From positions 21,275 through 85,274 of the forward strand of contig JANXVZ010000027.1 in assembly GCA_025351405.1 (NCBI GenBank): DNA of 64,000 nt. Direction: 5' to 3'. Position numbers and translations under genes: made by a program. A model generated the notes under the pieces. The model saw only the letters and a program-made list of their open reading frames with translations. It ran no database searches and was not told the DNA's origin. This document shows, piece by piece, positions 1 through 64,000 of this stretch; the stretch's first letter is position 1; every line of letters begins with the position of its first letter. This DNA comes from Sphingomonadales bacterium (GTDB taxonomy: Bacteria; Pseudomonadota; Alphaproteobacteria; Sphingomonadales; Sphingomonadaceae).

Positions 1-1
1 C

Positions 2-529
2 ACCGCCGCCGCCGGCAAGGCGCTCGACACGGCGCTGGCGCTCGACCCCCGGCTCGAACGCGCTCAACTGGCGCGCGCTGTCATTGCGGACCGGGCGCGT
101 GACTGGCCGCGCGCCGATGCCGCTTATGCCGTCGTCCTGGCGCAGAACCCGCGTTCGGCGGCGGCGCTCGCCAATCGCGGGTATTCGCGGCTGTTGCGCG
201 CACGGTATGGCGAGGCGGAGGCTGACCTGGTGGCAGCACTGGCCATCGACCCGGCGATGACGGCGGCAACCACCAACCTGCGTCTGGCGCGCGCCATGCA
301 GGGAAAATATGAAGCCGCCTTCGCCGGATCCAAGCGCGATGCATTGGCGGCCGACCTCAACACGGTCGGTTTCGCTGCCATGTCACGTGGCGACTATGCC
401 GTCGCCGAAGGCTATTTCAACCGTGCCATGTCGCTCAACACGCGCTTCGACCGCACTGCATGGGCCAATTTGCAGTATCTCAAGCAGTTGATGGCAAAGC
501 CGGCAGATACCGGCACCGCTGAACATTGA
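2..529 (+). CDS. TPR-repeat protein, Flp/Tad pilus assembly TadD-like (5' truncated by window)
   Basis: Frame is open from position 2 (TAAAGKALDTALALDPRLERAQLARAV...), so it extends beyond the 194 start in the ORF track. TPR-like helices ALANRGYSRLL, LNTVGFAAMSRGDYAVAEGYFNRA. Directly upstream of a prepilin peptidase. Confidence 0.75.
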   Translation, partial: TAAAGKALDTALALDPRLERAQLARAVIADRARDWPRADAAYAVVLAQNPRSAAALANRGYSRLLRARYGEAEADLVAALAIDPAMTAATTNLRLARAMQGKYEAAFAGSKRDALAADLNTVGFAAMSRGDYAVAEGYFNRAMSLNTRFDRTAWANLQYLKQLMAKPADTGTAEH

Positions 530-530
530 A

Positions 531-1025
531 GTGATGCCCGCCGGATTCAGCCTCGCCGATGGCGTCGCCGGCGTCGCGCTGGCCTGCGTGGTCATTGGCG
601 CAGTCTGCGATGTTCGCCGTTTTGAAATCCCGGACACGCTGTCGGTGGTGCTTCTGGTCACCGCCGCGATTTTCGGCTTCCTTCACCCTGGCTTTGGCTG
701 GTTCTCGCACATCGGCGCCGCGTTGCTTATGTTCCTGTTCGGCTTGCTGGCATTTTCGCGCGGTTGGCTCGGTGGGGGCGATATCAAGCTGATGACCGGT
801 ATTTCGGCGTGGACAGGGCTGGCCGGGCTGCCGCTGCTGTTCGTTGCGCTGTCGCTGGCGGGCGGGGCGCTGGCGATCCTGTTGCTGGGCGTTCGCAAGG
901 TGCTGTCGGGCCGTGACCCTGCCACCCTGCCGCGTGTCTTCCAGTCCGATGCGCCTTTGCCCTATGCGGTGGCCATCGCCGCCGGCACCTTGTGGTGGGC
1001 CGTGACGGCATATCCGCCGACATAG
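531..1025 (+). CDS. cpaA: Prepilin peptidase, A24 family (CpaA/TadV-like)
   Basis: Hydrophobic 164-aa protein with the CDVRRFEIPD aspartate motif and GGGDIKL motif; C-terminal LPYAVAI. Confidence 0.9.
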   Translation: MMPAGFSLADGVAGVALACVVIGAVCDVRRFEIPDTLSVVLLVTAAIFGFLHPGFGWFSHIGAALLMFLFGLLAFSRGWLGGGDIKLMTGISAWTGLAGLPLLFVALSLAGGALAILLLGVRKVLSGRDPATLPRVFQSDAPLPYAVAIAAGTLWWAVTAYPPT

Positions 1026-1052
1026 CCCAGGCCTTACCGCCTGCTCCCGCCT

Positions 1053-3344
1053 TCAGGCTCGGCGCATTGCCGCGGCTGTCGGCAACGGTCGGCGGCCGGT
1101 GCTGCGGGCAAGCGCCGCATAGATCCGGCCGAGGTCGGATGACAACAGGGTAGTGGCCAGATTGTCGCCATCGGGGTCTGTGGTGACGCGCTTCATCAGG
1201 GTCTCGAACGTGTCAAGGAACAGTTTCGCCTCGTCGCGAAATTCCGGGTCATGCTGGTGCAGGCGGGCAATCCGGCGCGCCGAATCCTTGTCGAGACCGC
1301 GGGCGACGGCGCGCGAGAAGACGCTCCGGTCGCCCTTGAGCCAGCGTTGCCAATCGCTGTCGCCGACATCGATCGAAAGCAGGCGCGCAACATCGACGCT
1401 GGCGAGGTTGAGCGCTTCGACAAGCTTTTCCGAGCGCGCTGCGAGTGTGTCGCGGGCGCGCACGGCAAAACGTGCGTCGGCTTCGGCGATCCGCGCTTCG
1501 ACTTCGGCGGCGGAGGTGGCAAGCCCAAGGATTTGCCGGGTCAGCCGTTCGGACACAGTGCCCGCAGCGGCAGCGGCCTTGTCTGCGGCGGCTTCGACCG
1601 CTGCGATCTGGGCGCGAACGGGTTCACCGAACGCTGTTTCGGCGCGGCTGGCACCGGCTTGCAGCGCCTGTTCCGCCTCGGCGACAACGCCGGCAAACAT
1701 ATCGCGCATCTGGTCGGCAGTCGTGGCCGCGGCAGCTCCGATGCCCTCGACTGAAGCAAGGAGGTGCTGTGACGCCTTGGCGGCAGTGGCGACGCCATGA
1801 TCGCGGATGCCGTCGAGCGCGGCGCGCGCCGTGTCGAACTCCCCCGCGAGTTGCGCCGATAGCTCTACCAGGCGATTGCCTTCGCCCGCCATTTGCGCTG
1901 CCGCATCGCCGACCAGCGCGGCGCCATCGGTCATGGCGTCGTGCAGCGCGCCAACGTTTTCAAGCAGCGTCCGGGCCCGAGCGGCGATCGCGTCAAGGCT
2001 TTCCCCTGTCGTCGCAAGCTGCTGCCCGAGCACGAGATCGGCGGCGGCGATCGATTGGTGAAGCGCCCCGGCGGACGTATCGAGCCCGTCAAGCGCCGCC
2101 TGCGAACTGGCGAGCGGCGGCTGCAACGCCGCCAGCTGCGCGTGTAGCGAAGCCGACTGCGCATGGAGTGACGCCAGGCCTTCGCTAAGCGCGCCGACCA
2201 TGTTGGTGCCGCCGCCGTGAACATCGGCAATTTGCCGGCCGATGTCGACAAGGTGCGCCGCCATTGTCGCGGCGAGGCTGCTGCCCATCGTCTCGCCGCT
2301 GCCCTGGAAAGCCGTCAAACGGTCCTCCAGTTCGGCAAGCCGGCGCGCGATCTCGGCCGTCAGGCGTTCGCTATGGGCGTCCTGCGTTTCGAACTGCTGC
2401 TGCAACTGGCCGGCGGTGCGCAGCAACAGGTCGATGCGCTGGCTGAACACCCGGCTGCCATCGTCGCCGAACTGCTTGAGCTGCTGTGCTGTCGCAGCGA
2501 TGCTGTCCTGCATGGCGCGGCCGTGGAGCGCGACCTGCTCGCGAATCTGGTCGAGGGCTTCGGTGCTGCGTTCGAGCACGCCGTCGACGGCAGCATCGAG
2601 TGCGTAGGAGCGCTTTGACAACAGGTCGGTATTGCGTGCCGAGGTTTCCTCGATGCGCGCCAGCAACGCGGTCATCGTCGCGATCGCGGCGTCGGCCTGG
2701 ATGGCGGCTTCGTTGTGGCGGGCGCGGACGCTGGCCAGCATGGTATCGACACCGCGAACCTGGGTGGCGGTTTCCGCCGCGATCCGGCGCAGGCTGGCAT
2801 CGGCTTCGGCGGCATGTTCGGCAAAGCTTGGCAGCGCCGCAATCAACCCCGTTGCTGTGCTGCTGGCGTCGCGGGTCAGCGCCAATGCCTTTTCGGCGGC
2901 CGCATCGAGAGCTCGCGCCGTAGCGGCGAGGCCGTTGGCTTCGGCCGAGGTTGAAAGTACCAGCGCTTCGGTGTGTTCAGCCGAGCGCAGCAGTGCCGCA
3001 TCGATCCCGTCCAGTTCCGCGCGCAGGCCGTTGGCATGGCTGGTGGCACGTTCAAGCCGGAAATCGAGTGCTTCCATGTCGACCGTGCGACCAGCGGCGG
3101 GCAGCAGGCCGATGACGAGCAGCGCCACGCAGGCTGGCGGCAACAGCGCCATGACAATGGCCAGAACGTCACCAGGGCGGAGGGGCACACTGTGCGACAG
3201 GATCGCCGACGCCGCGACCGCCACCACCCACAGCCCGCACAGGACAAGGACACCGTACAGCGGCCAGCGGCGTTTCGGTTGAATCGACAATGCCAACGAC
3301 CGCATCGGCAGGCGCACCCCAGGTTTCCACAGCAGGTCGCTCAT
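1053..3344 (-). CDS. Two-TM, long coiled-coil protein, TipN-like polar landmark candidate
   Basis: Two N-terminal hydrophobic helices, about 550 aa of Ala/Leu-rich heptads, and a globular C-terminus (WQRWLKGDRSVFSR...LLSSDLGRIYAAL) recalling TipN-type C-termini. Confidence 0.6.
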   Translation of the reverse strand: MSDLLWKPGVRLPMRSLALSIQPKRRWPLYGVLVLCGLWVVAVAASAILSHSVPLRPGDVLAIVMALLPPACVALLVIGLLPAAGRTVDMEALDFRLERATSHANGLRAELDGIDAALLRSAEHTEALVLSTSAEANGLAATARALDAAAEKALALTRDASSTATGLIAALPSFAEHAAEADASLRRIAAETATQVRGVDTMLASVRARHNEAAIQADAAIATMTALLARIEETSARNTDLLSKRSYALDAAVDGVLERSTEALDQIREQVALHGRAMQDSIAATAQQLKQFGDDGSRVFSQRIDLLLRTAGQLQQQFETQDAHSERLTAEIARRLAELEDRLTAFQGSGETMGSSLAATMAAHLVDIGRQIADVHGGGTNMVGALSEGLASLHAQSASLHAQLAALQPPLASSQAALDGLDTSAGALHQSIAAADLVLGQQLATTGESLDAIAARARTLLENVGALHDAMTDGAALVGDAAAQMAGEGNRLVELSAQLAGEFDTARAALDGIRDHGVATAAKASQHLLASVEGIGAAAATTADQMRDMFAGVVAEAEQALQAGASRAETAFGEPVRAQIAAVEAAADKAAAAAGTVSERLTRQILGLATSAAEVEARIAEADARFAVRARDTLAARSEKLVEALNLASVDVARLLSIDVGDSDWQRWLKGDRSVFSRAVARGLDKDSARRIARLHQHDPEFRDEAKLFLDTFETLMKRVTTDPDGDNLATTLLSSDLGRIYAALARSTGRRPLPTAAAMRRA

Positions 3345-3471
3345 CGAACAACCGATGGCGTGGACTGCTTTGCAAGCTTGGCTAGCATGGTGATTGCCCT
3401 GTGCATACTCATCGTGGGACCAATGCTGCGGGGTTGGCGGTTGCCGGTTGTATCTCTACCAACGGCAACCG

Positions 3472-4515
3472 ATGGGCAGGCTTGAACGCGGACGACGACG
3501 ACGAGGCTGGCTGGCGCCGCTGCTGGCGTTGGGGGTCGCCGTCGTGCTTGCGGGTTGCGGTCGTGCCGGCGCACCGGCGTCGCGCCGCTGCCTGGCGGGC
3601 GCTTCGGCGCGCGGCGATGTCGCGATTCCTGCCGGCATCTTCTTGATGGGTGCCGATCCGCAGCGTGCCGAGGAGGGTCCGCCGCGACGGGTTCGCGTGG
3701 CGGCCTTCCGTATCGACCGCAGCGAAGTCACCAATGCCGAATTCGCCCAATTCGTCGCCGCAACGCATTATGTCACCGAATCCGAACGCGCGCCGGATGC
3801 GCGCTATTATCCGGGCGTTGCCAGGCGGGATCTTGTCCCGGCGTCGCTGGTCTTCGTCGGGGCATTGCCGGGCACACCGATCGATGACCCCGGACGCTGG
3901 TGGAAGGTGGTGCCCGGTGCTGACTGGCGTCACCCGACCGGACCGGGCAGCAGCATCGCCGGCAAGGCACAATTGCCGGTCGTCCATGTCAGCCATGCCG
4001 ATGCACAGGCCTATGCACATTGGCGCGGCCGTGACCTGCCGACCGAAGCCGAATGGGAATATGCCGCCCGCGGCGGAATCGATGGCGCGCGCTATGCCTG
4101 GGGGAACGCCGACCCGTTGCGCGACAACGCGCCCGGCGACCGCCCCCGCGCAAACATCTGGCAAGGGCCGTTTCCCAGCTTCGATGCGGGCGATGATGGC
4201 TTCAAGGCGCAGGCAGCGCCTGTCGGTTGCTTCCCGCCCAATGGCTATGGACTGTACGACATGGCCGGCAATGTTTGGGAGTGGACCAGCGGGCAGTATC
4301 CCCCTGAACCGAGCGGCATTGCCGGCCTGCCGCCGCAGCAGCGCCATGTCATCAAGGGTGGCTCGTTCCTTTGTTCCGAGAATTTTTGCTGGCGCTATCG
4401 CCCCTCTGCACGGCAACCGGGGCCGGCAGACAGCGGCGGCATCCACATCGGTTTCCGGACCGTCTTGCGCGCCGGCAGGATGGCGGCGCCCGCCGCTGGC
4501 GATGGAAGCCATTGA
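3472..4515 (+). CDS. Formylglycine-generating enzyme (SUMF1/FGE) family protein, predicted lipoprotein
   Basis: EVTNAEFAQFV, DLPTEAEWEYAARGG, NGYGLYDMAGNVWEW and KGGSFLCSENFCWRYR motifs. Lipobox-like VVLAGC after a basic/hydrophobic N-terminus. ATG 3472 preferred over the ORF-track start 3394. Confidence 0.9.
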   Translation: MGRLERGRRRRGWLAPLLALGVAVVLAGCGRAGAPASRRCLAGASARGDVAIPAGIFLMGADPQRAEEGPPRRVRVAAFRIDRSEVTNAEFAQFVAATHYVTESERAPDARYYPGVARRDLVPASLVFVGALPGTPIDDPGRWWKVVPGADWRHPTGPGSSIAGKAQLPVVHVSHADAQAYAHWRGRDLPTEAEWEYAARGGIDGARYAWGNADPLRDNAPGDRPRANIWQGPFPSFDAGDDGFKAQAAPVGCFPPNGYGLYDMAGNVWEWTSGQYPPEPSGIAGLPPQQRHVIKGGSFLCSENFCWRYRPSARQPGPADSGGIHIGFRTVLRAGRMAAPAAGDGSH

Positions 4516-4633
4516 GGCTTTCCATATGCGACATATCGTCGTAATGTTTCCATGCCGTACGGGATCCGCGAACTTATAACGCGATATGGCAGACCGTCGC
4601 GTCACGGTCCGACGCTTCGGGGGGAGCAGGCGT

Positions 4634-6463
4634 ATGGGTGTCCCTGTGGCAGTTGCGCGGTCAACGGACCGCCGTCTGTTCGTGCGGCATGTGTCACGCT
4701 GCGCGTACCTCCTCGGCGGTGCAGCGATCGCCGCGGGTCTTTTGGCCGGCACGCCGGTGGTGGCGCAGGCGGCACCGCAACCCGCGCGCATCGCGCCGAC
4801 CCGCGAGGAAATTGCGCCCTTCAAAGGTGACGTTGCCCCTGCGCGCAGCCGGCTGACGGTCGAAGGCAGCATCGAGCGCAGCCCCTGCGCCCTCGCTGAT
4901 CCGGCGTATTCGGCGATCCGCATCACCCTGACCCAGGCCAGTTTCAACAACCTCGGGCCGGTATCAGCCGGCGACCTGGAAGCCGCGTGGCGCGGTTATG
5001 TCGGCAAGGATTCGCCGATAAGCATCGTTTGCGAGATCCGGGATGCGGCGGCGACGCTGCTCCGCGCCAAGGGCTATCTGGCGGCGGTGCAGGTGCCGAC
5101 CCAGCGCATCGAGGGCGGCCAGGTCCGTTTCGAAGTGCTGTATGCACGGATGACGGCCGTGCGGGTGCGTGGCGATGCCGGGCGTGACGAGGCACTGGTG
5201 GCGCGGTATCTGTCGCATCTGACGGGCGGCGACGCTTTCAACAGCATCGAAGCCGAACGCTACCTGCTGCTCACCCGCGACCTTCCCGGGCTCGATGTGC
5301 GACTGGCGCTGAAGCCGGCCGGCACCGCACCCGGCGACATGGTCGGCGAAGTCAGCGTGCGGCGAACCCCTGTCGAAATCGACGCGAACATCCAGAATTA
5401 TGCGCCGCACGAAAGCGGGCCGTTCGGCGGTCAATTGCGGGCGCAGTTCCATGGCCTGACCGGGCTTGGCGACCGCACCATGGTGTCGGCGTACACGACA
5501 TCGGACTTCAAGGAACAGCAGGTCGTCCAGGTCGGCCATGACATGACGCTGGGCGGCCAAGGATTTCGCATCGGCGGGCACTTTACCTATGCCTGGACCA
5601 AGCCGGGGCTCGGCCCCGCCGTCCCCGACGTGCTGGCGCGGACGCTGTTTGCCAATCTGGAGGCGAGCTATCCCTTCATCCGCACGCAGAAGCTGTCGCT
5701 GGCGGGGGCGGCAGGCTTTGATTTCGTCAACCAGGACGTGCGGTTTGCCGGCCTGCCGCTGAGTCGGGACCGGTTGCGGGTGGGCTATGTCCGGCTCGAT
5801 GGCGATGCCGTCGACATGCGCGGCGATGGGCCGGGCGGCACGACGCTGTGGCATCTGTCGGGCAGCCTTGAACTGCGCCACGGCCTCGACATCCTTGCCG
5901 CCAGCCCTGATTGCGCTACCCACCTGGCGCTGTGCCGCGGTGTCGGCTTTGTGCCACCCAGCCTCTCCGCCGCCGACCCGACCGCGACCGTGGTGCGCTT
6001 TTCCGGGCTGGCCGAGCTGCGGGTCGCGCCGACACTCACCCTCGCTGTGCTGCCGCGAGCGCAAATATCGTCGGCGGCGCTGTTTGCCTTCGAACAATAT
6101 TCGGCCGGCAACTACACCGTTGGCCGCGGCTATGATCCCGGCGCGCTGATCGGCGACAGCGGTGTCGGTTTTACAGCGGAGGCGCGGCTCGATCGCATCA
6201 TGGTGATTCGCGAATACGCGCTCACCGCGCAGCCCTATGCCTTCATCGACAGCGCCTGGGTTTGGACGCGCAATGCAGCGCCGGGCTTCGATCCGCAGCG
6301 CCTCACCTCGGTCGGCGCGGGGGCGCGGCTGGCGCTTGCCGACCAGGCGCGGCTGGACATGACGCTGGCGATCCCGATGCGCAGCGTTGGAAGGACGCAG
6401 AGCGGCGATGTGCGCTTCCTCGTCTCGCTGACAACCAGGCTGCTGCCGTGGAGGACCCGCTGA
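4634..6463 (+). CDS. ShlB/FhaC/HecB-family two-partner secretion translocator (TpsB, Omp85 superfamily)
   Basis: POTRA-like segment (LLRAKGYLAAVQVPTQRIEGGQVRFEVL) and loop-6 motif GNYTVGRGYDPG with alternating beta-strand C-terminus. GGAG RBS before ATG 4634 (ORF track starts at 4586). Confidence 0.9.
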   Translation: MGVPVAVARSTDRRLFVRHVSRCAYLLGGAAIAAGLLAGTPVVAQAAPQPARIAPTREEIAPFKGDVAPARSRLTVEGSIERSPCALADPAYSAIRITLTQASFNNLGPVSAGDLEAAWRGYVGKDSPISIVCEIRDAAATLLRAKGYLAAVQVPTQRIEGGQVRFEVLYARMTAVRVRGDAGRDEALVARYLSHLTGGDAFNSIEAERYLLLTRDLPGLDVRLALKPAGTAPGDMVGEVSVRRTPVEIDANIQNYAPHESGPFGGQLRAQFHGLTGLGDRTMVSAYTTSDFKEQQVVQVGHDMTLGGQGFRIGGHFTYAWTKPGLGPAVPDVLARTLFANLEASYPFIRTQKLSLAGAAGFDFVNQDVRFAGLPLSRDRLRVGYVRLDGDAVDMRGDGPGGTTLWHLSGSLELRHGLDILAASPDCATHLALCRGVGFVPPSLSAADPTATVVRFSGLAELRVAPTLTLAVLPRAQISSAALFAFEQYSAGNYTVGRGYDPGALIGDSGVGFTAEARLDRIMVIREYALTAQPYAFIDSAWVWTRNAAPGFDPQRLTSVGAGARLALADQARLDMTLAIPMRSVGRTQSGDVRFLVSLTTRLLPWRTR

Positions 6464-9400
6464 TGCGCGCTTCTCGCCGATTTGCCGGGGCCTCGCTGGT
6501 TGCGATTGCGGCGCTGCTGGCGGCCCAGCCGTTGTACGCCCAGGCGTTCCAGGGAGCGCCGGTGACGAGCCTTGGCTCGGTCTTCATCAATCGCGCCACG
6601 CCGGGAGTGGACAATATCGCCGTGCTCGGTCCGCTGGCGACGATCAACTGGACGCCGACCGATACCGGCATAGGCGGCGGTGCCATCAACTTCCTGCCGA
6701 GCGGCAGCACCGTCAATTTCGCGTCGGCGCGGGGTGCGCCCTACACCGTGCTCAATCGCATCATCGCAGTCGATCCGGGTCGGGTCATCGCCTTCAATGG
6801 CGCAGTCAACAGCGATGGCATCGGGGCGATCTGGTTCTATGCCCCCGGCGGTATTCTTGTCGGCGCCAACGCCCGCTTCAACGTCGGCAGCCTGCTGCTG
6901 ACGGCGAACGATCCGCGCACCGACGCCAATGGCGGGTTCCTCCCGGGCGGCAACAGCTTCAGCCTCGCAGCAGCGGCGGGCAGTACGGCGGGGGTTACCA
7001 TTGCCGCCGGCGCGCAGATCAACGCCGCCCGCGCCGGCAGCTATGTCATCGCGGTGGCGCCGACTGTCACGCAAGCCGGCGCCATCACGGTCAACGGCTC
7101 GGCGGCGCTTGTCGCGGCGAACAGCGTCGATTTCACCCTCAACGCCGGGCTGTTCGACATCACCGTCACCGCCGGAACCGATGCGGGCGGCACGGCCATT
7201 TCCCATACCGGCATCACCACCGGTGCCGCCGGCACTGCCAGTGGCCCGCACCGGGCCTATCTTGTCGCGGTGCCGAGGAACGACGCCATCACGCTGTTCG
7301 TCGGCGGCGCCGGCAGCCAGCTCGGCTTCGATATCGCCGGTGCGGCGGATGTGGCAGGCAACGCCATCATCCTGTCGGCGGGGCACAATGTTTCGGGCGA
7401 CACCATCGTCAGCCAGGCCGTCAATGGCGTTCGGTCAGACCTGACCATCGAACAGGGGTCCTATACCTCCAACCTGACCGGGGTTTCGACGGGCGACACG
7501 GTGGCCGCTTCGCTGTCCGGCAACACCAGCTTTGCCGCCGGACTCGATTTGACAGGCGTTTCCAGCGCGCAGGTCGGTGGGCGCAACGGCTTTGTGCTCT
7601 CGGTCGTCGGAGACACGCGCATCTCGACCGACGCGCGAAATGCCAGCGGCTTTGGCGGTGCCAGCCGGACCGGCGGCCAGTCGCTGCTGTTCGCCGAAGC
7701 TGGCGGCAGCATCAGCATTGGCGGCGGGGTAACGCTATCGGCCGATGGCGTGGGCGACGACAATTTCAACGGCATCGACGCGGGCGGCACCGGCACGGGT
7801 GGCATCGCATCGGTGTTCACCAAAAGTGGCGGCAGCATTGCCATCGTCGGCGACGCCACGGTCAATGCGCGTGGCACCGGCGGCAATGACGATGGCCCCG
7901 GTGGCGGCAGCGGTGTCGGCGGCTCGGCCCTGATGAGCGCGGGTGGAGCGGGGTCGCTGCGCATCGGGGGCAGCGCCACCGCCGATGCGACTGGCTTTGG
8001 CGGCAATTATGTCGGCGAATTCTCGGTCACGGCACCGCCGACCGGCAGCGGCGGCCAGGCCAGCATCGACGCTGGCGACAGCACGCTGGTCATCGGCGGC
8101 GGCATCACCATCCTCGCCGAGGGGCAGGGCAACAGCTTCGATACCTTTGCCGGCGGTGGCAATGCGTTTGGTGGCACCGCCGCGTTGTCCGTCGGCAATG
8201 GCACCCTCGCCGCGGCGCAGGATATCGTCGTTTCGGCACAGGCGCGCGGCAGCGGCCGGCGATCGGATGGCAACGGCGGCAATGCCACCGGGGGCACCGC
8301 GCAGATCTCGGCTAGCGGGCCGGGCAGCATTACCAGCACCGGCAGCTTCGTCAGTGTCGATGCCCAGGGCCTCGCCGGCCCCGGTGATACGAACCTTGGC
8401 GGCACCGGCGGCGTCGGCGGCGTCGGCGGCATCGGTAGCGGCGGGCTGGCGCAAATCGCGGCGGTTGGCGGCAACTTGCAGTTCCTCGCCTCGGACGCCG
8501 ACCTGCGCGTCGACGCCAGCGGCAGCGGCAGTTCGGGCAACACCGGCAGCGCGGGCTTTGGCGGCACCGCCAGCATCGAGGCGCAGGGCGGCGGCACCAT
8601 CCGCATCGATGCACGCGTCACGGTTGCGGCCACAGCGACTGGCGGTGACAGCCAGGCCTTTGGCACGGGCGGCAACGCCACCGCCGGCAGTGCCATCGTG
8701 CAAACGGCAGCGGGTTCGGCTGCGTCGCTGCAGTTCATCGATACGCTCGCCATCGACGCCACGGCCATCGGCGGCAATGGCGGCGGCGCCCTCGCCAGCG
8801 ATGGCGGCAATGCGACCGGGGGGCAGGTGCAGTTGCGGGCACTGTCGGGAAGCGTCAACGTTGCCGGCGGTGCCGCGCTGTACGCGGAGGCACGCGGCGG
8901 TGGCGCAGGTGTCGGCGCATCGGGCCTTGGCGGCGGGCGCGGCGGCGCGGCCCAGGGCGGTGTGGTTGCCGTCGCCGGAAGCGGCGGGATACTGCAACTG
9001 GCGTCCGGCCTCGATATCTTCGCCAACGCCAGCGGCGGGCAAACCCTCGCCGGCGATGGCGGCAGCGGGGCCGGCGGCAGCGCACGGATCGTGGCCGATG
9101 CAGCGGGCGATGTGCTGGTTGCCGGCGCGGTCAATGGCAAGGCTTCGGGGTTCGGCGCCGCGGGTGGCGGGCTCGGCAACGGCGGCGCCGGCACTGGCGG
9201 GCTTGTGCAGGTGCGGGCCAATGACGGCACGATCGGCCTTGGCGATGCGCTGCAATTGACGGCTGCGGGCGTTGGTGGCGGCGGCGGCGGCGCGGGCGGA
9301 GCCGGGGGTTCCGGCGTCGGCGGCAACGCAGCCTCGATCGTCGACGGCGGCAGCATGGCGGTAGCCGGCGTGGTGATGCTCGACGTAAACGGCACCGGTG

Positions 9401-11868
9401 GCGACGGCGGTCGCGGCAGCATCTTTGGACCGGGCGGGGCGGGCCTTGGCGGTTTTGGCATCGCCGGGGCCGGCCCTGCTGCGGTCGCCGGCGGCGCCAG
9501 CGACAACCGCGGCGCCGGCCTGTCGATTTCCGCCAATGGCGTCGGCGGTGCCGGCGGCACATCGGGCACCAGCCAGTTCGGCAGCGCCCGCCTGGGCGTC
9601 GACGGCGGCACCGCCAGTTTTGGAACAGTCATGCTGGCGGCGGCTGGCGTCACCCCCGTGGCTGTCGATACCCGGTCAGGAATCGTGGCGCGCAATGGCA
9701 GCATCAGCATCGGCGCGCCGGTGCTGGAAAGCTTGCCGGGAGACTTTGCCCTGGGGGCCGACAACGCCCGGATCGATGTCACCGGCGCAATCGATATCAG
9801 CGCCGGTGCGAGCATCCTCGCCAATTTCGATGGCGCGGCCGTTGCAACGCCCGGCGTCATCAGCGCCGACGCGATCGTGCTGCGCGCGCCCATCGGCATC
9901 GACACGCTGGCCGGCCTGGTGTCGGCGAGCACCATCGCGCTTTCTTCCGCCGGCGCCATCCGCGTCGGTGACCTGGCGGCGCTGGCTGGCATCGACGCGC
10001 AAGCCGGGGGCACGCTGATGACCGGCAATGTTGATGGCGGTGCGCTGGTGACATTGCTCGCCGGCACGGGAGTCATCGTCGGCAACGTTCGGGGCGAGAC
10101 AGACATCAGTATCGTCGGCGGCAGCGATGTCACCACGGGCATTGTCAGTGCCGGCGATTCCATCCGCATCGCGGCCGGCAGCGATGGCCGTGTTCGTACG
10201 GCGGCGCTCGTTGCCGGCCTGCTGCGGCCATCGCGAGACCCGGCAGCAGGCTATCAAATCGGCATCAGCGGCGATGGAGGGGTGAGCATAGGGGATGTTT
10301 CCGCGCTCGGAACGGTTGCATTGCAATCGATCGGGGGTGACATCGACGCCGGCACGGTCACGACCCGGCGCTCGGTCGTCGCGCTCGCTGCTGGCAACGT
10401 CGGCCTTGGCGGCGTCACCACCGGGGCAGGCGAAACGCTCTACATCGCCAACGCCGACAGCACGGCGCAACTGCCGGGGTTTGCTGCCGATCCGCTTGGG
10501 CCGCCGGCGGGATTTGATTTTGCGCGGCTGTTCGCGCTGGCGCCGGTGCGCGTCGGCGGCGGGATCAGCCTCGCCGGCCCGGTCAGCACCGGCACACTGG
10601 CGGCCGCGGCGGCGGCAGGGTTCGCCGCCGCAGGCAGCATTGCCGCCAGCCAGCGCATCGGCATCGACAGTGGCGGCGTCGCCGCCTTTGGCGGACGTGC
10701 CACCGCGCCGTTGGTCGCACTGCGTTCCCTGGATATTGCCATCGGCAACAATGGCGGCATCGGCGACGCGGCGACATCACGGATCAGCCTTGGCGTCGAC
10801 CCGGCGGCAAACGCGATCCGGCTGGGCGGTACGCTGTCGGCGGGCGAGGGCGGTGCGTGGCAACTCGACGCCAGCGAGATCGCCAGCCTGCGTGCCGATC
10901 AGATCGACATCGATGTGCTGGGGCAGGCACCGCAGGTTGTCATGGTCGATGCCTTTGCCCTTGTCGGTACGGCCGACGCCGCCGTTGGCAACGCCAATTT
11001 CGCGGTGCGGACGCCGGGCGCGATCGCGGTGACCGGTGCCGTGACCGCCAGCAGCCTCGCCGCCACCGATACCCTGCTGCTGCAGGCCGGCCAGCGTCTG
11101 ACCGTCGTCACCGACAGCGGCGGCGCGCTTAGGTTGAACGGCGCGGGCGCGCCCGATACGGCGGGTTCGGTCGCCGGGGTGCTGGACCTGCGCGCCGACC
11201 AGATCTGGGTCGGCACGGCCGCATTGCTGGACCAACTGGCAGCGGATCCGGCCTTTGCCGGGCGCGACTTGGCACTGGGTGCGACCCCTGCGCAAGCCGA
11301 TATCGCCGGCGCGATCGGTGGCGGCACGTTGCGCATCAGCAGCAGCGGCAGCGTCCTTATCCAGAACAGCGGCAATGTCTTCCAGCGCGCCGGCTTCAGC
11401 GTCGGTAGCATGACGATTACCGCCACAGCCAATGCGGCTGGCAGCGCGGCCGGCTCCGGCCTCACCGATGTCGTCATCAACGGCCGGGCCTTTGGTACGA
11501 CCGGCGTGCTCATCAACCAGCACACCATCGACCAGATCGCCTTCGCCCCGGCGCTGGCGAGCTACACCCCGACATCGAGTGTCAATGGCTGCATCATCGG
11601 CGCCACCTGCATTCTTTATGACACCGGATTGTTCCGCTCCATCGCCAACATTTCGCCCAACATCCGCGAATTGACCGAAGCCCGGCAGCAGGCTCGCGAC
11701 CGCGCCCGGGACAGCGCCGAGCGATTCCCGCAATTGCGTATCGACAAGCTGATCGATGCGCATGCCGTCACCAGCGAGCCGCCTATCGACGAGCCGATCA
11801 CCAGCGGGGCGAATTCCAGCCTGTGGCTCGGTAGCGCCCCCACATCGGTCGAGGGAGCGCCGAAATGA
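6463..11868 (+). CDS. Large exported filamentous-haemagglutinin-like adhesin (TpsA), about 1801 aa, Gly/Ala-rich beta-helix
   Basis: TGATG overlap with tpsB and GGAGG RBS at 6450. Sec signal MRASRRFAGASLVAIAALLAAQPLYA; TPS-domain-like INWTP...VLNRI...FYAPGGILVGANARFNVGSLLLT; recurring GGNATGG-type repeats. Confidence 0.88.
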   Translation: MRASRRFAGASLVAIAALLAAQPLYAQAFQGAPVTSLGSVFINRATPGVDNIAVLGPLATINWTPTDTGIGGGAINFLPSGSTVNFASARGAPYTVLNRIIAVDPGRVIAFNGAVNSDGIGAIWFYAPGGILVGANARFNVGSLLLTANDPRTDANGGFLPGGNSFSLAAAAGSTAGVTIAAGAQINAARAGSYVIAVAPTVTQAGAITVNGSAALVAANSVDFTLNAGLFDITVTAGTDAGGTAISHTGITTGAAGTASGPHRAYLVAVPRNDAITLFVGGAGSQLGFDIAGAADVAGNAIILSAGHNVSGDTIVSQAVNGVRSDLTIEQGSYTSNLTGVSTGDTVAASLSGNTSFAAGLDLTGVSSAQVGGRNGFVLSVVGDTRISTDARNASGFGGASRTGGQSLLFAEAGGSISIGGGVTLSADGVGDDNFNGIDAGGTGTGGIASVFTKSGGSIAIVGDATVNARGTGGNDDGPGGGSGVGGSALMSAGGAGSLRIGGSATADATGFGGNYVGEFSVTAPPTGSGGQASIDAGDSTLVIGGGITILAEGQGNSFDTFAGGGNAFGGTAALSVGNGTLAAAQDIVVSAQARGSGRRSDGNGGNATGGTAQISASGPGSITSTGSFVSVDAQGLAGPGDTNLGGTGGVGGVGGIGSGGLAQIAAVGGNLQFLASDADLRVDASGSGSSGNTGSAGFGGTASIEAQGGGTIRIDARVTVAATATGGDSQAFGTGGNATAGSAIVQTAAGSAASLQFIDTLAIDATAIGGNGGGALASDGGNATGGQVQLRALSGSVNVAGGAALYAEARGGGAGVGASGLGGGRGGAAQGGVVAVAGSGGILQLASGLDIFANASGGQTLAGDGGSGAGGSARIVADAAGDVLVAGAVNGKASGFGAAGGGLGNGGAGTGGLVQVRANDGTIGLGDALQLTAAGVGGGGGGAGGAGGSGVGGNAASIVDGGSMAVAGVVMLDVNGTGGDGGRGSIFGPGGAGLGGFGIAGAGPAAVAGGASDNRGAGLSISANGVGGAGGTSGTSQFGSARLGVDGGTASFGTVMLAAAGVTPVAVDTRSGIVARNGSISIGAPVLESLPGDFALGADNARIDVTGAIDISAGASILANFDGAAVATPGVISADAIVLRAPIGIDTLAGLVSASTIALSSAGAIRVGDLAALAGIDAQAGGTLMTGNVDGGALVTLLAGTGVIVGNVRGETDISIVGGSDVTTGIVSAGDSIRIAAGSDGRVRTAALVAGLLRPSRDPAAGYQIGISGDGGVSIGDVSALGTVALQSIGGDIDAGTVTTRRSVVALAAGNVGLGGVTTGAGETLYIANADSTAQLPGFAADPLGPPAGFDFARLFALAPVRVGGGISLAGPVSTGTLAAAAAAGFAAAGSIAASQRIGIDSGGVAAFGGRATAPLVALRSLDIAIGNNGGIGDAATSRISLGVDPAANAIRLGGTLSAGEGGAWQLDASEIASLRADQIDIDVLGQAPQVVMVDAFALVGTADAAVGNANFAVRTPGAIAVTGAVTASSLAATDTLLLQAGQRLTVVTDSGGALRLNGAGAPDTAGSVAGVLDLRADQIWVGTAALLDQLAADPAFAGRDLALGATPAQADIAGAIGGGTLRISSSGSVLIQNSGNVFQRAGFSVGSMTITATANAAGSAAGSGLTDVVINGRAFGTTGVLINQHTIDQIAFAPALASYTPTSSVNGCIIGATCILYDTGLFRSIANISPNIRELTEARQQARDRARDSAERFPQLRIDKLIDAHAVTSEPPIDEPITSGANSSLWLGSAPTSVEGAPK

Positions 11869-14800
11869 GGATTTGCGCGCTTCTCCGATTGGCCGTGCCA
11901 ATGGTTTCGGCATTGGCGGCTCCGGTTGCCGCCCAAGGGCTCAAGCTTGCGGACAGCTTTCGCGTCGGCACGGGCGGCGTGCTGTGCACGGCGCAATCGG
12001 TGGTCAATGATGGTGTGCTGGTCGGGATGTTCGACCGTGGCTACACCATCGTCTGCCGGGATGCCGCGACCCCCGTCGGCAAGTTGTTCGTGCTGCGGGC
12101 CGGCGGCGTCGACCCCGCCCTCCGGCTGTTGACGGCGCGCAAGGACGACATCAGTTGCGCCTCGCCTGCAATCGTCACGATACCGGGCATGACGGGCGTT
12201 ACCCGCGCCGAATGCCGGTCCGGGGCCCTGGCCTATGCCGTCTATCTGCACCGTGTCGGCAATAGTGTTTATGCTGCCGAGGGCCTGGCCGGCTACGGAT
12301 CGGCGTTGCGGCTCGGGCTGCGTTCGCTTGTCGCGGACACCGTGGTGCCCGGTGATGTAGAAGTTGCCGCGACAGAGGCTGGCGATCCGGCGGCGTTCGC
12401 ACGCGTGCAGGCGGGCAGCCTCGACCCCGGCCAGGCGCTGGCGGAGGGCTACAGCCGCAACAACGCCGCCAACTATGCCGAATCCGCTGCCTTTTTCGAT
12501 ACATTGGCGCAGCGCAGCCGTGAAGGCAGTGCCGGTTTTGACCGTACCGCGGAATATCTCGCCAACCAGGCACTGCAACAGTCCAACCTCGGCAATTTCG
12601 CGGAGGCCGATGCGCTGTTCGCCCGCGCCGAATCTGCTGCCGATCCCGCCGACCCGCAGATGTTCCGGATGCTGCGCAACTATCGCGGCATGCACGCCCT
12701 CAACCGCGGTGATGCCGATGCAGCGCTGGTGCAACTGCGGCGAACCCGTATCGAGAGTGACCCGGGGCAGGACCGGGAGCGCCTGCGCGGCGGTTTCATC
12801 GATGTGCCCATTGCCCAGAAGCTCAACAGTGGCGATGCCGCCCTCGCCCGGCTCAGCGGTGTCGATATCCGGCTGACCGACGCCGAACGGATCGCCATCT
12901 ACAACGCACAGGGCCAGTACCTGCAGGGTATCGTGCTGAGGGACCAAGGCCATGATGGCGAAAGCCGGACAGCGCTGGCGAGCGCGATTGCGCAGCTCGA
13001 CCGGGTGCGGAATGGCCGGGTGCTCAGTGTTGCCTGGTTGAAGGCGGCCGCCTTTGCCGAACTGTCGGCCCTTGCCGAGCGCGGTGGCCGGGCGACCGAG
13101 GCGCTGAAGGCGCTGGAGCAGGCGGTGTTGCTGTTGCAGGCCGAATATCCGGAATCGGCAGCGCTGCTGGCAGCCAAGGCGCGCCTCGCGGCGCTGCTGG
13201 CGCGGCAGGGCAATGTCGATGCCGCGCAGGCGCTGTTCCGCGAGGTGGTGCGTGCCAGCCCGGCGACACCGGGGGCAGGGCCGGCGGTACGGATGCTGTT
13301 CGCGCCCTATTTCGCCCTGCTTGTCGACCGCGCAACGGCGGCGTCGCCATCGGCGGCGGCGGACTTTTTCGATGCCAGCCAGATCCTCGCGCGGCCCGGC
13401 GTGGCGCAGACGCAGGCCGTGCTGGCGCGCGAGCTTTCGGGCGGACATGACGCCGCCGCCGGGCTGTTTCGCCAGTCAATCACCCTGTCGCGCGACATCG
13501 TGCGGAGCGAAGTGGACATTGCCCGGCTGGCGGCGAAGCCGTCGCTCACCACCGACGAGGCCGCCGACCTCGTCGGCGCGCGCGCCTCGCGTGAGCGACT
13601 GGGTCGGGACCAGACGGCAATCCTGGCGCGGTTGTCGGAATATCCGCGTTTCCGTGTGCTTTCCAATGCCAGCGTCGGGCTTGCCGACTTGCAGGGCAGG
13701 CTGCGTCCCGGCGAGGCCTATTACAAACTCGTGCTGATCGGGGACGCCGCTTATGGCCTGCTGGTTTCCGCCGACCGCGCGCAGGTCTTCCGCGTCGGCG
13801 CCACCGGCGCTGCCATCGGTACGATGGTGGCGAGTTTGCGCGATACCATCGTCACCATCGAGAATGGCCGCCCCGCCACCTATCCATTCGATGCCGTGAC
13901 CGCGCGCAAGCTTTACCTGGCGCTGTTTGGCCCGGTCGATGGCACCATGGCAAGCGTGCATCACCTGATCTTCGAACCCGATGGGGCATTGCTGCAGTTG
14001 CCGGTCAACCTGCTCATCGCCAGCGACGATGGCATGGCGGCCTATGCGGCCCGCCTCGCCGACACCAATGCCGACGCCTTTGACATGCGCGGCATCGTCT
14101 GGCTGGGACGCGACCGCATCGTTTCGACAGCGGTATCGCCGCGCAGCTTCCTCGACAACCGCGCCATCCCGGCGTCGAAGGCGCCGCGCAGTTACCTCGG
14201 CCTCGGCCAGAACGCCCCGCCATCAGCCGCCGTGGCCAAGGCTCCGCGCGACACTTGCGATTGGCCGCTGTTCAACTGGAACAACCCGATCCAGCCCGCC
14301 GAATTGCGCATCGGCGCAGCGATGGTCGGCGGCGGCACTGCGGATGTCGTCACCGGGGCTGCCTTCACCGATACGGGGCTGGCGGCGCGCGGTGACCTCG
14401 ACCGCTTCCGCATCCTGCATTTCGCCACCCACGGCCTCGTTACGGCTCCACGCCCGGAATGTCCGGCCCGCCCGGCGCTGTTGACGTCGTTCGGCCACGC
14501 CACGTCTGATGGCTTGCTCTCGTTCCGCGAGATATTCGATTTGAAGCTCGACGCCGATACCGTCATCCTTTCGGCTTGCGACACCGCTGGCACCGCCACT
14601 GCCGCCGCCACCCGCGAAGCCGGCATCGCCACCGGCGGCAACTACGCCCTCGATGGCCTTGTACGCGCCTTCGTCGGCGCCGGCGCCCGCACCGTCATCG
14701 CCAGCCACTGGCCGGTACCCGATGGATATGACGCGACCAAGACACTGATTACCGGGCTGTTCGCCGATGAAGGCGGCATTAGTGTCGGCGAAGCGTTGCG

Positions 14801-14906
14801 CGTTTCGGAAGTGCGGATGATGGACCGTGCCGAAACCTCGCACCCCTATTACTGGTCGGGTTTTGCCATCATCGGCGATGCGGCCAAACCGCTTTCGACG
14901 CGATAG
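11865..14906 (+). CDS. Exported TPR-CHAT (caspase/HetF-associated) protease
   Basis: Signal peptide, TPR-like helical middle region, and CHAT catalytic motifs ILHFATHGL (His) and VILSACDTA (Cys), plus FVGAGARTVIASHWPV and HPYYWSGF. ATGA overlap with tpsA. Confidence 0.92.
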   Translation: MRICALLRLAVPMVSALAAPVAAQGLKLADSFRVGTGGVLCTAQSVVNDGVLVGMFDRGYTIVCRDAATPVGKLFVLRAGGVDPALRLLTARKDDISCASPAIVTIPGMTGVTRAECRSGALAYAVYLHRVGNSVYAAEGLAGYGSALRLGLRSLVADTVVPGDVEVAATEAGDPAAFARVQAGSLDPGQALAEGYSRNNAANYAESAAFFDTLAQRSREGSAGFDRTAEYLANQALQQSNLGNFAEADALFARAESAADPADPQMFRMLRNYRGMHALNRGDADAALVQLRRTRIESDPGQDRERLRGGFIDVPIAQKLNSGDAALARLSGVDIRLTDAERIAIYNAQGQYLQGIVLRDQGHDGESRTALASAIAQLDRVRNGRVLSVAWLKAAAFAELSALAERGGRATEALKALEQAVLLLQAEYPESAALLAAKARLAALLARQGNVDAAQALFREVVRASPATPGAGPAVRMLFAPYFALLVDRATAASPSAAADFFDASQILARPGVAQTQAVLARELSGGHDAAAGLFRQSITLSRDIVRSEVDIARLAAKPSLTTDEAADLVGARASRERLGRDQTAILARLSEYPRFRVLSNASVGLADLQGRLRPGEAYYKLVLIGDAAYGLLVSADRAQVFRVGATGAAIGTMVASLRDTIVTIENGRPATYPFDAVTARKLYLALFGPVDGTMASVHHLIFEPDGALLQLPVNLLIASDDGMAAYAARLADTNADAFDMRGIVWLGRDRIVSTAVSPRSFLDNRAIPASKAPRSYLGLGQNAPPSAAVAKAPRDTCDWPLFNWNNPIQPAELRIGAAMVGGGTADVVTGAAFTDTGLAARGDLDRFRILHFATHGLVTAPRPECPARPALLTSFGHATSDGLLSFREIFDLKLDADTVILSACDTAGTATAAATREAGIATGGNYALDGLVRAFVGAGARTVIASHWPVPDGYDATKTLITGLFADEGGISVGEALRVSEVRMMDRAETSHPYYWSGFAIIGDAAKPLSTR

Positions 14907-14935
14907 GATGTCACACTGCAAAGCCCTGGACCGCG

Positions 14936-16960
14936 TTGTTGGCGGCGCTTGAGCTCTTGACTTCAAGATCCGGGGAACGCTCACGCCTTGGCGCCGTGCT
15001 TGCGCAGGTCGGCACCGGACGGCTGCTGCTCACCCTGGCGATGTTCGGCGCCGCCGTCCTGCTGGCGCGATTTGCCTGGGATGTGCCGATGGCGCTGACG
15101 GCGGAGCGGGCGCTTTACGATGTGCGTGCAACCCTGATGGCGCCGCAGGTGGACCAGGATGATCGTATCGTGCTGGTGGTGTTCACCGAAGATACCCTTG
15201 CAGCGACGGGCAAGCGTTCCCCCCTCGACCGGGCGTTGCTGGCGGCAGCACTGAACCACATCGATGCACTCGCACCCCGCTCCATCGGGGTCGATATCCT
15301 CCTCGACCAGGCGCAGCCCGAGGATGCAGTACTGGTGCCGGTGCTGGCTGCGATGCGGACGCCGACGTTTCTCGCCTATGCCTCCGCCAGCGACAATGCC
15401 GAGTTCATCAAGCCGTGGCAGGAAACACATCTGCGGGCGTTGCTAGCCCGGCTGGGCGCCGCGCCGGTGCGGCCCGCCACCATTCGCCTCGATGTCGATT
15501 CCGACGGCACGATGCGGAGCTGGCCCAACCCGGTCACCGCCCGGCGACCGCCACTCCTCGTCGATGCCGTGACCGGAAGCGACGCCATGCGCGGCTATCG
15601 CGGCGCGGCGCTCCAGCGCTTGCCGCGCACCCGTGAGCGGCCGGTGTTCAGCGTGTTGCCGATCGACCTGTTCGGCGATGCCGACGCCGCAGCGGCACTG
15701 TCCGACCAGATCAAGGGGCGTATTGTCCTCGTCGGCGCCGATCTCGCCGATGCCGATCGCTTTTCGACGCCGGCGACGCGTGTCACCGGCAACAGCGTAC
15801 CGGGGGTGGAACTGCATGCAGCGCTGATCGCCCAGGCGCTCGACAGCCGGCAACCGCAAGTCGTTTCAAGGGGGGTGTTATGGCTTTTGGCACTGGCGGC
15901 AGTAGCGGGCGGTGCGCTGACTGGGGGACTCGACCTGCGGGCGCGCTTCGTGGTGCCGTTGGCGCTGTTGCAGGTCATGGCCATCATCGCGCTGCCCTTC
16001 GGGCTCCAGCATCATGGCGACTTCGACACGCTCGGCTACCCGGCTGTCGGCCATGCCGGCGGCTGGCTGCTGGCCCTGCTGGCGGCGAGCACCACGGCGC
16101 GGCTGGTCGGGGCCGAACAGCGCCATTTTGCCCAGAGCGCGCTCGGCAGATATCTGCCGCGTGACGTGGCGCAGACCATCCTGCGCGATCCCGGCAAGCT
16201 GGCGCTGCACGGCGAGCGCCGCGACATCGTTGCACTGTTCACCGATATCGAAGGCTTCACCAGCCTGTGCCAGTCGTTGCCGCCGGAAACTGTCGCGACC
16301 TTGCTCAATGAATATCTCGAAACCATGAGCGCCATCATACTTGCGCATGGCGGCACCATCGACAAGTTCGTCGGCGATGCCGTTGTCGCCTTCTGGGGTG
16401 CGCCGATCGCGCGGCCGGACGATGGCGACCGCGCTGTCGCCGCCGCAATCGCCCTGGGTGCCGCGGGCGCCCGGCTGGCACGGCCGGTGCCGGATCGGGT
16501 CTCGATCGGGCGCACGCGGGTCGGCCTGCACCGCGGCGAGGCGGTGGTCGGCAATTTTGGCGGTGAGGGTCGCATCCAGTATACAGCGCTCGGCGACAGC
16601 ATGAATGTCGCGGCACGACTCGAAGGCGCCAACAAGCAGTTGAAGACCGGTGTTCTCGTCAGCAGCGAGGCAGCCACAGGTGTTTCCAGCGCACGGTTCC
16701 GGCCGATGGGACGGGTGCGGGTCCGTGGCCGGGCGCGGCCGATCGACCTGTACGAGCCGTTGCCCGGCGGTGTTGATGCGGACATGGCTGCCGCCGCCCT
16801 GGAATTGGGCGTATTGTATCGACGTTTCGACGGTGGCGACGCCGGCGCATTGGCGGCGCTCAGGGCAATGTCGGCGGCGTCGCCGGGCGATGTCGCCCTG
16901 GCAGGATTTGTTGGCCGCCTGGAAGCGGTTGGACCGGGAGGGTGCTATGATCTCGATTAG
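14936..16960 (+). CDS. CHASE2-sensor class III adenylate/guanylate cyclase (likely adenylate cyclase)
   Basis: N-terminal TM, CHASE2 motifs (RIVLVVF, SPLDRALLA, IGVDILLDQ, PGVELHA), three TMs, then cyclase motifs LFTDIEGFT, DKFVGDAVVAFWGAP and YTALGDSMNVAARLEG. Lys/Thr specificity residues are of the ATP type. Confidence 0.92.
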   Translation: MLAALELLTSRSGERSRLGAVLAQVGTGRLLLTLAMFGAAVLLARFAWDVPMALTAERALYDVRATLMAPQVDQDDRIVLVVFTEDTLAATGKRSPLDRALLAAALNHIDALAPRSIGVDILLDQAQPEDAVLVPVLAAMRTPTFLAYASASDNAEFIKPWQETHLRALLARLGAAPVRPATIRLDVDSDGTMRSWPNPVTARRPPLLVDAVTGSDAMRGYRGAALQRLPRTRERPVFSVLPIDLFGDADAAAALSDQIKGRIVLVGADLADADRFSTPATRVTGNSVPGVELHAALIAQALDSRQPQVVSRGVLWLLALAAVAGGALTGGLDLRARFVVPLALLQVMAIIALPFGLQHHGDFDTLGYPAVGHAGGWLLALLAASTTARLVGAEQRHFAQSALGRYLPRDVAQTILRDPGKLALHGERRDIVALFTDIEGFTSLCQSLPPETVATLLNEYLETMSAIILAHGGTIDKFVGDAVVAFWGAPIARPDDGDRAVAAAIALGAAGARLARPVPDRVSIGRTRVGLHRGEAVVGNFGGEGRIQYTALGDSMNVAARLEGANKQLKTGVLVSSEAATGVSSARFRPMGRVRVRGRARPIDLYEPLPGGVDADMAAAALELGVLYRRFDGGDAGALAALRAMSAASPGDVALAGFVGRLEAVGPGGCYDLD

Positions 16961-17654
16961 GCTGGCGGCGTGCGGGATGTTTTTCACCGCGGTGGCGGCC
17001 GCTGCCGGCCCATTGGTCATTCGTGCCAGCGGGCCCTCGGCGGCGGCGTTCAAGGCCGGTCAGCGTATCGCTGGTGATGGCCCGGTGATGCTGAAGGCGG
17101 GTGACCAGCTTGTCGTCCTCGATGCCAGGGGTACGCGCAGCCTGGCGGGACCGGGCAGCTTTCGTTTCGATGCCGCGGCGACGGCCGGCAGCCCGCAGGG
17201 CATAACCTCGCTTTTGACACAGACGGGAGAACGCCGGGCACGCATCGGCGCGGTGCGCGGTTTCACCCTCGATCCGGCGACGCGGCCCGTGCCGCCGGGG
17301 ATCTGGGCGATCGATGTCGGCAACAGTGCCACGGTCTGCGCGCTCGATCCGGCGCGGGTGTCGCTGTGGCGCGCCGATACCGCGGCCGCTGCGGCCGTCC
17401 CGGTAACGCGCGGTGACGGCAAGACCGGCACTGCCGAATTTGCCGGCGGTCAATCGGTTGCGCCGTGGCCGAGCGGCGCCGCAATCAATGGCGGCGGTCG
17501 CTACACCGTCGGCACCGGGCCAAAGGCGACGACGTTGCTGGTAAAGCTCATCCGCCCGGCGCCCGCGACCATCGAGGAACTGGCGGCGGCGTTCATCGCC
17601 AACGGTTGCCAGTCGCAGCTCGATCGCATGGTCAGGGTGACGGCGGCGAAGTAG
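16947..17654 (+). CDS. Exported hypothetical protein, last gene of the TPS-CHAT-cyclase operon
   Basis: ATG 16947 overlaps the cyclase 3' end, preceded by GGAGGG. Signal-peptide-like MISIRLAACGMFFTAVAAAA followed by a beta-rich domain. ORF-track start 16650 lies deep inside the cyclase gene. Confidence 0.7.
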   Translation: MISIRLAACGMFFTAVAAAAGPLVIRASGPSAAAFKAGQRIAGDGPVMLKAGDQLVVLDARGTRSLAGPGSFRFDAAATAGSPQGITSLLTQTGERRARIGAVRGFTLDPATRPVPPGIWAIDVGNSATVCALDPARVSLWRADTAAAAAVPVTRGDGKTGTAEFAGGQSVAPWPSGAAINGGGRYTVGTGPKATTLLVKLIRPAPATIEELAAAFIANGCQSQLDRMVRVTAAK

Positions 17655-18894
17655 CGCCTTCGAGCCGCACCACGGCGCCGCCCTTCATCACCATGCGAAT
17701 GGCGCGCACTGCCGCCATGTCGCGGCCTGGGTCGCCGCCGACCGCGACCAGGTCGGCGAGCAGGCCCGGTGCGATGCGACCGCGATCCGAAAGTCCGAAG
17801 GCGCGGGCGTTGCCGGCGGTGGCGGCGCGCAGCACGTCGATCGGCGGCATCCCGGCTTTGGCCATCAGCACCATCTCGCGGGCATTGTCGCCATGGCGGA
17901 AGACGCCGACATCGCCGCCGACGCACATCGGGACATGGGCGGCCAGCGCCAATGCAAAGCTGTGGCGTTCTGCGAGCACGCTGGCCGGCGCCGGCTCCGC
18001 GCCGTCCCAGCCGCGATAACGCGCAATGGCGTCCCCTGCGGCAAGCGTCGGGCACAAGGTGACGCCGCGTGCCGCCATCAGCTTGAAAACCTCGGCGATG
18101 CCTTCGCTGCCGTGTTCGATGGTATCGACGCCGGCCAGGGTGGCGCGCCGCATGCCTTCGGGCGTCGCTGCATGGGCGGCCACCTTGCGCCCGGCATCGT
18201 GCGCCGCGGCAACGCCCGCCGCCAGCTCGGTCTCGCTGAAGGTCGCCCGGCTCGGCTCCCCCGCCCGCCAACGATAGTCGGCATAGAATTTCACCACATC
18301 GGCGCCGCGCCCGACCTGGCGGCGCACGGCCTCGACGATTCCGGGTCCATCGGCTTCCTCGGCGCCCAGCGGCACCACGACGCCGGCCTCGAAGCCCTTG
18401 GGCCCATAGGCGCCGGTGGCAACGATGGCGCGGGTGGCGACAAGCAGGCGCGGGCCGGGGACGATGCCCTGCTCGATCGCCATCTTCAGCCCGACATCGG
18501 CATAGCCTGCACCTTCCGTGCCGAGATCGCGCGCCGTGGTGAAGCCCGCCATCAGCGTGGCGCGCGCTGCCACCGTCGCCCGCGCCGTGCGCAGCGCCAG
18601 CGGTTCATGGAGGACCTGGTCGTCCCACGGCGTCTCGTCATAGGGGTGGAGGAACAGGTGCGAATGGCCCTCGATAAGCCCGGGAAGCAGCGTCGCACCC
18701 GGCAGGTCGATGGCGCGCCCGCCGGCCGGCATGGCCAGCGAGGGCCCCACCCCGGCAATCCTGTCGCCATCGACGAGGACCTGCCAGCCCGGGTGCATGG
18801 CTTCGCCGTCGAAAACCTGCGCCGGGCGCAGCAATATCGTCTCGGTCCGCGCCGGTGCGGCGAGGAACAACAACAAGGATAGCCAGATGCGCAT
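17632..18894 (-). CDS. Exported amidohydrolase family protein (Xaa-Pro dipeptidase-like)
   Basis: LLPGLIEGHSHL metal motif, GFTTARDLG, KVAAHA, TIEHG and GRIAPGLLADLVAV. Signal peptide from ATG 18894. Confidence 0.9.
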   Translation of the reverse strand: MRIWLSLLLFLAAPARTETILLRPAQVFDGEAMHPGWQVLVDGDRIAGVGPSLAMPAGGRAIDLPGATLLPGLIEGHSHLFLHPYDETPWDDQVLHEPLALRTARATVAARATLMAGFTTARDLGTEGAGYADVGLKMAIEQGIVPGPRLLVATRAIVATGAYGPKGFEAGVVVPLGAEEADGPGIVEAVRRQVGRGADVVKFYADYRWRAGEPSRATFSETELAAGVAAAHDAGRKVAAHAATPEGMRRATLAGVDTIEHGSEGIAEVFKLMAARGVTLCPTLAAGDAIARYRGWDGAEPAPASVLAERHSFALALAAHVPMCVGGDVGVFRHGDNAREMVLMAKAGMPPIDVLRAATAGNARAFGLSDRGRIAPGLLADLVAVGGDPGRDMAAVRAIRMVMKGGAVVRLEGATSPPSP

Positions 18895-18976
18895 CGATCT
18901 CCCGTTCTCGCTTGCCAGTCCCAGGGTCGCCCGATAGCCCTGTATCATGGGAACATGTTTCACGTTCGCCGCCAGC

Positions 18977-21166
18977 ATGGCGCATCCGTTGTCCGCCGCG
19001 AAGAGGGCGATTGTCGCAAGCCTGTTGCTGGCGGCGCCACTGTCCGCCGCGACACCGGTCGAGCAGGCACGCTGGAGCGCCCATGCCGCTGCGACCACCA
19101 TCACCCGCGACGATTGGGGCATTGCCCATGTCCATGGCCATAGCGACGCCGATGCCGTGTTCGGCATGGCTTATGCGCAGGCGGAAGATGATTTCAACCG
19201 CGTCGAGACCAATTATATCAATGCGATGGGCCGCCTCGCCGAAACGCAGGGAGAAAGCGCGATCTGGCAGGATTTGCGGATGAAGCTTTTCGTCACGCCC
19301 GGCGCACTCAAGGCCGATTATGCCCGAAGCCCATCGTGGTTGCAGGCCTTGATGATCGCATGGGCCGATGGGCTCAACGCCTACCTCGCGCGGCATCCCG
19401 ATGTTAAACCCCGCGTCATCGCCCATTTCGAACCCTGGATGGCGCTGAGCTTTTCCGAAGGCAGCATCGGCGGCGATATCGAGCGGGTTTCGCTTTCGAA
19501 GCTGGAAGCCTTCTACGGCCAGCACGAGGTCGCACTGGCGGACGATGAAACACCGGGGCGCTTCATTGAACCCAGGGGTTCCAACGGCATTGCCATCGCA
19601 CCCGGCAACACCCGCGACGGCCATGCACTGTTGCTGATAAATCCGCACACCAGCTTCTTCTTCCGCTCCGAGCTGCAGATGACCAGCGACGCCGGCCTGA
19701 ATGCCTATGGCGCGGTGACCTGGGGGCAATTCTTCATCTATCAGGGCTTCAACCAGAATGCCGGCTGGATGCACACCACCAGCGGCGTCGATTCGGTCGA
19801 TGAATTCGCCGAAACAACGGTGCGAAAGGGCGGCAGGCTGTTTTATCGGCACGCCGGCAAGGACGTTGCGCTGGTCGTCGAGTCCATCGCCATACCGTAC
19901 CGCGCGCCGGACGGTACGATGGCAAGCCGCAGCTTCCGGGTGTATCGCACCTTGCATGGTCCCATCGTCCGGGCCGAAAACGGGCGGTGGATCAGCGTCG
20001 CCTTGATGAACACACCCGTTGCGGCGCTCGAGCAGAGCTTCCTGCGCACCAAGGCCAGCGATTTCGCCGGGTTCCTCAAGGTCGCGGCCCTGCAGGCCAA
20101 CAGCTCCAACAACACGCTGTTCGCCGACACCCGGGGCGAGGTGGCGTTGCTGATGCCGCAGTTCGTGCCCCGGCGGGCCGATCGCTTCGACTACACACGC
20201 CCCGTCGACGGCAGCGATGCCGCCGCCGACTGGCAGGGGCTGACGCCGCTGGCGGCGCTGCCGACCCTCAGCAATCCGACCAGCGGCTGGCTTGCCAACA
20301 GCAACGACGCGCCGTGGAGCGCGGCCGGCCCCGGCAGCCTGAACAAGTCGGCGTTCCCGAGATACATGGACACGGCCGGCGCCAATCCGCGCAGCCTGCA
20401 CTATACCCGCGTACTTTCCGGCGTGAAGGATTTCACCCCGGAAACGTTGATGGCGGCGGCGTATGACAGCTATCTGCCGGCCTTTGCGCGCCTGGTGCCC
20501 GGGCTGGTCGCGGCGTGGGAGCGGGCGCCTGCCGGCGACGCGATGAAGGTGCGGCTTGCCGATCAGGTCGCCAGCCTGAAGGCATGGGACTATCGCTGGA
20601 GTGCCGCCTCGCAGCCGACGGCGCTGGCCGTATTCTGGGGCGAAGCGATGTGGGCGCGTGTCGGCAAGGATGCCGACGACGACCGCATCAAGGTCTATGA
20701 CTATATAGCCGACCGCACCAGCGATGCGCAGAAGCTGGCTGCCCTCGCCGAAGCCAGCGACCGGCTTGCCGCGGATTTCGGCACCTGGCGGACGCCATGG
20801 GGTGAGATAAACCGTTTCCAGCGGCTGACCGGCGACCTTGTGCAACCCTTCGACGACAGCAAGCCCAGCCTGGCGGTGCCCTTCACCTCGGCACAATGGG
20901 GCTCGCTGGCTTCGTTCGGGGCAAAGCGCTGGCCGGGGACGAAGCGTTACTATGGCACCCTCGGCAACAGCTTTGTCGCGGTGGTCGAATTCGGGCCGCA
21001 GGTGCGTGCCTTCGCCGTGACGGCGGGCGGCGAGAGCGGACATCCCGCTTCGCCCCACTTCAACGACCAGGCGCTCCGCTATGCCAGCGGCGACCTGCGG
21101 CCGGTGTATTTCTACCCGGAAGATCTGAAGGGCCATACCGAGCGCCGCTACAGGCCTGGGGATTAG
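18977..21166 (+). CDS. Penicillin/AHL acylase family Ntn-hydrolase (peptidase S45)
   Basis: ITRDDWGIAHVHG, FGMAYAQAED, beta-subunit start GSNGIAIAP (Ser nucleophile) and LLINPH. Signal peptide present. Confidence 0.92.
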   Translation: MAHPLSAAKRAIVASLLLAAPLSAATPVEQARWSAHAAATTITRDDWGIAHVHGHSDADAVFGMAYAQAEDDFNRVETNYINAMGRLAETQGESAIWQDLRMKLFVTPGALKADYARSPSWLQALMIAWADGLNAYLARHPDVKPRVIAHFEPWMALSFSEGSIGGDIERVSLSKLEAFYGQHEVALADDETPGRFIEPRGSNGIAIAPGNTRDGHALLLINPHTSFFFRSELQMTSDAGLNAYGAVTWGQFFIYQGFNQNAGWMHTTSGVDSVDEFAETTVRKGGRLFYRHAGKDVALVVESIAIPYRAPDGTMASRSFRVYRTLHGPIVRAENGRWISVALMNTPVAALEQSFLRTKASDFAGFLKVAALQANSSNNTLFADTRGEVALLMPQFVPRRADRFDYTRPVDGSDAAADWQGLTPLAALPTLSNPTSGWLANSNDAPWSAAGPGSLNKSAFPRYMDTAGANPRSLHYTRVLSGVKDFTPETLMAAAYDSYLPAFARLVPGLVAAWERAPAGDAMKVRLADQVASLKAWDYRWSAASQPTALAVFWGEAMWARVGKDADDDRIKVYDYIADRTSDAQKLAALAEASDRLAADFGTWRTPWGEINRFQRLTGDLVQPFDDSKPSLAVPFTSAQWGSLASFGAKRWPGTKRYYGTLGNSFVAVVEFGPQVRAFAVTAGGESGHPASPHFNDQALRYASGDLRPVYFYPEDLKGHTERRYRPGD

Positions 21167-21198
21167 CCGCAACTCTTATCGGGGTGTATCACACCGCC

Positions 21199-22563
21199 AT
21201 GACCCATTGTGTATTCGACCTGTTCAAGATCGGCGTCGGCCCGTCGAGCTCCCACACCATGGGGCCGATGTCAGCGGCGGCGCAATTTGCAGACGGGCTC
21301 GATGCCCGCGTTCATCGGGTGGCGGTGCACCTTTACGGGTCGCTGGCGCTGACCGGCATGGGCCATGCCACCGATAGCGCCCTTATCACCGGGCTGTCGG
21401 GATGGACCCCCGACCGCGTCGACCCCGATGATGCGGCGGCGCTGGTGGCCGCGGTCCGCGCCGAGCAGCGTCTTCGCATCGCCGGTCGCCACCCGATAGC
21501 CTTTGATGCGGCAACAGACATCCATTGGCACCAGCGCCAGCGACTGAGCTTTCATTCAAACGCCATGCGTTTCGAGGCGTTCGACAGCGATGGCGGGCTC
21601 CTTGCCGAGCGCATTGCCTATTCGATCGGCGGCGGCGCTGTCGTCGGCGAGGCCGAAATCGCCGCCAACGCGCCTCCGGGACCGCTCGTCGATGTTCCGC
21701 ACCGGTTCGGATCGGGGGCCGACCTGCTCGAACTTGCCCATGCGCACCGGTGCAGTATCGCCAGTCTCGCCCGCGCCAATGCCGTCGCCGAACACGGCGA
21801 GGCCGACACCCACGCCCGCCTCGATGCCATTCGTGCCGCCATGGCCGCCTGCATCGATCGTGGTGTGCGTTCGGGCGGCATTCTACCCGGCGGGCTTAAT
21901 GTCGTCCGCCGCGCGCCACGCATCCATGCCAAGCTCATCGCCCGGCAGGAACGCGCGCTGGCCGATCCGCTGTCGGTGCTCGATTGGGTCAACCTCTGGG
22001 CGCTGGCTGTCAACGAGGAGAACGCCGCCGGCGGGCGGGTGGTGACCGCGCCGACCAACGGTGCCGCCGGAATCATCCCCGCCGTCCTGCGCTATTACGA
22101 ACGGTTCGCGCCGATGGCATCCGATGCCGGTGCCGAGGACTTCCTGCTCACCGCCGCCGCCATCGGCAGCCTTTTCAAGGACAATGCCTCGATTTCGGGT
22201 GCCGAAGTCGGCTGCCAGGGCGAGGTCGGCGTGGCGTGTTCCATGGCGGCGGCAGGGCTGGCGGCCGCCTTTGGCGGCACCCCGGAGCAGATCGAAAACG
22301 CTGCCGAGATCGGCATGGAGCATAATCTGGGGCTGACCTGCGACCCCGTCGGCGGCCTCGTCCAGGTGCCGTGTATCGAGCGCAATGCCGTCGGCGCGGT
22401 CAAGGCCATCGAGGCGGCGCGGCTGGCGCTGCTCGGCGACGGCACCCACCGCGTCAGCCTCGACCAGGTCATCGAAACGATGCGGCGGACGGGGCTCGAC
22501 ATGGGCGAGAAGTACAAGGAAACGTCGCTGGGTGGGCTGGCCGTCAACGTCGTGGCGTGTTGA
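21199..22563 (+). CDS. sdaA: L-serine ammonia-lyase (Fe-S L-serine dehydratase)
   Basis: [80 protein letters not shown] and [10 protein letters not shown]. Confidence 0.97.
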
Positions 22564-22566
22564 CCT

Positions 22567-23349
22567 TCAGGCGGCCTCCAGCCCGAGCCGCTGCCTGAAA
22601 AAGGCGATCGTCCGCGTTTCGGCGGCCTTGCCGGGGCCATCCTCGGGCAGATGGATGGTCAGCACCGAGTGTGGCGCCAGCCCGGTCCCCTGTCGCGCGT
22701 CGCTATCGTCCAGTTCGATTGCCTCGAAGCGTTCGCCGAACTCGCGGCGATAGCGTTCGAAGCGCGCATCGGGGACAAAAGCGTCGCTTTTGTAGCGCAG
22801 GCCGAGGAGGCTCAGGTCCTCGCTTTCAAAGCGCGCCCTGGCGCAGGCAATCTCCTTTTCGGAGACATCGATGCCGCCGGCCCTGGCGTCGCGCAGCGAC
22901 AATGACGGCTGCGACAGCACCGGCGCGACAACCGAGGGCTCGGTCATCATCGCCAGGGCAAAGCCGCCGGTGAAACACATGCCGACGGCACCGACGCCCG
23001 GCCCGCCACAGTCGGCATGGGCGTGGCGGGCAAGGGCGCGCAACCAATCGACGATGGGGCTCGACCTGCCGCCCCGCCAGGCGGCGAACTCGCGGCGGAT
23101 GCAGATGTTGAGGAACATCTGCTGCAGTGCATAGGGTTTGCTGACCGCCTTGCCCGGCGTGCCGAACAGGCTGGGCATGAACACCGTCATCCCCGCCGCC
23201 ACCAGCCGGTCGGCGAATTCCACCACCAGCGGGTGGAGGCCGGGTATTTCGTGGATGACGATGACGGCCGGGCCGCTGCCGCGGCGATAAACCGGGCGGG
23301 TATAGGGCGCATCCGTGAAGTTCATGAGCGTATAGTCGTCAAGCGGCAC
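22567..23349 (-). CDS. Dienelactone hydrolase family protein
   Basis: [10 protein letters not shown], nucleophile elbow [10 protein letters not shown], and HSVLT. Confidence 0.88.
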
Positions 23350-23461
23350 CGGCGATCCCCCCGAAATGGTCCTGCGTCACAGCAAACGCGCCCGCTGCAA
23401 TTGTCAACAACGCCACTCGGCAGCGCGGCACAATCTGTTACAAGGCCGTTATCACCGGGGG

Positions 23462-24763
23462 ATGATATTTGTGACACCACGCGAAGATGGATCGGCCAGA
23501 CACGACCGGGGCGTTGCTGCTGCCTTCCCGATCGACGCCGTTCGCAGCCATTTTCCCGCGCTGGCGACCTGCGACAATGGCCGACCGCGCGTCTATTTCG
23601 ATGCGCCCGGCGGTACCCAGGCCTGCGCCCCCGCCATCGCCGCAATGACCGCACACCTGCAGCGTGGCACCGCCAATTCGGGCGGGGCATTCGCAGCATC
23701 CGTGGAAACCGACGCCGGTGCCGATGCCGCCCATGCAGCGATGGCCGATCTTCTGGGCGGCGAGCCGGGAGAGATCGCCTTTGGCCCCAACATGACATCG
23801 TTGACCTTTGCCGTTTCGCGGGCGCTGGCGCAGAATTGGCGATCGGGCGACGAGATCGTGCTGACCCGGCTCGATCACGACGCTAATGTCGCGCCATGGC
23901 TGCAGGTGGCGCGCGACCGCGGCATGATGGTGCGCTGGCTCGATTTCGACCCCGCCACCGGTGCGCTGGGGCTGGAGGCGCTGCCGGTGCTGCTGGGCCT
24001 GCGCACCCGACTGGTGGCAATCGGCGGTGCCAGCAATGCGCTCGGCACCCTTAACGATGTCGCCGCGGCCGCCGAGATCGTGCACCGCAATTCCGATGCG
24101 CTGGTCTATGTCGATGCCGTCCAGTCGGTGCCGCATGTTCCAGTCGATGTCGCGGTGCTGGGCTGCGACCTGCTGGCATGTTCGCCGTACAAGTTCTTCG
24201 GGCCGCACCAGGGCGTGCTGTGGGGCAAGGCGGCGGTGCTCGACCGTATCCAGGCGTACAAGGTGCGCCCGGCGAAGTCGCAGCCACCGGCCAGCCGGTT
24301 CGAAACCGGCACGCCTTCGTTCGAGGCGCAGGCCGGCGTATCCGGGACCATCGATTATCTCGACTGGCTGGGCGGCGAAATGGGGGAGTGCTCCAAGGAT
24401 CGCCGCGTCCGGCTGCGTGCCGCAATGCTGGGCTGCATGGCGTATGAGACGACACTTGGCACGCGGCTGCTGTCCGGGCTGGCCGGCATCGATGGCCTCA
24501 GGCTGTTCGGGCCGCCGACGATGGCCGGGCGCGTGCCGACGTTCGCCTTCACCCTTGCGGGCCACACCCCGGCAGCGGTCGCAGCGCATCTGGCGGCGCA
24601 CAACATCTTTGCCTGGGCGGGCGATTTCTACGCCGTCGAGGTTGTGGCGCGGCTGGGCCTTGCCGAAAGCGGCGGGCTGGTGCGCGTGGGGTTGTGCCAC
24701 TACAGTACCGCCGCCGAGGTCGACCTGCTCATAGCCGCGCTGGCTGAACTTCGGCGCGGTTGA
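23462..24763 (+). CDS. Cysteine desulfurase-like PLP aminotransferase class V
   Basis: VYFDAPGGTQ, LDHDANVAPW, VDAVQ, PLP-lysine motif CSPYKFFGPH, FETGT and VRVGLCHY. Confidence 0.9.
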   Translation: MIFVTPREDGSARHDRGVAAAFPIDAVRSHFPALATCDNGRPRVYFDAPGGTQACAPAIAAMTAHLQRGTANSGGAFAASVETDAGADAAHAAMADLLGGEPGEIAFGPNMTSLTFAVSRALAQNWRSGDEIVLTRLDHDANVAPWLQVARDRGMMVRWLDFDPATGALGLEALPVLLGLRTRLVAIGGASNALGTLNDVAAAAEIVHRNSDALVYVDAVQSVPHVPVDVAVLGCDLLACSPYKFFGPHQGVLWGKAAVLDRIQAYKVRPAKSQPPASRFETGTPSFEAQAGVSGTIDYLDWLGGEMGECSKDRRVRLRAAMLGCMAYETTLGTRLLSGLAGIDGLRLFGPPTMAGRVPTFAFTLAGHTPAAVAAHLAAHNIFAWAGDFYAVEVVARLGLAESGGLVRVGLCHYSTAAEVDLLIAALAELRRG

Positions 24764-25992
24764 ATCGGGTGCAACTGGCCGATGTCATCGAGGTCGCGCA
24801 AGCATCGCGGTCGACCCGCCGAGTCTATATAGCCGCCATTTGCGCGTGCCTGCTCCTTGTACTCTGCGTCAGCGCCCTGCGCTCCGCCGGGATCGCCACA
24901 CAACACTTCATGCATGCGGAGTGCGATTTCGATACGTTTTATCTTGTCGGCCAGATGGTCTGGCGTGGGCGGATCGCCGATGCCTATGAAGTCGCAAAGC
25001 TGGCTGTCTGGCAATATCGGGCGACCGGTCAGCCACGCGTTACCGCATGGACCTACCCGCCGCAGTTCGATTTGTTGGTAGCGTTGCTGGCGCTGCTGCC
25101 GCGTGGTGTCGCGTTTGGAATGTTCATTGCTGGTACGCTGGCGGCTTATCTTGCAGTTCTGCGCCGCATTTCGGGAGACGTATTCGTTACCGTGCTGATC
25201 TTGATGATGTTTCCCATTGCGACGGTGATCATGTCGGGCCAGAACGGGCTTTTGACAGGCGCCTTGATCGGGCTCGCCTGCCTTGGTTTTGCCGGTGCGG
25301 GCGGAATGCGCGCCGGATTGCCGCTGGGGTTGCTGGTCATCAAGCCGCATCTTGCGGTGGCGTTCGCGCTGTACACGCTGGTCAACCGACAATGGGGCGC
25401 ATTTGCGTGGGCGGCCTTGACAGTCGCGGTGACATCGCTGCTGGCAACACTGGTGCTGGGTGCAGACGTATGGCCGGCAGTCCTCCTTGGTTTTCGCGAA
25501 GCTGCAAGCAACATGCACGACGGGCATTATCCGTTCGAGCGCATGATTTCTGTTTATGCCGCCATGCGCAGTTTTGGTGTCGGACCGGCGCTGGCCCTCG
25601 CGCTGCATTGTGTCGCGGCGTTGTTGGCGCTGGGCTTCGTCATCGCTGCCAGCCGGCGGATGTGCCAACGGCAGGCGCTGGGCTTGACCTGCATGGCCTC
25701 GCTCCTGGTCAGCCCCTATGCCTATGATTACGACCTGCCGATTGTTGGTATCGGCCTTGGGTTGCTGTTGCCCGACCTGATGCGCCGCGCGGGACGTGGA
25801 GAGCGGTCAATGTTATATGCCCTTGTGCTGACATCGCCGGTTGTTGGCATATTACAGACAATCTCGACGCCCTCCGGCCTGGTGCACAGCGGTGTTTCGC
25901 CGGTTTCACTCGCCGGCCCGCTGCTGATGGTTGTTCTGGTGCTGGCATGGCGGTTGCTGGTGCGGCAGCCGTTGCTTCAAAAGCCCGCCTGA
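24760..25992 (+). CDS. GT87/DUF2029-like GT-C glycosyltransferase (copy 1)
   Basis: Multi-TM protein with DFDTFY loop, WTYPPQFDLL, GQNGLL, IKPHL and SPYAYDYDL. Confidence 0.82.
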   Translation: MNRVQLADVIEVAQASRSTRRVYIAAICACLLLVLCVSALRSAGIATQHFMHAECDFDTFYLVGQMVWRGRIADAYEVAKLAVWQYRATGQPRVTAWTYPPQFDLLVALLALLPRGVAFGMFIAGTLAAYLAVLRRISGDVFVTVLILMMFPIATVIMSGQNGLLTGALIGLACLGFAGAGGMRAGLPLGLLVIKPHLAVAFALYTLVNRQWGAFAWAALTVAVTSLLATLVLGADVWPAVLLGFREAASNMHDGHYPFERMISVYAAMRSFGVGPALALALHCVAALLALGFVIAASRRMCQRQALGLTCMASLLVSPYAYDYDLPIVGIGLGLLLPDLMRRAGRGERSMLYALVLTSPVVGILQTISTPSGLVHSGVSPVSLAGPLLMVVLVLAWRLLVRQPLLQKPA

Positions 25993-26042
25993 TGCCGACT
26001 GCAATCATGCAACCAATGGCGCGATAAGGGTATTGGCCTGCA

Positions 26043-27275
26043 ATGTTGACGCAAATCATCGAAGTCGGCCAGTCATCGCGCGCCAAGCGCATCGGCTACA
26101 CGACTCTTGTCCTGTTCTGCTTGCTGGTGATCGCCTTGTTTACGGGGCTCAGGCTGGCTTTGATCGACATTGCCCCGACAGCCCGGTGGATGACCGACTT
26201 CGATGCGTTTTATCTCGTCGGCAAGATGGTGTGGCAGGGCGCGGCGACGCAGGCGCATTATCCCGAGGCAATGGCCGCCATCCAACGCGGCATGACCGGT
26301 GAACACAATTATCTGACTTGGAACTATCTGCCGCAATTCGACCTGGTCGTCGCCCCGCTGGCGCTGCTGCCGGTCGGCGTCGCCTATGGTGTGTTCATAA
26401 CCTCCAGCTTGTTTGCCTATGTGGCGACGTTGCAGCGCCTCGCCGGAACCGCCTGCGTTTCCGTGCTGCTGTTGATGTACCTGCCCATGCTGGGCTCGGT
26501 CATCGTCGGACAGAACGGGCTTTTGTGCGGCGCGTTGACAGGATTGGCGTGCCTCGGCTTTTTGCGCGGCAAGGCATGGGCCGGGTTTCCACTGGGGCTG
26601 ATGATCATCAAGCCGCACTTTGCGGTCGCCTTTGCGCTCTACACGCTGGTCAACCGGCAATGGGCTGCCATGCTGGTAGCGACAGCAACGGTTCTGGCAT
26701 CGTTCCTGTTGGTGACACTGGTATTGGGGTTCGAGATATGGCCGGCCTTTTTTGCGGGAACCAAAGGCACGACAGAATTCCTGCAGCACGGTGATTTCCC
26801 CTTTTTCCGAATGACTTCGATATATGCGACCTTGCGGACGTTCGGCCTTTCGGCCGACGCGGCGCTTGGCGCGCAAATCATGGTCGCGGTGGCAGCCCTT
26901 GCCGGCGTCGTCTTCGCGAGCCTGCGCTTCACGCGGCGTCAGGCGCTAGGGATAACGGCGATCGCATCGCTGCTCATCAGCCCCTATGCATACGACTATG
27001 ACACCGCGATATTGGGTGTCGGCCTGGCATTGCTGTTGCCGGATATCATGCAGCAGCACCGGGTCGGCGAACGTACCCTGCTTTATGCGTTGACGCTGGT
27101 TGGCGGCAGCTATGGCCTGGCGCGTGCAGCCCGTTTCTCCATGTTGAACGTCACGATCGACAAGGCGGCGGGCGGCGTTCCGCTGTCCCTCGCAGGCCCG
27201 GCGCTGCTGGCGATATTGGCAATCGTGCTGTGGATATTCACCCGAAAGACGTCGCCCCTGACCATCGTTCGATAA
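26043..27275 (+). CDS. GT87/DUF2029-like GT-C glycosyltransferase (copy 2)
   Basis: DFDAFY, WNYLPQFDL, GQNGLL, IKPHF and SPYAYDYD. Clear paralogue of the preceding gene. Confidence 0.82.
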   Translation: MLTQIIEVGQSSRAKRIGYTTLVLFCLLVIALFTGLRLALIDIAPTARWMTDFDAFYLVGKMVWQGAATQAHYPEAMAAIQRGMTGEHNYLTWNYLPQFDLVVAPLALLPVGVAYGVFITSSLFAYVATLQRLAGTACVSVLLLMYLPMLGSVIVGQNGLLCGALTGLACLGFLRGKAWAGFPLGLMIIKPHFAVAFALYTLVNRQWAAMLVATATVLASFLLVTLVLGFEIWPAFFAGTKGTTEFLQHGDFPFFRMTSIYATLRTFGLSADAALGAQIMVAVAALAGVVFASLRFTRRQALGITAIASLLISPYAYDYDTAILGVGLALLLPDIMQQHRVGERTLLYALTLVGGSYGLARAARFSMLNVTIDKAAGGVPLSLAGPALLAILAIVLWIFTRKTSPLTIVR

Positions 27276-27341
27276 CGGTCGCATATCCTGCGTTGCTCGC
27301 CATTGTGTGGCTGTCATGACGGATATTGCGCCGTCCCGCGG

Positions 27342-28079
27342 CTACAGGCTCAACCGCTTGAACACGGTTTCGGGGATGCTGCGGATGACCAGCATGATCG
27401 GCGACCAGATGCGGCGGACATAAAGCACGTCGCCGCGCCGCTTGCCGGTTGCCGAAGCGAACACCGCATCGGCAACTTCGCCGGGCTCCGCCGTGACGAT
27501 CGGCGGCAGCTTGATGGCCGCGGTCATCTTGGTGCGAACGAAGCCGGGGTTGATGGTGACGACGCGAATGCCGTGCCTCGCCAACCGGTTGCGCAAGCCG
27601 GACAGGAAGGCGGTAAACCCGGCTTTTGAGGCGCCATAGACATAGTTCGATGCGCGACCGCGTTCGCCGGCTACCGAGCTGATGCCGATGAGCACGCCCG
27701 ACCCGCGGCTGACGAAGCGTTCGGCCAATTCGCCGAGCAGCAGCGCCGGGCCCTCGAAGTTGCTCCGCATGACATCGGCAGCATGGGAGGGGTCAGCCTC
27801 GGCCCGGCGGGCATCGCCGAGCAGGCCGACTACAGACACTGCAACGTCCGGCAAGCTGCCCAGGCTATCGAGGAAGGCGACGAACGATGGCCCCGACAGG
27901 ATGTCGAGCCGGTGCACCGATACATCGGAGGTGGTCCGCGCCGCAATGTCGGCAGCTTCGCGCGCCAGCCCGGCGGTATCACGCCCGGCAATCTGGATGC
28001 GCCAGCCGGCAGCGGCAAAGCGCAGTGCGATGGCGCGGCCGATGTCCGACGTGCCGCCGATGACGAGGATGGTATTCAT
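27342..28079 (-). CDS. Short-chain dehydrogenase/reductase, DprE2-like
   Basis: Starts MNTILVIGGTSDIG (Rossmann), with ISSVAGERGRASNYVYGASKAG (YxxxK) and PGFVRTKMT. The long ORF-track start (28919) runs inside the upstream gene. Confidence 0.88.
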   Translation of the reverse strand: MNTILVIGGTSDIGRAIALRFAAAGWRIQIAGRDTAGLAREAADIAARTTSDVSVHRLDILSGPSFVAFLDSLGSLPDVAVSVVGLLGDARRAEADPSHAADVMRSNFEGPALLLGELAERFVSRGSGVLIGISSVAGERGRASNYVYGASKAGFTAFLSGLRNRLARHGIRVVTINPGFVRTKMTAAIKLPPIVTAEPGEVADAVFASATGKRRGDVLYVRRIWSPIMLVIRSIPETVFKRLSL

Positions 28080-28089
28080 ATGGGGGCTT

Positions 28090-29415
28090 TCAGAGGCCGA
28101 GGCGTCGGCTGAGCTGCGACGCGAACTTGCCCGCCGGATCGACCTGCTGGCGGATCTTGCGGAATTCGGCAAGCCGGGGGTAGCCGGCTTCGAACATGGG
28201 GCGCGATTGCCGGGCGTCTTTGGCAAGATACAGCCGCCCGCCGGCCCGCAGCACGATGGCGTCCAGATCATCGAGGAAGCCGAAGATATCGTCGCTGACG
28301 GCAAAATCCAGGGCAAGGGTGAAGCCGGGCAGCGGGAACGACAACAGGCCATGCCCCGCGCCAAGCTTTTTGAGCACCGCCAGCGGCGACGCCGTGCCAC
28401 GGGCCGCGACGCGTTGCATGATCTCGGCAAGCGCGGCTTCGGCGGTCGCCAGCGGCAATACACACTGATGCTGGAGAAAGCCGCGGGCGCCATAGATGCG
28501 GTTCCAACCAGAAATGGCGTCGAGCGGGAAGAAATACGGCGCATGGGGCACAAGGAAGCTGGCGCCGGCACGCATCGCGCCCTTGCGGAAATACAGGGTG
28601 TTGAAGGCGGCGACGCTGGCCCGGTTGAGGGTGAACGCCGGCAGGTCGAACGGCACCGCCAGCCGTGCCGGTGGCCTGGCGGCGAGGCTGGCGTGCGCGC
28701 GCTCTGCCCCAACATCGGCGGCGGTGGCGTGTTGGCCCAGAAACACCAGAGACCGTCCCAGCGTCGCACCGGTCGCCGAGGCGTCGATCCACGCAACCGA
28801 ATATTGCGCGGCATCACCCTCGTCGAGCGCGGCCATGGCGGCGCGCAGATTGCCCGCCACGATCGTTTGCTGGCGGATAAGGCCACTTTCGACGCGTCGC
28901 AGGGTGAAAGTCGCATCAAGAACCACGCCGGTCAGCCCCATGCCGCCGACGGTGGCGGCGAAAAGCGCATTTTCCGGCGTCAGGATGCACGTCTCACCAC
29001 TCGCGAGCTGCAGGGTCAGCGCTTCGACCTGGTCGCCGAAACCCCCGTCGCGGTGGTGGTTCTTGCCATGGGCGTCCGCCGCGATCAGCCCGCCGACGGT
29101 GGGAAAGCAGGTGCCGGGCACGACCGGCGGGAAAAATCCGCGCGGCAGGAAGGTCGCGATCAGATCGTTGACCTGCATCCCCGCCTCGACGGTGACGCGC
29201 CCGCTGCCCGGGTCGAATGCCAGCACGCGGTCGAGCGCCAGGATCGACAGGCAGGCACGGGTGCCGATGGCCGCATCGCCATAGGCGCGGCCGTTGCCAC
29301 GCGCGATAACACCATCCACATCATGCAGCGCCGCCTTGACGTCACCGGGCGCGCCCGGCCGCAACAGCGCCACGTCGGCGCCCGGATAACGCCCCCACCC
29401 CGAAAGCCTTGTCAT
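28090..29415 (-). CDS. FAD-binding oxidoreductase, DprE1-like
   Basis: IARGNGRAYGD, PVVPGTCFPTVGGLIAADAHGKNHH, GGMGLTG, LQHQCV, LSFPLPGFTLALDF and GGRLYLAKDAR. Confidence 0.9.
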   Translation of the reverse strand: MTRLSGWGRYPGADVALLRPGAPGDVKAALHDVDGVIARGNGRAYGDAAIGTRACLSILALDRVLAFDPGSGRVTVEAGMQVNDLIATFLPRGFFPPVVPGTCFPTVGGLIAADAHGKNHHRDGGFGDQVEALTLQLASGETCILTPENALFAATVGGMGLTGVVLDATFTLRRVESGLIRQQTIVAGNLRAAMAALDEGDAAQYSVAWIDASATGATLGRSLVFLGQHATAADVGAERAHASLAARPPARLAVPFDLPAFTLNRASVAAFNTLYFRKGAMRAGASFLVPHAPYFFPLDAISGWNRIYGARGFLQHQCVLPLATAEAALAEIMQRVAARGTASPLAVLKKLGAGHGLLSFPLPGFTLALDFAVSDDIFGFLDDLDAIVLRAGGRLYLAKDARQSRPMFEAGYPRLAEFRKIRQQVDPAGKFASQLSRRLGL

Positions 29416-29840
29416 GGCGCAGGCGTCGGCCGGAATGCCAGCCGCCGGTCGAGCTGGTATTTGATGATGTTGCCCAGCGCGAGCCCGATGCCGCCGCCGG
29501 TGTAGCGCGCCGCATCGGTGCCGCCGAAATGCCAGAATGCCGCCTCGATGCCCCAGAACAACAGTGTCGTCCCCACGGCCGATCCGCCGTACAGCGCCAG
29601 CTTGCGTGCTTCACGCATGGCACCTTCGAACGGGTCGGTGAACACATAGATCTTGTCGAGAATGAACTTGATGCCAAAGCCCGTTGCGGTCCCGGCCAGT
29701 ACCGACATGATGACCAGGGCCGGCAGCAGGTGCGAGACCAGCGCCTGGGTGGCGAGGTTGGCGACGCTGCCGAGCACGGCGATGGCGACGTAGCGCCAGA
29801 AGATCGTGCGCGGGGTCAGCCCTGCGGGTCGCGCCGGCAT
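29412..29840 (-). CDS. GtrA-family lipid-linked sugar flippase-like protein
   Basis: 142 aa with four TMs; RYVAIAVLGSVANL, KFILDKIYVF, IIKYQLDRRLAF. Confidence 0.88.
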   Translation of the reverse strand: MPARPAGLTPRTIFWRYVAIAVLGSVANLATQALVSHLLPALVIMSVLAGTATGFGIKFILDKIYVFTDPFEGAMREARKLALYGGSAVGTTLLFWGIEAAFWHFGGTDAARYTGGGIGLALGNIIKYQLDRRLAFRPTPAP

Positions 29841-29848
29841 CCCCGACG

Positions 29849-31348
29849 TCAGACCGCCGCTGCGAACATGATCGCCAGCACGATGGCGGCGACGATGCGG
29901 CTGGTGCGGTCGCGCAACGCAAATACGATCGGGTCGTCGTGCATCTGGCGGCGGTGTGCCAGCATCAGTGCGCGGGCGATCCAGTACATCAGCACCGGGC
30001 AGACCAGCCACAGCACAAAGGCATGGTGATATTGTGCCTCGGCCTTTTGGGAGGCGACGTAGAGCGCAAAGACGGTGACCGCGTTGAACCCCGACGATGC
30101 CGCCAGCGCCCCCACGATCGGCATGTCCGAAACCCGGTAGTCGCGGTTGGTCGCATCGGGCAGGGCCGCGTCCATCCGCACGGACAGTTCGACATAGCGC
30201 TTGATCAGCGCCAGGGCGGTGAACATGAACATCGCGAACGCCAGCAGCCATTCCGACAACGGCACCGAAAGCGCAGCGGCGCCACCGATGACACGAATGG
30301 CATAAAGGCTGGCAAGCACGATCACGTCGACGACCATCTTGCGCTTCAACCAGAAGCTGTAGGCCGTGGTGAGGACGAAATAGCTGGCCAGCGTCAGCAG
30401 GAACAACGGCGAAACCAGCGTTGCGATGGTGATGGAGGCGGCCAGCAGCAGCGGCGCCGCCACCAGCCCCTGGCGGATGGGCAAGGTGCCGGCCGCAAAG
30501 GGCCGCAGGCGTTTGCGCGGGTGGCGGCGATCGGCGGCGAGGTCGATGAGATCGTTGACGATATAGACGCTCGATGCGCACAGCGAAAAGGCGATGAATG
30601 CCGCCAGCGCATGGCCGATATCGGCGCCGGCGAAATGCTGCGCCGCCAGCAGCGGTACAAAGACCAGCAGGTTCTTGGCATATTGGTGGATGCGCAGTGC
30701 CTTCGCCCAGATGCGCAGGCCCGGGCGGGTGGCCGGGATGATTTCGGCATCCGCATCGATGCGGCGCAGGCGGCGCGCCACACTTGCCGATGGTGCGACG
30801 GCGGTGCGGCGCAGGGCGCTCTGCCAGACAGCAAGGTCGGCGCCACTGTCGCCGATATATTCGAAACCGCCGGCGCCGAATTCCGCAACCAGATGCGCCG
30901 CCTTCGCGCTGCCGCCGAGGTTGAAGGTATCGCTCGAACCATAATGATCGGCAAAGACGCCAAGGTGAACGGCAACCGCCTCGACATAATGCATGCTGCT
31001 GGCAGAGGCGAGATAGACGGGCCGCCCCTCGGCCCGGGCCGCATCGATGCGTTCGAGGACGGCGTCGTCATACGGCAGGGTTGCGGCGTTGAGCTGGACA
31101 TGGCCCGCCAGAAAGGCCTTCACCGCCGCCTTGCCGCGCAGGGTTTCGCGCGCGAGTGGCAACACGCCGTGGGGGTTGTGACCAAGATAGGCGAACACCG
31201 CCTCCAGCAGCAGGTCGGAGCGGACAAGGCAGTCGTCGAGGTCGACCACCAGCGGCAACGCGTCGCCGGTTGTGCGGGCGCGGAGCGCAGGGTCGATGGT
31301 ATGCAACACTATCTCGCCCCCGCAACCGTTACTGCCCCATGCGCCCAC
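29849..31348 (-). CDS. HAD-like domain fused to a UbiA-family prenyltransferase (polyprenyl-phosphate phosphoribosyltransferase-like)
   Basis: N-terminal VVDLDD...LASAS...K...YIGDSGAD HAD motifs; C-terminal LRIHQYAKNLLVF, YIVNDLIDLAADRRHPRKRLRPFAAG and HDDPIVFALRD. True start may be GTG 31309 or TTG 31306. Confidence 0.9.
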   Translation of the reverse strand: MGAWGSNGCGGEIVLHTIDPALRARTTGDALPLVVDLDDCLVRSDLLLEAVFAYLGHNPHGVLPLARETLRGKAAVKAFLAGHVQLNAATLPYDDAVLERIDAARAEGRPVYLASASSMHYVEAVAVHLGVFADHYGSSDTFNLGGSAKAAHLVAEFGAGGFEYIGDSGADLAVWQSALRRTAVAPSASVARRLRRIDADAEIIPATRPGLRIWAKALRIHQYAKNLLVFVPLLAAQHFAGADIGHALAAFIAFSLCASSVYIVNDLIDLAADRRHPRKRLRPFAAGTLPIRQGLVAAPLLLAASITIATLVSPLFLLTLASYFVLTTAYSFWLKRKMVVDVIVLASLYAIRVIGGAAALSVPLSEWLLAFAMFMFTALALIKRYVELSVRMDAALPDATNRDYRVSDMPIVGALAASSGFNAVTVFALYVASQKAEAQYHHAFVLWLVCPVLMYWIARALMLAHRRQMHDDPIVFALRDRTSRIVAAIVLAIMFAAAV

Positions 31349-31399
31349 CGGTCTTTCCCACCAATTGCCCGGTCATGGATTATTTGCAATGCGACCGGA

Positions 31400-31891
31400 T
31401 TACCAGAACCGGCTGCCAGCGACGCCCTTGAACGGCCCGGCGACGCGCGATGTGATCCAGCCGCCATAAAAGCCGCCGGGCTGCGGCACGACCTTCTCGC
31501 CATCCACATAACAGCCATCGAACGGCGCCGCGTAAAAGGCGACGCAATCGCGCAACATGGCAAAGGCCGGCGTCGGGCGGCGGTAGCGCCAGGCTATGGC
31601 GGAAAAGCGATCTTTCCCGGCAACGACGTCGAGATAGTCGGCGGCGCCTTTCCACTCGCACATCGATCGCGCCGCATTGGGCTGCAGCACGCCCGGCGCA
31701 ATCGCATCGGGCGGGAAATAGTAACTGGGGGGATGGCTGGTTTCCAGTGTGCGAAAGCCGGCGCGCGTTTCGGCGATTACCAGCCCCTGGTGCATGATGC
31801 GCAGGTGCAGCGGGCACGGCTCGACGATGGCCGGACGCGGATAGTCCCAGACACTTTCCTGCCCGGGCTTGACCGCGTCCGGCGTGATCAT
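31400..31891 (-). CDS. DUF427-domain protein
   Basis: ESVWDYPRP, LETSHPPSYYFP, SMCEWKGAA and PQPGGFYGGWIT. Confidence 0.88.
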   Translation of the reverse strand: MITPDAVKPGQESVWDYPRPAIVEPCPLHLRIMHQGLVIAETRAGFRTLETSHPPSYYFPPDAIAPGVLQPNAARSMCEWKGAADYLDVVAGKDRFSAIAWRYRRPTPAFAMLRDCVAFYAAPFDGCYVDGEKVVPQPGGFYGGWITSRVAGPFKGVAGSRFW

Positions 31892-32286
31892 ACGACCATC
31901 AACACCCGGATGGCGCCATAGACGGCGGCGACGATCAGGATCAGCGATGCCAGCATGGTGAGGCCAAAGCCGGGGCCGCGCGCCGCCGGATCGCGGTAAT
32001 AGCCACGGGCATAGACGATGCGACCAACCGACCAGAGGATGCCGACAGCCGCAGTGATGCGGTCGCCCATGACCGGCGCAGCCAGGCAGATGGCGGGCAG
32101 GAAAATGACCAGCTGTTCCAGCGTGTTCATGTGAACGCGGTTGCGCTTGTCGAATTCGGGATGGCCCGAGGCGGCGGGCGCGGGCACCTGCCAGGTCGCG
32201 CGCGCCTTGCCGACGACGGCACCCAGCCCGAAGTACACGAGCAGTGCGACCACGATCGCCAGCGTCGTCAGTGGAAATAATACCAT
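31888..32286 (-). CDS. MAPEG-family membrane protein
   Basis: VGKARATWQVPAP, FDKRNRVHMNTLEQL and GRIVYARGY; hydrophobic 132 aa. Confidence 0.88.
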   Translation of the reverse strand: MVLFPLTTLAIVVALLVYFGLGAVVGKARATWQVPAPAASGHPEFDKRNRVHMNTLEQLVIFLPAICLAAPVMGDRITAAVGILWSVGRIVYARGYYRDPAARGPGFGLTMLASLILIVAAVYGAIRVLMVV

Positions 32287-32316
32287 AGCCCCGAACCCCT
32301 TTTTTGGCGACCGTAT

Positions 32317-33435
32317 TTGAGTCGCACCCAAATCATTAAGAGGACCGGCGGTGCGTGGCAAGATGACGGTGTCGGGCGGAACAAAGCAGAGGTGCGCGAG
32401 TTGCTGGCAGACACCAGCAACGGGACATTCGCCATCGCCAGCCGCAAGTCCGTTGCCCGCAATGCATCGTTCGGCGGGTCGGCGGTGACCGTCTGGGCGG
32501 CGCTCATCGGCAATCTGCTCGTTGCCGCAGCCAAGTTTACCGCCGCTGCCATGACCGGCTCGTCATCGATGCTCAGCGAGGCGATGCATTCGCTCGTCGA
32601 TACCGTCAACGAGGTGTTGTTGCTGTATGGCATGAAGCGCGCCGCACAGCCGCCGGATGCCAGGCATCCGCTCGGCCATGGCCGCGAATTGTATTTCTGG
32701 AGCTTTGTCGTCGCCGTGCTGATTTTCGGCGTCGGGGCCGGGGTGTCGTTTTTCGAGGGCGTTGATCACATCCGCCATCCCCATGTCGTCGAGCAGCCGC
32801 AGCTCGTGTTCGTCGTATTGGGGCTGGCTGCGGTGTTCGAAGGCGGATCATGGCTGGTGGCGCTGCGCGAATTTCGTGCCCACCAGGGCGATCTCGGCTG
32901 GTGGCAGGCGTTCCGCCAGTCGAAGGATCCAACCGGCTTCATGGTGCTGTTCGAGGACAGTGCGGCGCTGATCGGCATTGCGCTCGCCGCCGGTGGCACA
33001 GGGTTGGCACTGGCGACGCGCGACCCGCGCTGGGATGGTATCGCCTCGTTGTTGATAGGCGCGTTGCTGGCGGTGGTCGCAGCCTTGCTGGCGCGCGAGT
33101 CAAAGGCGCTGTTGATAGGCGAGCGCGGGGCGCCGGCACTCAGTCGCGCCATCATGGCGCTCGCCCGGGGTGTTCCCGACGTGGCTGGTGCCAACGGCAT
33201 CGTCACCGTACAGCTTGCACCAGATCAGGTCATCGTCAGCCTCAGCCTCGAATTCGACGATGCCTTGACGACGCCGGCGATCGAGAAGGCCATCATCGCA
33301 CTCGAAACCCGCATCAGGGCGGCACACCCCGAAGTCAGCGCGTTGTTCGTCAAGCCGCAATCGGCGGCCGTGGCCCGGCGACGACAACAGCAGGGCGTTT
33401 CGGGGGTCTTTGCTGATCCGGCTGGGCACGGGTAA
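32317..33435 (+). CDS. Cation diffusion facilitator (CDF) family transporter
   Basis: AALIGNLLVAAAKF, MLSEAMHSLVD, HPLGHGRELYFW and VLFEDSAAL. True start probably further downstream (e.g. GTG 32392). Confidence 0.9.
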   Translation: MSRTQIIKRTGGAWQDDGVGRNKAEVRELLADTSNGTFAIASRKSVARNASFGGSAVTVWAALIGNLLVAAAKFTAAAMTGSSSMLSEAMHSLVDTVNEVLLLYGMKRAAQPPDARHPLGHGRELYFWSFVVAVLIFGVGAGVSFFEGVDHIRHPHVVEQPQLVFVVLGLAAVFEGGSWLVALREFRAHQGDLGWWQAFRQSKDPTGFMVLFEDSAALIGIALAAGGTGLALATRDPRWDGIASLLIGALLAVVAALLARESKALLIGERGAPALSRAIMALARGVPDVAGANGIVTVQLAPDQVIVSLSLEFDDALTTPAIEKAIIALETRIRAAHPEVSALFVKPQSAAVARRRQQQGVSGVFADPAGHG

Positions 33436-33615
33436 GCAGGGTCGCAAAAGCCGGCGCGCGGCTTGCCGAACGAACCGCTCCGACGTAAAAGTTGGCGCGC
33501 AATTGCTGCCCGGGTTCGCGGCAGTGGCAATCTGGCAATGGACGTGGCGCCCGAAGTGTGTGTCCCTTGTCGCTGTGACCGGTCGTTCGTTTCGACATGG
33601 ATTGCGGGGGGTAAG

Positions 33616-34326
33616 ATGTCTCTGGTCGAAACAATGGACGCTGCCCCTGCGCAACTGCTGGCGGATGTCCACGGGCTGGGCTTCGACAAGTGCCTGTATG
33701 TGCTGGAACTTCTGGACGATCATGCCCGGCTGCCGTTGCAGGCCGTCGGTACCGGGCTGACAGCCGAGCACAGCGCCGAGTTCATGAAGCGGGTCCCGCA
33801 GGATCCCTTGCGCCGGATGCTCGCGCGCGGTGAAATCCCCATCGGCAACACGCCGATAACGTATGAAAATACCGGCAAGGCACTCTCGATAGGCTCCGAT
33901 CACAAGCTTTCGGTTACGGATACGCTGTTGCTGCGCTGGTGCCTGTCGCAGGGCGTGCGGACCGGCGTCAATTTCCGCATTCGCATGTCGCAGCGGCGTT
34001 ATGCGTCCCTCAATTTCTACAGTGCCGGCAGCCACAGCAAGACAGACCTGGAGAATGCCGTCCAGGCGTTGTTCCTGGTCGGGCATCGCATCCACGCCAT
34101 GCTGGAACCCAACCTGCCGCGCGGCCGTGACAATTTCCTGTCGACCCGCGAGCTGGAATGCCTCGAATGGATCGCACGCGGCCACAGCAACCGCCAGATC
34201 GCCGATGTGCTGGGATTGTCGGTCGATACGGTCAAGGAACACATCCAGGGGCTGTTCCAGAAGCTCAACGTCGGCAGCCGCGCACAGGCCGTGTCGCGGG
34301 CGCACATGCTGTCCTATCTCGAATAG
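33616..34326 (+). CDS. LuxR-family transcriptional regulator (LuxR solo-like, divergent N-terminal ligand-binding domain)
   Basis: C-terminal HTH LSTRELECLEWIARGHSNRQIADVLGLSVDTVKEHI. The 170-aa N-terminal domain retains DP and G-x-x-x-G elements of autoinducer-binding domains. Confidence 0.88.
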   Translation: MSLVETMDAAPAQLLADVHGLGFDKCLYVLELLDDHARLPLQAVGTGLTAEHSAEFMKRVPQDPLRRMLARGEIPIGNTPITYENTGKALSIGSDHKLSVTDTLLLRWCLSQGVRTGVNFRIRMSQRRYASLNFYSAGSHSKTDLENAVQALFLVGHRIHAMLEPNLPRGRDNFLSTRELECLEWIARGHSNRQIADVLGLSVDTVKEHIQGLFQKLNVGSRAQAVSRAHMLSYLE

Positions 34327-34449
34327 CCCGATCGGTTTCCCAGCCGATATCCGGTGCGGCTCGGGCGTGTGGCCGGGTTGAAGATGATCCGAATTGCCGC
34401 GGCACCTTGCCCCACCCGGTTGGGGGGGTAGCGAGGCGCATCATGACGG

Positions 34450-34733
34450 CATAGACAAGATATGACACAAAAGGGTCATAAACAGGGTTAAACCTGCATA
34501 TTGGGAAAAATTCCGGAACTTATTACCAATTTATTCAGCATTAGCGGGCGGTTGGCCCTTAATCAGAAATTATATAGTATAAACAACAACAAGAAACAAG
34601 TCACTTCAATAGACGATACTTGCGAAACGAATTTAGAAAAAGAAACCGACCAAGACGCACGGGCAAATAGTCGACTCGGGGGGGTACCGCGTAGGGCGCG
34701 GTGGTTAAGCAGGCTATTTTCAGGGGACCTTTC
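34450..34733 (+). promoter_or_regulatory. AT-rich promoter/leader of the TonB-receptor operon with inverted repeats
   Basis: Sharp AT enrichment. TATGAC-N8-GTCATA at 34461-34480, CAGGGTTAAACCTG at 34483-34496, GGAA-N3-TTCC at 34504-34514. RBS-like AGGGGA before ATG 34734. Confidence 0.6.
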
Positions 34734-37700
34734 ATGACAGATACAGGTATGCGGATTCGCCTTCTGGGCAGTGCCGCGCTCGCGCTCGCATTGGCAGGGC
34801 AGGCCACGGTTGCAACAGCCCAGGCCACTGCATCGGCTGCTGCCGAATCCGCTCCGGTCGAGGACATTGTCGTCACCGGATCGCGCATTCCGCGCGCCGG
34901 CTTCGATACGCTGCAGCCGGCGCAAACCGTCAGCTCGCAGTTGCTCGAGGACAGGTCGTTCATCAACGCCGCGGATGCGTTGAACCAGTTGTCGGCCTTC
35001 GGCACGCCCGGATCGAACAACACCGGGCAGCAATCGGGTGCCAACGTCGGGCAGCAGTTCGTCAACCTCTACAATCTGGGTGCGCAGCGCACGCTGGTGC
35101 TGGTCAACGGCCGGCGGTTTGTCTCCGGCAGCGCCCCGACCCCGCCCGGCACCTTTGGCGGCGCGCCGGCCGGCCAGGAAGTCGATCTCAACACCATTCC
35201 TGTCGGGCTGATCGATCACATCGAAGTGCTGTCCGTCGGTGGTGCGCCGATCTACGGCGCCGACGCCATTGCCGGTACCGTCAACGTCATCCTGAAGGAC
35301 AAGTTCGAAGGCTTCCAGGTCGACGGCCAATATGGCGTGTCGCGCCACGGCGACGGCAACAGCTATGTCGGACGCGCTGTCGTCGGCGGCAACTTTGCCG
35401 ATGGCCGCGGCAACATCACTGCCACGGTGGAATATTCGAAGCAGGATGGTTTGACCTACCTCGATCGTCCCAACACGCTGCCCTATGCCACCTTCCAGCC
35501 CTCCGACGAGTGCAAGGCGCTGGGCTTTGGCGCCTGCTATGTGCCCAACGCAACCGTGCCGAGCATCTTCCCGGGTGGCATCCCGACCATCGATCCCGGG
35601 CTCGCCAATGCCGGAAGCCCGACCTACCCCAGCGCCATCCACAATGCCGCCGGCCAGGTCGTGGCGTTCAGCCCCGATGGCAATCTGAACCCGGTCAACC
35701 TCGGCATCCAGAACAACGGCCTCGTGTTCGGCTCGGGCGGCGATGGCGACAATCTTGCGGGCCAGTCGCAGTTCATCGCGCCGATCAATCGGCTGCTGAT
35801 CGGCACTGTCGGTCACTATGACTTGACCGACCATGTACGCGCTTATTTCGAGACACAGTTTTCGCATTCCGACGCGACGCTGCTCGCGGCGCAGCCATCA
35901 TACCAGTCGGCGTTCTTTGCCAGCCAGAAGGGCGCGGCGCCGATCAAGTTCACCACCGACAATCCGTTCCTCAGCGCACAGGCGAAGTCCGTGCTCGAAG
36001 CCGCAGGCGCCAGCACGTTTTACCTCTCGCGCGCCAATCTCGATCTCGCGCCGCAGTCGACGCAGAATACCAACACCACCTACCGCGTCGTTGCTGGCCT
36101 GAAGGGCGATTTCGATGTCGCCGGGCGGCAGATCAACTGGGACGCCTCGTTCAACTACGGGCGCTCCGAAAACCGAATCACCTACTATGATATCAACGAG
36201 GAGAACTTCCTCAACGCCATCGACGTCGTCAAGAACGAAGCCGGCCAGGTCGTCTGCCGGGTCAGCGTCACGCCGCCGCCCGTTCCGGGAAGCGGTGTCC
36301 AGCCCAATTCGGTGACCGCCTGCCAGCCGTTGAACCTGTTCGGCAACGGTGCGCCCAGCGCTGCGGCCCGGGCGTTCGTCACGGCGGAAGATTTCGCGGT
36401 ATCGGTGTTGACGCAACGTGACTGGCAGATCAACGCCAACGGTTCGCCCTTTGATATCTGGGCGGGACCCGTCCAGCTTGCCGCCGGCTTCGAATATCGC
36501 GAGGAAACCGGTCGCTACGACGTCGATGCGTTTGCCGCCGCCGGACTTGGCCGCAACGCGCCAACGACCAATGTTGCCGGCCAGTATAATTCGAAGGAGC
36601 TGTACGCCGAAGCCAAGATTCCGCTGGTCTCGCCCGACATGGGATGGAAATTCCTCCATTCCGCCGAGCTCGATGGATCGTTCAGGCGCATCGACAACAG
36701 CCTGGCTGGCGTGTCCAACGTCTACACCGTCGGCGGCAAGTTCGCCCCGGTCCGCGACATCGAATTTCGCGGCAACTTCACCCATTCGGTGCGCGCGCCG
36801 TCGATCGGCGAGCTGTTCCTGCCGACGACCAACACCCAGTCGTTCGCGCAGGACCCGTGCGATCCCAACTTCATCGGCGCAAACGGTACGCGCGGCGCGA
36901 ATTGCAGCGCAGAGTTTGCCAAGTTGGGCGTCGATCTCGCCACCTTCAAATCGGGCGTGGTCAATGCCTCGGTGCTCGGCACCACCGGCGGCAACCAGTC
37001 GTTGCTCAACGAACGCGCCAATGCCTGGACGGCTGGCTTTGTCGCCCGGCCCCGCTTCATTCCGGGCCTGACAATGGCGCTCGACTGGATCGATATCCGC
37101 TTGAAGGATCCGATCACCAGCCTGACGCTGACACAGGTTATGAACGCCTGCTACGACACGCCGGATTTCCCCAACAGCTTCTGCTCGCTGTTCCAGCGCA
37201 GCAACGCCGGCCAGGTCACCAGCTTCAAGACGCCGCTGGTCAACGCGGGCGCGCAGTCGTTCTCCGGCGCGCAGCTTGACATGACCTACAACTTCGCGAT
37301 CGGCGACGTGCCGCTGATCAACAAGCTCGGGTTGACCCAAGGCGGTGATTATGGCGACCTGACCCTCGATGTGAACGGTTTCTATACCAAGAAACACACC
37401 TATGAGATCCTCGGCATCACCACGCCGACGCTGGGCAACATCGGCGACCCCAAGATGCGCTTCAACATCGCGGGCCGCTACCACAAGGGGCCGTTTGCGC
37501 TGTACCTGCAGTACCGCCACATCAGCAGCGGCCAGCAGGACGTGACGCTGCAGCCCAGTTCGCAGCAGATTCTCGGCGTCGGTTCCTATGCAAACTGGAA
37601 CAGTTCGGTGTCGTACGACATCACGCCCAAGATCACGGCGCAGATTGTCGTCAACAACCTGTTCAACCAGTCGCCGCCCAAATATGCCATCTCGCTCAAC

Positions 37701-37772
37701 GCCGGTGCAGCACTTGGGACGTATGACTATTTCGGCCAGTCGTTTGCCTTCAAGCTGAAGGTTCGGCTCTAG
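34734..37772 (+). CDS. TonB-dependent outer-membrane receptor
   Basis: Signal peptide, TonB box EDIVVTGSRI, plug motifs GAQRTLVLVNGRRF and IEVLSVGGAPIYGADAIAGTVNVILK, and C-terminal NNLFNQSPP...YDYFGQSF. Confidence 0.96.
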   Translation: MTDTGMRIRLLGSAALALALAGQATVATAQATASAAAESAPVEDIVVTGSRIPRAGFDTLQPAQTVSSQLLEDRSFINAADALNQLSAFGTPGSNNTGQQSGANVGQQFVNLYNLGAQRTLVLVNGRRFVSGSAPTPPGTFGGAPAGQEVDLNTIPVGLIDHIEVLSVGGAPIYGADAIAGTVNVILKDKFEGFQVDGQYGVSRHGDGNSYVGRAVVGGNFADGRGNITATVEYSKQDGLTYLDRPNTLPYATFQPSDECKALGFGACYVPNATVPSIFPGGIPTIDPGLANAGSPTYPSAIHNAAGQVVAFSPDGNLNPVNLGIQNNGLVFGSGGDGDNLAGQSQFIAPINRLLIGTVGHYDLTDHVRAYFETQFSHSDATLLAAQPSYQSAFFASQKGAAPIKFTTDNPFLSAQAKSVLEAAGASTFYLSRANLDLAPQSTQNTNTTYRVVAGLKGDFDVAGRQINWDASFNYGRSENRITYYDINEENFLNAIDVVKNEAGQVVCRVSVTPPPVPGSGVQPNSVTACQPLNLFGNGAPSAAARAFVTAEDFAVSVLTQRDWQINANGSPFDIWAGPVQLAAGFEYREETGRYDVDAFAAAGLGRNAPTTNVAGQYNSKELYAEAKIPLVSPDMGWKFLHSAELDGSFRRIDNSLAGVSNVYTVGGKFAPVRDIEFRGNFTHSVRAPSIGELFLPTTNTQSFAQDPCDPNFIGANGTRGANCSAEFAKLGVDLATFKSGVVNASVLGTTGGNQSLLNERANAWTAGFVARPRFIPGLTMALDWIDIRLKDPITSLTLTQVMNACYDTPDFPNSFCSLFQRSNAGQVTSFKTPLVNAGAQSFSGAQLDMTYNFAIGDVPLINKLGLTQGGDYGDLTLDVNGFYTKKHTYEILGITTPTLGNIGDPKMRFNIAGRYHKGPFALYLQYRHISSGQQDVTLQPSSQQILGVGSYANWNSSVSYDITPKITAQIVVNNLFNQSPPKYAISLNAGAALGTYDYFGQSFAFKLKVRL

Positions 37773-37780
37773 CGAAGGCA

Positions 37781-37810
37781 AGGCGAGGGCACCTTGTCGT
37801 GCCCTCGCCT
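37781..37810 (+). other. Perfect 12-bp stem-loop between the TBDR and the first peptidase (mRNA stabiliser or weak terminator)
   Basis: AGGCGAGGGCAC-CTTGTC-GTGCCCTCGCCT, with no U-tract. Confidence 0.6.
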
Positions 37811-37839
37811 GCCGCCTGCCATTGCAAAGGCGCTGCACT

Positions 37840-39888
37840 ATGAAGTTCGGCCTGACAGCGTTCACTTGGGGGCTGATACTGGCCGGTTGCCCGGCGGTGG
37901 CGGCACAGCCGTTACAGCCGCGCGACCTGTTCGGGCTCAGCCTCGCCAGCGCGCCCGCCGTAAGGCCCGATGGCAGCCTTGTCGCCTATGTGCGGACAGC
38001 CAACGACGTCATGACCGACAGGGGCCGCAAGTCGATCTGGCTCGTCGACAGCCGCAGCGGGGCTACAACGGCGGTGGCCAGCGGCGAAGACACCGCGACC
38101 CAGCCGGCATGGTCGCCAGACGGCAGCCGGCTGGCCTTTGTCCAGACGGACGCGAAGGGCGCCTCGGTCATCAACGTCTACGACATTGCCGGCAAGACCG
38201 TGGTCGTTGCCGCCAAGATGGCGCGCAGCCCCGGCAACCTGTCCTGGTCGCCCGATGGGCATCGCCTCGCCTTCACCATGGCGGTGCCGCGACCCGACAC
38301 GGTGTTCGGGACGCCGCTGGCGCCGCCGGACGGTGCCAAATGGGCAGCCCCGTTGCAGGTGATCGACACGCTGATGTACCGTGATGACGGCATCGGCATG
38401 CGTCCGCCCGGCTTTACCCATGTCTTCGTCGTCGAGGCAGCGGGCGGCGTTCCAAAGCAGGTGACCAGCGGCGACTTCGACGATGACGGCCCGCTGTCAT
38501 GGACGCCCGACGGTGCGGCCATCGTCTTCATCGGCAAACGCAGTCCCGAGGCGCTGCGCGAACCTTTCCACGCCGGCATCTACCGCGTCGCCATCGCCGA
38601 TGGCGCGCTTGCCGAGCTTGCGACACCCGCCCAGCCACATGGCGACGCACAACTTTCGCCCAACGGTCGGCAGATCGCCTTCATCGGTCATGTCGACGCG
38701 CACCGGAGTTATGAAAACGCCCGCCTGTCGGTGATGGACAGCGACGGCAGCCATGTACGGACGCTGGCGGCGACACTGGATCGCAGCTTTGAACATCCGC
38801 GCTGGTCGGGCGACGGTCGCAGCATCTACGCGGCCTATGCCGACCATGGCATCACCAAGGTGGCGCGGATCGATATCGCGACCGGAAAGCTTAGCGATGT
38901 CGCCACCGGCCTCGCCGGCGAAGGCTTCGACCTGCCCTATAGCGGTGGCGATTTCGCCGTGGGACGCGACGGCACGCTGGCGTTCACACAGGGCGCCGCC
39001 GACCGTCCGGCCGACATCGCCATGGTGAAGGGTGGCAAGGTCACCCGGTTGACCAGGTTGAACGATGCCCTGCTCGGCCAGCGCACGCTCGGCACCGTCC
39101 AGCCGCTGGCGGTCAAGTCGAGTGTCGATGGTGCCGCCATCGATACCTGGCTGGTGCTGCCACCCGGCTTCGACCCGGCGCGGAAATATCCGTTGATCCT
39201 CGAGATCCATGGCGGTCCATTTGCCAGCTATGGCCCGACCTTTGCCAGCGATGGCCAGTTATATGCCGCTGCAGGCTATGTCGTCGTCTATGCCAACCCG
39301 CGCGGCTCGACATCCTATGGCGACAGCTTCGCCAACGGCATCGACAAGAGCTATCCCGGAACCGACTATGATGACTTGATGAGCGCCGTCGATGCAGCGA
39401 TTGCCAAGGGCTTTGTCGACAAGGATCGCTTGTATGTGACCGGCGGTTCAGGGGGCGGCGTGCTGACGACGTGGATCGTCGGCAAGACTCATCGCTTCCG
39501 TGCGGCGGTGGCGCAGAAGCCGGTGGTCAACTGGTCGAGCGAGATACTGACGTCGGATATCTATCCGTGGATGGGCAAATACTGGTTCGGCAAACAACCC
39601 TGGGAAGACCCCCAGGGTTACTGGGCACGGTCGCCGCTGTCGCTGGTGGGCAACGTCACCACGCCGACGATGGTGATCGTGGGCGGCGAAGATGTACGCA
39701 CGCCGGTGGCGGAATCGGAGCAATATTATGGTGCGCTGCAGCTGCGGGGTGTCCCCACCGCGCTGATCAAGGTGCCCGGCGCCTTCCATGACATGGCGCT
39801 GCGGCCAAGCCATGCGGCGGCAAAGGCCAATGCCGTGCTGGCATGGTTTGCACGCTACGGCGGAGCACCGACGACGGTCGCACAATGA
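37840..39888 (+). CDS. Exported S9 (prolyl oligopeptidase/DPP-like) peptidase
   Basis: PD40-like WSPDG propeller repeats, YPLILEIHGGP, NPRGSTSYG, nucleophile TGGSGGG, DVRTP and FHD. Confidence 0.93.
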   Translation: MKFGLTAFTWGLILAGCPAVAAQPLQPRDLFGLSLASAPAVRPDGSLVAYVRTANDVMTDRGRKSIWLVDSRSGATTAVASGEDTATQPAWSPDGSRLAFVQTDAKGASVINVYDIAGKTVVVAAKMARSPGNLSWSPDGHRLAFTMAVPRPDTVFGTPLAPPDGAKWAAPLQVIDTLMYRDDGIGMRPPGFTHVFVVEAAGGVPKQVTSGDFDDDGPLSWTPDGAAIVFIGKRSPEALREPFHAGIYRVAIADGALAELATPAQPHGDAQLSPNGRQIAFIGHVDAHRSYENARLSVMDSDGSHVRTLAATLDRSFEHPRWSGDGRSIYAAYADHGITKVARIDIATGKLSDVATGLAGEGFDLPYSGGDFAVGRDGTLAFTQGAADRPADIAMVKGGKVTRLTRLNDALLGQRTLGTVQPLAVKSSVDGAAIDTWLVLPPGFDPARKYPLILEIHGGPFASYGPTFASDGQLYAAAGYVVVYANPRGSTSYGDSFANGIDKSYPGTDYDDLMSAVDAAIAKGFVDKDRLYVTGGSGGGVLTTWIVGKTHRFRAAVAQKPVVNWSSEILTSDIYPWMGKYWFGKQPWEDPQGYWARSPLSLVGNVTTPTMVIVGGEDVRTPVAESEQYYGALQLRGVPTALIKVPGAFHDMALRPSHAAAKANAVLAWFARYGGAPTTVAQ

Positions 39889-40982
39889 TGCGATTGCTGG
39901 TTATCGCCTTCGCCTACCTGCTGCTTGCCGCGGCGCCCGTGCTGGCAGGCGATGGCGATCGCCGCGCCTTTGTCATCAACGATTTCAAGCTCGAAAACGG
40001 CAAGGTCCTGCCGCGGGCGACGGTCATGTATGCCACCTATGGCAAGCTCAACGCGACGCGTGACAACGCCGTGCTGTTGCCGTCGCATTACATGGCGGAT
40101 TCGCATGGTTATGAATGGCTGATCGGTCCCGGCAAGGCGCTGGATCCCGCCCGCTATTTTCTTGTCGCCACCGAATTGTTCGGAAACGGCCAATCCTCCT
40201 CGCCCAGCAATACCCCGGCACCGTTCGATGGCCCCCGCTTCCCGGTGACCACCATCCGTGACAATGTCGAGGCGACGCACCGCCTGCTCGGCGAAGCCCT
40301 GGGGGTGCGGCACCTGCGCGCCGTCATCGGTTTTTCGATGGGGGGCCAGCAGGCCTTTCAATGGGCGGTCAGCCATCCTGATTTCATGGACAGGGTCGTC
40401 GTCACATCTGCCACTGCCAAGACCTGGCCGCATGGCGTCGTGCGGCTGGAAAGCCAGATCATCGCCATCGAGACCGACCCCGTCTTTGCCGGTGGCGACT
40501 ACAAGGTGCAGCCAAAAAAAGGCCTGGAAGCCTTTGGCGCGGTATGGGCGGGCTGGTTGTTTTCCCAGCAATGGTGGCGGGATGAGCTGTGGAAGCCAGG
40601 GTCGCCCCCCGGTACGACATTCCAGCAGGTCTTCGAAGGCTTTCACAAGGATTTCATCCCCGGCGCCGATGCGAACAATCTGATATTGCAGATGCGGACC
40701 TGGGAAGTGCATGATGTCGGCACCACGCCAGGTTTTGCCGGTGACGTGCAAAAGGCGCTGGCGTCGATAAGGGTTCCGCTCCTGTATATGCCGTCGGAGA
40801 CCGATCTCTACTTCCCGGTCGAGGATGCGCGCTACGAGGCGAGGTTCATTCCCCACGTTGTCTTCACGCCCATCCCGTCGCTGTGGGGGCATACCGCCGG
40901 CGCCGCCAGCAACCCGGCCGATGCCAAGTTCCTCAACGACACGATCGGCGCCTTCATGTCCGCCGGCGCCACCCCCAATTGA
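39885..40982 (+). CDS. Exported alpha/beta hydrolase, homoserine O-acetyltransferase (MetX)-like fold
   Basis: YATYGKLNATRDNAVL, FPVTTIRDNV, GFSMGG (Ser), ETDLYFP (Asp) and WGHTAG (His). Signal peptide MMRLLVIAFAYLLLAAAPVLA. ATGA overlap with the peptidase. Confidence 0.85.
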   Translation: MMRLLVIAFAYLLLAAAPVLAGDGDRRAFVINDFKLENGKVLPRATVMYATYGKLNATRDNAVLLPSHYMADSHGYEWLIGPGKALDPARYFLVATELFGNGQSSSPSNTPAPFDGPRFPVTTIRDNVEATHRLLGEALGVRHLRAVIGFSMGGQQAFQWAVSHPDFMDRVVVTSATAKTWPHGVVRLESQIIAIETDPVFAGGDYKVQPKKGLEAFGAVWAGWLFSQQWWRDELWKPGSPPGTTFQQVFEGFHKDFIPGADANNLILQMRTWEVHDVGTTPGFAGDVQKALASIRVPLLYMPSETDLYFPVEDARYEARFIPHVVFTPIPSLWGHTAGAASNPADAKFLNDTIGAFMSAGATPN

Positions 40983-41005
40983 CCTTGCAACCTGCGGAGA
41001 GCTTC

Positions 41006-42595
41006 GTGAAACTTGTCCTGACGCTGGCACTTGCCGGTACCGCGCTGCTGTCCACCGCGGCCAATGCCTATGACGTCGCCGAACGATCGATCAGCCAGAT
41101 CCGTGCGGATCTTGCGGCGGGGCGTGTCACTTCGGTTGAGCTGGTGACGTTGTACGAGGCGCGGATTGCTGCGCTCAACCCCAAACTCCATGCCGTGATC
41201 GCGCTGAACCCATTGGCGCGGGCACAGGCCGTCGCCGCCGATGCGGTGCGCAAGGCCGGAAAGGCGCAGGGCGCACTCGCCGGCGTGCCGATCCTGATCA
41301 AGGATAATATCGAGAGCGCCGACCCGGTCGCCACCACGGCCGGCAGCGCGGCGCTGGCGCGCAACACGACCGGCCGTGATGCGCCGCTGGTGGCGCGCAT
41401 GCGCGCCGCAGGGGCGATCATCCTTGGCAAGACCAACCTGTCGGAATGGGCCAATATCCGTTCCAGCCATTCGATCAGCGGTTGGAGCGCCACCGGTGGC
41501 CAGGCCCGCAATCCCTATGCGCTCGACCGCAACACCTGCGGGTCGAGCGCCGGGTCCGGCGCCGCCGCGGCCGCCAGCCTCGCCGCGGCGACCGTCGGCA
41601 CCGAAACCGATGGCTCCGTTACCTGCCCGTCGGCGATCAACGGTCTCGTCGGTCTGAAGCCCACCGTCGGGCTGGTGTCGCGCACCCGTGTCGTGCCGAT
41701 TAGCCATAGCCAGGACACGGCAGGACCCATGACCCGCGACGTCATGGATGCAGCGATCCTGCTTGGCGCCATGGCGGGCAGCGATCCTGCCGATGCCGCA
41801 ACGGCCAAGGCCGACACGATGGGCAGGGACTTTACCGCCGGGCTCAAGCCCGATGCGCTCAAGGGGGTCCGCATCGGTGTCATGCGCTTTGCCGCAGGCT
41901 TCCACCCCGAAACCGACGCGGTGTTCGAAACGTCGCTGGCCGCCCTCAGGGCCGCAGGCGCGACGCTGGTGGAAATCCCCAAATTTCCGCACGACACCGA
42001 CCTTGGCCCGCTCGAGCACCTGGTGTTGATGACGGAACTGAAGGCCGATCTCAACAGCTACCTCGCCGCGACCGACCCGGCCAAGGTGCCGACCCGTACG
42101 CTCGCCGACCTGATTGCTTTCAACAAGGCGCATGCGGCGGAGGAAATGCCGCTGTTTGCGCAGGAGGAGTTCGAGGAAGCCGAAAAGACCGCCGGCCTGG
42201 CCGATCCCGCCTATCTCAAGGCCGAGGCCGATGCCCATCGCCTCGCCGGCCCCGAAGGCATCGACAAGATGCTCGCCGACAACAATGTTAGCGTGCTGAT
42301 CGCGCCCACCCTGGGGCCGTCATGGCTCATCGACCCGATCCTGAAGGACCATTTTGCCGGTGGCGGTGCCGGTGGCCCGGCAGCAGTCGCCGGCTATCCG
42401 CATCTTACGGTGCCGATGGGGCTGGTGGACAGCTTGCCGGTCGGCCTGTCGTTCATCGGGGCCGCCTGGACCGACGCCCGGTTGCTGGCCTATGGCTATG
42501 CGTTCGAACAGGCGACCCATGCACGCCAGGCACCGCGCTATCTGCCGACCGCCGAAATCGCCAGCAAGGCAGCGGCAAACGCCGCTCCCCGATGA
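41006..42595 (+). CDS. Exported amidase (amidase signature family)
   Basis: IKDNI (Lys), GKTNLSEWAN, GSSAGSGAA and GTETDGSVTCP. GGAGA RBS before GTG 41006. Confidence 0.93.
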   Translation: MKLVLTLALAGTALLSTAANAYDVAERSISQIRADLAAGRVTSVELVTLYEARIAALNPKLHAVIALNPLARAQAVAADAVRKAGKAQGALAGVPILIKDNIESADPVATTAGSAALARNTTGRDAPLVARMRAAGAIILGKTNLSEWANIRSSHSISGWSATGGQARNPYALDRNTCGSSAGSGAAAAASLAAATVGTETDGSVTCPSAINGLVGLKPTVGLVSRTRVVPISHSQDTAGPMTRDVMDAAILLGAMAGSDPADAATAKADTMGRDFTAGLKPDALKGVRIGVMRFAAGFHPETDAVFETSLAALRAAGATLVEIPKFPHDTDLGPLEHLVLMTELKADLNSYLAATDPAKVPTRTLADLIAFNKAHAAEEMPLFAQEEFEEAEKTAGLADPAYLKAEADAHRLAGPEGIDKMLADNNVSVLIAPTLGPSWLIDPILKDHFAGGGAGGPAAVAGYPHLTVPMGLVDSLPVGLSFIGAAWTDARLLAYGYAFEQATHARQAPRYLPTAEIASKAAANAAPR

Positions 42596-42653
42596 TCGGC
42601 CGGCACTTTGTTCCCGCGATCGCGAATGACGGCACGATTTACAAGGACGCACC

Positions 42654-43949
42654 ATGAAGAAATTCCATGCGCTGGCTGCCCTGACCGCCGGATTGCTCGC
42701 ATCCGCGATGCCGGCCCTGGCCGAGGATATCGTCATCCACGCCGGCCATCTCATCGATGGTGTTTCCAAAGCCCCGCGGGACAAGATGTCGATCGTCATC
42801 CACGACAATCGCATCACGGCGGTGCAGCCAGGCTTTGTGACGCCGGTCGGCGCGCGCATCATCGACCTGTCGGGCGCCACCGTGCTGCCGGGGCTGATCG
42901 ACACCCATGTCCATATCACCAGCCAGTTCGATGGCGGCGATCCGATCCGTGAGGCGGTGACGCGCACCCGGCTGGATGCGGCATTCCGGTCGACGCGCTA
43001 CGTCAAGGCGACCCTCGATGCCGGCTTCACGACTGTCCGCGACGTCGGGTCCGACACCGACCTCGTGGTCGCGTTGAAGCGCGCGATAAACGCCGGTACC
43101 ATCCCGGGACCCCGCATGTTCGTTGCCGGCGCCCCGCTGGGGCCGACCGGTGGCCATGGCGATCCTTCAAACGGCCTCGATCCGGAACTCACGCATCCGG
43201 GCTGGGGCGAAGTCACCATCGACAGCCCGGAGGAGGCGCGGCGCGTCGTCCGCGACTTTCGGCGCCGTGGTGTCGACCTGATCAAGATCATGCCTTCGGG
43301 CGGCGTGCTGTCGATTGGCGACGACCCCAATTTGCAGTTGATGGCGGATGACGAGATGAAGGCCGCCATCGATACCGCCCACGCCCTTGGCATGAAGGTG
43401 GCGGCGCATGCGCATGGCAATGGCGCCATCAAGCATGCCATCGCCATGGGTGTCGATTCGATCGAGCATGGCTCCTTCACCGATCCCGAAAGCTATGAAA
43501 TGTTCAAGGCGCACGGCACCTATCTGGTGCCGACGCTGTTGATTGGCGAGCGCGTGCTCGAAGTCGCGCGCACGCATCCCGAACAGTTGGCGCCCGGGTC
43601 CGCCGCAAAGGCGATCGCGGTGGTGCCGGTGATGCAGGCGAACTTTACCAAGGCCTATCGCGCCGGCGTCAAGATTGCCTTTGGCACCGACCAGTCGCTG
43701 GTGCCGCACGGCGAAAACGCCCGCGAGTTCGCCCTGATGGTCAAGGGCGGCATGACGCCGATCGACGCAATCATGTCAGCAACGCGCAACGCCGCCGACC
43801 TGATCGGCGACAGTGCCGACATCGGCTCGGTCCAGGCTGGCCGCTATGCCGACATCGTCGCTGTCGCAGGGGATCCGCTCGCCGACATCACCGAATTGCA
43901 ACGCGTCCGATTCGTCATGAAGGACGGTGTCGTGGTGCGCGGTAGCTGA
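42654..43949 (+). CDS. Exported amidohydrolase (Xaa-Pro dipeptidase-like)
   Basis: PGLIDTHVH, GFTTVRDVG, DLIKIMPSGGV, VAAHAHG, SIEHG and AFGTD. Confidence 0.92.
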   Translation: MKKFHALAALTAGLLASAMPALAEDIVIHAGHLIDGVSKAPRDKMSIVIHDNRITAVQPGFVTPVGARIIDLSGATVLPGLIDTHVHITSQFDGGDPIREAVTRTRLDAAFRSTRYVKATLDAGFTTVRDVGSDTDLVVALKRAINAGTIPGPRMFVAGAPLGPTGGHGDPSNGLDPELTHPGWGEVTIDSPEEARRVVRDFRRRGVDLIKIMPSGGVLSIGDDPNLQLMADDEMKAAIDTAHALGMKVAAHAHGNGAIKHAIAMGVDSIEHGSFTDPESYEMFKAHGTYLVPTLLIGERVLEVARTHPEQLAPGSAAKAIAVVPVMQANFTKAYRAGVKIAFGTDQSLVPHGENAREFALMVKGGMTPIDAIMSATRNAADLIGDSADIGSVQAGRYADIVAVAGDPLADITELQRVRFVMKDGVVVRGS

Positions 43950-44018
43950 AGCCGGGACACAGGCCTGGCGGGCCCAAGGCTCGCCCTGCACATCACACGC
44001 ACCGCACGGGGGACGGAT

Positions 44019-46082
44019 ATGACGAGGAACTGGGCTTGGGCCGCGGTCGCGGCGTTGACGGTGTTTGGTGGCGGGATGGCCACGGCGCAGGAAACGGCTT
44101 CGCCGACCACGCTGACCACCGATCACTATTTCGACCTCGAAAAGATCGACGACGCGCAGATCTCGCCTGACAGCACGCAGGTCATCTATGTGCGGCAACA
44201 GGCCAATCGCATCGAGGACCGTTGGGACAGTGCGTTGTGGATCGTCAATGCCGATGGTTCGCACAACCGGTTGTTCGCCAAGGGCAGTTCCGCTCGCTGG
44301 TCGCCCGACGGCAAGCGGATTCTCTATCTGGCCGAAGGCGATGCCGGCAAGGCGCAGATCTTCGTGCGCTATGTCGACGTCGAGGGGCCGGCAACGCCGG
44401 TGACCCATGGCACCGAAGCCGTTGCCAACCCGCGCTGGGCCCCGGACGGGCGATCGATCGCCTTCACGATGTTCGTGCCGCAAAAGCCGAACTGGGCAAT
44501 CAGCATGCCGCCGGAACCCAAGGGGGCAAAATGGATGGCGGCCCCCCGGATCGTCGACAAACTCCACTACCGCTTCGACCGCACCGGCTTTGTCGAGGAC
44601 GGCGTCGATGCGCTGTTTGTCGTCGCTGCCGACGGCGGTGCCACGCGGCAAATCACGGACCAGGGCATAGCGCCGGGCGCCGGCGAATTCCGTGGACCAA
44701 TCGATTTTGGTTGGTCCCCGGACAGCAAGTCGATCGTTTTTGCCGGAATCCGCGATTTCAACGCCGATCTTGCCTATCAACATACGCAATTGCTGGTGAC
44801 AGAGGTGGCATCTGGGCGCGTTCGTGACCTGTTGCCGGTATCAGGCGACTGGAGCCGGCCGACAGTATCGCCCGATGGTCGCTGGATCGCCTTCACCGGC
44901 TACCCGAAATCCGAAAAAACCCATTCGGTCGCCGACCTTTATGTCATTCCGGCGGGCGGCGGTGCAATGCGCAAGATCAGCGGCGACCTCGATCGCGATC
45001 CGATCGGCCTCAAATGGGCGGCGGACAGTTCCGGGGTCTATTTCGATGTCGAGGACCATGGCAGCCGCAACGTGTTGTTTGCCGCGCTCAAAGGCGGTGT
45101 CCGCGTGCTGACACGGGGTGCACACATGCTGTCACTCGATTCCGTCAGTCGCGACCTGACCGCTGCCGGGACGCTGTCCGATACCGACCATCCGGCCGAA
45201 GTCGTGCGCTACAGCTTGCGCCGCGCCGGTGAACCGGCGCTGCTGACGCATGTCAACGCCGCCCTGATCGCCGGCAAGACGCTGGGCCATACCGAGGCCA
45301 TCGGCTGGCAGTCATCCGGGGGCACCAAGGTCGAGGGCTGGTACATCACGCCGCCAGGCTTCGACCCCGGCAAGAAATACCCGCTGATTCTGGAAATCCA
45401 CGGCGGACCCTATGCCAGCTACAACAGCGGCTTCAGCTATATGTGGCAGAATTTTGCGGCAAACGGCTATGTCGTGCTCTATCTCAATCCGCGTGGCAGC
45501 ACCGGCTATGGGCACGCGTTCTCCGACGGGATCGACCATGATTATCCCGGCCCCGATCTCGACGACCTGCTGTCCGGTGTCGATGCGATGGCCGCGAAGG
45601 GTTTCGTCGATACGGCCCGGCTGTATGTTTCTGGCTGCAGCGGCGGAGGCGTGCTGTCCAGCTGGGTGACGAGCCATTCGGATCGCTTTGCCGCGGCGGC
45701 AGTGCGCTGTCCGGTCACGGACTGGGTGAGCCTCGCCGGTCATACGGACGTTCCGCTGTTCACCTACAGCTTTTTCAAAAAGCCGTTCTGGGAAGATCCA
45801 TCCGATTGGCTGTCGCACTCCTCGCTCATGCACGTCGGCAAGGTGACGACACCGACCCTGCTCATGACCGGGGTGCTCGACCGTCGCACACCCATGCCGC
45901 AGACGGAGGAATATTATGCCGCGCTCAAGGTGCGCGGGGTCCCGGCAACGCTGTTGCAATTCGAGGGCGAGTTTCACGGCACAGGCTCGAAACCATCGAA
46001 TTTCATCCGGACGCAGCTTTACATGATGAGCTGGTTCAAGCGTTATTCGCGCGGCGCGGATGGAAAGGTGCGGGAAAACTGA
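44019..46082 (+). CDS. Exported S9 peptidase (second paralogue)
   Basis: WSPDG repeats, YPLILEIHGGP, NPRGSTGYG, SGCSGGG, DRRTP and EFHG. Confidence 0.93.
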   Translation: MTRNWAWAAVAALTVFGGGMATAQETASPTTLTTDHYFDLEKIDDAQISPDSTQVIYVRQQANRIEDRWDSALWIVNADGSHNRLFAKGSSARWSPDGKRILYLAEGDAGKAQIFVRYVDVEGPATPVTHGTEAVANPRWAPDGRSIAFTMFVPQKPNWAISMPPEPKGAKWMAAPRIVDKLHYRFDRTGFVEDGVDALFVVAADGGATRQITDQGIAPGAGEFRGPIDFGWSPDSKSIVFAGIRDFNADLAYQHTQLLVTEVASGRVRDLLPVSGDWSRPTVSPDGRWIAFTGYPKSEKTHSVADLYVIPAGGGAMRKISGDLDRDPIGLKWAADSSGVYFDVEDHGSRNVLFAALKGGVRVLTRGAHMLSLDSVSRDLTAAGTLSDTDHPAEVVRYSLRRAGEPALLTHVNAALIAGKTLGHTEAIGWQSSGGTKVEGWYITPPGFDPGKKYPLILEIHGGPYASYNSGFSYMWQNFAANGYVVLYLNPRGSTGYGHAFSDGIDHDYPGPDLDDLLSGVDAMAAKGFVDTARLYVSGCSGGGVLSSWVTSHSDRFAAAAVRCPVTDWVSLAGHTDVPLFTYSFFKKPFWEDPSDWLSHSSLMHVGKVTTPTLLMTGVLDRRTPMPQTEEYYAALKVRGVPATLLQFEGEFHGTGSKPSNFIRTQLYMMSWFKRYSRGADGKVREN

Positions 46083-46112
46083 CCGGGCTCGGCCTCCCGG
46101 CCTGAACCGCTT

Positions 46113-46143
46113 GCCGCCCGGCATTTACAGCTGCACGGGCGGC
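46113..46143. terminator. GC-rich hairpin between convergent genes (possible bidirectional terminator)
   Basis: GCCGCCCG(GCA)...(TGC)ACGGGCGGC inverted repeat between stops at 46082 and 46151. Confidence 0.45.
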
Positions 46144-46150
46144 GGGACGA

Positions 46151-48040
46151 TCATTTTGCCATCGGCAGGCTGACATAGCTCGCGTCGGGGCCTGCGATGA
46201 CTATCTTCTGGGTGGCCTTCACATAATCCGCCGGCTTGGCAAAAAAGATGTTGGGCACGAAGCTCTGCGGGTTGCGGTCGTACAATGGGAACCAGCTCGA
46301 CTGGACCTGCACCATGATCCGGTGGCCGGGGGCGAACACATGGTTGGCCGTCGGCAGCGCAAAGCTGTATTTCAGCGGCGTGTTCGCGGCCAACGGCCGT
46401 GCCTCGGCAAGGTTTTCGCGATAGCGGCCGCGAAAGATGTCCATGGCGATTGCCAGTTGGTAGCCGCCCATCGCCGGCTTCTCCGGCACCTCATCAGGAT
46501 CGACATCGATCAGCTTGACGACCCAGTCGCTGTCGGTGCCGCTGGTCGATGCGGTCAGATGGACCATCGGCGTTCCCGCGATCGTCACCGGTTCGGTCAG
46601 CACGGGGCCGGTAAAGGTCAGGACGTCGGGGCGCCCTGAAACCGCGCGCTGGTCGTCTGCCAGCCATGTCGGCCATGGGTTGCCGTCATAGCCCTGCGGG
46701 CGGATCGGGCGGGCTTCATAGGTCACCGGGCTGGCGGGATCGGAGACATACTCGGCCGTGGCATCCCCCGCCGCCGCTTCGAAACCCAATGTCATGCCCG
46801 GCTTCAGATACAGTCTTGTCGCGCCTTCGTCCTGCGACCAGCGCGACAGCTTTTGCCACTGGTTGGTGCCGCTTTGAAACGCCGTCACCGGCGCCACGTC
46901 CATCGGCGTGCCCTTCAGGTAATGCGCCAGGAAGGGCGCCAGCACGTCATGCCGCCATTGCTTGGCCGTGTCGGCGTCCCAGTCGATCGCGCCCAGGCTG
47001 CTGCCATTGTCGATGCCCTGGCCGTGGTGCCAGGGACCCATCGTCAGGAATACCATGTCGTTGCCGGCATCCTTGGGCTTCAGCGCGCGATACACCGCCA
47101 TCGCCCCATAAATGTCCTCCTGGTCCCACAGGCTGTGCACGAGCATTACCGGAACCTTGAGCGGCTGCCTGGCAAGCACGCGGTCCATCGCCTGTTCCTG
47201 CCAAAAGGCATCATAGGCGGGGTGTTGGGTAATCTTTTGATAAAAGCCGATCTGGTCGAGCCCGTGGCTGCTGGCCAGCGCACCGGCCGACCCGGCGCGC
47301 ATGTAAAGGTCGTACTGGTCGTAGACCGACGTGGTCCATTTCGACTTGTTGTCCCGCGTGGCGACCTGTTCCCAGATATAGGGCAGCCCGAATTGCCGGA
47401 ACGCGCCGTTGTGGAACCAGTCGTCGCCGCGCCAGCCGTCGACCATCGGGTTCATCGGCACGGAAACCTTGAGCGCCGGATGCGGATTGACCAGCGCCAT
47501 CAACGGGGTGAACCCGTCATAGCTGATGCCGATGATGCCCACCTTGCCATTCGATTCCGGCAGGTTCTTCACCAGCCAGTCGATCGTGTCATAGGTATCG
47601 GTCGCGTGATCGACCTTGGTCGGGTTCAGCGCCGTGCCGGCGAGCGGCCGGTTCATGACATAGCTCCCGCCCGAGCCGTATTTGCCGCGGACATCCTGGA
47701 CAACGCGGATATAACCGCCCGCGACAATCACATCGGCGGCATTGTCATACCCCTGCAGCACGCTGGCCAGTCGTCCGCTCTGGGCGTGCCCGGTCAGTTC
47801 CTCGGCATTATAGGGGGTGCGGGTCAGCAGGATGCCAGCATCCCTTGCGCCCTTGGGCACGAAGATGACGGTGTGGAGCTTTACCCCGTCACGCATCGGG
47901 ATTTCCACGATACGGCGGGAAAAATTGGCGTCCGGGTCGCCGGCGTCGTGGAGCTTGGCCGGACGCTCGTCATACTGCTGCGCCAAGGCCGGTGCCGCGA
48001 CGGCGGCGAGAGCGCCAGCGGCGAGAAGCGTGCGGATCAT
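46151..48040 (-). CDS. CocE/NonD family hydrolase (alpha-amino acid ester hydrolase-like)
   Basis: IPMRDGVKLHT, ILLTRTPY, QDVRGKYGS, nucleophile GISYDG, WDQED and WHHG. Signal peptide present. Confidence 0.92.
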   Translation of the reverse strand: MIRTLLAAGALAAVAAPALAQQYDERPAKLHDAGDPDANFSRRIVEIPMRDGVKLHTVIFVPKGARDAGILLTRTPYNAEELTGHAQSGRLASVLQGYDNAADVIVAGGYIRVVQDVRGKYGSGGSYVMNRPLAGTALNPTKVDHATDTYDTIDWLVKNLPESNGKVGIIGISYDGFTPLMALVNPHPALKVSVPMNPMVDGWRGDDWFHNGAFRQFGLPYIWEQVATRDNKSKWTTSVYDQYDLYMRAGSAGALASSHGLDQIGFYQKITQHPAYDAFWQEQAMDRVLARQPLKVPVMLVHSLWDQEDIYGAMAVYRALKPKDAGNDMVFLTMGPWHHGQGIDNGSSLGAIDWDADTAKQWRHDVLAPFLAHYLKGTPMDVAPVTAFQSGTNQWQKLSRWSQDEGATRLYLKPGMTLGFEAAAGDATAEYVSDPASPVTYEARPIRPQGYDGNPWPTWLADDQRAVSGRPDVLTFTGPVLTEPVTIAGTPMVHLTASTSGTDSDWVVKLIDVDPDEVPEKPAMGGYQLAIAMDIFRGRYRENLAEARPLAANTPLKYSFALPTANHVFAPGHRIMVQVQSSWFPLYDRNPQSFVPNIFFAKPADYVKATQKIVIAGPDASYVSLPMAK

Positions 48041-48255
48041 CAGTGTCCCCCTCGATTTGCCCTCGCAAACCCGGGGCCTCCACCAAACATGACCAAACGC
48101 GCGCCCAGATCAACCCCCCCAACCGACGCGGTTGTTCCGGGGCCGGACAAGCGCCGATCCTCATGTCTCTTGATGACGAAATCGATCCGGATCAGCAGAT
48201 TTCGCTGCTGCACATCGACGGTGCAGGACGGCTGGCGCGGGTGCGGCGCGAGCGA

Positions 48256-48528
48256 TCAGCGCTTGTCGTCGCCCGACCTTGTATCCCCGCCACCGGTACG
48301 GGTGTCACCGCCGCCCGATCGCGTATCGCCGCTGCCGGTGCGGGTGTCACCACCCCCGGAGCGGGTGCCGTCGCTGGTGACGGCGGGTTCGGCGGGCGGG
48401 GCTTCCGCCGCCGGGGCCACCGCTTGTTCCGAAGCCGTGGCGTCGGTCGGCGGGGCCGGGGCCTTTTGTTTGCCACACGCCGAAAGCGGCAGCGCTGCAA
48501 CGACGGCGATGGCAAGAATTGCACGCAT
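48256..48528 (-). CDS. Small lipoprotein (90 aa) with C-terminal [S/T]G[G/S]GDTR repeats
   Basis: AAAGGT RBS, lipobox LSAC, Pro/Ala linker, then a repeat tail. Confidence 0.75.
   Translation of the reverse strand: MRAILAIAVVAALPLSACGKQKAPAPPTDATASEQAVAPAAEAPPAEPAVTSDGTRSGGGDTRTGSGDTRSGGGDTRTGGGDTRSGDDKR
48259..48375 (-). repeat. 21-bp (7-aa) tandem coding repeat: four full units at 48277-48360 plus degenerate flanks
   Basis: Encodes SDGTR-SGGGDTR-TGSGDTR-SGGGDTR-TGGGDTR-SGDDKR, with synonymous codon differences between units. Confidence 0.9.
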
Positions 48529-48574
48529 TGTCGGACCTTTCATTGCGGCCCCCGGCCGTTCACGATTGTGAAAG

Positions 48575-50506
48575 CTATGCCAAACCCATCCGGCCTAGCA
48601 ACCGGTTATATCGGGCATCGTTCCGAAGTGGCGCGAACATCGGGTCGATGAGCGTCGAGGCCATGCCGCCATCGCGGATGTCATAGGCGCGTTCCAGCGC
48701 CGCAAAGGCATCCTCCGTGCGGCCCCATTGTGCCAGCACCTGGGCCTGCTGATAGCTGGCGTTGTCGCCGTGCAGCGTAACCAGTTCCGTCAATGCCGCT
48801 TCGGCTGCCGGCCGGTTGCCAAGCTTGTGGTCGACGATCGCCAGACCGGCCAGCCGCAATATCGGCAAAGGCTCGGCGGCAAAGGCGGTGCGGGCCGCCG
48901 AAGCATCGGCCAGCATCAACTGGGCAAAACCGATCTGGGAATGCGCAGAAGACAGCTTCGCGTTCATCGCCAGCGCCTGTTCTGCCCGCGCCACTGCACT
49001 CCGGTAATTGCCTGTGGCAAGTTCGATGGCGGAATCGGCACGAAAGGTGCGGGGATTGAGCGGGTCGAGCTGTTCGGCGTGGACGATCACCCGGCGCGCA
49101 TCCTCGCCGCGCCCCGCCTTGGCAGTAAAATAGGCGTACATCAGCAGGATATCGGCATCCCCCTGTCCCAGGGCAAAGGCACGGTCATACGCGGTGCGCG
49201 AGCCCCTGAAGTCGAGAAAGCCGTTGAGGGTGGCATAGCCCAGCGCAAGATGTGCCGCGGCGAGGTCGGGTGCCAGCGCCACCGCCCGCTGTGCGGCAGC
49301 AACCGCCGCGCCGTAGGTATCGACGATGCGGTCTGCCTTGGCGTACAGGCTGGCGATCCCGGCCAGGGAGCGCGAGCGCGCCGCATGGGCGGCGGCAAAA
49401 CCGGGGTCGAGCGATATGGCTTCGTCGAAGCGCGCCAGCGCGGCGCGATCCGCGCTCTCGCCGGCGTCGCCGTTGAACAACGCCCGCCCGCGCAGGAAAG
49501 CGTCATAGGCGGCAACGACAGTGGTTCCGCCGGGGGCCTTGCCGCCCGCCGTGGTGACATGACTGAGCAGCGCGCTGGCGACGGTGACCGCAATCTCGCT
49601 CTGCAATGCGAAAATGTCATCGAGCTTGCGGTCGAAACTTTGCGACCAGCTGGCAAAGCCGGCCGCCACATCGGTCAACGTCACATCGATGCGGACAAGG
49701 TTGCCGGATTTTCGCACATTGCCGTCGAGCAGATAGCCGACGCCGAGCTTGCGGGCGATCTCCCGTGCATCTTCCTTGTGATCGCGAAACTCGTTCGACG
49801 ATGTCGGCGCGGCGACCTTCAGCCCGGCGACGCGGACGAGGGCCGCACGAACCTCCTCGCAAAGACCCTCGGAGAAATAGTCCTGGCTCCTGTCGCCGCT
49901 GAGATTGGCAAAGGGCAGGACCGCCAGCGCATTCCTGACAACACCTTGCCGCCACGGCTTGATGGCGACCATGGCTGCGGCGGCTGCGAGCACGGCGACG
50001 CCGCCACCCCCGGCAATCAGCGCGCGGCGGGAAACCCAGGTTCGCGCCACTGGGGCGGAATATTCGAGGTCGACGGTGTCTGCAGCGGCTGCGATGCCGC
50101 GCTCAAGGCTGGCGAACTCGGCAGCGTCGGCTCGCCTGTTCCAGCGCGACAGGTCGATCGTGTGATATTGCCGAAAGCCCAGGGGCGGTTCCGCGCCATC
50201 GATGGTGACGGGCACCAGCCGCTTGCGATCGCGGGCATGGGCAGCCTCGTCGCGCACCCAGTCCGATGCGACCGAATTTGCGGACCAGACGACGATCACG
50301 GCTTCGGCTGCGGCAAGCTTGCCCTCGATGGTCCTGGCAAAGGCCGCGCCGCCCGCGATCAATGCGTCCCACCACAGCGGGTAGCCGGCAACGATGAGCG
50401 CATCGACCAGCGGACGCACCTTTTCACGGTCAGCGCGAGCATAGCTGACGAACAGGCCCGGTTTGACAGCCACCATCGCATCCTGGTCGTTGGCCGTGAC
50501 CTTCAC
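48575..50506 (-). CDS. TIR domain - TM - TolB-N-like - TPR protein
   Basis: TIR motifs LFVSYARAD, WWD, VIVVWSANSVASDWVRDEA (catalytic-type Glu); hydrophobic helix ALIAGGGGVAVLAAAAAMVAI; LAVLPFANLSGD...YFSEG; TPR helices. Alternative ATG at 50476. Confidence 0.9.
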   Translation of the reverse strand: MKVTANDQDAMVAVKPGLFVSYARADREKVRPLVDALIVAGYPLWWDALIAGGAAFARTIEGKLAAAEAVIVVWSANSVASDWVRDEAAHARDRKRLVPVTIDGAEPPLGFRQYHTIDLSRWNRRADAAEFASLERGIAAAADTVDLEYSAPVARTWVSRRALIAGGGGVAVLAAAAAMVAIKPWRQGVVRNALAVLPFANLSGDRSQDYFSEGLCEEVRAALVRVAGLKVAAPTSSNEFRDHKEDAREIARKLGVGYLLDGNVRKSGNLVRIDVTLTDVAAGFASWSQSFDRKLDDIFALQSEIAVTVASALLSHVTTAGGKAPGGTTVVAAYDAFLRGRALFNGDAGESADRAALARFDEAISLDPGFAAAHAARSRSLAGIASLYAKADRIVDTYGAAVAAAQRAVALAPDLAAAHLALGYATLNGFLDFRGSRTAYDRAFALGQGDADILLMYAYFTAKAGRGEDARRVIVHAEQLDPLNPRTFRADSAIELATGNYRSAVARAEQALAMNAKLSSAHSQIGFAQLMLADASAARTAFAAEPLPILRLAGLAIVDHKLGNRPAAEAALTELVTLHGDNASYQQAQVLAQWGRTEDAFAALERAYDIRDGGMASTLIDPMFAPLRNDARYNRLLGRMGLA

Positions 50507-50536
50507 CCCGATTGCCCCTGAATCCCAACAACGGTT

Positions 50537-51586
50537 CTAGTGTGTCGTTACGGGGTTGGAAAGCTTTGCTCCGGCATCCCTGATCCAGTCCCGATAGGCC
50601 GATACATTGGTGTAGATGGCCGGTGTATCGGGCAGCGCGCAGCCGCGCCCCCACGACACCAGGCCAACCAGCACCCGCTCGCTGCCCTGCGCTCTCGTCA
50701 TCGGCCCGCCGCTGTCGCCGTTGCAACTGTCGACCCCGGGGCGGTCGGACACAGCGCATACCGTCTGTGCGACAGCACGGTCGCGGTAGTTGGGCAGCGC
50801 CGCGCAGGCCGGGTCCTGCGGGGTCTGGTTGATCTGCATCAGGATCGGCGACATGTGGTTGAGCGTCTTGCCGTCGCGCGCCATCTCGCCGCCGCCTGAA
50901 TCGCGCGCCAGCGTCCGGCCCCAGCCGGTGATGCGCAGGCGGTCACCCTGGCCTAGCGGCACATCACCGGGGCGCGAGCCAAGGATGCGGATCCGCGCCT
51001 GTTCCCGCCGGAAACGCCGCGCCGGCGCGTTGTCCGCGGCGATCCGCAGGATGGCAATATCGTTCAGCGGCGGATCACCGCGCACATAGCCGGGATGTTG
51101 CTGCCATGCGACAATGCGAAAGGTCACGCCGTTGTTCTTCAGGTTCTGGGTCCCCATCCGGACGCCGCGCGCCGTTCCAAAGCCCGCGACATTGTCCAGA
51201 CAATGGGCAGCCGTGAGCACGAGATCGCCGCCGATATATACGCCACCGCAGCGGTGGGCGATTTCCCATTTTTCCTTCTCTGCAAGATGGAAGCATCCCT
51301 TGCCGGGCTTGCAGTCGTCGGCGATCTCCTGCGGCGTGTAGACATGGGTCGAATAGATCTGCACTTGCCAGGGGGCGCTGCCTGCGGGCGCCGCCGAACC
51401 GCCGACGATGCGGCCTTCTCCCTCCGGGCTTTCGGGCGGAGCGGGGGTGGCAGCGGGAGTGGCAGGGGGCGCCTCCGGGGCCGCTGCCCCTGCAGGCTCT
51501 GCTGCTGGCTGCGCAGCCGCTGCCGGCGCCAGGCAGGCAAGCGCCGACCAGGCCAGCGTCACCGAGGCAAGGACCAGATATTTCAT
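50537..51586 (-). CDS. Exported trypsin-like serine protease (S1) zymogen
   Basis: Signal peptide, Pro/Ala propeptide, R|IVGG, HRCGG, LTAAHC, NDIAIL and DSCNGDSGGP; GLVSWGRGC. Confidence 0.93.
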   Translation of the reverse strand: MKYLVLASVTLAWSALACLAPAAAAQPAAEPAGAAAPEAPPATPAATPAPPESPEGEGRIVGGSAAPAGSAPWQVQIYSTHVYTPQEIADDCKPGKGCFHLAEKEKWEIAHRCGGVYIGGDLVLTAAHCLDNVAGFGTARGVRMGTQNLKNNGVTFRIVAWQQHPGYVRGDPPLNDIAILRIAADNAPARRFRREQARIRILGSRPGDVPLGQGDRLRITGWGRTLARDSGGGEMARDGKTLNHMSPILMQINQTPQDPACAALPNYRDRAVAQTVCAVSDRPGVDSCNGDSGGPMTRAQGSERVLVGLVSWGRGCALPDTPAIYTNVSAYRDWIRDAGAKLSNPVTTH

Positions 51587-53601
51587 GGCGGTGACCCCTT
51601 TCGCATGACCAGTGCGTCTTCGATCGTGACGGTCCAGTCGCCCAGCGTCGGCAGGCCGCCATCGCGGGCGCCGCTGCCGCCATTGGTGCAGACGCCGCGC
51701 GCTTCGGCCTCGGTATCGCACGGCCCCGACATGCGGCGGCGCATCGGTGGCTGCTCCAGGGCTGCCACATTGATCGGCGCGTCGGTCGCCAGAATCACAA
51801 ATCGGTATAGCCCGGTGGTGTTGAGCGCAAAGGGGCCGGGCCGTTGCGCGGCACCCCCGGGCATCGGCGGATCCTTGCCATGCGCGGTCGGAATCAACTG
51901 GGTGATCCCGTACCGATTGTCGATGACCAGCACCGAGATATAGCGCGCCGCGGCGCCTTTGTTGGTCACAGTGAGGACCAGCGGGGTATCGACGGGCACA
52001 CGGCGTTGTTTGTCGACAGGTTCGGGGCAGGTCTGGAGCGGATGATCGAGCCGGGTCGAAAGGCACAGGGCAAGCCCGGCCTGTTCAGCGCTGCCGGACG
52101 CCAGCGAGACCAGGCGCTGGGCATTGTATGCCGGCAGCAGCGCCATCCGCAGCTGTTCGGCAAGATCCGGCTCGGTGACAGGGCCAATTGTGGCGAGGCC
52201 GTCGCCATCACCCGAATTCAGGTAGACCGGAACATCATCCGCGGTGCCACGACGCAGCAGATTGAACTGGGCCGAGGACCCGGCAGTGACGACGTCGACA
52301 AAGCCCAGCGAGGCGAGCGCCTTTCTGAGCCGGCTCTGGTCCGGTGGGGTTGCTTCGGATACCGAGGCTTTTAGCCGGTCGTTGCCGAAGGCATGGGCGG
52401 TTTCACGCCCAACCAGTATCGGCGGGAGCGGGCGTTCCGGTTGGCTGTCGAGGCTCAACCGGGCCTGCCCGTCGGTGATCACGGTCACTGTCGCCAGCGC
52501 CAGCGGCTTGGCTGCATCGTTCAGCGCGTCGGCCTGGTTCGCGAACAGGGCGAATTTCGATCCGACGCTCATCCCCAGCAGCCGCCCGGCGGCGAGGGCG
52601 ATGCCGTCGGTCCCGGCTTCGGCATCGAACAAGGCGACGCCGATCGCCTCCCCGCCGAAACGCGCCTGGAGTGCGCCTTCGGCCTGCGGATGCTGGCGCT
52701 TGTGGCCGCCCTGTTCCACCCTCAGCCGCACGGCGGTGGCGATATCCCCAAAGGTTGCGTCCGGCCGGGCGACAAGCGCCTGGGCAAAGGCAGTGGTGAA
52801 GACGCCATGGACACTGGCGCCCGCGACGACCTCTCGGGCTTCCTCGTCGTCGCGGGAGGCGCCGAAATGAACGCGGTAGCCGCCGCCGGGACCGACAGCC
52901 GCCAGATCCGGGCGGAAATCGGCGTGATGCCCGATCGAGACGCCCTTGACGCCGCGATTGAAGCCTTCGCCGGCCTCGCCGCGCGTAGCGGTGCCTGAGT
53001 TGCACGAATCGAAGATGGTCACGACATTGACGCCGCGGGCGCTGGCGACATCGATGATGCGGCGGATCTCGCGATCGACGATGTCGGCCGCGGCGGTGGC
53101 ATCCGGGTTGCGCGCATCGGTCGGCAGGATGGTGCTGTCCACCCCGGAGGCCTGGTCGAAAACCTGGTCGTCGGCGATGGTCGAGCCGTGCCCTGCGAAA
53201 TAGAAGATCACCGTGTCACGCGGTGCCGAAGCGGCGATCAGGCTGGTCAGTGACGCGAGGATCTGCTTGCGCGTGGCGCAGCCGTCGGTGAGCGTGATCG
53301 AAAGCCCATTCGACGTCGCGCACTTGCCCGGCACCGCCGTATCGAACGACAGGCGATAGGCAATCGCCAGGGCCTGCTTGATTGCCTGGGCGTCCGACAC
53401 GGCCCCCCGCAAATCGCCGAAATCCGCATCGGGATAGGCAGGTCGCCGTGAAAACTGGTATTTGTCGATCCCGACGAACAGCCCGCGGATTGCCGGAGCG
53501 GCGTGCCCGTTCTGTGCGGCCGACGCGGCCGGGGAGGTCTGTGCGGCCGGCGCGGCGGCCGATGCCAGCAAAAGCGGCAGCGTGAGCCACAGCCGCTTCA
53601 C
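51583..53601 (-). CDS. Exported caspase-family (C14) protease with C-terminal DUF4384-like domain
   Basis: Signal peptide, GLFVGIDKY, DLRGAVSDA, IFYFAGHGS (His), IFDSCNSG (Cys) and HGVFTTAF. GTGA and ATGA overlaps with its neighbours. Confidence 0.9.
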   Translation of the reverse strand: MKRLWLTLPLLLASAAAPAAQTSPAASAAQNGHAAPAIRGLFVGIDKYQFSRRPAYPDADFGDLRGAVSDAQAIKQALAIAYRLSFDTAVPGKCATSNGLSITLTDGCATRKQILASLTSLIAASAPRDTVIFYFAGHGSTIADDQVFDQASGVDSTILPTDARNPDATAAADIVDREIRRIIDVASARGVNVVTIFDSCNSGTATRGEAGEGFNRGVKGVSIGHHADFRPDLAAVGPGGGYRVHFGASRDDEEAREVVAGASVHGVFTTAFAQALVARPDATFGDIATAVRLRVEQGGHKRQHPQAEGALQARFGGEAIGVALFDAEAGTDGIALAAGRLLGMSVGSKFALFANQADALNDAAKPLALATVTVITDGQARLSLDSQPERPLPPILVGRETAHAFGNDRLKASVSEATPPDQSRLRKALASLGFVDVVTAGSSAQFNLLRRGTADDVPVYLNSGDGDGLATIGPVTEPDLAEQLRMALLPAYNAQRLVSLASGSAEQAGLALCLSTRLDHPLQTCPEPVDKQRRVPVDTPLVLTVTNKGAAARYISVLVIDNRYGITQLIPTAHGKDPPMPGGAAQRPGPFALNTTGLYRFVILATDAPINVAALEQPPMRRRMSGPCDTEAEARGVCTNGGSGARDGGLPTLGDWTVTIEDALVMRKGSPP

Positions 53602-56600
53602 GGGCGCAGCCGTCGCAACACAAGCTGGCTGGCGGAGCCCGTGAAGTCGAACAGCGACGGTTCCTGAACCGGGCGCCGCGCCGCGGTGCCATCGAGGAAA
53701 TCGACACCGCGCGCACCGCTCGGCGCGCCGGGGCGGCGCGCAATCCGGCTGTCCTGGCTCAGCATCGGCAGGCGATGCACGGCGTAACGCAGCCATTCGT
53801 CGAGTGTGATCGCGCCGTCGCCATTTTCATCGGCCATCCCGCCATTGGCAGTGATGCCTTCATCGGCAAGCGCATAGGTGAGCAACCCTTGCCCCAGGTT
53901 GGCGGATTCGAGCGCGATGTCGTCGGCCTGGGTCGCGGCCAGGATCCGCATCCGCTTGTCAAATGCCAGCTGGCCCAGGCCGCCGTCCCCCATCGGGCCA
54001 GGACGGAAACCGCCTGCATCGACGCTGGCGGCCGAATGACAGGCATCGATGATCATCGCCATCTCGCCGGCATCGATGCGTCGCAGAAAGCGCGACATCT
54101 CAAGCGTCGAGACAAACGACGCAACATCGGGCGCCAGGGTCGCGTCGGGCCAGCGTGCGTCGGTGGGCAGCAGGTAGAAATTGCCTTGCCGATCGGCCCA
54201 GCCATGGCCCGAAAATGAAATCAGCACGACATCGTCCGGCCCGGCGGCATCAAGCGTCGACGCATCGATGCCCCGCGCCTGCAGCCGCGCCAGTGCTTCA
54301 CGGCGGGGGCTTCCGCCAAGGATGCCGAAGACATCGGCCAGCGCCGCCCGTGTTATGTCCGGGCTGCCGGGCTTCCCGGTACCCGCCAGCACCAGCAGGT
54401 GGACATTTTCGGCATCGGGCAGCGTGGCCAGCCGCGCACCGATCAGCGCTGCATCGTCCGCGGCGAAATTGAGCCGGAGCCGGGGTTCGGCATAACCGTC
54501 GATGCCGATGGCCACGACAAAGATGCGCCGCCTTGACGTGGCGACGGACGGCGGCCGGTAGAGTTGCCGGGCGGTTTCGCTCTTAACCCGGTCCTCGTTG
54601 AAGGCATAGGCGGTGAATTCGACCGGTGCGCCGCTGGTGGAGACCCTGACCGGCAGGCGAATTCGCGCCACCCCATCCTTGCCGACAACCACCCGGTTTT
54701 CCTGCCGCCAGCGCTTCAGGTCGAACTGCAGCGCATCGGGAGCGCCGCCCGGCGACTGGGCAACGAGGCTGCCGTTGCGGAACAACCGCAGGTCGTACCC
54801 GTCGCTGTGCAACTTGCCGTTGGGCGCATCGGGACGCGATCCGGGGCGCAGTTCGAGACCGACAAGCACATTGCCGGGGGTCGCAGCCTTGGTGATGCCG
54901 GTAATCCGCACCGTCGGCAGCACCCGGTTGATATCGGCCAGCCGGGCGACGGGGCGAAACGCGCTGGCGCAGCTGTCGGTCAGCGTACAGGCCATCACGC
55001 GGGGTCCGAGCCGGGGCTCGAAGAAATTGCGCATGAAGGTCTGCGGCCCCAGCGACTGCAGCGGCGCGTCGGACACCACCCAGCGAAAGTCGCGGGTGTC
55101 GGCACCCAGGTCGGTATCATAGCGACCATCGGGGGCCATGGTGAAAAAGCTGCGATCATTCACGAGGTAGGTTCGCAACACCTCCGGGCTGGCAAAAGCG
55201 TCGTCGCGGCGGGGACGCCACAGGACGATGCCGTCGGTGTTGGTCACCACCCAGCGCAATGGACTGCCCGGGATCGCGCCTTCCGCCACGACATTCTTGA
55301 ACAACAGCCGTGATTCGCGCGCTCCGCCGGCTATGCTGACGGCACTGATCGGTTGATCGGCGATTTCGGCAAACCGTTCGTACCAGCTCTTGCCATCGCT
55401 GCTGACCGTTGCCCGGGCCAACGCCTCCACCGGCGGCGCATTTCCTTCAAGCGCGGTGAAAGGCGCGGCGGCCATCTCCCAGCGGTAAAACCTTCCGTCG
55501 CGGCTCAGCCCGACGGACTTGCTGTCCGCTGCAAATTCGATCACCGGATAGGTGCTCCCGTCCGGCAGCGCGGTCTCGGCGATCACGGTTCCGTCTTCTG
55601 TATCGATGGCGCGCACGAGATGGCTGCTTGTCGTCACGATCAGGCGCTTGCCGTCCGGCGTTGCCGCAAGCGTTTCGATAAAGGTGCCGCTCGCGTCGGC
55701 AGGCCCCAACGCCTGCCAGCCGGTTGCCGGATCATAGCGCTGCAGGCCTTGTTCCCCGCGGCCGTGCAAGGCGGTGCAGTTGCCGAGCCCGGCGCCGATG
55801 ATGACGCCGTTGCCAAGCGCCTGTGTGTAGCAGCGGAAGGGGATCAAATCCCCCGCCGCCTTGCCGGTGGACGCCGCGATCACCCGCGACACACCGGGCT
55901 TGCCCGCCTGGGCGGAATTGCGGTCCCCGCCGCTGTTGTCGCCCGGCAAAAGCACCTTCTCGTCATCCAGCCAGGTGACCGTCGAATGGAACCCCTCGAC
56001 CGTGACCCGGGATACGACGGCCCAGACGGCAAGATCGAACACCATGATACCGGACCGGCGTTGTTGCCCCGCGGTGGCGGGCGTCTGGGCGACGTCGAAA
56101 ATCAGCGCCATCCGCTTTCCATCGGGGGACAGTGCAGCGCCAAAGGCCATGGTCGGCTCGGGCTTGTCGAGCTTGCGCACCGGCCTGCCCCGCGCGTCCT
56201 CGATGACGAAGGGATAGTCGCCGACATCGATGCGAAGCTGGCCGTTGTGCGAAGCGATGACCCTGCCTTGCAATCCCGTCCCGATGCACGGCGCCATGGG
56301 CTCCCCTGTCTGGACCTGCCAGTCGCCGCCGCCGAGCGGCGGCAGGCGCATCGTCAGCGCGGTGCAAAAGCTGCTGTCGGTATCGCGAATGTTGGCCTTG
56401 ACCGTCAGGCCGGAGTTGTGATCGACCCTCGCGTCCCACGCCTCGATATTGGACTTCGGGTCAAAGGCGGGAAACGGGACAAGGTTGACGATATCGCCCG
56501 TCGCTGCATCCCACACCGTGACGCTGCGCACGAGGTTGTCGATGCCGATCACGAACCTATCATCCCGGCTCCAGGCGAAAACGGTCTGTGTCGGGATGGT

Positions 56601-56777
56601 GCGTTGCAGCACAAGCTTTGGGTAGGCCGCGTCACTGGGGGCAATCCGCTTGCCGACGTTTGCCGCGTCGCCCGCCGTGGCGGCCCTGGCGCATGGCGAG
56701 CAACCCAGGGTGAAGGCGATCACCAGCATGTTCGGGATGTTGTGCGCCCAATATGCCCTGCGGCGGATGCTGGCCAT
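53598..56777 (-). CDS. Beta-propeller (WD40/PD40-like) - caspase-family (C14) fusion protein, probable signal peptide
   Basis: Propeller repeats FAWSRDDR, ALSPDGKR, ATPDGKR and VSSDGK; FVVAIGIDGY; ISFSGHG (His); IIDACHSA (Cys); GLLTYAL; ADENGDGAITLDEW. Confidence 0.88.
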   Translation of the reverse strand: MASIRRRAYWAHNIPNMLVIAFTLGCSPCARAATAGDAANVGKRIAPSDAAYPKLVLQRTIPTQTVFAWSRDDRFVIGIDNLVRSVTVWDAATGDIVNLVPFPAFDPKSNIEAWDARVDHNSGLTVKANIRDTDSSFCTALTMRLPPLGGGDWQVQTGEPMAPCIGTGLQGRVIASHNGQLRIDVGDYPFVIEDARGRPVRKLDKPEPTMAFGAALSPDGKRMALIFDVAQTPATAGQQRRSGIMVFDLAVWAVVSRVTVEGFHSTVTWLDDEKVLLPGDNSGGDRNSAQAGKPGVSRVIAASTGKAAGDLIPFRCYTQALGNGVIIGAGLGNCTALHGRGEQGLQRYDPATGWQALGPADASGTFIETLAATPDGKRLIVTTSSHLVRAIDTEDGTVIAETALPDGSTYPVIEFAADSKSVGLSRDGRFYRWEMAAAPFTALEGNAPPVEALARATVSSDGKSWYERFAEIADQPISAVSIAGGARESRLLFKNVVAEGAIPGSPLRWVVTNTDGIVLWRPRRDDAFASPEVLRTYLVNDRSFFTMAPDGRYDTDLGADTRDFRWVVSDAPLQSLGPQTFMRNFFEPRLGPRVMACTLTDSCASAFRPVARLADINRVLPTVRITGITKAATPGNVLVGLELRPGSRPDAPNGKLHSDGYDLRLFRNGSLVAQSPGGAPDALQFDLKRWRQENRVVVGKDGVARIRLPVRVSTSGAPVEFTAYAFNEDRVKSETARQLYRPPSVATSRRRIFVVAIGIDGYAEPRLRLNFAADDAALIGARLATLPDAENVHLLVLAGTGKPGSPDITRAALADVFGILGGSPRREALARLQARGIDASTLDAAGPDDVVLISFSGHGWADRQGNFYLLPTDARWPDATLAPDVASFVSTLEMSRFLRRIDAGEMAMIIDACHSAASVDAGGFRPGPMGDGGLGQLAFDKRMRILAATQADDIALESANLGQGLLTYALADEGITANGGMADENGDGAITLDEWLRYAVHRLPMLSQDSRIARRPGAPSGARGVDFLDGTAARRPVQEPSLFDFTGSASQLVLRRLRP

Positions 56778-57052
56778 CACCGGACCCTTTCTGCCCTGAA
56801 GGTGCGGCTGAACCGACAGGGTGTCAATCAGCGCCGGTGGCCGCTGGCGGCGGCTTTCCATGCCGCCTCGATCCGGGCTCATGCGTCGTCAGCCGGTGCG
56901 GTGCGTCGCAAGCCCCGGTATGCCAACCGGGGAGGACGGTCTGCACCGCTATCGGCAGGATTTTGCGCTGGCGCTGCTGAACATGCTATCGCGCTTTGCC
57001 GACGGGCGGGATCGAAACGGGGGGATCGCGTAGTGCATCTGGTGGGGCATGA

Positions 57053-58777
57053 ATGACCGCTGAGCCATTGACCGTGGGAGTCACTGGCCATCGCCCGGCC
57101 CGGTTGGTCGGTGTCGACACTGCCGTTCTCGCAGCGCAGATCTGCGCGACGCTCGAGGCTTTTGCAGACGCTGCCGGCCATGATCGCAAATTCCGGCTGG
57201 TGAGCAGCCTCGCCGAAGGGGCCGACAGCATCGCCGCCGGGGTTGCACTGCAGATGGGTTGGCAACTCGACGTCACGCTGCCGTTCGATCGCGTTCGCAA
57301 TGCCCAGGACTTTCCGGATTCGGATGCGCTTGCAGCGCTCGATGCCTTACTCCTTCGTGCCGATTCCGTGTTCGAACTGTGCAGCGGTTGCCTCGAGGCC
57401 GAGCCGGCCAGCACGGCTTATGAACGCGCCGGCCGGGTCATGCTCGCGCAGTGCGATGTGTTGCTGGCCGTGTGGGATGGCAAGCCTGCCCAGGGGCGCG
57501 GCGGCGCCGCACAAATCGTCGCCGAGGCGGTGCTGCAGGGCGTGCCCGTCTTGCACGTCGCCCTGGCGGACGGTGCGCGGCCCTTGTTGTTATGGGACCG
57601 GCTGGACGAACATGACGTCGGGCAACACACGCTGGATACAATTCCCCGCGCGGGCCTTGAGCAGTTGCCGCGGCTGGTGGCGCATCTGCTTGGCGATGCC
57701 GACAGCGGTGCCTTGCCGCGCCACTACCGTGGCCGCCGACGCCTGACCGTCGCGGTGGCCTATGCAATGCTGATGGCGGTCATGGCCGTCCGGAGTTTGC
57801 GCGGCGCCGACTTTGTCAAAGCCGACCCGGATATCGCGCGGGACGCATTGCTGGCCGGATGTTCGGCGACCCGGCAAGCCACGCCGTTCGGCGAGCGGCT
57901 GACCCGCGTGCTCGCTCCAGGCTTTGGCTCGGCCGACGCCAGCGCCACCGATTTCTCGCGCCGTTTCCGCAGCGCCTATGTCGCCAACTTCGTCCTGGCG
58001 GCGCTCGCCGTCGTCACCGCCCTTGTCGGGCTGGCGCTGCCCAAGTCGGCCAAGCCGGGGCTGATCGTCATCGAACTCGCGATCGTCGCGACGATCCTGA
58101 TCGTCACGCGCATGGGCAACAAATCGGGCTGGCACCGGAGCTGGCTGAGCAGCCGCCAGGTTGCCGAGCAATTGCGCTGCCTGGCGATCACGGCGCAGCT
58201 TGGCGATCTGCGGCTGCGGGCCAATACCCATCCAACCACCCGCAACGTGGCGCGGCAGCTCGGGCTGCCAAATGCCATCGCCGATGCGCCCTATCTGGCG
58301 GCAATTCAGGCAGATCTGGGCCGATTGATCGATTCGCAGATCGACTATCTGGAGCGCGACGCCAGCGTTATGCATCGGCTGGAGCATCGCCTGCACCGGC
58401 TCGGCGGCTTGCTCTTCCTCGCCACGGCCACGATCTGCCTTCTCTACCTGGCTGCCGAGGTGGCCATCATGGCCAATCCGGCGTGGCACCATATCGTCGA
58501 GCCGGTGCTGATCTGGGGGACCATATTGAGCGCGGGGTTCCCTGCGATCGGGGCAGCCATCTACGGTATTCGCATGCAGGGCGACTTCAGCGGCTCGGGT
58601 GAACGAAACGCCGCCCTTGCCGCCGAACTTCGCCGGGTTCGCCAGCTTACGCAGAAGACACCCCAAACCTATGATACGCTTGCCCGGCACGCGAAGATCG
58701 TCGCGGACCTGATGGTCGCCGATCTGACCGATTGGTTCCGGGCGTACAAGGCGCGGCCGCTCGCTCTGCCCGGTTGA
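57053..58777 (+). CDS. SLOG (YspA/DprA-LOG-like) domain fused to two SLATT/DUF4231-like two-TM modules
   Basis: VGVTGHR, SSLAEGAD, YERAG and DVLLAVWDG...GRGG...VPVLHV in the SLOG domain; two hydrophobic hairpins followed by W...R..AEQLR and QIDY...GIRMQGDF motifs. Confidence 0.78.
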   Translation: MTAEPLTVGVTGHRPARLVGVDTAVLAAQICATLEAFADAAGHDRKFRLVSSLAEGADSIAAGVALQMGWQLDVTLPFDRVRNAQDFPDSDALAALDALLLRADSVFELCSGCLEAEPASTAYERAGRVMLAQCDVLLAVWDGKPAQGRGGAAQIVAEAVLQGVPVLHVALADGARPLLLWDRLDEHDVGQHTLDTIPRAGLEQLPRLVAHLLGDADSGALPRHYRGRRRLTVAVAYAMLMAVMAVRSLRGADFVKADPDIARDALLAGCSATRQATPFGERLTRVLAPGFGSADASATDFSRRFRSAYVANFVLAALAVVTALVGLALPKSAKPGLIVIELAIVATILIVTRMGNKSGWHRSWLSSRQVAEQLRCLAITAQLGDLRLRANTHPTTRNVARQLGLPNAIADAPYLAAIQADLGRLIDSQIDYLERDASVMHRLEHRLHRLGGLLFLATATICLLYLAAEVAIMANPAWHHIVEPVLIWGTILSAGFPAIGAAIYGIRMQGDFSGSGERNAALAAELRRVRQLTQKTPQTYDTLARHAKIVADLMVADLTDWFRAYKARPLALPG

Positions 58778-58812
58778 AATCGGCCAGGACGGAGCCGCCG
58801 GCCACATACGCT

Positions 58813-60663
58813 TTATTGCGGCTGGTCGCCGGGCTTTCGTTCCTTCCGTGCCGCCTTCTGCGCCTCGATCTTGGCGGCCTGGCTTGCCTGCACCTCCGTC
58901 TGGTGCTGCGCCTGCACCTCGGCGCGTTGCTTGTCGCGTGCCGCGGCAGCTGCGACGCGGGTCGCGTCCGCCTGCTTCTGGCGCTCGACAGCCGCTGTCG
59001 CCCGCGCCGCCTCCATCGCTTTTTGCTTTTCTGCGTCCGCCTGCTGGCGCTGGGCACCGGCCGCGGTCTTGGCGTCTTCGCGTGACTTGGCGGCGGCTGC
59101 ATCGCGCTGAACCTTGGCGGCGGTTGCGGCCTCGGCCCGTTGCGCAGCCTGGGCGTCGCGCGCTTTCGCTGCCTCGGCGCGCGCACGCTCCTGTTTCGCC
59201 AGATTTTCCGTCACCGCCTGCTGATGCGTGGCTTCGGCCGCCGTGCGAGCGGCCTCCTGGTGCTTGAGGCGTTCGGCCGCGGCGAGCTGGCGCTGGGCAT
59301 CGGCATTGGTCCTGGCTTCGTCGCGCGCCTTGGCCACTGCCGCATCGCGCTGTGCCTTGGCCGTTGCGGTCGCCGCGGCCGCTGCCTGGGCCTGCTGTGC
59401 CAGCTGCGCGTCATGGGCCTTGGCAGCTTCGGCGCGGGCACCATCCTGTCGCTGCTGGCGGGTGATCGCCGCATCGCGCTCGGCCCTGGTGCGGGCAGCC
59501 TCGGCCATTGCGCGGCTCTGGGCGCGGCTCTGGGCGCCGCTCTGGACACCACTCTGGGCGAGAGCGTCCTGCGCAGCCTGTCGTTGGCGAGCCGCATCCT
59601 GGGCACGCTGGGCGTCGAGCCCGGCTTGCCGCCGTTGGGCGTCAGTTGCGGCTTGGGCCTGTGCGATTTGGGCTTGTGCGATCTGGGCCGACTGGGCGGC
59701 AGCCCCGCGAGCCGCCGCGGCGCGCGCCTCGGCATCGGCCTGCTGCTGGCGAAAGCGCATGTCGTCACGCCCACCTGGCGCAAGCCCGCGGTCGTCACGG
59801 TGGTCGCGATCGCGGGTCAGGGCAATCGCTGCCGCGCCGGCGCCGACCCCGATTGCGGCAGCATAGGCCGTCCGGCGGTCACGCTCTGCCCGCCAGTCGC
59901 GTTGCTCGCTGTCGCGATTTGCATCGTAATAGGCCTGGCGCTCGGCATCCCGGGCGCGGGCCTCGTCGTAGGCGCGCTGGCGCTCCAGCACCGCTTCGCG
60001 ACGCGCACGCCAGTCGGCGGCATAGGCAGCCTGGCGTTGCTCGTTGAATGCAGCACGATGGAGGGCGCGGGCGCGGTCGAGATAACGCCCCGCTGCATCG
60101 GCGCGGCGCTGGGCATATACATCGTCGAGCGGCGCGCCGTCGCGGCCATAAACCCCGACAAGTTCGCCGTCATCATAGGCATAGCTGCCGTCTGGGTCGC
60201 TGACATAGAAGGGCTGGTCGGCGCCGGGCTGGTAGTAATATTCACGCTGGCCCTGCGGCAATACCTCGACCACACGAGTACCGCCGTTGTCGCCGCGCCA
60301 TACCCATGGGCGCGTGCCCTGGTAATCGACCGTGTAGTCGGGGGGCGTATCGCCGAAGGCCTGACCCATCGCATGGGCACGGTCGGCATAGCGATAGCGA
60401 TCGTTGCGGGGCCTGGCCTTGATCCGGATTGCCTGGGCGGGGGCCGGCAAGGCAGCGGCGACCGGTGCGGCGACCAGCGGTACGGGCGGTGCGGCGGTCG
60501 CGAGCGGCAACGCGGCCAATGGCGGCGCACTGACCGGCTGGGTGCCGGTCTCGGCAGTGGCGGCAGGCGCCGTGGACGGAGACTTGTCGCAGGCGCTGAG
60601 CACCAGCGCGAAGGCCGTCGCGGCAAGTGCGAGGCGGGAAACGTTCAAGCGGCGGTCGGTCAT
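58813..60663 (-). CDS. Lipoprotein with small globular domain and long Ala/Gln/Arg-rich TolA-like helical tail
   Basis: Lipobox VLSAC, Pro/Ala linker, Tyr-rich domain (WVWR...EYYYQPG...PFYV), and a charged low-complexity tail with an internal duplication. Confidence 0.75.
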   Translation of the reverse strand: MTDRRLNVSRLALAATAFALVLSACDKSPSTAPAATAETGTQPVSAPPLAALPLATAAPPVPLVAAPVAAALPAPAQAIRIKARPRNDRYRYADRAHAMGQAFGDTPPDYTVDYQGTRPWVWRGDNGGTRVVEVLPQGQREYYYQPGADQPFYVSDPDGSYAYDDGELVGVYGRDGAPLDDVYAQRRADAAGRYLDRARALHRAAFNEQRQAAYAADWRARREAVLERQRAYDEARARDAERQAYYDANRDSEQRDWRAERDRRTAYAAAIGVGAGAAAIALTRDRDHRDDRGLAPGGRDDMRFRQQQADAEARAAAARGAAAQSAQIAQAQIAQAQAATDAQRRQAGLDAQRAQDAARQRQAAQDALAQSGVQSGAQSRAQSRAMAEAARTRAERDAAITRQQRQDGARAEAAKAHDAQLAQQAQAAAAATATAKAQRDAAVAKARDEARTNADAQRQLAAAERLKHQEAARTAAEATHQQAVTENLAKQERARAEAAKARDAQAAQRAEAATAAKVQRDAAAAKSREDAKTAAGAQRQQADAEKQKAMEAARATAAVERQKQADATRVAAAAARDKQRAEVQAQHQTEVQASQAAKIEAQKAARKERKPGDQPQ

Positions 60664-60918
60664 CGGATGTCCAGTCGGTTGTGCAAAATCTCTAACGCAC
60701 ACTGCGCGCGTTCGGATGAACACGGCGCGAACGGTGGCGCAGATGATAGTTCAATTGGCCCATGCGGATCCGCGCATTCTGTGGAGCAACCAAGCGTCCG
60801 GTCGACCACCACATCGCTGGAATTGCGTCGATAAAGTGGATTGCCGGGTTGCTTCGTTTGCCCGGCGCAATACTCTGTCCGCCAGGCGTTGCCGGGTTCA
60901 ACGTGAGGGAGTTTCGTC

Positions 60919-61590
60919 GTGGCTTCGGCAGACAGCAGTGCAGAGGCGTGGTCGCGCAGCGATGCGGCCTGGGACGTCCGGGACAGGATTGCGGCCTATC
61001 CGGGCGCCGTGCGGATGCCGTTGACCGACCTTGAGCTCTATGTCGTACCGGCCTTTCTTTCCGCCGATTGCTGTTCCCGGCTGGTCGATCGCATCGATGC
61101 AGATCGCATCCCGTCGCCGGTCATTGCCGATGATCCGGTCCCGCAATATCGCACCAGCGAAACCTGCTATCTCGATCGCGCCGACCCGGCCGTCGCCGCT
61201 GTCGAGGCCGGCCTCGACATGCTGATGGGCATAGACCCTGCGCATGGCGAGCAGCTGCAGGGCCAGCGCTACGCTGTTGGGCAGGAATTCAAGCCGCACC
61301 ATGATTTCTTCCATACCGACCAGCAATATTGGCGCGAACAGATGGCGATGGGCGGCCAGCGGACGTGGACAGCCATGGCGTTCCTCAACGTGCCGGCGCG
61401 CGGCGGGCGGACCCATTTCCCAACCGCCAACATCACGTTGACCCCGCGTACCGGCAACTTGCTCGTCTGGAACAATCTCGACGATCAGGGACTGCCGAAT
61501 GCGGCATCGCTGCACCAGGGAATGCCGGTCGAGCAGGGGCTGAAATATGTTTTGACCAAATGGTATCGCGAACGCCCCTGGCGCCCCTGA
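60919..61590 (+). CDS. 2OG-Fe(II) oxygenase, prolyl 4-hydroxylase-like
   Basis: YRTS, EQLQGQRY, FKPHHDFF (HxD), GGQRTWT, GGRTHFP, LHQGMPV (His) and KYVLTKW. Confidence 0.88.
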   Translation: MASADSSAEAWSRSDAAWDVRDRIAAYPGAVRMPLTDLELYVVPAFLSADCCSRLVDRIDADRIPSPVIADDPVPQYRTSETCYLDRADPAVAAVEAGLDMLMGIDPAHGEQLQGQRYAVGQEFKPHHDFFHTDQQYWREQMAMGGQRTWTAMAFLNVPARGGRTHFPTANITLTPRTGNLLVWNNLDDQGLPNAASLHQGMPVEQGLKYVLTKWYRERPWRP

Positions 61591-61593
61591 TCA

Positions 61594-62331
61594 TCACCGC
61601 ATGGCGAAAACGGCACGCAGCGGTTTCTGCTCCGGCAGGATGTAGACGATGCCCACCGTGGCCGTGAACGTTGGCAGGACGACATGGTCGAAAAAGGCCA
61701 CGGGCACGTTTATGCAGCCAAAGGAAATACGATTGTCGAGGACGGACGGCGACGCCAGGCGCGCGGCGCGATGGTCCTGTGGCCTGCCGACGATCACCCG
61801 GTGCAGCGATAGCGCCGCATCATAGTCGATCCACAAAACGTCCTGTTCGAGATCCCGGCCGATCGCCGCCTCGAATCGGCCGGCGGGCGTGGTCCGTTCC
61901 GCCGGCGCGATCGCCGACAGCGGTCGTTGCCCGATGCCGGGCACGGTGTCGTCGCCGCGGCCCAGCCCGAGCAGCGCCGCAGCTGTTCCGGCCAGCTCGC
62001 CGCTGCGCCCGAAGACGAACACCCGCGCGTGGCGTTTGTCGACGACGAGAAATGGCAGGCGCTTGTTGTCGCCGCTTGCCATCACCCATTGCACAAGGGC
62101 CTGGACATCGCTGGACGCGATCGCGCCGTGGAGCCGCGCCGGCGCGGCGACCTTGCCCGCCACAGGCGGCGCGATCACCGGCGTGGCTGCATTGTCACCA
62201 AGGGGCGCAATGGCCAGGGCCGGGACGGCGAGGGTCGCAGCACCAAGCGCAGCAAGTCGCCACGCACGGGCACGCCCGGCGCGCGACCGGGCAAAGCTGG
62301 TGCTACTGGGTTCGGCCATTGCCCTTGCCAC
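61594..62331 (-). CDS. L,D-transpeptidase-like (YkuD fold) exported protein
   Basis: FLVVDKRHARVFVF, RTTPAGRF, SLHRV and ISFGCINVP (His/Cys). Signal-like N-terminus; alternative ATG at 62319. Confidence 0.8.
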   Translation of the reverse strand: MARAMAEPSSTSFARSRAGRARAWRLAALGAATLAVPALAIAPLGDNAATPVIAPPVAGKVAAPARLHGAIASSDVQALVQWVMASGDNKRLPFLVVDKRHARVFVFGRSGELAGTAAALLGLGRGDDTVPGIGQRPLSAIAPAERTTPAGRFEAAIGRDLEQDVLWIDYDAALSLHRVIVGRPQDHRAARLASPSVLDNRISFGCINVPVAFFDHVVLPTFTATVGIVYILPEQKPLRAVFAMR

Positions 62332-63999
62332 CTAGTGACGCGCCTTTTTCGGCTTGTAGACGGGCACGATCGGGGCGGGGGCAGGGGCAGGAGCTTCGGC
62401 TGCAACCGGCACGGCGGTCGCCGGCGCAGCTTCGGGTGCCAAGGTTGCGATCGCCGGTTGCGCACCCATGTTGACGCCCCCGGCCAGCACAGCCAGCTGC
62501 AATCCGGCCGGCACCGCCACAAGCGGCACGGCCACCAGGATCGGCCGCGATGCCGGCGTGAGCTCGGGCGTGGGTGTCGGCGTGGGTGTCGGCGTCGGTG
62601 TCGGCGTGGGAACCGGGGTGGGTGCAGGTGCGGGTGCGGGCGCGGGCGCTGGAGCGGGCGCAGGTGCAGGAGCGGGCGCTGGAGCGGGCGCGGGAGCAGG
62701 TGCAGGCGCCGGGGCGGGTGCGGGAGCTGGTGCAGGCGCGGGTCCGGGAGCAGGTGCCGGCCCAGGCGCAGGCGCAGGTGCAGGTGCTGGAGCGGGGGCC
62801 GGTGCGGGCGCGGGCGCCGGTGCAGGCGGAGAGATCGTCCCGGTCGTGCGGAACCCTGCCACGCAGCATGATCTCGCGAGCGCATATTTGTCGGCGTTGG
62901 CACCGGCGAGTGTGTAGCCGCTATAGGTGACGCCGACATTGCTCCCCGGTTGCGCGGTGTCGAATGTCGCCGTGGCACCTGGCCCCGCGACCAGCGTGAC
63001 GCCCGTGGGCATGCCCGAAGTCGTGGTCGTGTTGAACCCGGAGAGAACAGCCGCCGTGGTACCGTCAACCGGGTTGGTCGCGGTCGGGAACAGCAGCATG
63101 CGCTGGGTCAGCGATGCGCCTTCGGTCAGCACGAATCTCGGCAGGAAATCGGTGGGGGCGGCATAGGAAACGGGGTTGTAGTTGATCGTCACCGCCGCCG
63201 CGGTGACTGTCGTGGGCGGCGCTAGCGGCGCAAACACGATGGTGCCGCCACCGACGCCGGGCCCGCTGCCATCGGCGCCGGCGATCAGTGTCAGGCCAAC
63301 CGGAAGACCGGCGCTTTGTGCCGGGATCGTCGTACCCCTGGTCAGCGTCACAGCGGCATTGATATGGACGTCATGGCCCGCACACAGCGCGATGTTGCCA
63401 TCGGTGGTGACCAATGCATGAAACACCATCACGTCGCGGCCGGCGTTGAGCAGGATGCTGCCGTTCGTCGACGTCAGCGCCGCGTTGACACTGACATCGC
63501 GGCCGCAGCAGGCAACGATGTTGCCGCGTGTCGCGGTTATCGGGGCGTTGATGGTGATGTCGCGCCAGGCATTCATCGTCAACGTCGTCGGATTCCCGGC
63601 AGCGGTCCAGGCGATCGCATCGTTGATGACGATATCGCCGTTGCCGCCCGTCACCTCGCCCGGCAACGGCATCGTGCTGATCGTGATGCTGCCGTTGACC
63701 AGCTGTGCCGCCAGCGTCGCGCCCGATATGTTGCCCCCGGCGCCCACGGTGAAATCGGCGGGATCTATCAACCACTGCCCGGCCAGCCCGCGGGGCGCTG
63801 CCGTGGTGATTCTGGCGGTATCGGCAATGTCGACCCGCGCCGCCGAAGTCTCGATGAAGCCGCCGTTGCCGCCCCCGGGCGCGCTGGCATCAAGGCTGCC
63901 CGCAATGGTGACGGCACCGCTGTCCATGTCCCCCAGCAGCAGGATTGTCCCCATCCGGGTTTCCAGCGTACGCGCCTCGATGATGCCGCTGTTGTTGAC
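62332..63999 (-). CDS. Filamentous-haemagglutinin-like adhesin, C-terminal part (5' end beyond window), with YDG-like domain and Pro-Ala stalk
   Basis: Frame is open to the window end (VNNSGIIEARTLETRMG...). LDASAPGGGNGGFIETSA and WLIDPADF motifs; YDG-like ATFDTAQPGSNVGVTYSGYTLAGANADKY; C-terminus PIVPVYKPKKARH. Confidence 0.85.
   Translation of the reverse strand, partial: VNNSGIIEARTLETRMGTILLLGDMDSGAVTIAGSLDASAPGGGNGGFIETSAARVDIADTARITTAAPRGLAGQWLIDPADFTVGAGGNISGATLAAQLVNGSITISTMPLPGEVTGGNGDIVINDAIAWTAAGNPTTLTMNAWRDITINAPITATRGNIVACCGRDVSVNAALTSTNGSILLNAGRDVMVFHALVTTDGNIALCAGHDVHINAAVTLTRGTTIPAQSAGLPVGLTLIAGADGSGPGVGGGTIVFAPLAPPTTVTAAAVTINYNPVSYAAPTDFLPRFVLTEGASLTQRMLLFPTATNPVDGTTAAVLSGFNTTTTSGMPTGVTLVAGPGATATFDTAQPGSNVGVTYSGYTLAGANADKYALARSCCVAGFRTTGTISPPAPAPAPAPAPAPAPAPAPAPGPAPAPGPAPAPAPAPAPAPAPAPAPAPAPAPAPAPAPAPAPAPAPAPTPVPTPTPTPTPTPTPTPELTPASRPILVAVPLVAVPAGLQLAVLAGGVNMGAQPAIATLAPEAAPATAVPVAAEAPAPAPAPIVPVYKPKKARH
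62565..62829 (-). repeat. Coding (Pro-Ala)n/(Pro-Thr)n dipeptide repeat, about 88 residues
   Basis: PAPAPA...PGPAPAPGPA...PTPVPTPTPTP, encoded by mixed hexamers (GGTGCA, GGAGCG, GGCGCG, GGTGTC on the + strand). Confidence 0.95.
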
Positions 64000-64000
64000 G

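Follow-up and report, generated by a model that had tools for sequence, protein, structure and literature searches.

The comparative pattern around one trypsin gene of a Sphingomonadales bacterium suggested a two-step protease relay that may feed a membrane TIR receptor. The gene (50537..51586) lies in the 64,000-nucleotide stretch of contig JANXVZ010000027.1 analysed here (the window), and it is the sole S1 trypsin gene of the 3.0-Mb genome. As read from sequence, its product is a genuine exported protease of the trypsin type, predicted to be synthesised in an inactive form. On balance, this exported S1A zymogen is probably one step of a conserved cell-envelope signalling module and would be activated by a caspase.

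The trypsin precursor

The features of the gene were as follows (arrows mark known or predicted cleavage points).
50537..51586 (-), pre-pro-trypsin gene, S1A, 349 aa (P0001), from the open reading frame and its translation, Pfam, AlphaFold2 and Foldseek
51512..51586 (-), Sec-like signal peptide, residues 1-25 (MKYLVLASVTLAWSALACLAPAAAA then Q), predicted cleavage AAA↓Q, from the hydrophobic core and AxA↓Q
51410..51511 (-), propeptide rich in Pro/Ala, residues 26-59, with the acidic patch ESPEGEGR at its end, from AlphaFold2 disorder and the consensus of relatives
51398..51412 (-), activation site Arg59↓Ile60-Val-Gly-Gly (Ile16 equivalent), from the translation and homologues
51257..51352 (-), 37-loop insertion, residues 79-110, with ~28 extra residues, from alignment to trypsins and AlphaFold2

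The Pfam Trypsin domain (PF00089) was matched over profile positions 1-220 of 220 (E = 6e-36). His128 (51205-51203), Asp176 (51061-51059) and Ser292 (50713-50711) form the His57-Asp102-Ser195 triad in the S1A contexts TAAHC, DIAL and GDSGG, and they were invariant in the 34-sequence family alignment. A preliminary description of this DNA had covered 51240-51586, which encodes residues 1-115 of the 349; the S1 pocket DSCNGDSGG that it quoted was found beyond those coordinates yet within the gene, at residues 286-294. There D286 is equivalent to Asp189 (codon 50731-50729), D291 to Asp194 and S292 to Ser195. Asp at the base of the pocket, followed by SWGRGCA with small residues at positions 216/226, is the pattern of Arg/Lys primary specificity, and Asp189 was nearly invariant in the alignment within the caspase-linked clade. 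The pairs C113/C129, C261/C277 and C288/C316, corresponding to disulfides 42-58, 168-182 and 191-220, were kept in the family alignment.

The AlphaFold2 model had a mean pLDDT of 85.5, and its best Foldseek matches were plasma kallikrein, factor XIa and TMPRSS11D (TM ~0.84, normalised to target, against kallikrein and factor XIa). Trypsinogen and the regulatory S1A enzymes were ~26-28% identical to the protein. Unlike the regulatory S1A proteases, uPA and tPA included, it has no clip, kringle, apple or other N-terminal domains. The NCBIfam and PADLOC searches returned no specific family for it, and VesC (6bqm) was among its sequence matches. The chain stops 14 residues past the protease domain (...DAGAKLSNPVTTH) with no hydrophobic tail. 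Membership of the GlyGly-CTERM/VesB type was rejected because there was neither an Ig-like domain nor a sorting tail, and Pfam found Trypsin domains only.

The signal peptide, the Pro/Ala propeptide and the Arg directly before IVGG (EGEGR↓IVGG) that had been described earlier were all borne out. Signal peptides and membrane topology were assigned by eye throughout; the AxA↓Q pattern was common to the trypsin homologues in the alignment. The possibility of a lipoprotein was dismissed, since ALAC is not a canonical lipobox and its Cys is not conserved. The propeptide comprises 34 residues, is free of Cys and is left disordered by AlphaFold2 (pLDDT < 50 for residues 21-26 and 32-58); with its Pro/Ala-rich composition, this excluded the protein from the clip-domain proteases. 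A consensus of acidic-x-G-x-R closed the propeptide in all caspase-linked relatives. The Arg59 codon occupies 51412-51410 and the IVGG codons 51409-51398. Because R↓IVGG was kept in 98 of the 119 database homologues, this site is not due to chance. The protein has both parts of a trypsinogen-type switch, namely Arg before IVGG and Asp194 (D291) to receive the new N-terminus. Vertebrate trypsinogen is similar in that an acidic stretch precedes Arg/Lys↓IVGG, as in DDDDK↓IVGG.

The switch had been called eukaryote-style, and this wording did not hold. VesB of Vibrio cholerae is a bacterial trypsin zymogen that is cut at Arg32-Ile33 and autoactivates in trans (PMC6219818), so such switches are not peculiar to eukaryotes. 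VesB, a relative of VesA and VesC, shares the S1A fold, signal peptide, short propeptide, Arg↓Ile site and Asp189-type specificity. However, it ends in an Ig-like domain and a GlyGly-CTERM tail, the latter a target of rhombosortase, whereas the present trypsin ends right past the protease domain. VesB also lacks the acidic patch before the site, a comparable 37-loop insertion and an adjacent caspase or TIR receptor.

The extra Cys-containing loop noted earlier was real, and its Cys pair did not prove to be its defining feature. Between Tyr78 (Leu33 equivalent) and His111 (His40 equivalent) there were 32 residues, compared with 4 in bovine trypsin. The segment HVYTPQEIADDCKPGKGCFHLAEKEKWE (residues 81-108) holds Cys92 (51313-51311) and Cys98 (51295-51293). 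Structure prediction, the check that had been proposed for this insertion, gave 10-residue block means of pLDDT 89-97 across it and two short helices (85-90 and 106-110). It was far longer than in vertebrate S1A proteases, and helical in the model. The insertion was family-wide; all 34 aligned sequences had D91 and H111, and nearly all had E108. As a hallmark, the Cys92/Cys98 pair was rejected, being limited to the nearest clade (13/119 homologues). Homologues had 0 or 2 Cys in the insertion, or 1 plus a propeptide Cys; the last arrangement, in which a propeptide-to-37-loop disulfide is possible, was confined to another subclade (L003, L004, L087 and L113), where the insertion may tether the propeptide.

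In tPA and thrombin the 37-loop is an exosite. A caspase-docking role of the insertion was judged unlikely, because relatives that lack the caspase retained it. Its retention irrespective of caspase genes makes a contact surface for shared partners the best reading; were it an exosite, its target would more probably be the receptor or the lipoprotein than the caspase.

The neighbouring genes

The trypsin gene lies in a conserved envelope module of propeller-caspase, caspase, trypsin, TIR-TM-TPR receptor, repeat-tail lipoprotein and SLOG-4TM protein. The other genes of the module were:
53598..56777 (-), exported beta-propeller-caspase, 1059 aa (ATG 56777), with an EF-hand-like loop (PADLOC caspase 2.9e-12)
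51583..53601 (-), exported metacaspase-like C14 protease with a C-terminal DUF4384-like domain (Pfam Peptidase_C14 3.6e-14)
48575..50506 (-), TIR-TM-TPR protein, with cytoplasmic TIR, one membrane helix and extracytoplasmic TPR (Pfam TIR_2 2.5e-22 and TPR matches)
48256..48543 (-), small lipoprotein whose tail consists of five Arg-ended repeats (GGGDTR type), from sequence
57053..58777 (+), SLOG-4TM (SLATT-like) membrane protein, divergently transcribed (weak DUF4231 and SLATT_3 matches)

The genes are tightly packed. The stop of the C14 protease overlaps the trypsin start by 4 nt (ATGA), an overlap also present on four other contigs, and its own GTG start overlaps the stop of the preceding gene (GTGA). 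The receptor gene begins 30 nt past the trypsin stop. The C14 protease starts with the signal peptide VKRLWLTLPLLLASAAAPAAQ; by eye, all three proteases had signal-like N-termini and should therefore share a compartment. The best PDB relatives of the C14 protease were the metacaspases Yca1, CaMca1 and AtMC4, and weak WD40, PD40 and EF-hand Pfam matches were found in the propeller-caspase. The TIR was the only one in the genome, and neither trypsin nor C14 domains occurred away from this locus.

The order caspase-caspase-trypsin-TIR/TPR-(lipoprotein)-SLOG recurred in genome and metagenome loci, and the neighbourhood was kept across genera in several gene orders. In 22 of the 27 genomes the distance from the trypsin to a TIR-TPR orthologue was no more than 10 kb, the lipoprotein gene followed the receptor gene in most related loci, and SLOG-4TM homologues adjoined the trypsin/TIR pair in many. 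PADLOC gave weak TIR matches at the locus and no system call. The TIR_2 protein (2.5e-22) and the SLOG/SLATT-like neighbour (weak matches) recurred together across loci, and the SLOG-4TM protein is likely the output of the TIR.

The lipoprotein repeats varied with the trypsin pocket. In our reading of the repeat tails, the repeats ended in Arg/Lys in ~21 of 26 loci with an Asp189 trypsin; in the Phe189 clade they read GSTDQ or GSTDH, and Arg/Lys was lost. The repeat end residue thus tracked the S1 residue of the trypsin across loci, and the Arg-ended repeats are likely a substrate of the trypsin. In the caspase-less loci the trypsin was still partnered with the lipoprotein and the receptor, which places it next to the receptor in the pathway.

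Secreted trypsins serve nutrition in many bacteria, and S9 and S15 peptidase genes lie just downstream in the window, as might be expected if the trypsin were an ordinary digestive or housekeeping enzyme with accidental neighbours. This explanation is very improbable. It is contradicted by the conservation of the neighbourhood across genera, by the translational coupling to the caspase gene, by the placement of the family mostly at loci with the TIR-TPR receptor and by the covariation of pocket and repeats.

The activation site and the caspase genes

The preliminary description had supposed that a co-encoded caspase triggers the trypsin in a true cascade. The first part gained support from the relatives and from the caspase pockets. 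Two acidic S1 residues, Asp95 and Asp211 in TbMCA2, are found in Arg/Lys-specific metacaspases (PMC6426788, PMC4357240). Their equivalents were invariant in 24 orthologues of the C14 protease, where the GHG and DSC dyad was also conserved, and in 25 orthologues of the propeller-caspase, with a GHG and DAC dyad. As both caspases keep these residues, both are predicted to cleave after Arg/Lys.

About 80 family trypsins were compared, 28 directly after a caspase and 53 caspase-less. The scored set held 27 and 52 of these, respectively, and L095 and L118 were added outside it. An R↓IVGG-type site was present in 28/28 caspase-adjacent trypsins (27/27 scored plus L095), as against an Arg-Ile/Val site in 6/53 caspase-less ones (5/52 scored plus L118). 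Those six (L087, L099, L101, L127, L131 and L118) show that the caspase is not strictly required for an Arg-Ile/Val junction in these sequences. None of the six had the acidic context, five had basic residues nearby, and the canonical acidic site was absent from all 53 caspase-less relatives. Among independent database homologues, a C14 gene stood immediately upstream in 7/7 with the acidic site, four of them with the 4-nt overlap, and in 0/2 without the site.

By these comparisons the association is partly inherited. The tree held at least four supported changes of caspase state, and the phylogenetic control gave 4-5 independent contrasts that were concordant and 0 discordant (p = 0.06-0.125). 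After this control, the tie between the R-IVGG site and an upstream caspase gene is suggestive and not significant. A scan of the genome collection with the family alignment picked up generic trypsin motifs; among its 80 loci, only ~20 were family members and the others were set aside. A class-level sample yielded no further family trypsins (0/400 other genomes). A family-level sample of 15 more hit genomes gave 14 new loci, as L120 was the same record as L001; the well-supported contrasts were still 5, so the sign test remained underpowered.

A further tie came from gene fusion. In some relatives, long trypsins without a caspase gene have the C-terminal domain of the caspase joined to their N-terminus (hhalign probability 99.6%, E = 6e-25), a fusion that connects the two proteins. 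This homology was established by hhalign; Pfam gave only sub-threshold DUF4384 matches for the caspase C-terminal domain and the fused N-domains.

The second part of the earlier claim, a true cascade, stood less well, as the contrasts numbered only 4-5, the order of action is one that we infer, and autoactivation is a live rival. The trypsin could activate itself as VesB does (PMC6219818), given its Asp189 pocket and the resemblance of its activation site, EGEGR↓I, to the presumed substrate repeats, GGDTR↓S. Active copies would then cut Arg59 in trans, the caspases would act in parallel on the receptor, the lipoprotein or an invader, and the association would reflect shared descent, with which the non-significant corrected test is compatible. 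We regard this as a less probable account that deserves weight. Under it the site should outlive the loss of the caspase, yet the canonical acidic form did not persist in any caspase-less relative, and the domain fusion ties the two proteins together. Autoactivation of vertebrate trypsinogen is, moreover, held down by acidic residues that precede the scissile bond, and a comparable stretch is conserved here.

The order could also be reversed, with the trypsin maturing one or both caspases at Arg sites of the linker and a housekeeping envelope protease activating the trypsin. Conserved ...SGTATR... and G-x-x-R↓S/G sites follow the catalytic Cys in the caspase linker, and metacaspases are commonly matured by cleavage there. 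However, metacaspases usually process that linker themselves, and this order leaves the loss of the trypsin activation site in caspase-less loci unexplained. It also sits poorly with the position of the caspase-less trypsin next to the receptor. We consider it improbable.

The proposed relay and related systems

In the caspase-activated relay that we favour, Sec export would deliver an enzyme with a floppy, acidic propeptide of 34 residues. A cut after Arg59 would let Ile60 fold back on Asp291 (Asp194) and switch the enzyme on. Propeptide cleavage followed by insertion of the new N-terminus onto Asp194 is the classical trypsinogen mechanism. From comparative genomics, the first cut would most likely be made by the exported metacaspase-like protease, which is encoded directly upstream and translationally coupled. 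The propeller-caspase would possibly be the sensor or initiator, and trans-autoactivation may amplify the signal. The active trypsin (Asp189, Arg/Lys specificity) would most likely cut the Arg-ended tandem repeats of the lipoprotein, and short peptides would be released or exposed for the extracytoplasmic TPR of the TIR-TM-TPR protein. The next step would be a signal from the cytoplasmic TIR to the SLOG-4TM protein.

More tentatively, we speculate that one alphaproteobacterial family runs an extracytoplasmic mixed-class cascade. The propeller-metacaspase and the metacaspase would activate the trypsin at acidic-Gly-Arg↓IVGG, and the trypsin would trim a tethered repeat pro-peptide into ligands of the TPR-TIR receptor. 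Functionally it would correspond to Toll/Spaetzle and would draw on homologous TIR and S1A domains; sister lineages would have lost the caspase layer or replaced it with a direct fusion of domains.

We know of few bacterial caspase homologues with a known substrate, and here one would receive a defined job, the proposed bond being Arg59-Ile60 of the neighbouring pro-trypsin. Should this hold, we know of no earlier bacterial cascade in which a zymogen of the trypsin clan is switched on by an enzyme of the caspase clan. The natural variants (zymogen with caspase; no propeptide; fused caspase C-terminal domain with an altered S1 pocket and a matching repeat change) are a ready-made experimental series.

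The proposed use of a separate upstream protease as activator resembles the trypsinogen/enteropeptidase pair. However, the vertebrate activators are serine proteases, whereas the proposed activator here is a caspase-clan cysteine protease.

To our knowledge, Thoeris-type systems have no extracellular proteolytic input. The combination of a TIR protein with a SLOG or SLATT membrane protein is shared with several Thoeris types described in a preprint (bioRxiv 10.64898/2025.12.03.692087). The term 'trypsin' was absent from its text, and its passages on caspase, TPR and transmembrane proteins contained neither a membrane TIR with periplasmic TPR nor an exported protease input. The caspase-like protein of type IV Thoeris is a cytoplasmic effector downstream of the TIR, whereas the caspases here are exported and would act upstream. 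The conflict systems of Kaur, Burroughs, Iyer and Aravind (eLife 2020, 2021) likewise combine trypsin-like and caspase-like peptidases with TIR and TPR, and in the relevant passages the authors themselves liken multi-peptidase systems to eukaryotic cascades. As described there, NTPases, effector-associated domains or nuclease effectors form their core, and these passages described no exported caspase-trypsin pair with a TIR-TM-TPR receptor.

If the relay is real, it would provide an extracellular proteolytic input for a membrane TIR receptor, in parallel to animal Toll signalling. The Drosophila Toll pathway, with its clip-domain protease cascade, Spaetzle and the Toll receptor, is homologous to the module only in the S1A and TIR domains. 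The proposed likeness lies in extracytoplasmic zymogens cut after Arg, a processed ligand and a single-pass receptor with a repeat ectodomain and a cytoplasmic TIR. The upstream serine proteases of Toll would be replaced here by caspase-family enzymes. Its ectodomain is made of LRR, in contrast to TPR in the present receptor, which has the opposite membrane orientation and an N-terminal TIR. The TIR of the module is probably not an adaptor but an enzyme that signals to the SLOG protein in a Thoeris-like manner.

The trypsin gene and its neighbourhood

The gene under study encodes a pre-pro-trypsin of the S1A family. Its elements and the neighbouring genes are as follows (residues refer to the 349-aa product; ↓, cleavage site).

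50537–51586, minus strand: trypsin gene, intact, 349 codons
Residues 1–25: signal peptide, AxA↓Q, placed by reading against trypsin numbering
Residues 26–59: propeptide, Pro/Ala-rich, last residues ESPEGEGR
Ile60-Val-Gly-Gly: Ile16–Gly19 in trypsin numbering
His128, Asp176, Ser292: catalytic triad
Asp286 and Asp291: S1 Asp189 and activation Asp194
Core disulfides: three predicted pairs, all represented in the sequence
51583–53601, minus strand: C14 caspase gene
53598–56777, minus strand: beta-propeller-caspase gene
48575–50506, minus strand: TIR-TM-TPR receptor gene
48256–48543, minus strand: small lipoprotein gene after the receptor gene, tail ...TRSGGGDTRTGSGDTRSGGGDTRTGGGDTRSGDDKR
57053–58777, plus strand: SLOG-4TM gene
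44019–46082, plus strand, and 46151–48040, minus strand: S9 and S15 (X-Pro) peptidase genes

The trypsin start codon shares an ATGA overlap with the stop codon of the gene before it, and 30 nt separate its own stop from the start of the next gene downstream. The Pfam Trypsin profile was covered completely (E = 6e-36). The nearest solved relatives in sequence and fold were regulatory S1A proteases, namely plasma kallikrein, factor XIa, TMPRSS11D, uPA and Vibrio VesC. The AlphaFold2 model, built from 34 homologues, had a mean pLDDT of 85.5 and was confident except at residues 21–26 and 32–58. The signal peptide, the Pro/Ala propeptide and the Arg before IVGG reported in the preliminary description were all found on reading the sequence, and the S1 motif DSCNGDSGG was also present, inside the gene but beyond the interval first described. 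In every sequence feature open to testing, the protein agreed with the zymogen-type, Arg-specific subgroup of S1A. It shares the zymogen switch with VesB but lacks the features that define the VesB type, and membership of the clip-domain group was likewise rejected.

A database search yielded 463 relatives at E <= 1e-10, and the named ones all belonged to Sphingomonadales (Polymorphobacter, Allosphingosinicella, Sphingomonas). The close relatives, or trypsin family, occurred in 26/274 and 32/390 genomes in two samples of the window's own bacterial family, in 0/126 genomes from other families of the order, and in 0/400 other genomes of a class-wide sample. The distribution is thus patchy and narrow.

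When the flanks of related loci were searched with the window's neighbouring proteins, a recurring gene set was found: the large beta-propeller-caspase, another caspase bearing an additional C-terminal domain, the trypsin, the TIR/membrane helix/TPR protein, a lipoprotein of ~90 residues and the SLOG-4TM protein. A full-length TIR-TPR orthologue lay within 10 kb of the trypsin in 22 of the 27 trypsin-bearing genomes of the order-level sample, usually at <1 kb, and its orientation varied. In the window's own genome, trypsin, TIR and C14 domains were each confined to this one locus. The recurring neighbours and the single-locus occurrence indicate that the trypsin is a member of a dedicated module, and the conserved neighbourhood contradicts the alternative that it is an unrelated digestive enzyme.

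At three loci (L060 6819–8786, L107 9865–11700 and L108 6733–8688), and probably at L132, the receptor was a TIR-less variant that kept the periplasmic TPR part. In the three, its N-terminus consisted of three membrane helices and loops rich in His and Gly; the L132 match likewise began only at about residue 191. All four loci retained a zymogen-type trypsin together with both caspases, and no SLOG-4TM match was seen there. At two further loci (L111 1–3589 and L109 2172–2699) the module had neighbouring genes for ORC/CDC6-like ATPase and DNA methylase; this resembles a defence island, a setting that the window itself does not show.

No description of a caspase-trypsin-TIR-TPR module was found in the passages compared, which were those on conflict systems (Kaur, Burroughs, Iyer and Aravind, eLife 2020, 2021) and the Thoeris survey (bioRxiv 10.64898/2025.12.03.692087). 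In those passages, conflict systems that contain trypsin and caspase domains have a different construction, and trypsin is absent from the text of the systematic Thoeris survey.

The activation site and the upstream caspase

The caspase pair was present in only 9/27 genomes; wherever found, it lay directly upstream of the trypsin in the same orientation, without exception. N-termini were read for all family trypsins in 74 loci (82 proteins). All 27 scored caspase-adjacent trypsins, plus that of L095, began with a signal peptide and a short Pro/Ala propeptide, followed by an R↓[IVL][IV][GRKND]G junction; in most of them acidic residues lay within P3–P7 and P2 was Gly, Ser, Thr or Ala (DDDGGR↓IVGG, EEGDGR↓IVGG, EDEGSR↓VVRG). 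This junction was missing from 47 of the 52 scored caspase-less trypsins. The other five, plus L118, had an Arg-Ile/Val junction, never in an acidic context (0/6) and usually with basic residues nearby (5/6; KVRR↓VVGG, TVHR↓VIRG, NRLR↓VVGG), in most cases after a large N-terminal domain. Junction-less long forms had an N-terminal domain of ~300–450 residues and an xGGG junction. In junction-less short forms the signal peptide led almost at once into ...G(A/T)PWQAQIY, and the Ile16 segment was wholly missing. The short forms beside TIR-TPR genes in L007, L009, L012, L016, L019, L091 and L100 lacked Ile16–Gly19 and still had Asp194 and the triad.

In a prospective check, ten database homologues were picked on the N-terminus alone and their upstream genes were then looked up. 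A Peptidase_C14 gene lay directly upstream in 7/7 homologues with the acidic site, with an identical 4-nt overlap on four of the seven contigs; no caspase was found for the two homologues without the site or for the single one with a basic-context site. Maximum-likelihood trees computed from the catalytic domain without the N-terminus placed the caspase-linked trypsins in a grade rather than a single clade. The caspase state changed 6–9 times, and well-supported branches required at least 4 of these changes. Independent contrasts gave 4–5 pairs in which site and caspase changed together, 0 opposite and ~1 tie (sign test, p = 0.06–0.125), so the association is consistent and repeated but not statistically established. 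The earlier proposal that a caspase triggers the trypsin therefore gained good comparative support from a site that tracks the upstream gene, and the link is unproven.

The main rival is autoactivation, in which active trypsin copies cut the pro-trypsin. It has a bacterial precedent in the trypsin zymogen VesB of Vibrio cholerae, whose Arg32-Ile33 bond is cleaved by active VesB molecules nearby (PMC6219818). Self-cleavage is accordingly chemically plausible here, and the zymogen switch is not novel in itself. As the whole story, however, it is opposed by the disappearance of the canonical site along with the caspases and by the conservation of the acidic patch before the site. A patch of this kind suppresses the self-activation of trypsinogen.

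A second trypsin paralogue was found beside caspase-containing modules (L004 9908–11077, L113 9001–10104; also P0104, P0105, P0108, P0118, P0119). Its conserved junction, PEDEGDEYP...G-x-x-P↓IIRG, places Pro before the new N-terminus and so points to activation by another enzyme, possibly a prolyl-specific one. S9 and S15 peptidase genes are present in the window, but its own trypsin has Arg.

Caspase specificity and domain fusion

Both caspases were nearest to metacaspases (Yca1, Candida Mca1, AtMC4). The GHG and D-S/A-C dyad was kept in 24/24 and 25/25 orthologues of the two, as were the equivalents of TbMCA2 Asp95 and Asp211, which accommodate basic P1 residues (PMC6426788, PMC4357240). Orthocaspases cleave after positively charged residues (PMC6426788). 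From the Asp pair and this preference, the predicted Arg/Lys specificity of both caspases is well grounded. The caspase has a GTG start overlapping the upstream stop and the N-terminus VKRLWLTLPLLLASAAAPAAQ; that of the propeller-caspase is MASIRRRAYWAHNIPNMLVIAFTLGCSPCARAA. Judged by eye from these N-termini, both look exported, as does the trypsin.

In the long caspase-less trypsins, the N-terminal domain was homologous to the C-terminal domain of the window caspase (hhalign probability 99.6%, E = 6e-25, 209 columns; pairwise BLAST 5e-6 to 1e-4); Pfam gave only sub-threshold DUF4384 matches. Two architectures thus share this domain X: either caspase plus domain X is followed by a separate pro-trypsin, or domain X is fused to a trypsin with no caspase and no Arg↓IVGG site. 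Such a fusion is a classical signature of proteins working together, and it too counts against autoactivation as the whole story. It fits a scheme in which the signal or partner recognised by domain X would control the trypsin, by proteolysis in one architecture and directly in the second.

After DSCNSG, the caspase linker (51583–53601, minus strand) carries Arg sites, SGTATR and then G-x-x-R↓S/G, which are conserved across orthologues of differing linker length and are likely maturation sites. These make the reverse order possible, in which the trypsin matures the caspase, but that order leaves the tracking of site and caspase unaccounted for.

Lipoprotein repeats and the 37-loop insertion

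Equivalent lipoproteins followed the receptor gene in most loci, with tails of tandem units such as GEDDR, GSGDDR, GPDER, SSGDNR and AGEDK. By our own count, Arg/Lys-ended repeats occurred in ~21/26 loci with an Asp189 trypsin. The Phe189 clade (FSCRGDSGG) had GSTDQ or GSTDH units, without Arg/Lys, in 5/5 loci with a lipoprotein, and at a locus with a Gly189 pocket (GDC type) the lipoprotein ended in HGTSSGH. This covariation points to the trypsin as the enzyme acting on the repeats, with or without caspases; as it reflects one or two evolutionary events, it is supporting evidence and not proof. The Phe189 clade comprises the long trypsins of L008, L088, L089, L092, L094 and L096, often tandem duplicates, whose N-terminal domain is homologous to the caspase C-terminal domain.

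If the trypsin acts on the repeats regardless of caspases, it would adjoin the receptor step, with the caspases upstream of it. What would be new is the connection of a classical zymogen-type trypsin to activators of the caspase clan and to a membrane TIR receptor, a reading that is partly supported and in which the caspase link is putative. A Toll-like extracytoplasmic cascade is a serious possibility, though we rate it somewhat short of probable. The trypsin activation site (EGEGR↓I), the caspase linker sites (G-x-x-R↓S/G) and the repeats (GGDTR↓S) resemble one another, so a single specificity may be common to the three proteases; feedback would then be possible, as would autoactivation.

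The preliminary description had also noted an insertion with a Cys pair as a possible exosite; both are present, and their details needed correction. The Tyr78-to-His111 span has 32 residues, against 4 in bovine trypsin, so that the 37-loop insertion comprises ~28 extra residues, including Cys92 and Cys98. As had been suggested, its structure was predicted, giving two short helices (block mean pLDDT 89–97, AlphaFold2). The insertion occurred in every subgroup examined, at 23–47 residues, with D91 and H111 invariant and E108 nearly so, and is a family trait. The Cys pair lacks that status. Of the 119 relatives compared, 104 had an insertion free of Cys, 13 carried two Cys there (spaced CX5C in the window's clade and CX7C in a second one) and 2 carried one. 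Cys92-Cys98 is a predicted local staple of one clade.

The 37-loop adjoins the prime-side subsites and acts as an exosite in tPA and thrombin. Because the insertion is kept in caspase-less relatives, recognition of the shared partners, either the receptor ectodomain or the tail of the lipoprotein, is more likely for it than recognition of the caspase. Speculatively, the Arg of the following repeat might be bound by the conserved acidic residues D91 and E108.

Both relatives with one insertion Cys had a propeptide Cys too. In L003, L004 and L087 (and P0114, P0116), one insertion Cys (GDECKNY) accompanied one propeptide Cys ~10–14 residues before the cleavage site, e.g., ERCKARLEKDGGGR↓IVGG, which suggests a disulfide that would tether the propeptide after cleavage in this subclade, as in chymotrypsin. 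The L113 trypsin was a sister of that of L004.

What the first reader, a model, noticed from the sequence alone, without database searches (positions are those of the whole stretch)
57053..58777. SLOG fused to tandem SLATT-like membrane modules: a possible nucleotide-gated membrane effector
Seen: an N-terminal SLOG-type fold (about 57053-57560) followed by two two-TM modules (about 57930-58180 and 58340-58760). Known: SLOG domains bind or process nucleotides, and SLOG-SLATT associations were predicted computationally in conflict systems. In Thoeris, SLOG is coupled to SIR2 rather than to TMs. Inference: a Thoeris-like variant with a membrane-disrupting output, paired with the TIR 6.5 kb away.
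Basis: partly seen in the sequence, partly recalled or inferred. Interest (0 to 1): 0.68.

Follow-up and report, generated by a model that had tools for sequence, protein, structure and literature searches.

The report
TIR-linked SLOG membrane effector gene
This gene encodes a membrane protein with a nucleotide-sensing SLOG domain and four membrane helices that is repeatedly found beside a TIR "immune-type" enzyme gene, so it is probably the membrane output of a Thoeris-like signalling system, a class that has been predicted but never shown to work.

Summary
ORF 57053-58777 (+) is a real, single-copy 574-aa gene. A confident AlphaFold model (pLDDT 89) has an N-terminal SLOG fold; its best PDB matches are YpsA, DprA and ShosA. 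Two 2-TM helical hairpins follow. The first is weakly but consistently DUF4231/SLATT-like. The second has the same helix layout but no detectable SLATT signature.

The pairing with the TIR gene 6.5 kb away is supported by comparison. A homologous TIR-(TM)-TPR gene lies within 10 kb in 32 of 53 fully flanked related loci, in several orientations. The link extends to Betaproteobacteria and a Caballeronia plasmid. The catalytic-position Glu is invariant in all 50 neighbouring TIRs. In 201 genomes of the family the gene is patchy (36), and TIR co-occurs with it (28/36 versus 17/165).

Function is untested. "TIR + SLOG and 4TM" is already listed as a putative Thoeris configuration (Yirmiya et al. 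2025); two representatives gave no defence in E. coli. This scan has also noted TIR/SLOG-4TM cassettes on other DNA (86 notes).

What is distinctive here is the partner: a membrane-anchored TIR-TPR receptor with three apparently exported proteases. Verdict: a new variant of a predicted kind, of moderate interest.

The parts
57053..58777 (+). SLOG-4TM gene (574 aa plus stop), the finding itself
   Evidence: ORF and translation; homologues; AF2 model pLDDT 89; single copy in its own genome
57053..57607 (+). Cytoplasmic SLOG domain (res 1-185), YpsA/DprA-like. Invariant loops are GVTGHR (9-14), LAEGAD (53-58), YERAG (123-127), WD (141-142) and GRGG (148-151), at strand ends or helix starts
   Evidence: Foldseek matches YpsA 2nx2, DprA, ShosA and TM1055; weak Pfam YAcAr (7/32) and DprA (3/32) hits; invariant columns and secondary structure
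57608..57883 (+). Linker (res 186-277) with a conserved hydrophobic helix at res 231-249 (nt 57743-57799); lower model confidence
   Evidence: pLDDT 56-64 around res 210-230; hydropathy 1.87; conserved A236, Y237, L240, L241, G245, R247
57884..58201 (+). 2-TM module 1 (res 278-383), DUF4231/SLATT-like; TM1 nt 57980-58036, TM2 nt 58061-58117
   Evidence: Pfam DUF4231 at res 295-377, 22.1 bits; NCBIfam SLATT_1/SLATT_3 weak; DUF4231 matched in 31/32 relatives; helices H278-325, H331-358, H360-383; hydropathy
58286..58774 (+). 2-TM module 2 (res 412-574); TM3 nt 58412-58468, TM4 nt 58505-58561. It carries the most conserved motif of the family, PAIGAAIYGIRMQGDF, and an invariant C-terminal RPLxLPG tail. 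SLATT identity is not shown
   Evidence: Helices H412-474, H476-510, H512-535, H540-567; invariant columns; hhalign against module 1 gives prob 0.3%; Pfam search of the module alone is negative
56883..57052 (.). Divergent intergenic region between the SLOG-4TM gene and the protease/TIR operon. It is up to 275 bp long if the large caspase-like gene starts at its signal-peptide Met near 56777
   Evidence: ORF map; sequence; no sigma-70-like site or inverted repeat found
48575..50506 (-). Partner gene: TIR (res 18-130, nt 50117-50455; catalytic-position Glu87 at nt 50246-50248), TM (res 164-182, nt 49961-50017), TolB_N/DUF3280-like domain and TPR
   Evidence: Pfam TIR_2 at 2.5e-22, TPRs, DUF3280 weak; TPR_END; TM hydropathy 2.11; Glu invariant in 50/50 neighbouring TIRs; homologues adjacent to SLOG-4TM genes
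50537..52066 (-). Trypsin-like serine protease. The ORF as listed overlaps the upstream gene; the real start is probably internal, before a signal-peptide-like segment at ORF res 164-182
   Evidence: Pfam Trypsin at 2.3e-35; hydrophobic N-terminal segment; present in 12/53 related loci
51583..53796 (-). Caspase-like (Peptidase_C14) protein with a signal-peptide-like N-terminus (KRLWLTLPLLLASAAAPAAQ)
   Evidence: Pfam C14 at 3.6e-14; PADLOC 'caspase'; N-terminus; present in 5/53 loci
53598..56882 (-). Large (~1060-1094 aa) protein with a C-terminal caspase-like domain and a lipoprotein/signal-like N-terminus
   Evidence: NCBIfam caspase_w_EACC1 and PADLOC caspase, both sub-threshold; N-terminus; beta-propeller hits in the same-genus homologue; present in 4/53 loci

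Best explanation
The protein is the inner-membrane effector of a TIR-based (Thoeris-like) nucleotide-signalling module. Its cytoplasmic YpsA/DprA-like SLOG domain is proposed to bind an NAD-derived nucleotide (an ADP-ribose or cyclic-ADPR isomer). That nucleotide would be made by the partner TIR-(TM)-TPR protein when its TPR/TolB_N-like sensor part is triggered. Ligand binding would then change the packing or oligomerisation of the four TM helices (one DUF4231/SLATT hairpin plus a second hairpin). The inner membrane would become permeable or depolarised, stopping growth or killing the cell, most likely as an abortive-infection type of immunity.

Shown here: the SLOG fold; the 4-TM architecture; conservation of the nucleotide-site loops; conserved gene linkage and genomic co-occurrence with TIR genes; retention of the TIR catalytic Glu; and a patchy, accessory distribution.

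Inferred: the ligand, the gating, pore formation, toxicity and the biological trigger.
For: SLOG fold: the best PDB matches are YpsA (TM 0.72), DprA, ShosA and LOG, on a model with pLDDT 89. Invariant Gly-rich loops lie at strand ends.

SLATT-type hairpin: DUF4231 is matched in 31/32 relatives, and SLATT_1/SLATT_3 hits are weak. The Caballeronia homologue passes the Pfam cut-off (30.9 bits).

Linkage: a TIR is directly adjacent in 4/4 contigs of the closest homologues. A TIR lies within 10 kb in 32/53 fully flanked GTDB loci, and within 5 kb in 45/68 scorable tree tips spread over all clades. Orientation varies: co-directional in L008 and L004, divergent in L002, L005 and L006, convergent in L046.

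A full-length homologue at 30% identity on a mobilizable Caballeronia plasmid is again followed by a TIR_2 gene. A stand-alone SLOG of the same subtype sits in a ThsB-TIR / caspase / SLOG / TIR operon on a Rhizobium plasmid.

Co-occurrence: TIR-domain matches are found in 28/36 genomes with the gene against 17/165 without it (my tally).

Natural contrast in the same genus: G028 keeps the proteases and a 44%-identical TPR receptor whose N-terminus is not TIR, and it has no SLOG-4TM gene.

The TIR Glu87 is invariant in 50/50 neighbours.

Precedent: SLOG binds 3'cADPR in type I Thoeris, and a SLATT effector responds to cADPR in type VII. 'SLOG and 4TM' is listed as a putative effector.
Against: There are no functional data. 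The two published 'SLOG and 4TM' operons gave no phage defence in E. coli.

The locus is not in a recognisable defence island: its neighbours are peptidases, an amidase and a TonB receptor. PADLOC finds nothing for the protein.

About 40% of fully flanked loci have no TIR within 10 kb. Of five such genomes, two had no TIR match at all.

The SLOG here is closest to YpsA/DprA, not to the ThsA SLOG whose ligand is known.

The window's TIR domain is not specifically related to the preprint's '4TM SLOG' TIRs.

The second hairpin is not detectably SLATT.

In this window the TIR is 6.5 kb away with three genes between.
Confidence: 0.5

Rival explanations
1. The wiring is the same (TIR product to SLOG to membrane protein), but the module is not anti-phage suicide. 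Instead it is an envelope-surveillance or physiological signalling pathway whose output is a regulated ion flux. It would be triggered from the periplasm through the TPR ectodomain of the membrane-anchored TIR receptor and the exported proteases.
For: The TIR protein has a strong TM segment between the TIR and the TolB_N-like/TPR part. The three protease genes have signal-peptide-like N-termini. A TM in the TIR protein goes with a trypsin neighbour (16/20 against 7/28 by a crude hydropathy cut-off). The neighbourhood is metabolic or peptidase genes, not defence genes. There are no phage or prophage hits. Foldseek also retrieves TRPM channels, whose N-terminal region matches the SLOG part; TRPM2 was solved with ADP-ribose (weak scores).
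Against: The distribution is patchy and accessory: 36/201 genomes in the family, present in only 1 of 2 other genomes of the genus, and with divergent alleles. Relatives occur on plasmids. Partners are shuffled: in L046 the TIR is 67% identical but the SLOG-4TM only 45%; in L002 the SLOG-4TM is 57% identical but the TIR 26%. These are typical of conflict systems. Many partner TIR-TPRs lack a TM and any protease neighbour.
Confidence: 0.25
2. The protein is a TIR-independent membrane protein gated by, or binding, a common cellular nucleotide. The TIR linkage would be secondary or confined to some lineages.
For: 21/53 fully flanked loci have no TIR within 10 kb, including most of an Erythrobacteraceae clade. 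8/36 genomes with the gene have no TIR-domain match. 2/5 unlinked genomes have none at all. The family is very large (10,213 cluster representatives), and its contexts outside these orders were not examined.
Against: TIR adjacency is spread across all clades of the tree, including distant Betaproteobacteria and a 30%-identical plasmid copy. This argues that the link is ancestral and selectively retained. In 3/5 'unlinked' genomes a TIR of this type is present elsewhere.
Confidence: 0.12
3. The SLOG domain is an enzyme, not a sensor. It could be a LOG-like N-glycosidase/phosphoribohydrolase or a nucleotide-processing enzyme. It would make, convert or destroy the TIR-derived signal at the membrane, with the TM helices serving mainly as an anchor.
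For: SLOG includes true enzymes (the LOG family; TM1055 is among the structural matches). Invariant charged residues lie at the pocket: R14, D58, E124, R125, D142, R149, and E158 is nearly invariant.
Against: The TM part is the most conserved region of the protein (PAIGAAIYGIRMQGDF, WHRxWLxxRxxAExLRC), which is not expected of a mere anchor. The closest folds, YpsA and DprA, are binding proteins rather than hydrolases. The canonical LOG PGGxGTxxE spacing is not reproduced (GRGGAAQIVAE, my reading).
Confidence: 0.08

Closest known systems
Putative Thoeris configuration 'TIR + SLOG and 4TM' / '4TM SLOG' (Yirmiya et al., bioRxiv 10.64898/2025.12.03.692087, Tables S1-S2)
   Same: The effector architecture is the same: SLOG plus four TM helices, encoded next to a TIR gene. 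Both are predicted to respond to a TIR-made signal.
   Different: Their two tested operons (Streptomyces sp. GKU 895, Ca. Nitrospira nitrosa) gave no defence in E. coli. The window's TIR domain shows no specific similarity to their '4TM SLOG' TIRs. Here the TIR is a 643-aa TM-anchored TPR receptor rather than a small ThsB, and in some loci three exported proteases accompany it.
Type VII Thoeris (ThsB TIR + ThsH SLATT effector; signal canonical cADPR)
   Same: A TIR gene is paired with a SLATT-type 2-TM membrane effector thought to breach the membrane on ligand binding.
   Different: ThsH is described as SLATT only, with ligand pockets between SLATT protomers. Here a separate N-terminal SLOG domain is the likely sensor, and there is a second, non-SLATT hairpin.
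Type I Thoeris ThsA (SIR2-SLOG) and type III Thoeris ThsD (SLOG effector with several TIRs)
   Same: A SLOG domain acts as the receptor of a TIR-made ADPR-type signal.
   Different: The output there is SIR2 NADase (type I), not TM helices. The SLOG here is structurally nearest to YpsA/DprA, and ThsA was not among the top structural matches.
SLOG-SLATT associations predicted by Burroughs, Zhang, Schaffer, Iyer and Aravind, Nucleic Acids Res 2015 (from my own knowledge; paper not held). The Pfam name 'SMODS and SLOG-associating 2TM effector domain' reflects it
   Same: SLOG is treated as a nucleotide sensor coupled to a 2-TM pore-forming effector in conflict systems.
   Different: That work is a computational prediction only. 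The specific Sphingomonadales family, its TIR-TM-TPR partner and the protease genes were not, to my knowledge, described there.
Eukaryotic TRPM channels (TRPM2 is ADP-ribose gated); analogy only
   Same: An N-terminal SLOG-fold domain is joined to a transmembrane channel. TRPM2, TRPM4, TRPM5 and TRPM8 appear among the weak structural matches.
   Different: The TM domains are unrelated (six-TM tetrameric channel against two 2-TM hairpins). There is no evidence of common descent for the membrane part.

Membership tests
SLOG superfamily | Rossmann-like alpha/beta fold shared with LOG, Smf/DprA and YpsA | tested here: met
   Foldseek against PDB: YpsA 2nx2 (E 2.5e-4, prob 1.0, TM 0.72 on target), DprA 3uqz/5mll/4ljk, ShosA 8zva, LOG-like TM1055 1rcu. 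Model pLDDT 89.
SLOG superfamily | Profile match to a curated SLOG family above its threshold | tested here: inconclusive
   There is no hit for the window protein itself. Among relatives there are only sub-threshold hits: YAcAr in 7/32 and DNA_processg_A in 3/32. A PDB sequence-profile search found nothing.
SLOG superfamily | Conserved Gly-rich loops at the nucleotide-binding crevice | tested here: met
   Invariant or near-invariant GVTGHR (9-14), AEGAD (54-58), WD (141-142) and GRGG (148-151) lie at the C-terminal ends of strands or the starts of helices.
SLOG superfamily | Binding or processing of a nucleotide ligand | not testable with these tools
   Needs binding assays with the purified domain.
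SLATT (Pfam SLATT_1-6 / DUF4231) | Profile match above the curated threshold (first 2-TM module) | tested here: inconclusive
   In the window protein DUF4231 scores 22.1 bits against a cut-off of 24.7; SLATT_3 scores 15.3 and SLATT_1 20.8. At family level DUF4231 is matched in 31/32 relatives (best E 2.6e-7). The Caballeronia homologue scores 30.9 bits. Some relatives are annotated DUF4231/SLATT by their sources.
SLATT (Pfam SLATT_1-6 / DUF4231) | Two TM helices joined by a short loop and flanked by cytoplasmic helices | tested here: met
   Module 1: TM 310-328 and 337-355 with an 8-residue loop. Module 2: TM 454-472 and 485-503 with a 12-residue loop.
SLATT (Pfam SLATT_1-6 / DUF4231) | The second 2-TM module is also a SLATT domain (tandem SLATT) | tested here: not met
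   hhalign of module 1 against module 2 gives prob 0.3%. A Pfam scan of module 2 from 10 members gives one weak SLATT_1 hit (E 0.027) and otherwise noise.
Thoeris-type TIR signalling system | A TIR-domain gene with the catalytic Glu is genetically linked to the effector | tested here: met
   TIR_2 at 2.5e-22. Glu87 is invariant in 50/50 neighbours. A TIR lies within 10 kb in 32/53 loci. Co-occurrence is 28/36 against 17/165.
Thoeris-type TIR signalling system | The effector combines a ligand-sensing domain with a toxic or output module | tested here: met
   The architecture is SLOG plus a 4-TM part. Toxicity itself was not tested.
Thoeris-type TIR signalling system | Protection against phage, and a TIR-made signalling molecule that activates the effector | not testable with these tools
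   The only published trials of the 'SLOG and 4TM' layout were negative in E. coli.
Thoeris-type TIR signalling system | Location among other defence genes or mobile elements | tested here: not met
   The window's neighbours are S9/S15 peptidases, an amidase, an amidohydrolase, a TonB receptor, a coiled-coil lipoprotein and a 2OG oxygenase. PADLOC finds nothing for the effector. However, distant relatives lie on plasmids beside IS elements, and the distribution is patchy.
'SLOG and 4TM' putative Thoeris class (Yirmiya et al. 2025) | Sequence homology to the effectors listed there (IMG 2862473379, 2691454910) | not testable with these tools
   Only IMG identifiers are given for the effectors. 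The TIR domains printed in Table S1 show no specific similarity to the window's TIR (E>0.2).

The most novel reading that the evidence does not exclude
The SLOG-4TM protein is the cytoplasmic-membrane output of a bacterial pathway built like Toll signalling. Exported caspase-like and trypsin-like proteases would act in the periplasm. Their action, possibly on a small lipoprotein, would be read by the TPR/TolB_N-like ectodomain of a single-pass TIR receptor. The cytoplasmic TIR domain would then make an NAD-derived messenger that gates the SLOG-4TM protein. This would be an outside-in TIR pathway, unlike the Thoeris types described in the preprint read here, where a TIR protein senses phage invasion and signals to an effector inside the cell.
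Probability: 0.2. Interest if true: 0.85.

Novelty: new variant of a known kind. Interest (0 to 1): 0.55.

Why it matters
SLOG-4TM proteins form a very large family with no demonstrated function (about 10,000 clusters at 50% identity match the profile). The only published tests of TIR + 'SLOG and 4TM' operons were negative in a heterologous host. The Sphingomonadales lineage offers culturable native hosts (Sphingomonas, Novosphingobium, Qipengyuania). It also offers natural variants with and without the TIR, the TM anchor and the proteases. That makes testable the question of whether a SLOG domain can gate a membrane effector in response to a TIR product. If the membrane-anchored TIR-TPR receptor really reads a periplasmic event, TIR signalling in bacteria would extend from intracellular phage sensing to outside-in signalling.

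Tried and rejected
- PADLOC scan of the effector: no hit.
- PDB sequence-profile search with the family alignment: only noise, E>1.
- Internal duplication of the two 2-TM modules: rejected by hhalign.
- Pfam scan of module 2 alone: no SLATT support.
- Word-based search with the SLOG region alone: returned only the same ~600-aa family and no other architectures.
- Similarity of the window's TIR domain to TIRs of named Thoeris types in Table S1 of the preprint: all weak, and no affinity to the '4TM SLOG' TIRs.
- Promoter, terminator and inverted-repeat scans around the gene: nothing above chance.
- Phage records: no match.
- Empty-site or synteny comparison with two genomes of the same genus: DNA too diverged (64-78%) and rearranged to define island borders.
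- Burroughs et al. 2015 could not be read: not held.
- I considered that the hydrophobic helix at res 231-249 is a fifth TM. I rejected this as unlikely because it would put the SLOG domain outside the cell, and the model gives only a short helix there.
Full report
**Observation.** The window has about 66% G+C here and many spurious frames. ORF 57053-58777 (+) is nevertheless a real gene. Its ATG follows an in-frame TGA. It has one copy in its own 3.0-Mb genome. More than 300 full-length homologues at 45-66% identity were found by word-indexed search. A profile of 32 of them matches 10,213 cluster representatives at E<=1e-3, and 2,191 at <=1e-30. The best 150 are mostly full-length proteins of about 600 aa, with some shorter, partial ones. 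An AlphaFold2 model built on the alignment is confident (pLDDT 89.2, pTM 0.87).

**Domain anatomy.** Residues 1-~185 form a six-stranded alpha/beta domain.
- Against the PDB, the only match below E 1e-3 is B. subtilis YpsA (2nx2, TM-score 0.72 on the target).
- It is followed by DprA from three species, ShosA and the LOG-like TM1055. All have Foldseek probability 0.9-1.0. These are SLOG-superfamily members.
- Sequence profiles agree only weakly. Pfam YAcAr is matched in 7 of 32 relatives and DprA in 3 of 32. None reaches threshold, and there is no hit for the window protein itself.
- The invariant residues of the family are GVTGHR 9-14, AEGAD 54-58, YERAG 123-127, WD 141-142 and GRGG 148-151. 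They lie at the ends of strands or the starts of helices, where Rossmann-like folds hold nucleotides.

After a less confident linker (res 186-277) come two helical hairpins. Each is a long helix running into a TM helix, a short loop, a second TM helix and further helices. The TM segments are 310-328/337-355 and 454-472/485-503.
- The first hairpin matches DUF4231 (22.1 bits, cut-off 24.7), SLATT_3 and SLATT_1.
- DUF4231 is matched in 31 of 32 relatives.
- The second hairpin contains the most conserved stretch of the family (PAIGAAIYGIRMQGDF) and an invariant C-terminal RPLxLPG.
- It is not detectably related to the first (hhalign probability 0.3%) or to any SLATT model.

'Tandem SLATT' is shown for one module and is only a topological resemblance for the other.

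**Surroundings.** Upstream and divergent lies a minus-strand gene set:
- a ~1,090-aa protein with a C-terminal caspase-like domain (53598-56882);
- a Peptidase_C14 protein (51583-53796);
- a trypsin-family protease (50537-52066);
- a 643-aa protein with an N-terminal TIR_2 domain (E 2.5e-22), a strongly hydrophobic segment (res 164-182), a weak TolB_N-clan/DUF3280-like region and TPR repeats (48575-50506).

All three protease ORFs carry signal-peptide-like segments near their probable starts. Farther out, the genes are peptidases, an amidase, an amidohydrolase and a TonB receptor on one side. On the other side are a coiled-coil lipoprotein and a 2OG-Fe(II) oxygenase. This is not a recognisable defence island.

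**Is the TIR link real?** Several independent lines say yes.
- In contigs carrying the four closest homologues that I looked up (56-57% identity), a 600-681-aa TIR protein is the immediate neighbour. It is divergent in three contigs. In the fourth it is co-directional with overlapping stop and start, and the TIR gene is duplicated.
- Among 80 loci from GTDB species representatives plus these contigs, 53 have at least 5 kb on both sides. Of these, 32 carry a TIR-(TM)-TPR homologue within 10 kb, mostly within 2.3 kb.
- On a tree of the SLOG-4TM proteins, TIR adjacency (<5 kb) holds for 45 of 68 scorable tips. It is spread over every major clade, including a betaproteobacterial one. One Erythrobacteraceae clade has mostly lost it.
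- Gene order changes while the linkage stays. In Polymorphobacter (L008, the closest relative at 66%) the order is caspase, trypsin, TIR, SLOG-4TM, all on one strand. In Novosphingobium B225 (L046) the same five genes occur, with the effector convergent on the TIR end. In the window the effector is divergent from the other end.
- A 30%-identical full-length homologue on a mobilizable Caballeronia plasmid is followed by a TIR_2 gene.
- A stand-alone SLOG of the same subtype sits in a ThsB-TIR / caspase / SLOG / TIR_2 operon flanked by IS elements on a Rhizobium plasmid.
- In a sample of 201 genomes of the family, the gene is present in 36 (30 of 112 genera). It is in only one of two other genomes of its genus, and there at only 38% identity.
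- By my tally, 28 of the 36 carriers also have a TIR-domain match to the window's TIR protein, against 17 of 165 non-carriers. Related genomes are not independent, so this is descriptive.
- One genome of the same genus (G028) keeps the three proteases and a receptor 44% identical over the TolB_N-like/TPR part. Its N-terminal 170 residues are not TIR, and it lacks the SLOG-4TM gene.
- The catalytic-position Glu of the TIR domain is invariant in all 50 TIR proteins that neighbour a SLOG-4TM gene.

**Limits of the link.**
- About 40% of fully flanked loci have no TIR within 10 kb.
- Of five such genomes, three have a TIR of this kind elsewhere and two have none.
- Partners are also shuffled. L046 has the most similar TIR, trypsin and caspases but a 45%-identical effector. 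The 57%-identical effectors pair with a TIR subfamily only 26% identical.

**Mechanism.** The best-supported reading is a TIR-signal-gated membrane effector. The TIR makes an NAD-derived nucleotide. The cytoplasmic SLOG domain binds it. The four TM helices then rearrange or oligomerise, and the membrane is permeabilised or depolarised. The precedents are direct. SLOG is the 3'cADPR receptor of type I Thoeris. A SLATT-only protein (ThsH) is the cADPR-responsive effector of type VII. Everything after 'gene linkage' is inference.

Three rivals remain:
1. The same wiring serves envelope surveillance or physiology rather than phage defence.
2. The protein is TIR-independent and gated by a common nucleotide.
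3. The SLOG domain is an enzyme that makes, converts or destroys the signal.

For the first rival, I found a crude association. TIR proteins with a hydrophobic TM segment tend to have a trypsin gene nearby (16 of 20), and those without a trypsin neighbour mostly lack the TM (21 of 28). This fits a periplasmic connection between proteases and receptor. It rests on a simple hydropathy threshold and on related genomes.

**Comparison with what is known.**
- The association of SLOG with SLATT gave the SLATT domain its name (the Pfam description). From my own knowledge this traces to Burroughs et al. 2015, a paper I could not read here.
- TIR-SLATT neighbourhoods were noted in phages and conflict systems by the Aravind group.
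- A December 2025 preprint from the Sorek laboratory names TIR+SLATT type VII Thoeris.
- Its Tables S1-S2 list 'SLOG and 4TM' / '4TM SLOG' as a putative effector class. Two operons (Streptomyces, Nitrospira) were tested in E. coli without observed defence.
- I could not test homology to those effectors, because only IMG identifiers are given.
- The window's TIR domain is not specifically similar to their TIRs.
- The architecture is therefore a predicted, unvalidated kind. The Sphingomonadales family is a distinct lineage of it, with an unusual partner: a receptor-like TIR-TM-TPR, with optional exported proteases.

**Earlier notes of this scan.** I consulted these after forming the reading above.
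- Notes on this same window propose a Toll-like cascade. They also describe a small Arg-repeat lipoprotein downstream of the TIR gene. I confirmed that this ORF and its sequence exist but did not study it.
- A word search shows that the scan has already reported TIR + SLOG-4TM cassettes on other DNA: 86 notes in at least 71 genomes. One reports membrane TIR-TPR receptors with a SLOG-2x2TM effector.
- I did not check those notes. They agree with the reading, and they show that the theme recurs within this scan.

**Verdict.** Function is untested. I class it as a new variant of a known (predicted) kind, with interest 0.55. The most novel reading not excluded is an outside-in, protease-fed TIR receptor pathway ending at this membrane protein. 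I give that about one chance in five.

Noticed in passing
window 48256-48543 (-): A small lipoprotein-like ORF (95 aa, signal peptide ending LSAC) lies just downstream of the TIR-TPR gene. Its tail has repeats of the type G-G-D-T-R-(S/T)-G. Earlier notes of the scan flagged it; I only confirmed the sequence.
   Followed up: partly
window 48575-56882 (-) and loci L008, L021, L027, L031, L046, L047, L059, L067, L091, L092: The gene set large caspase-like protein, Peptidase_C14 protein, trypsin and TIR-TM-TPR recurs as a block in several Sphingomonadales. All three proteases have signal-peptide-like N-termini. A TM segment in the TIR protein goes with a trypsin neighbour (16/20 against 7/28).
   Followed up: partly
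L091 (G028:C18:17000-36000), ORF 5814-7691 (+): A genome of the same genus keeps the three proteases and a receptor 44% identical over the TolB_N-like/TPR part. The N-terminal ~170 aa are not TIR and have no Pfam hit, and that genome has no SLOG-4TM gene. This is a natural domain-swap control worth studying.
   Followed up: partly
L092 (G132:C124:1-12000): In another genome of the same genus, the SLOG-DUF4231 gene (537-2333, +) abuts the trypsin/caspase/large caspase-propeller operon directly, convergent, with no TIR gene between them. TIR-TPR homologues lie on other contigs.
   Followed up: no
L089 (Rhizobium binae plasmid p4, NZ_CP071608.1 175335-187751): A compact operon ThsB-like TIR (134 aa) / caspase (322 aa) / YpsA-like SLOG (159 aa) / TIR_2 (168 aa) is flanked by IS110, IS30 and ISNCY transposases on a conjugative plasmid. 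It looks like a Thoeris-like system combining type III and type IV parts.
   Followed up: no
L088 (Caballeronia sp. SBC2 plasmid pSBC2-4, NZ_CP049320.1 21393-33974): A full-length SLOG-DUF4231 homologue is followed by a 539-aa TIR_2 protein and a large WD40-repeat protein. Upstream is a TPR protein annotated with a cyclic-nucleotide-biosynthesis GO term.
   Followed up: partly
window 58756-58774 (+), C-terminus of the finding: The last residues RPLxLPG are invariant across the family (P569, L570, L572, P573, G574). This might be a docking motif for a partner; no test was done.
   Followed up: no
window 58813-60723 (-): A convergent 636-aa lipoprotein-like ORF (signal ending LSAC) is rich in Ala/Gln/Arg coiled-coil-like repeats. 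It has no Pfam hit and gives a marked AT skew (-0.45) and 73% G+C at 59000-59999. It has no homologue in the related loci.
   Followed up: no
L006 560-1408 (+) and L004: An FGE-sulfatase-domain gene lies beside the TIR gene in L006. In L004 two tandem TIR-TPR paralogues without a TM precede the effector, with a stop/start overlap.
   Followed up: no
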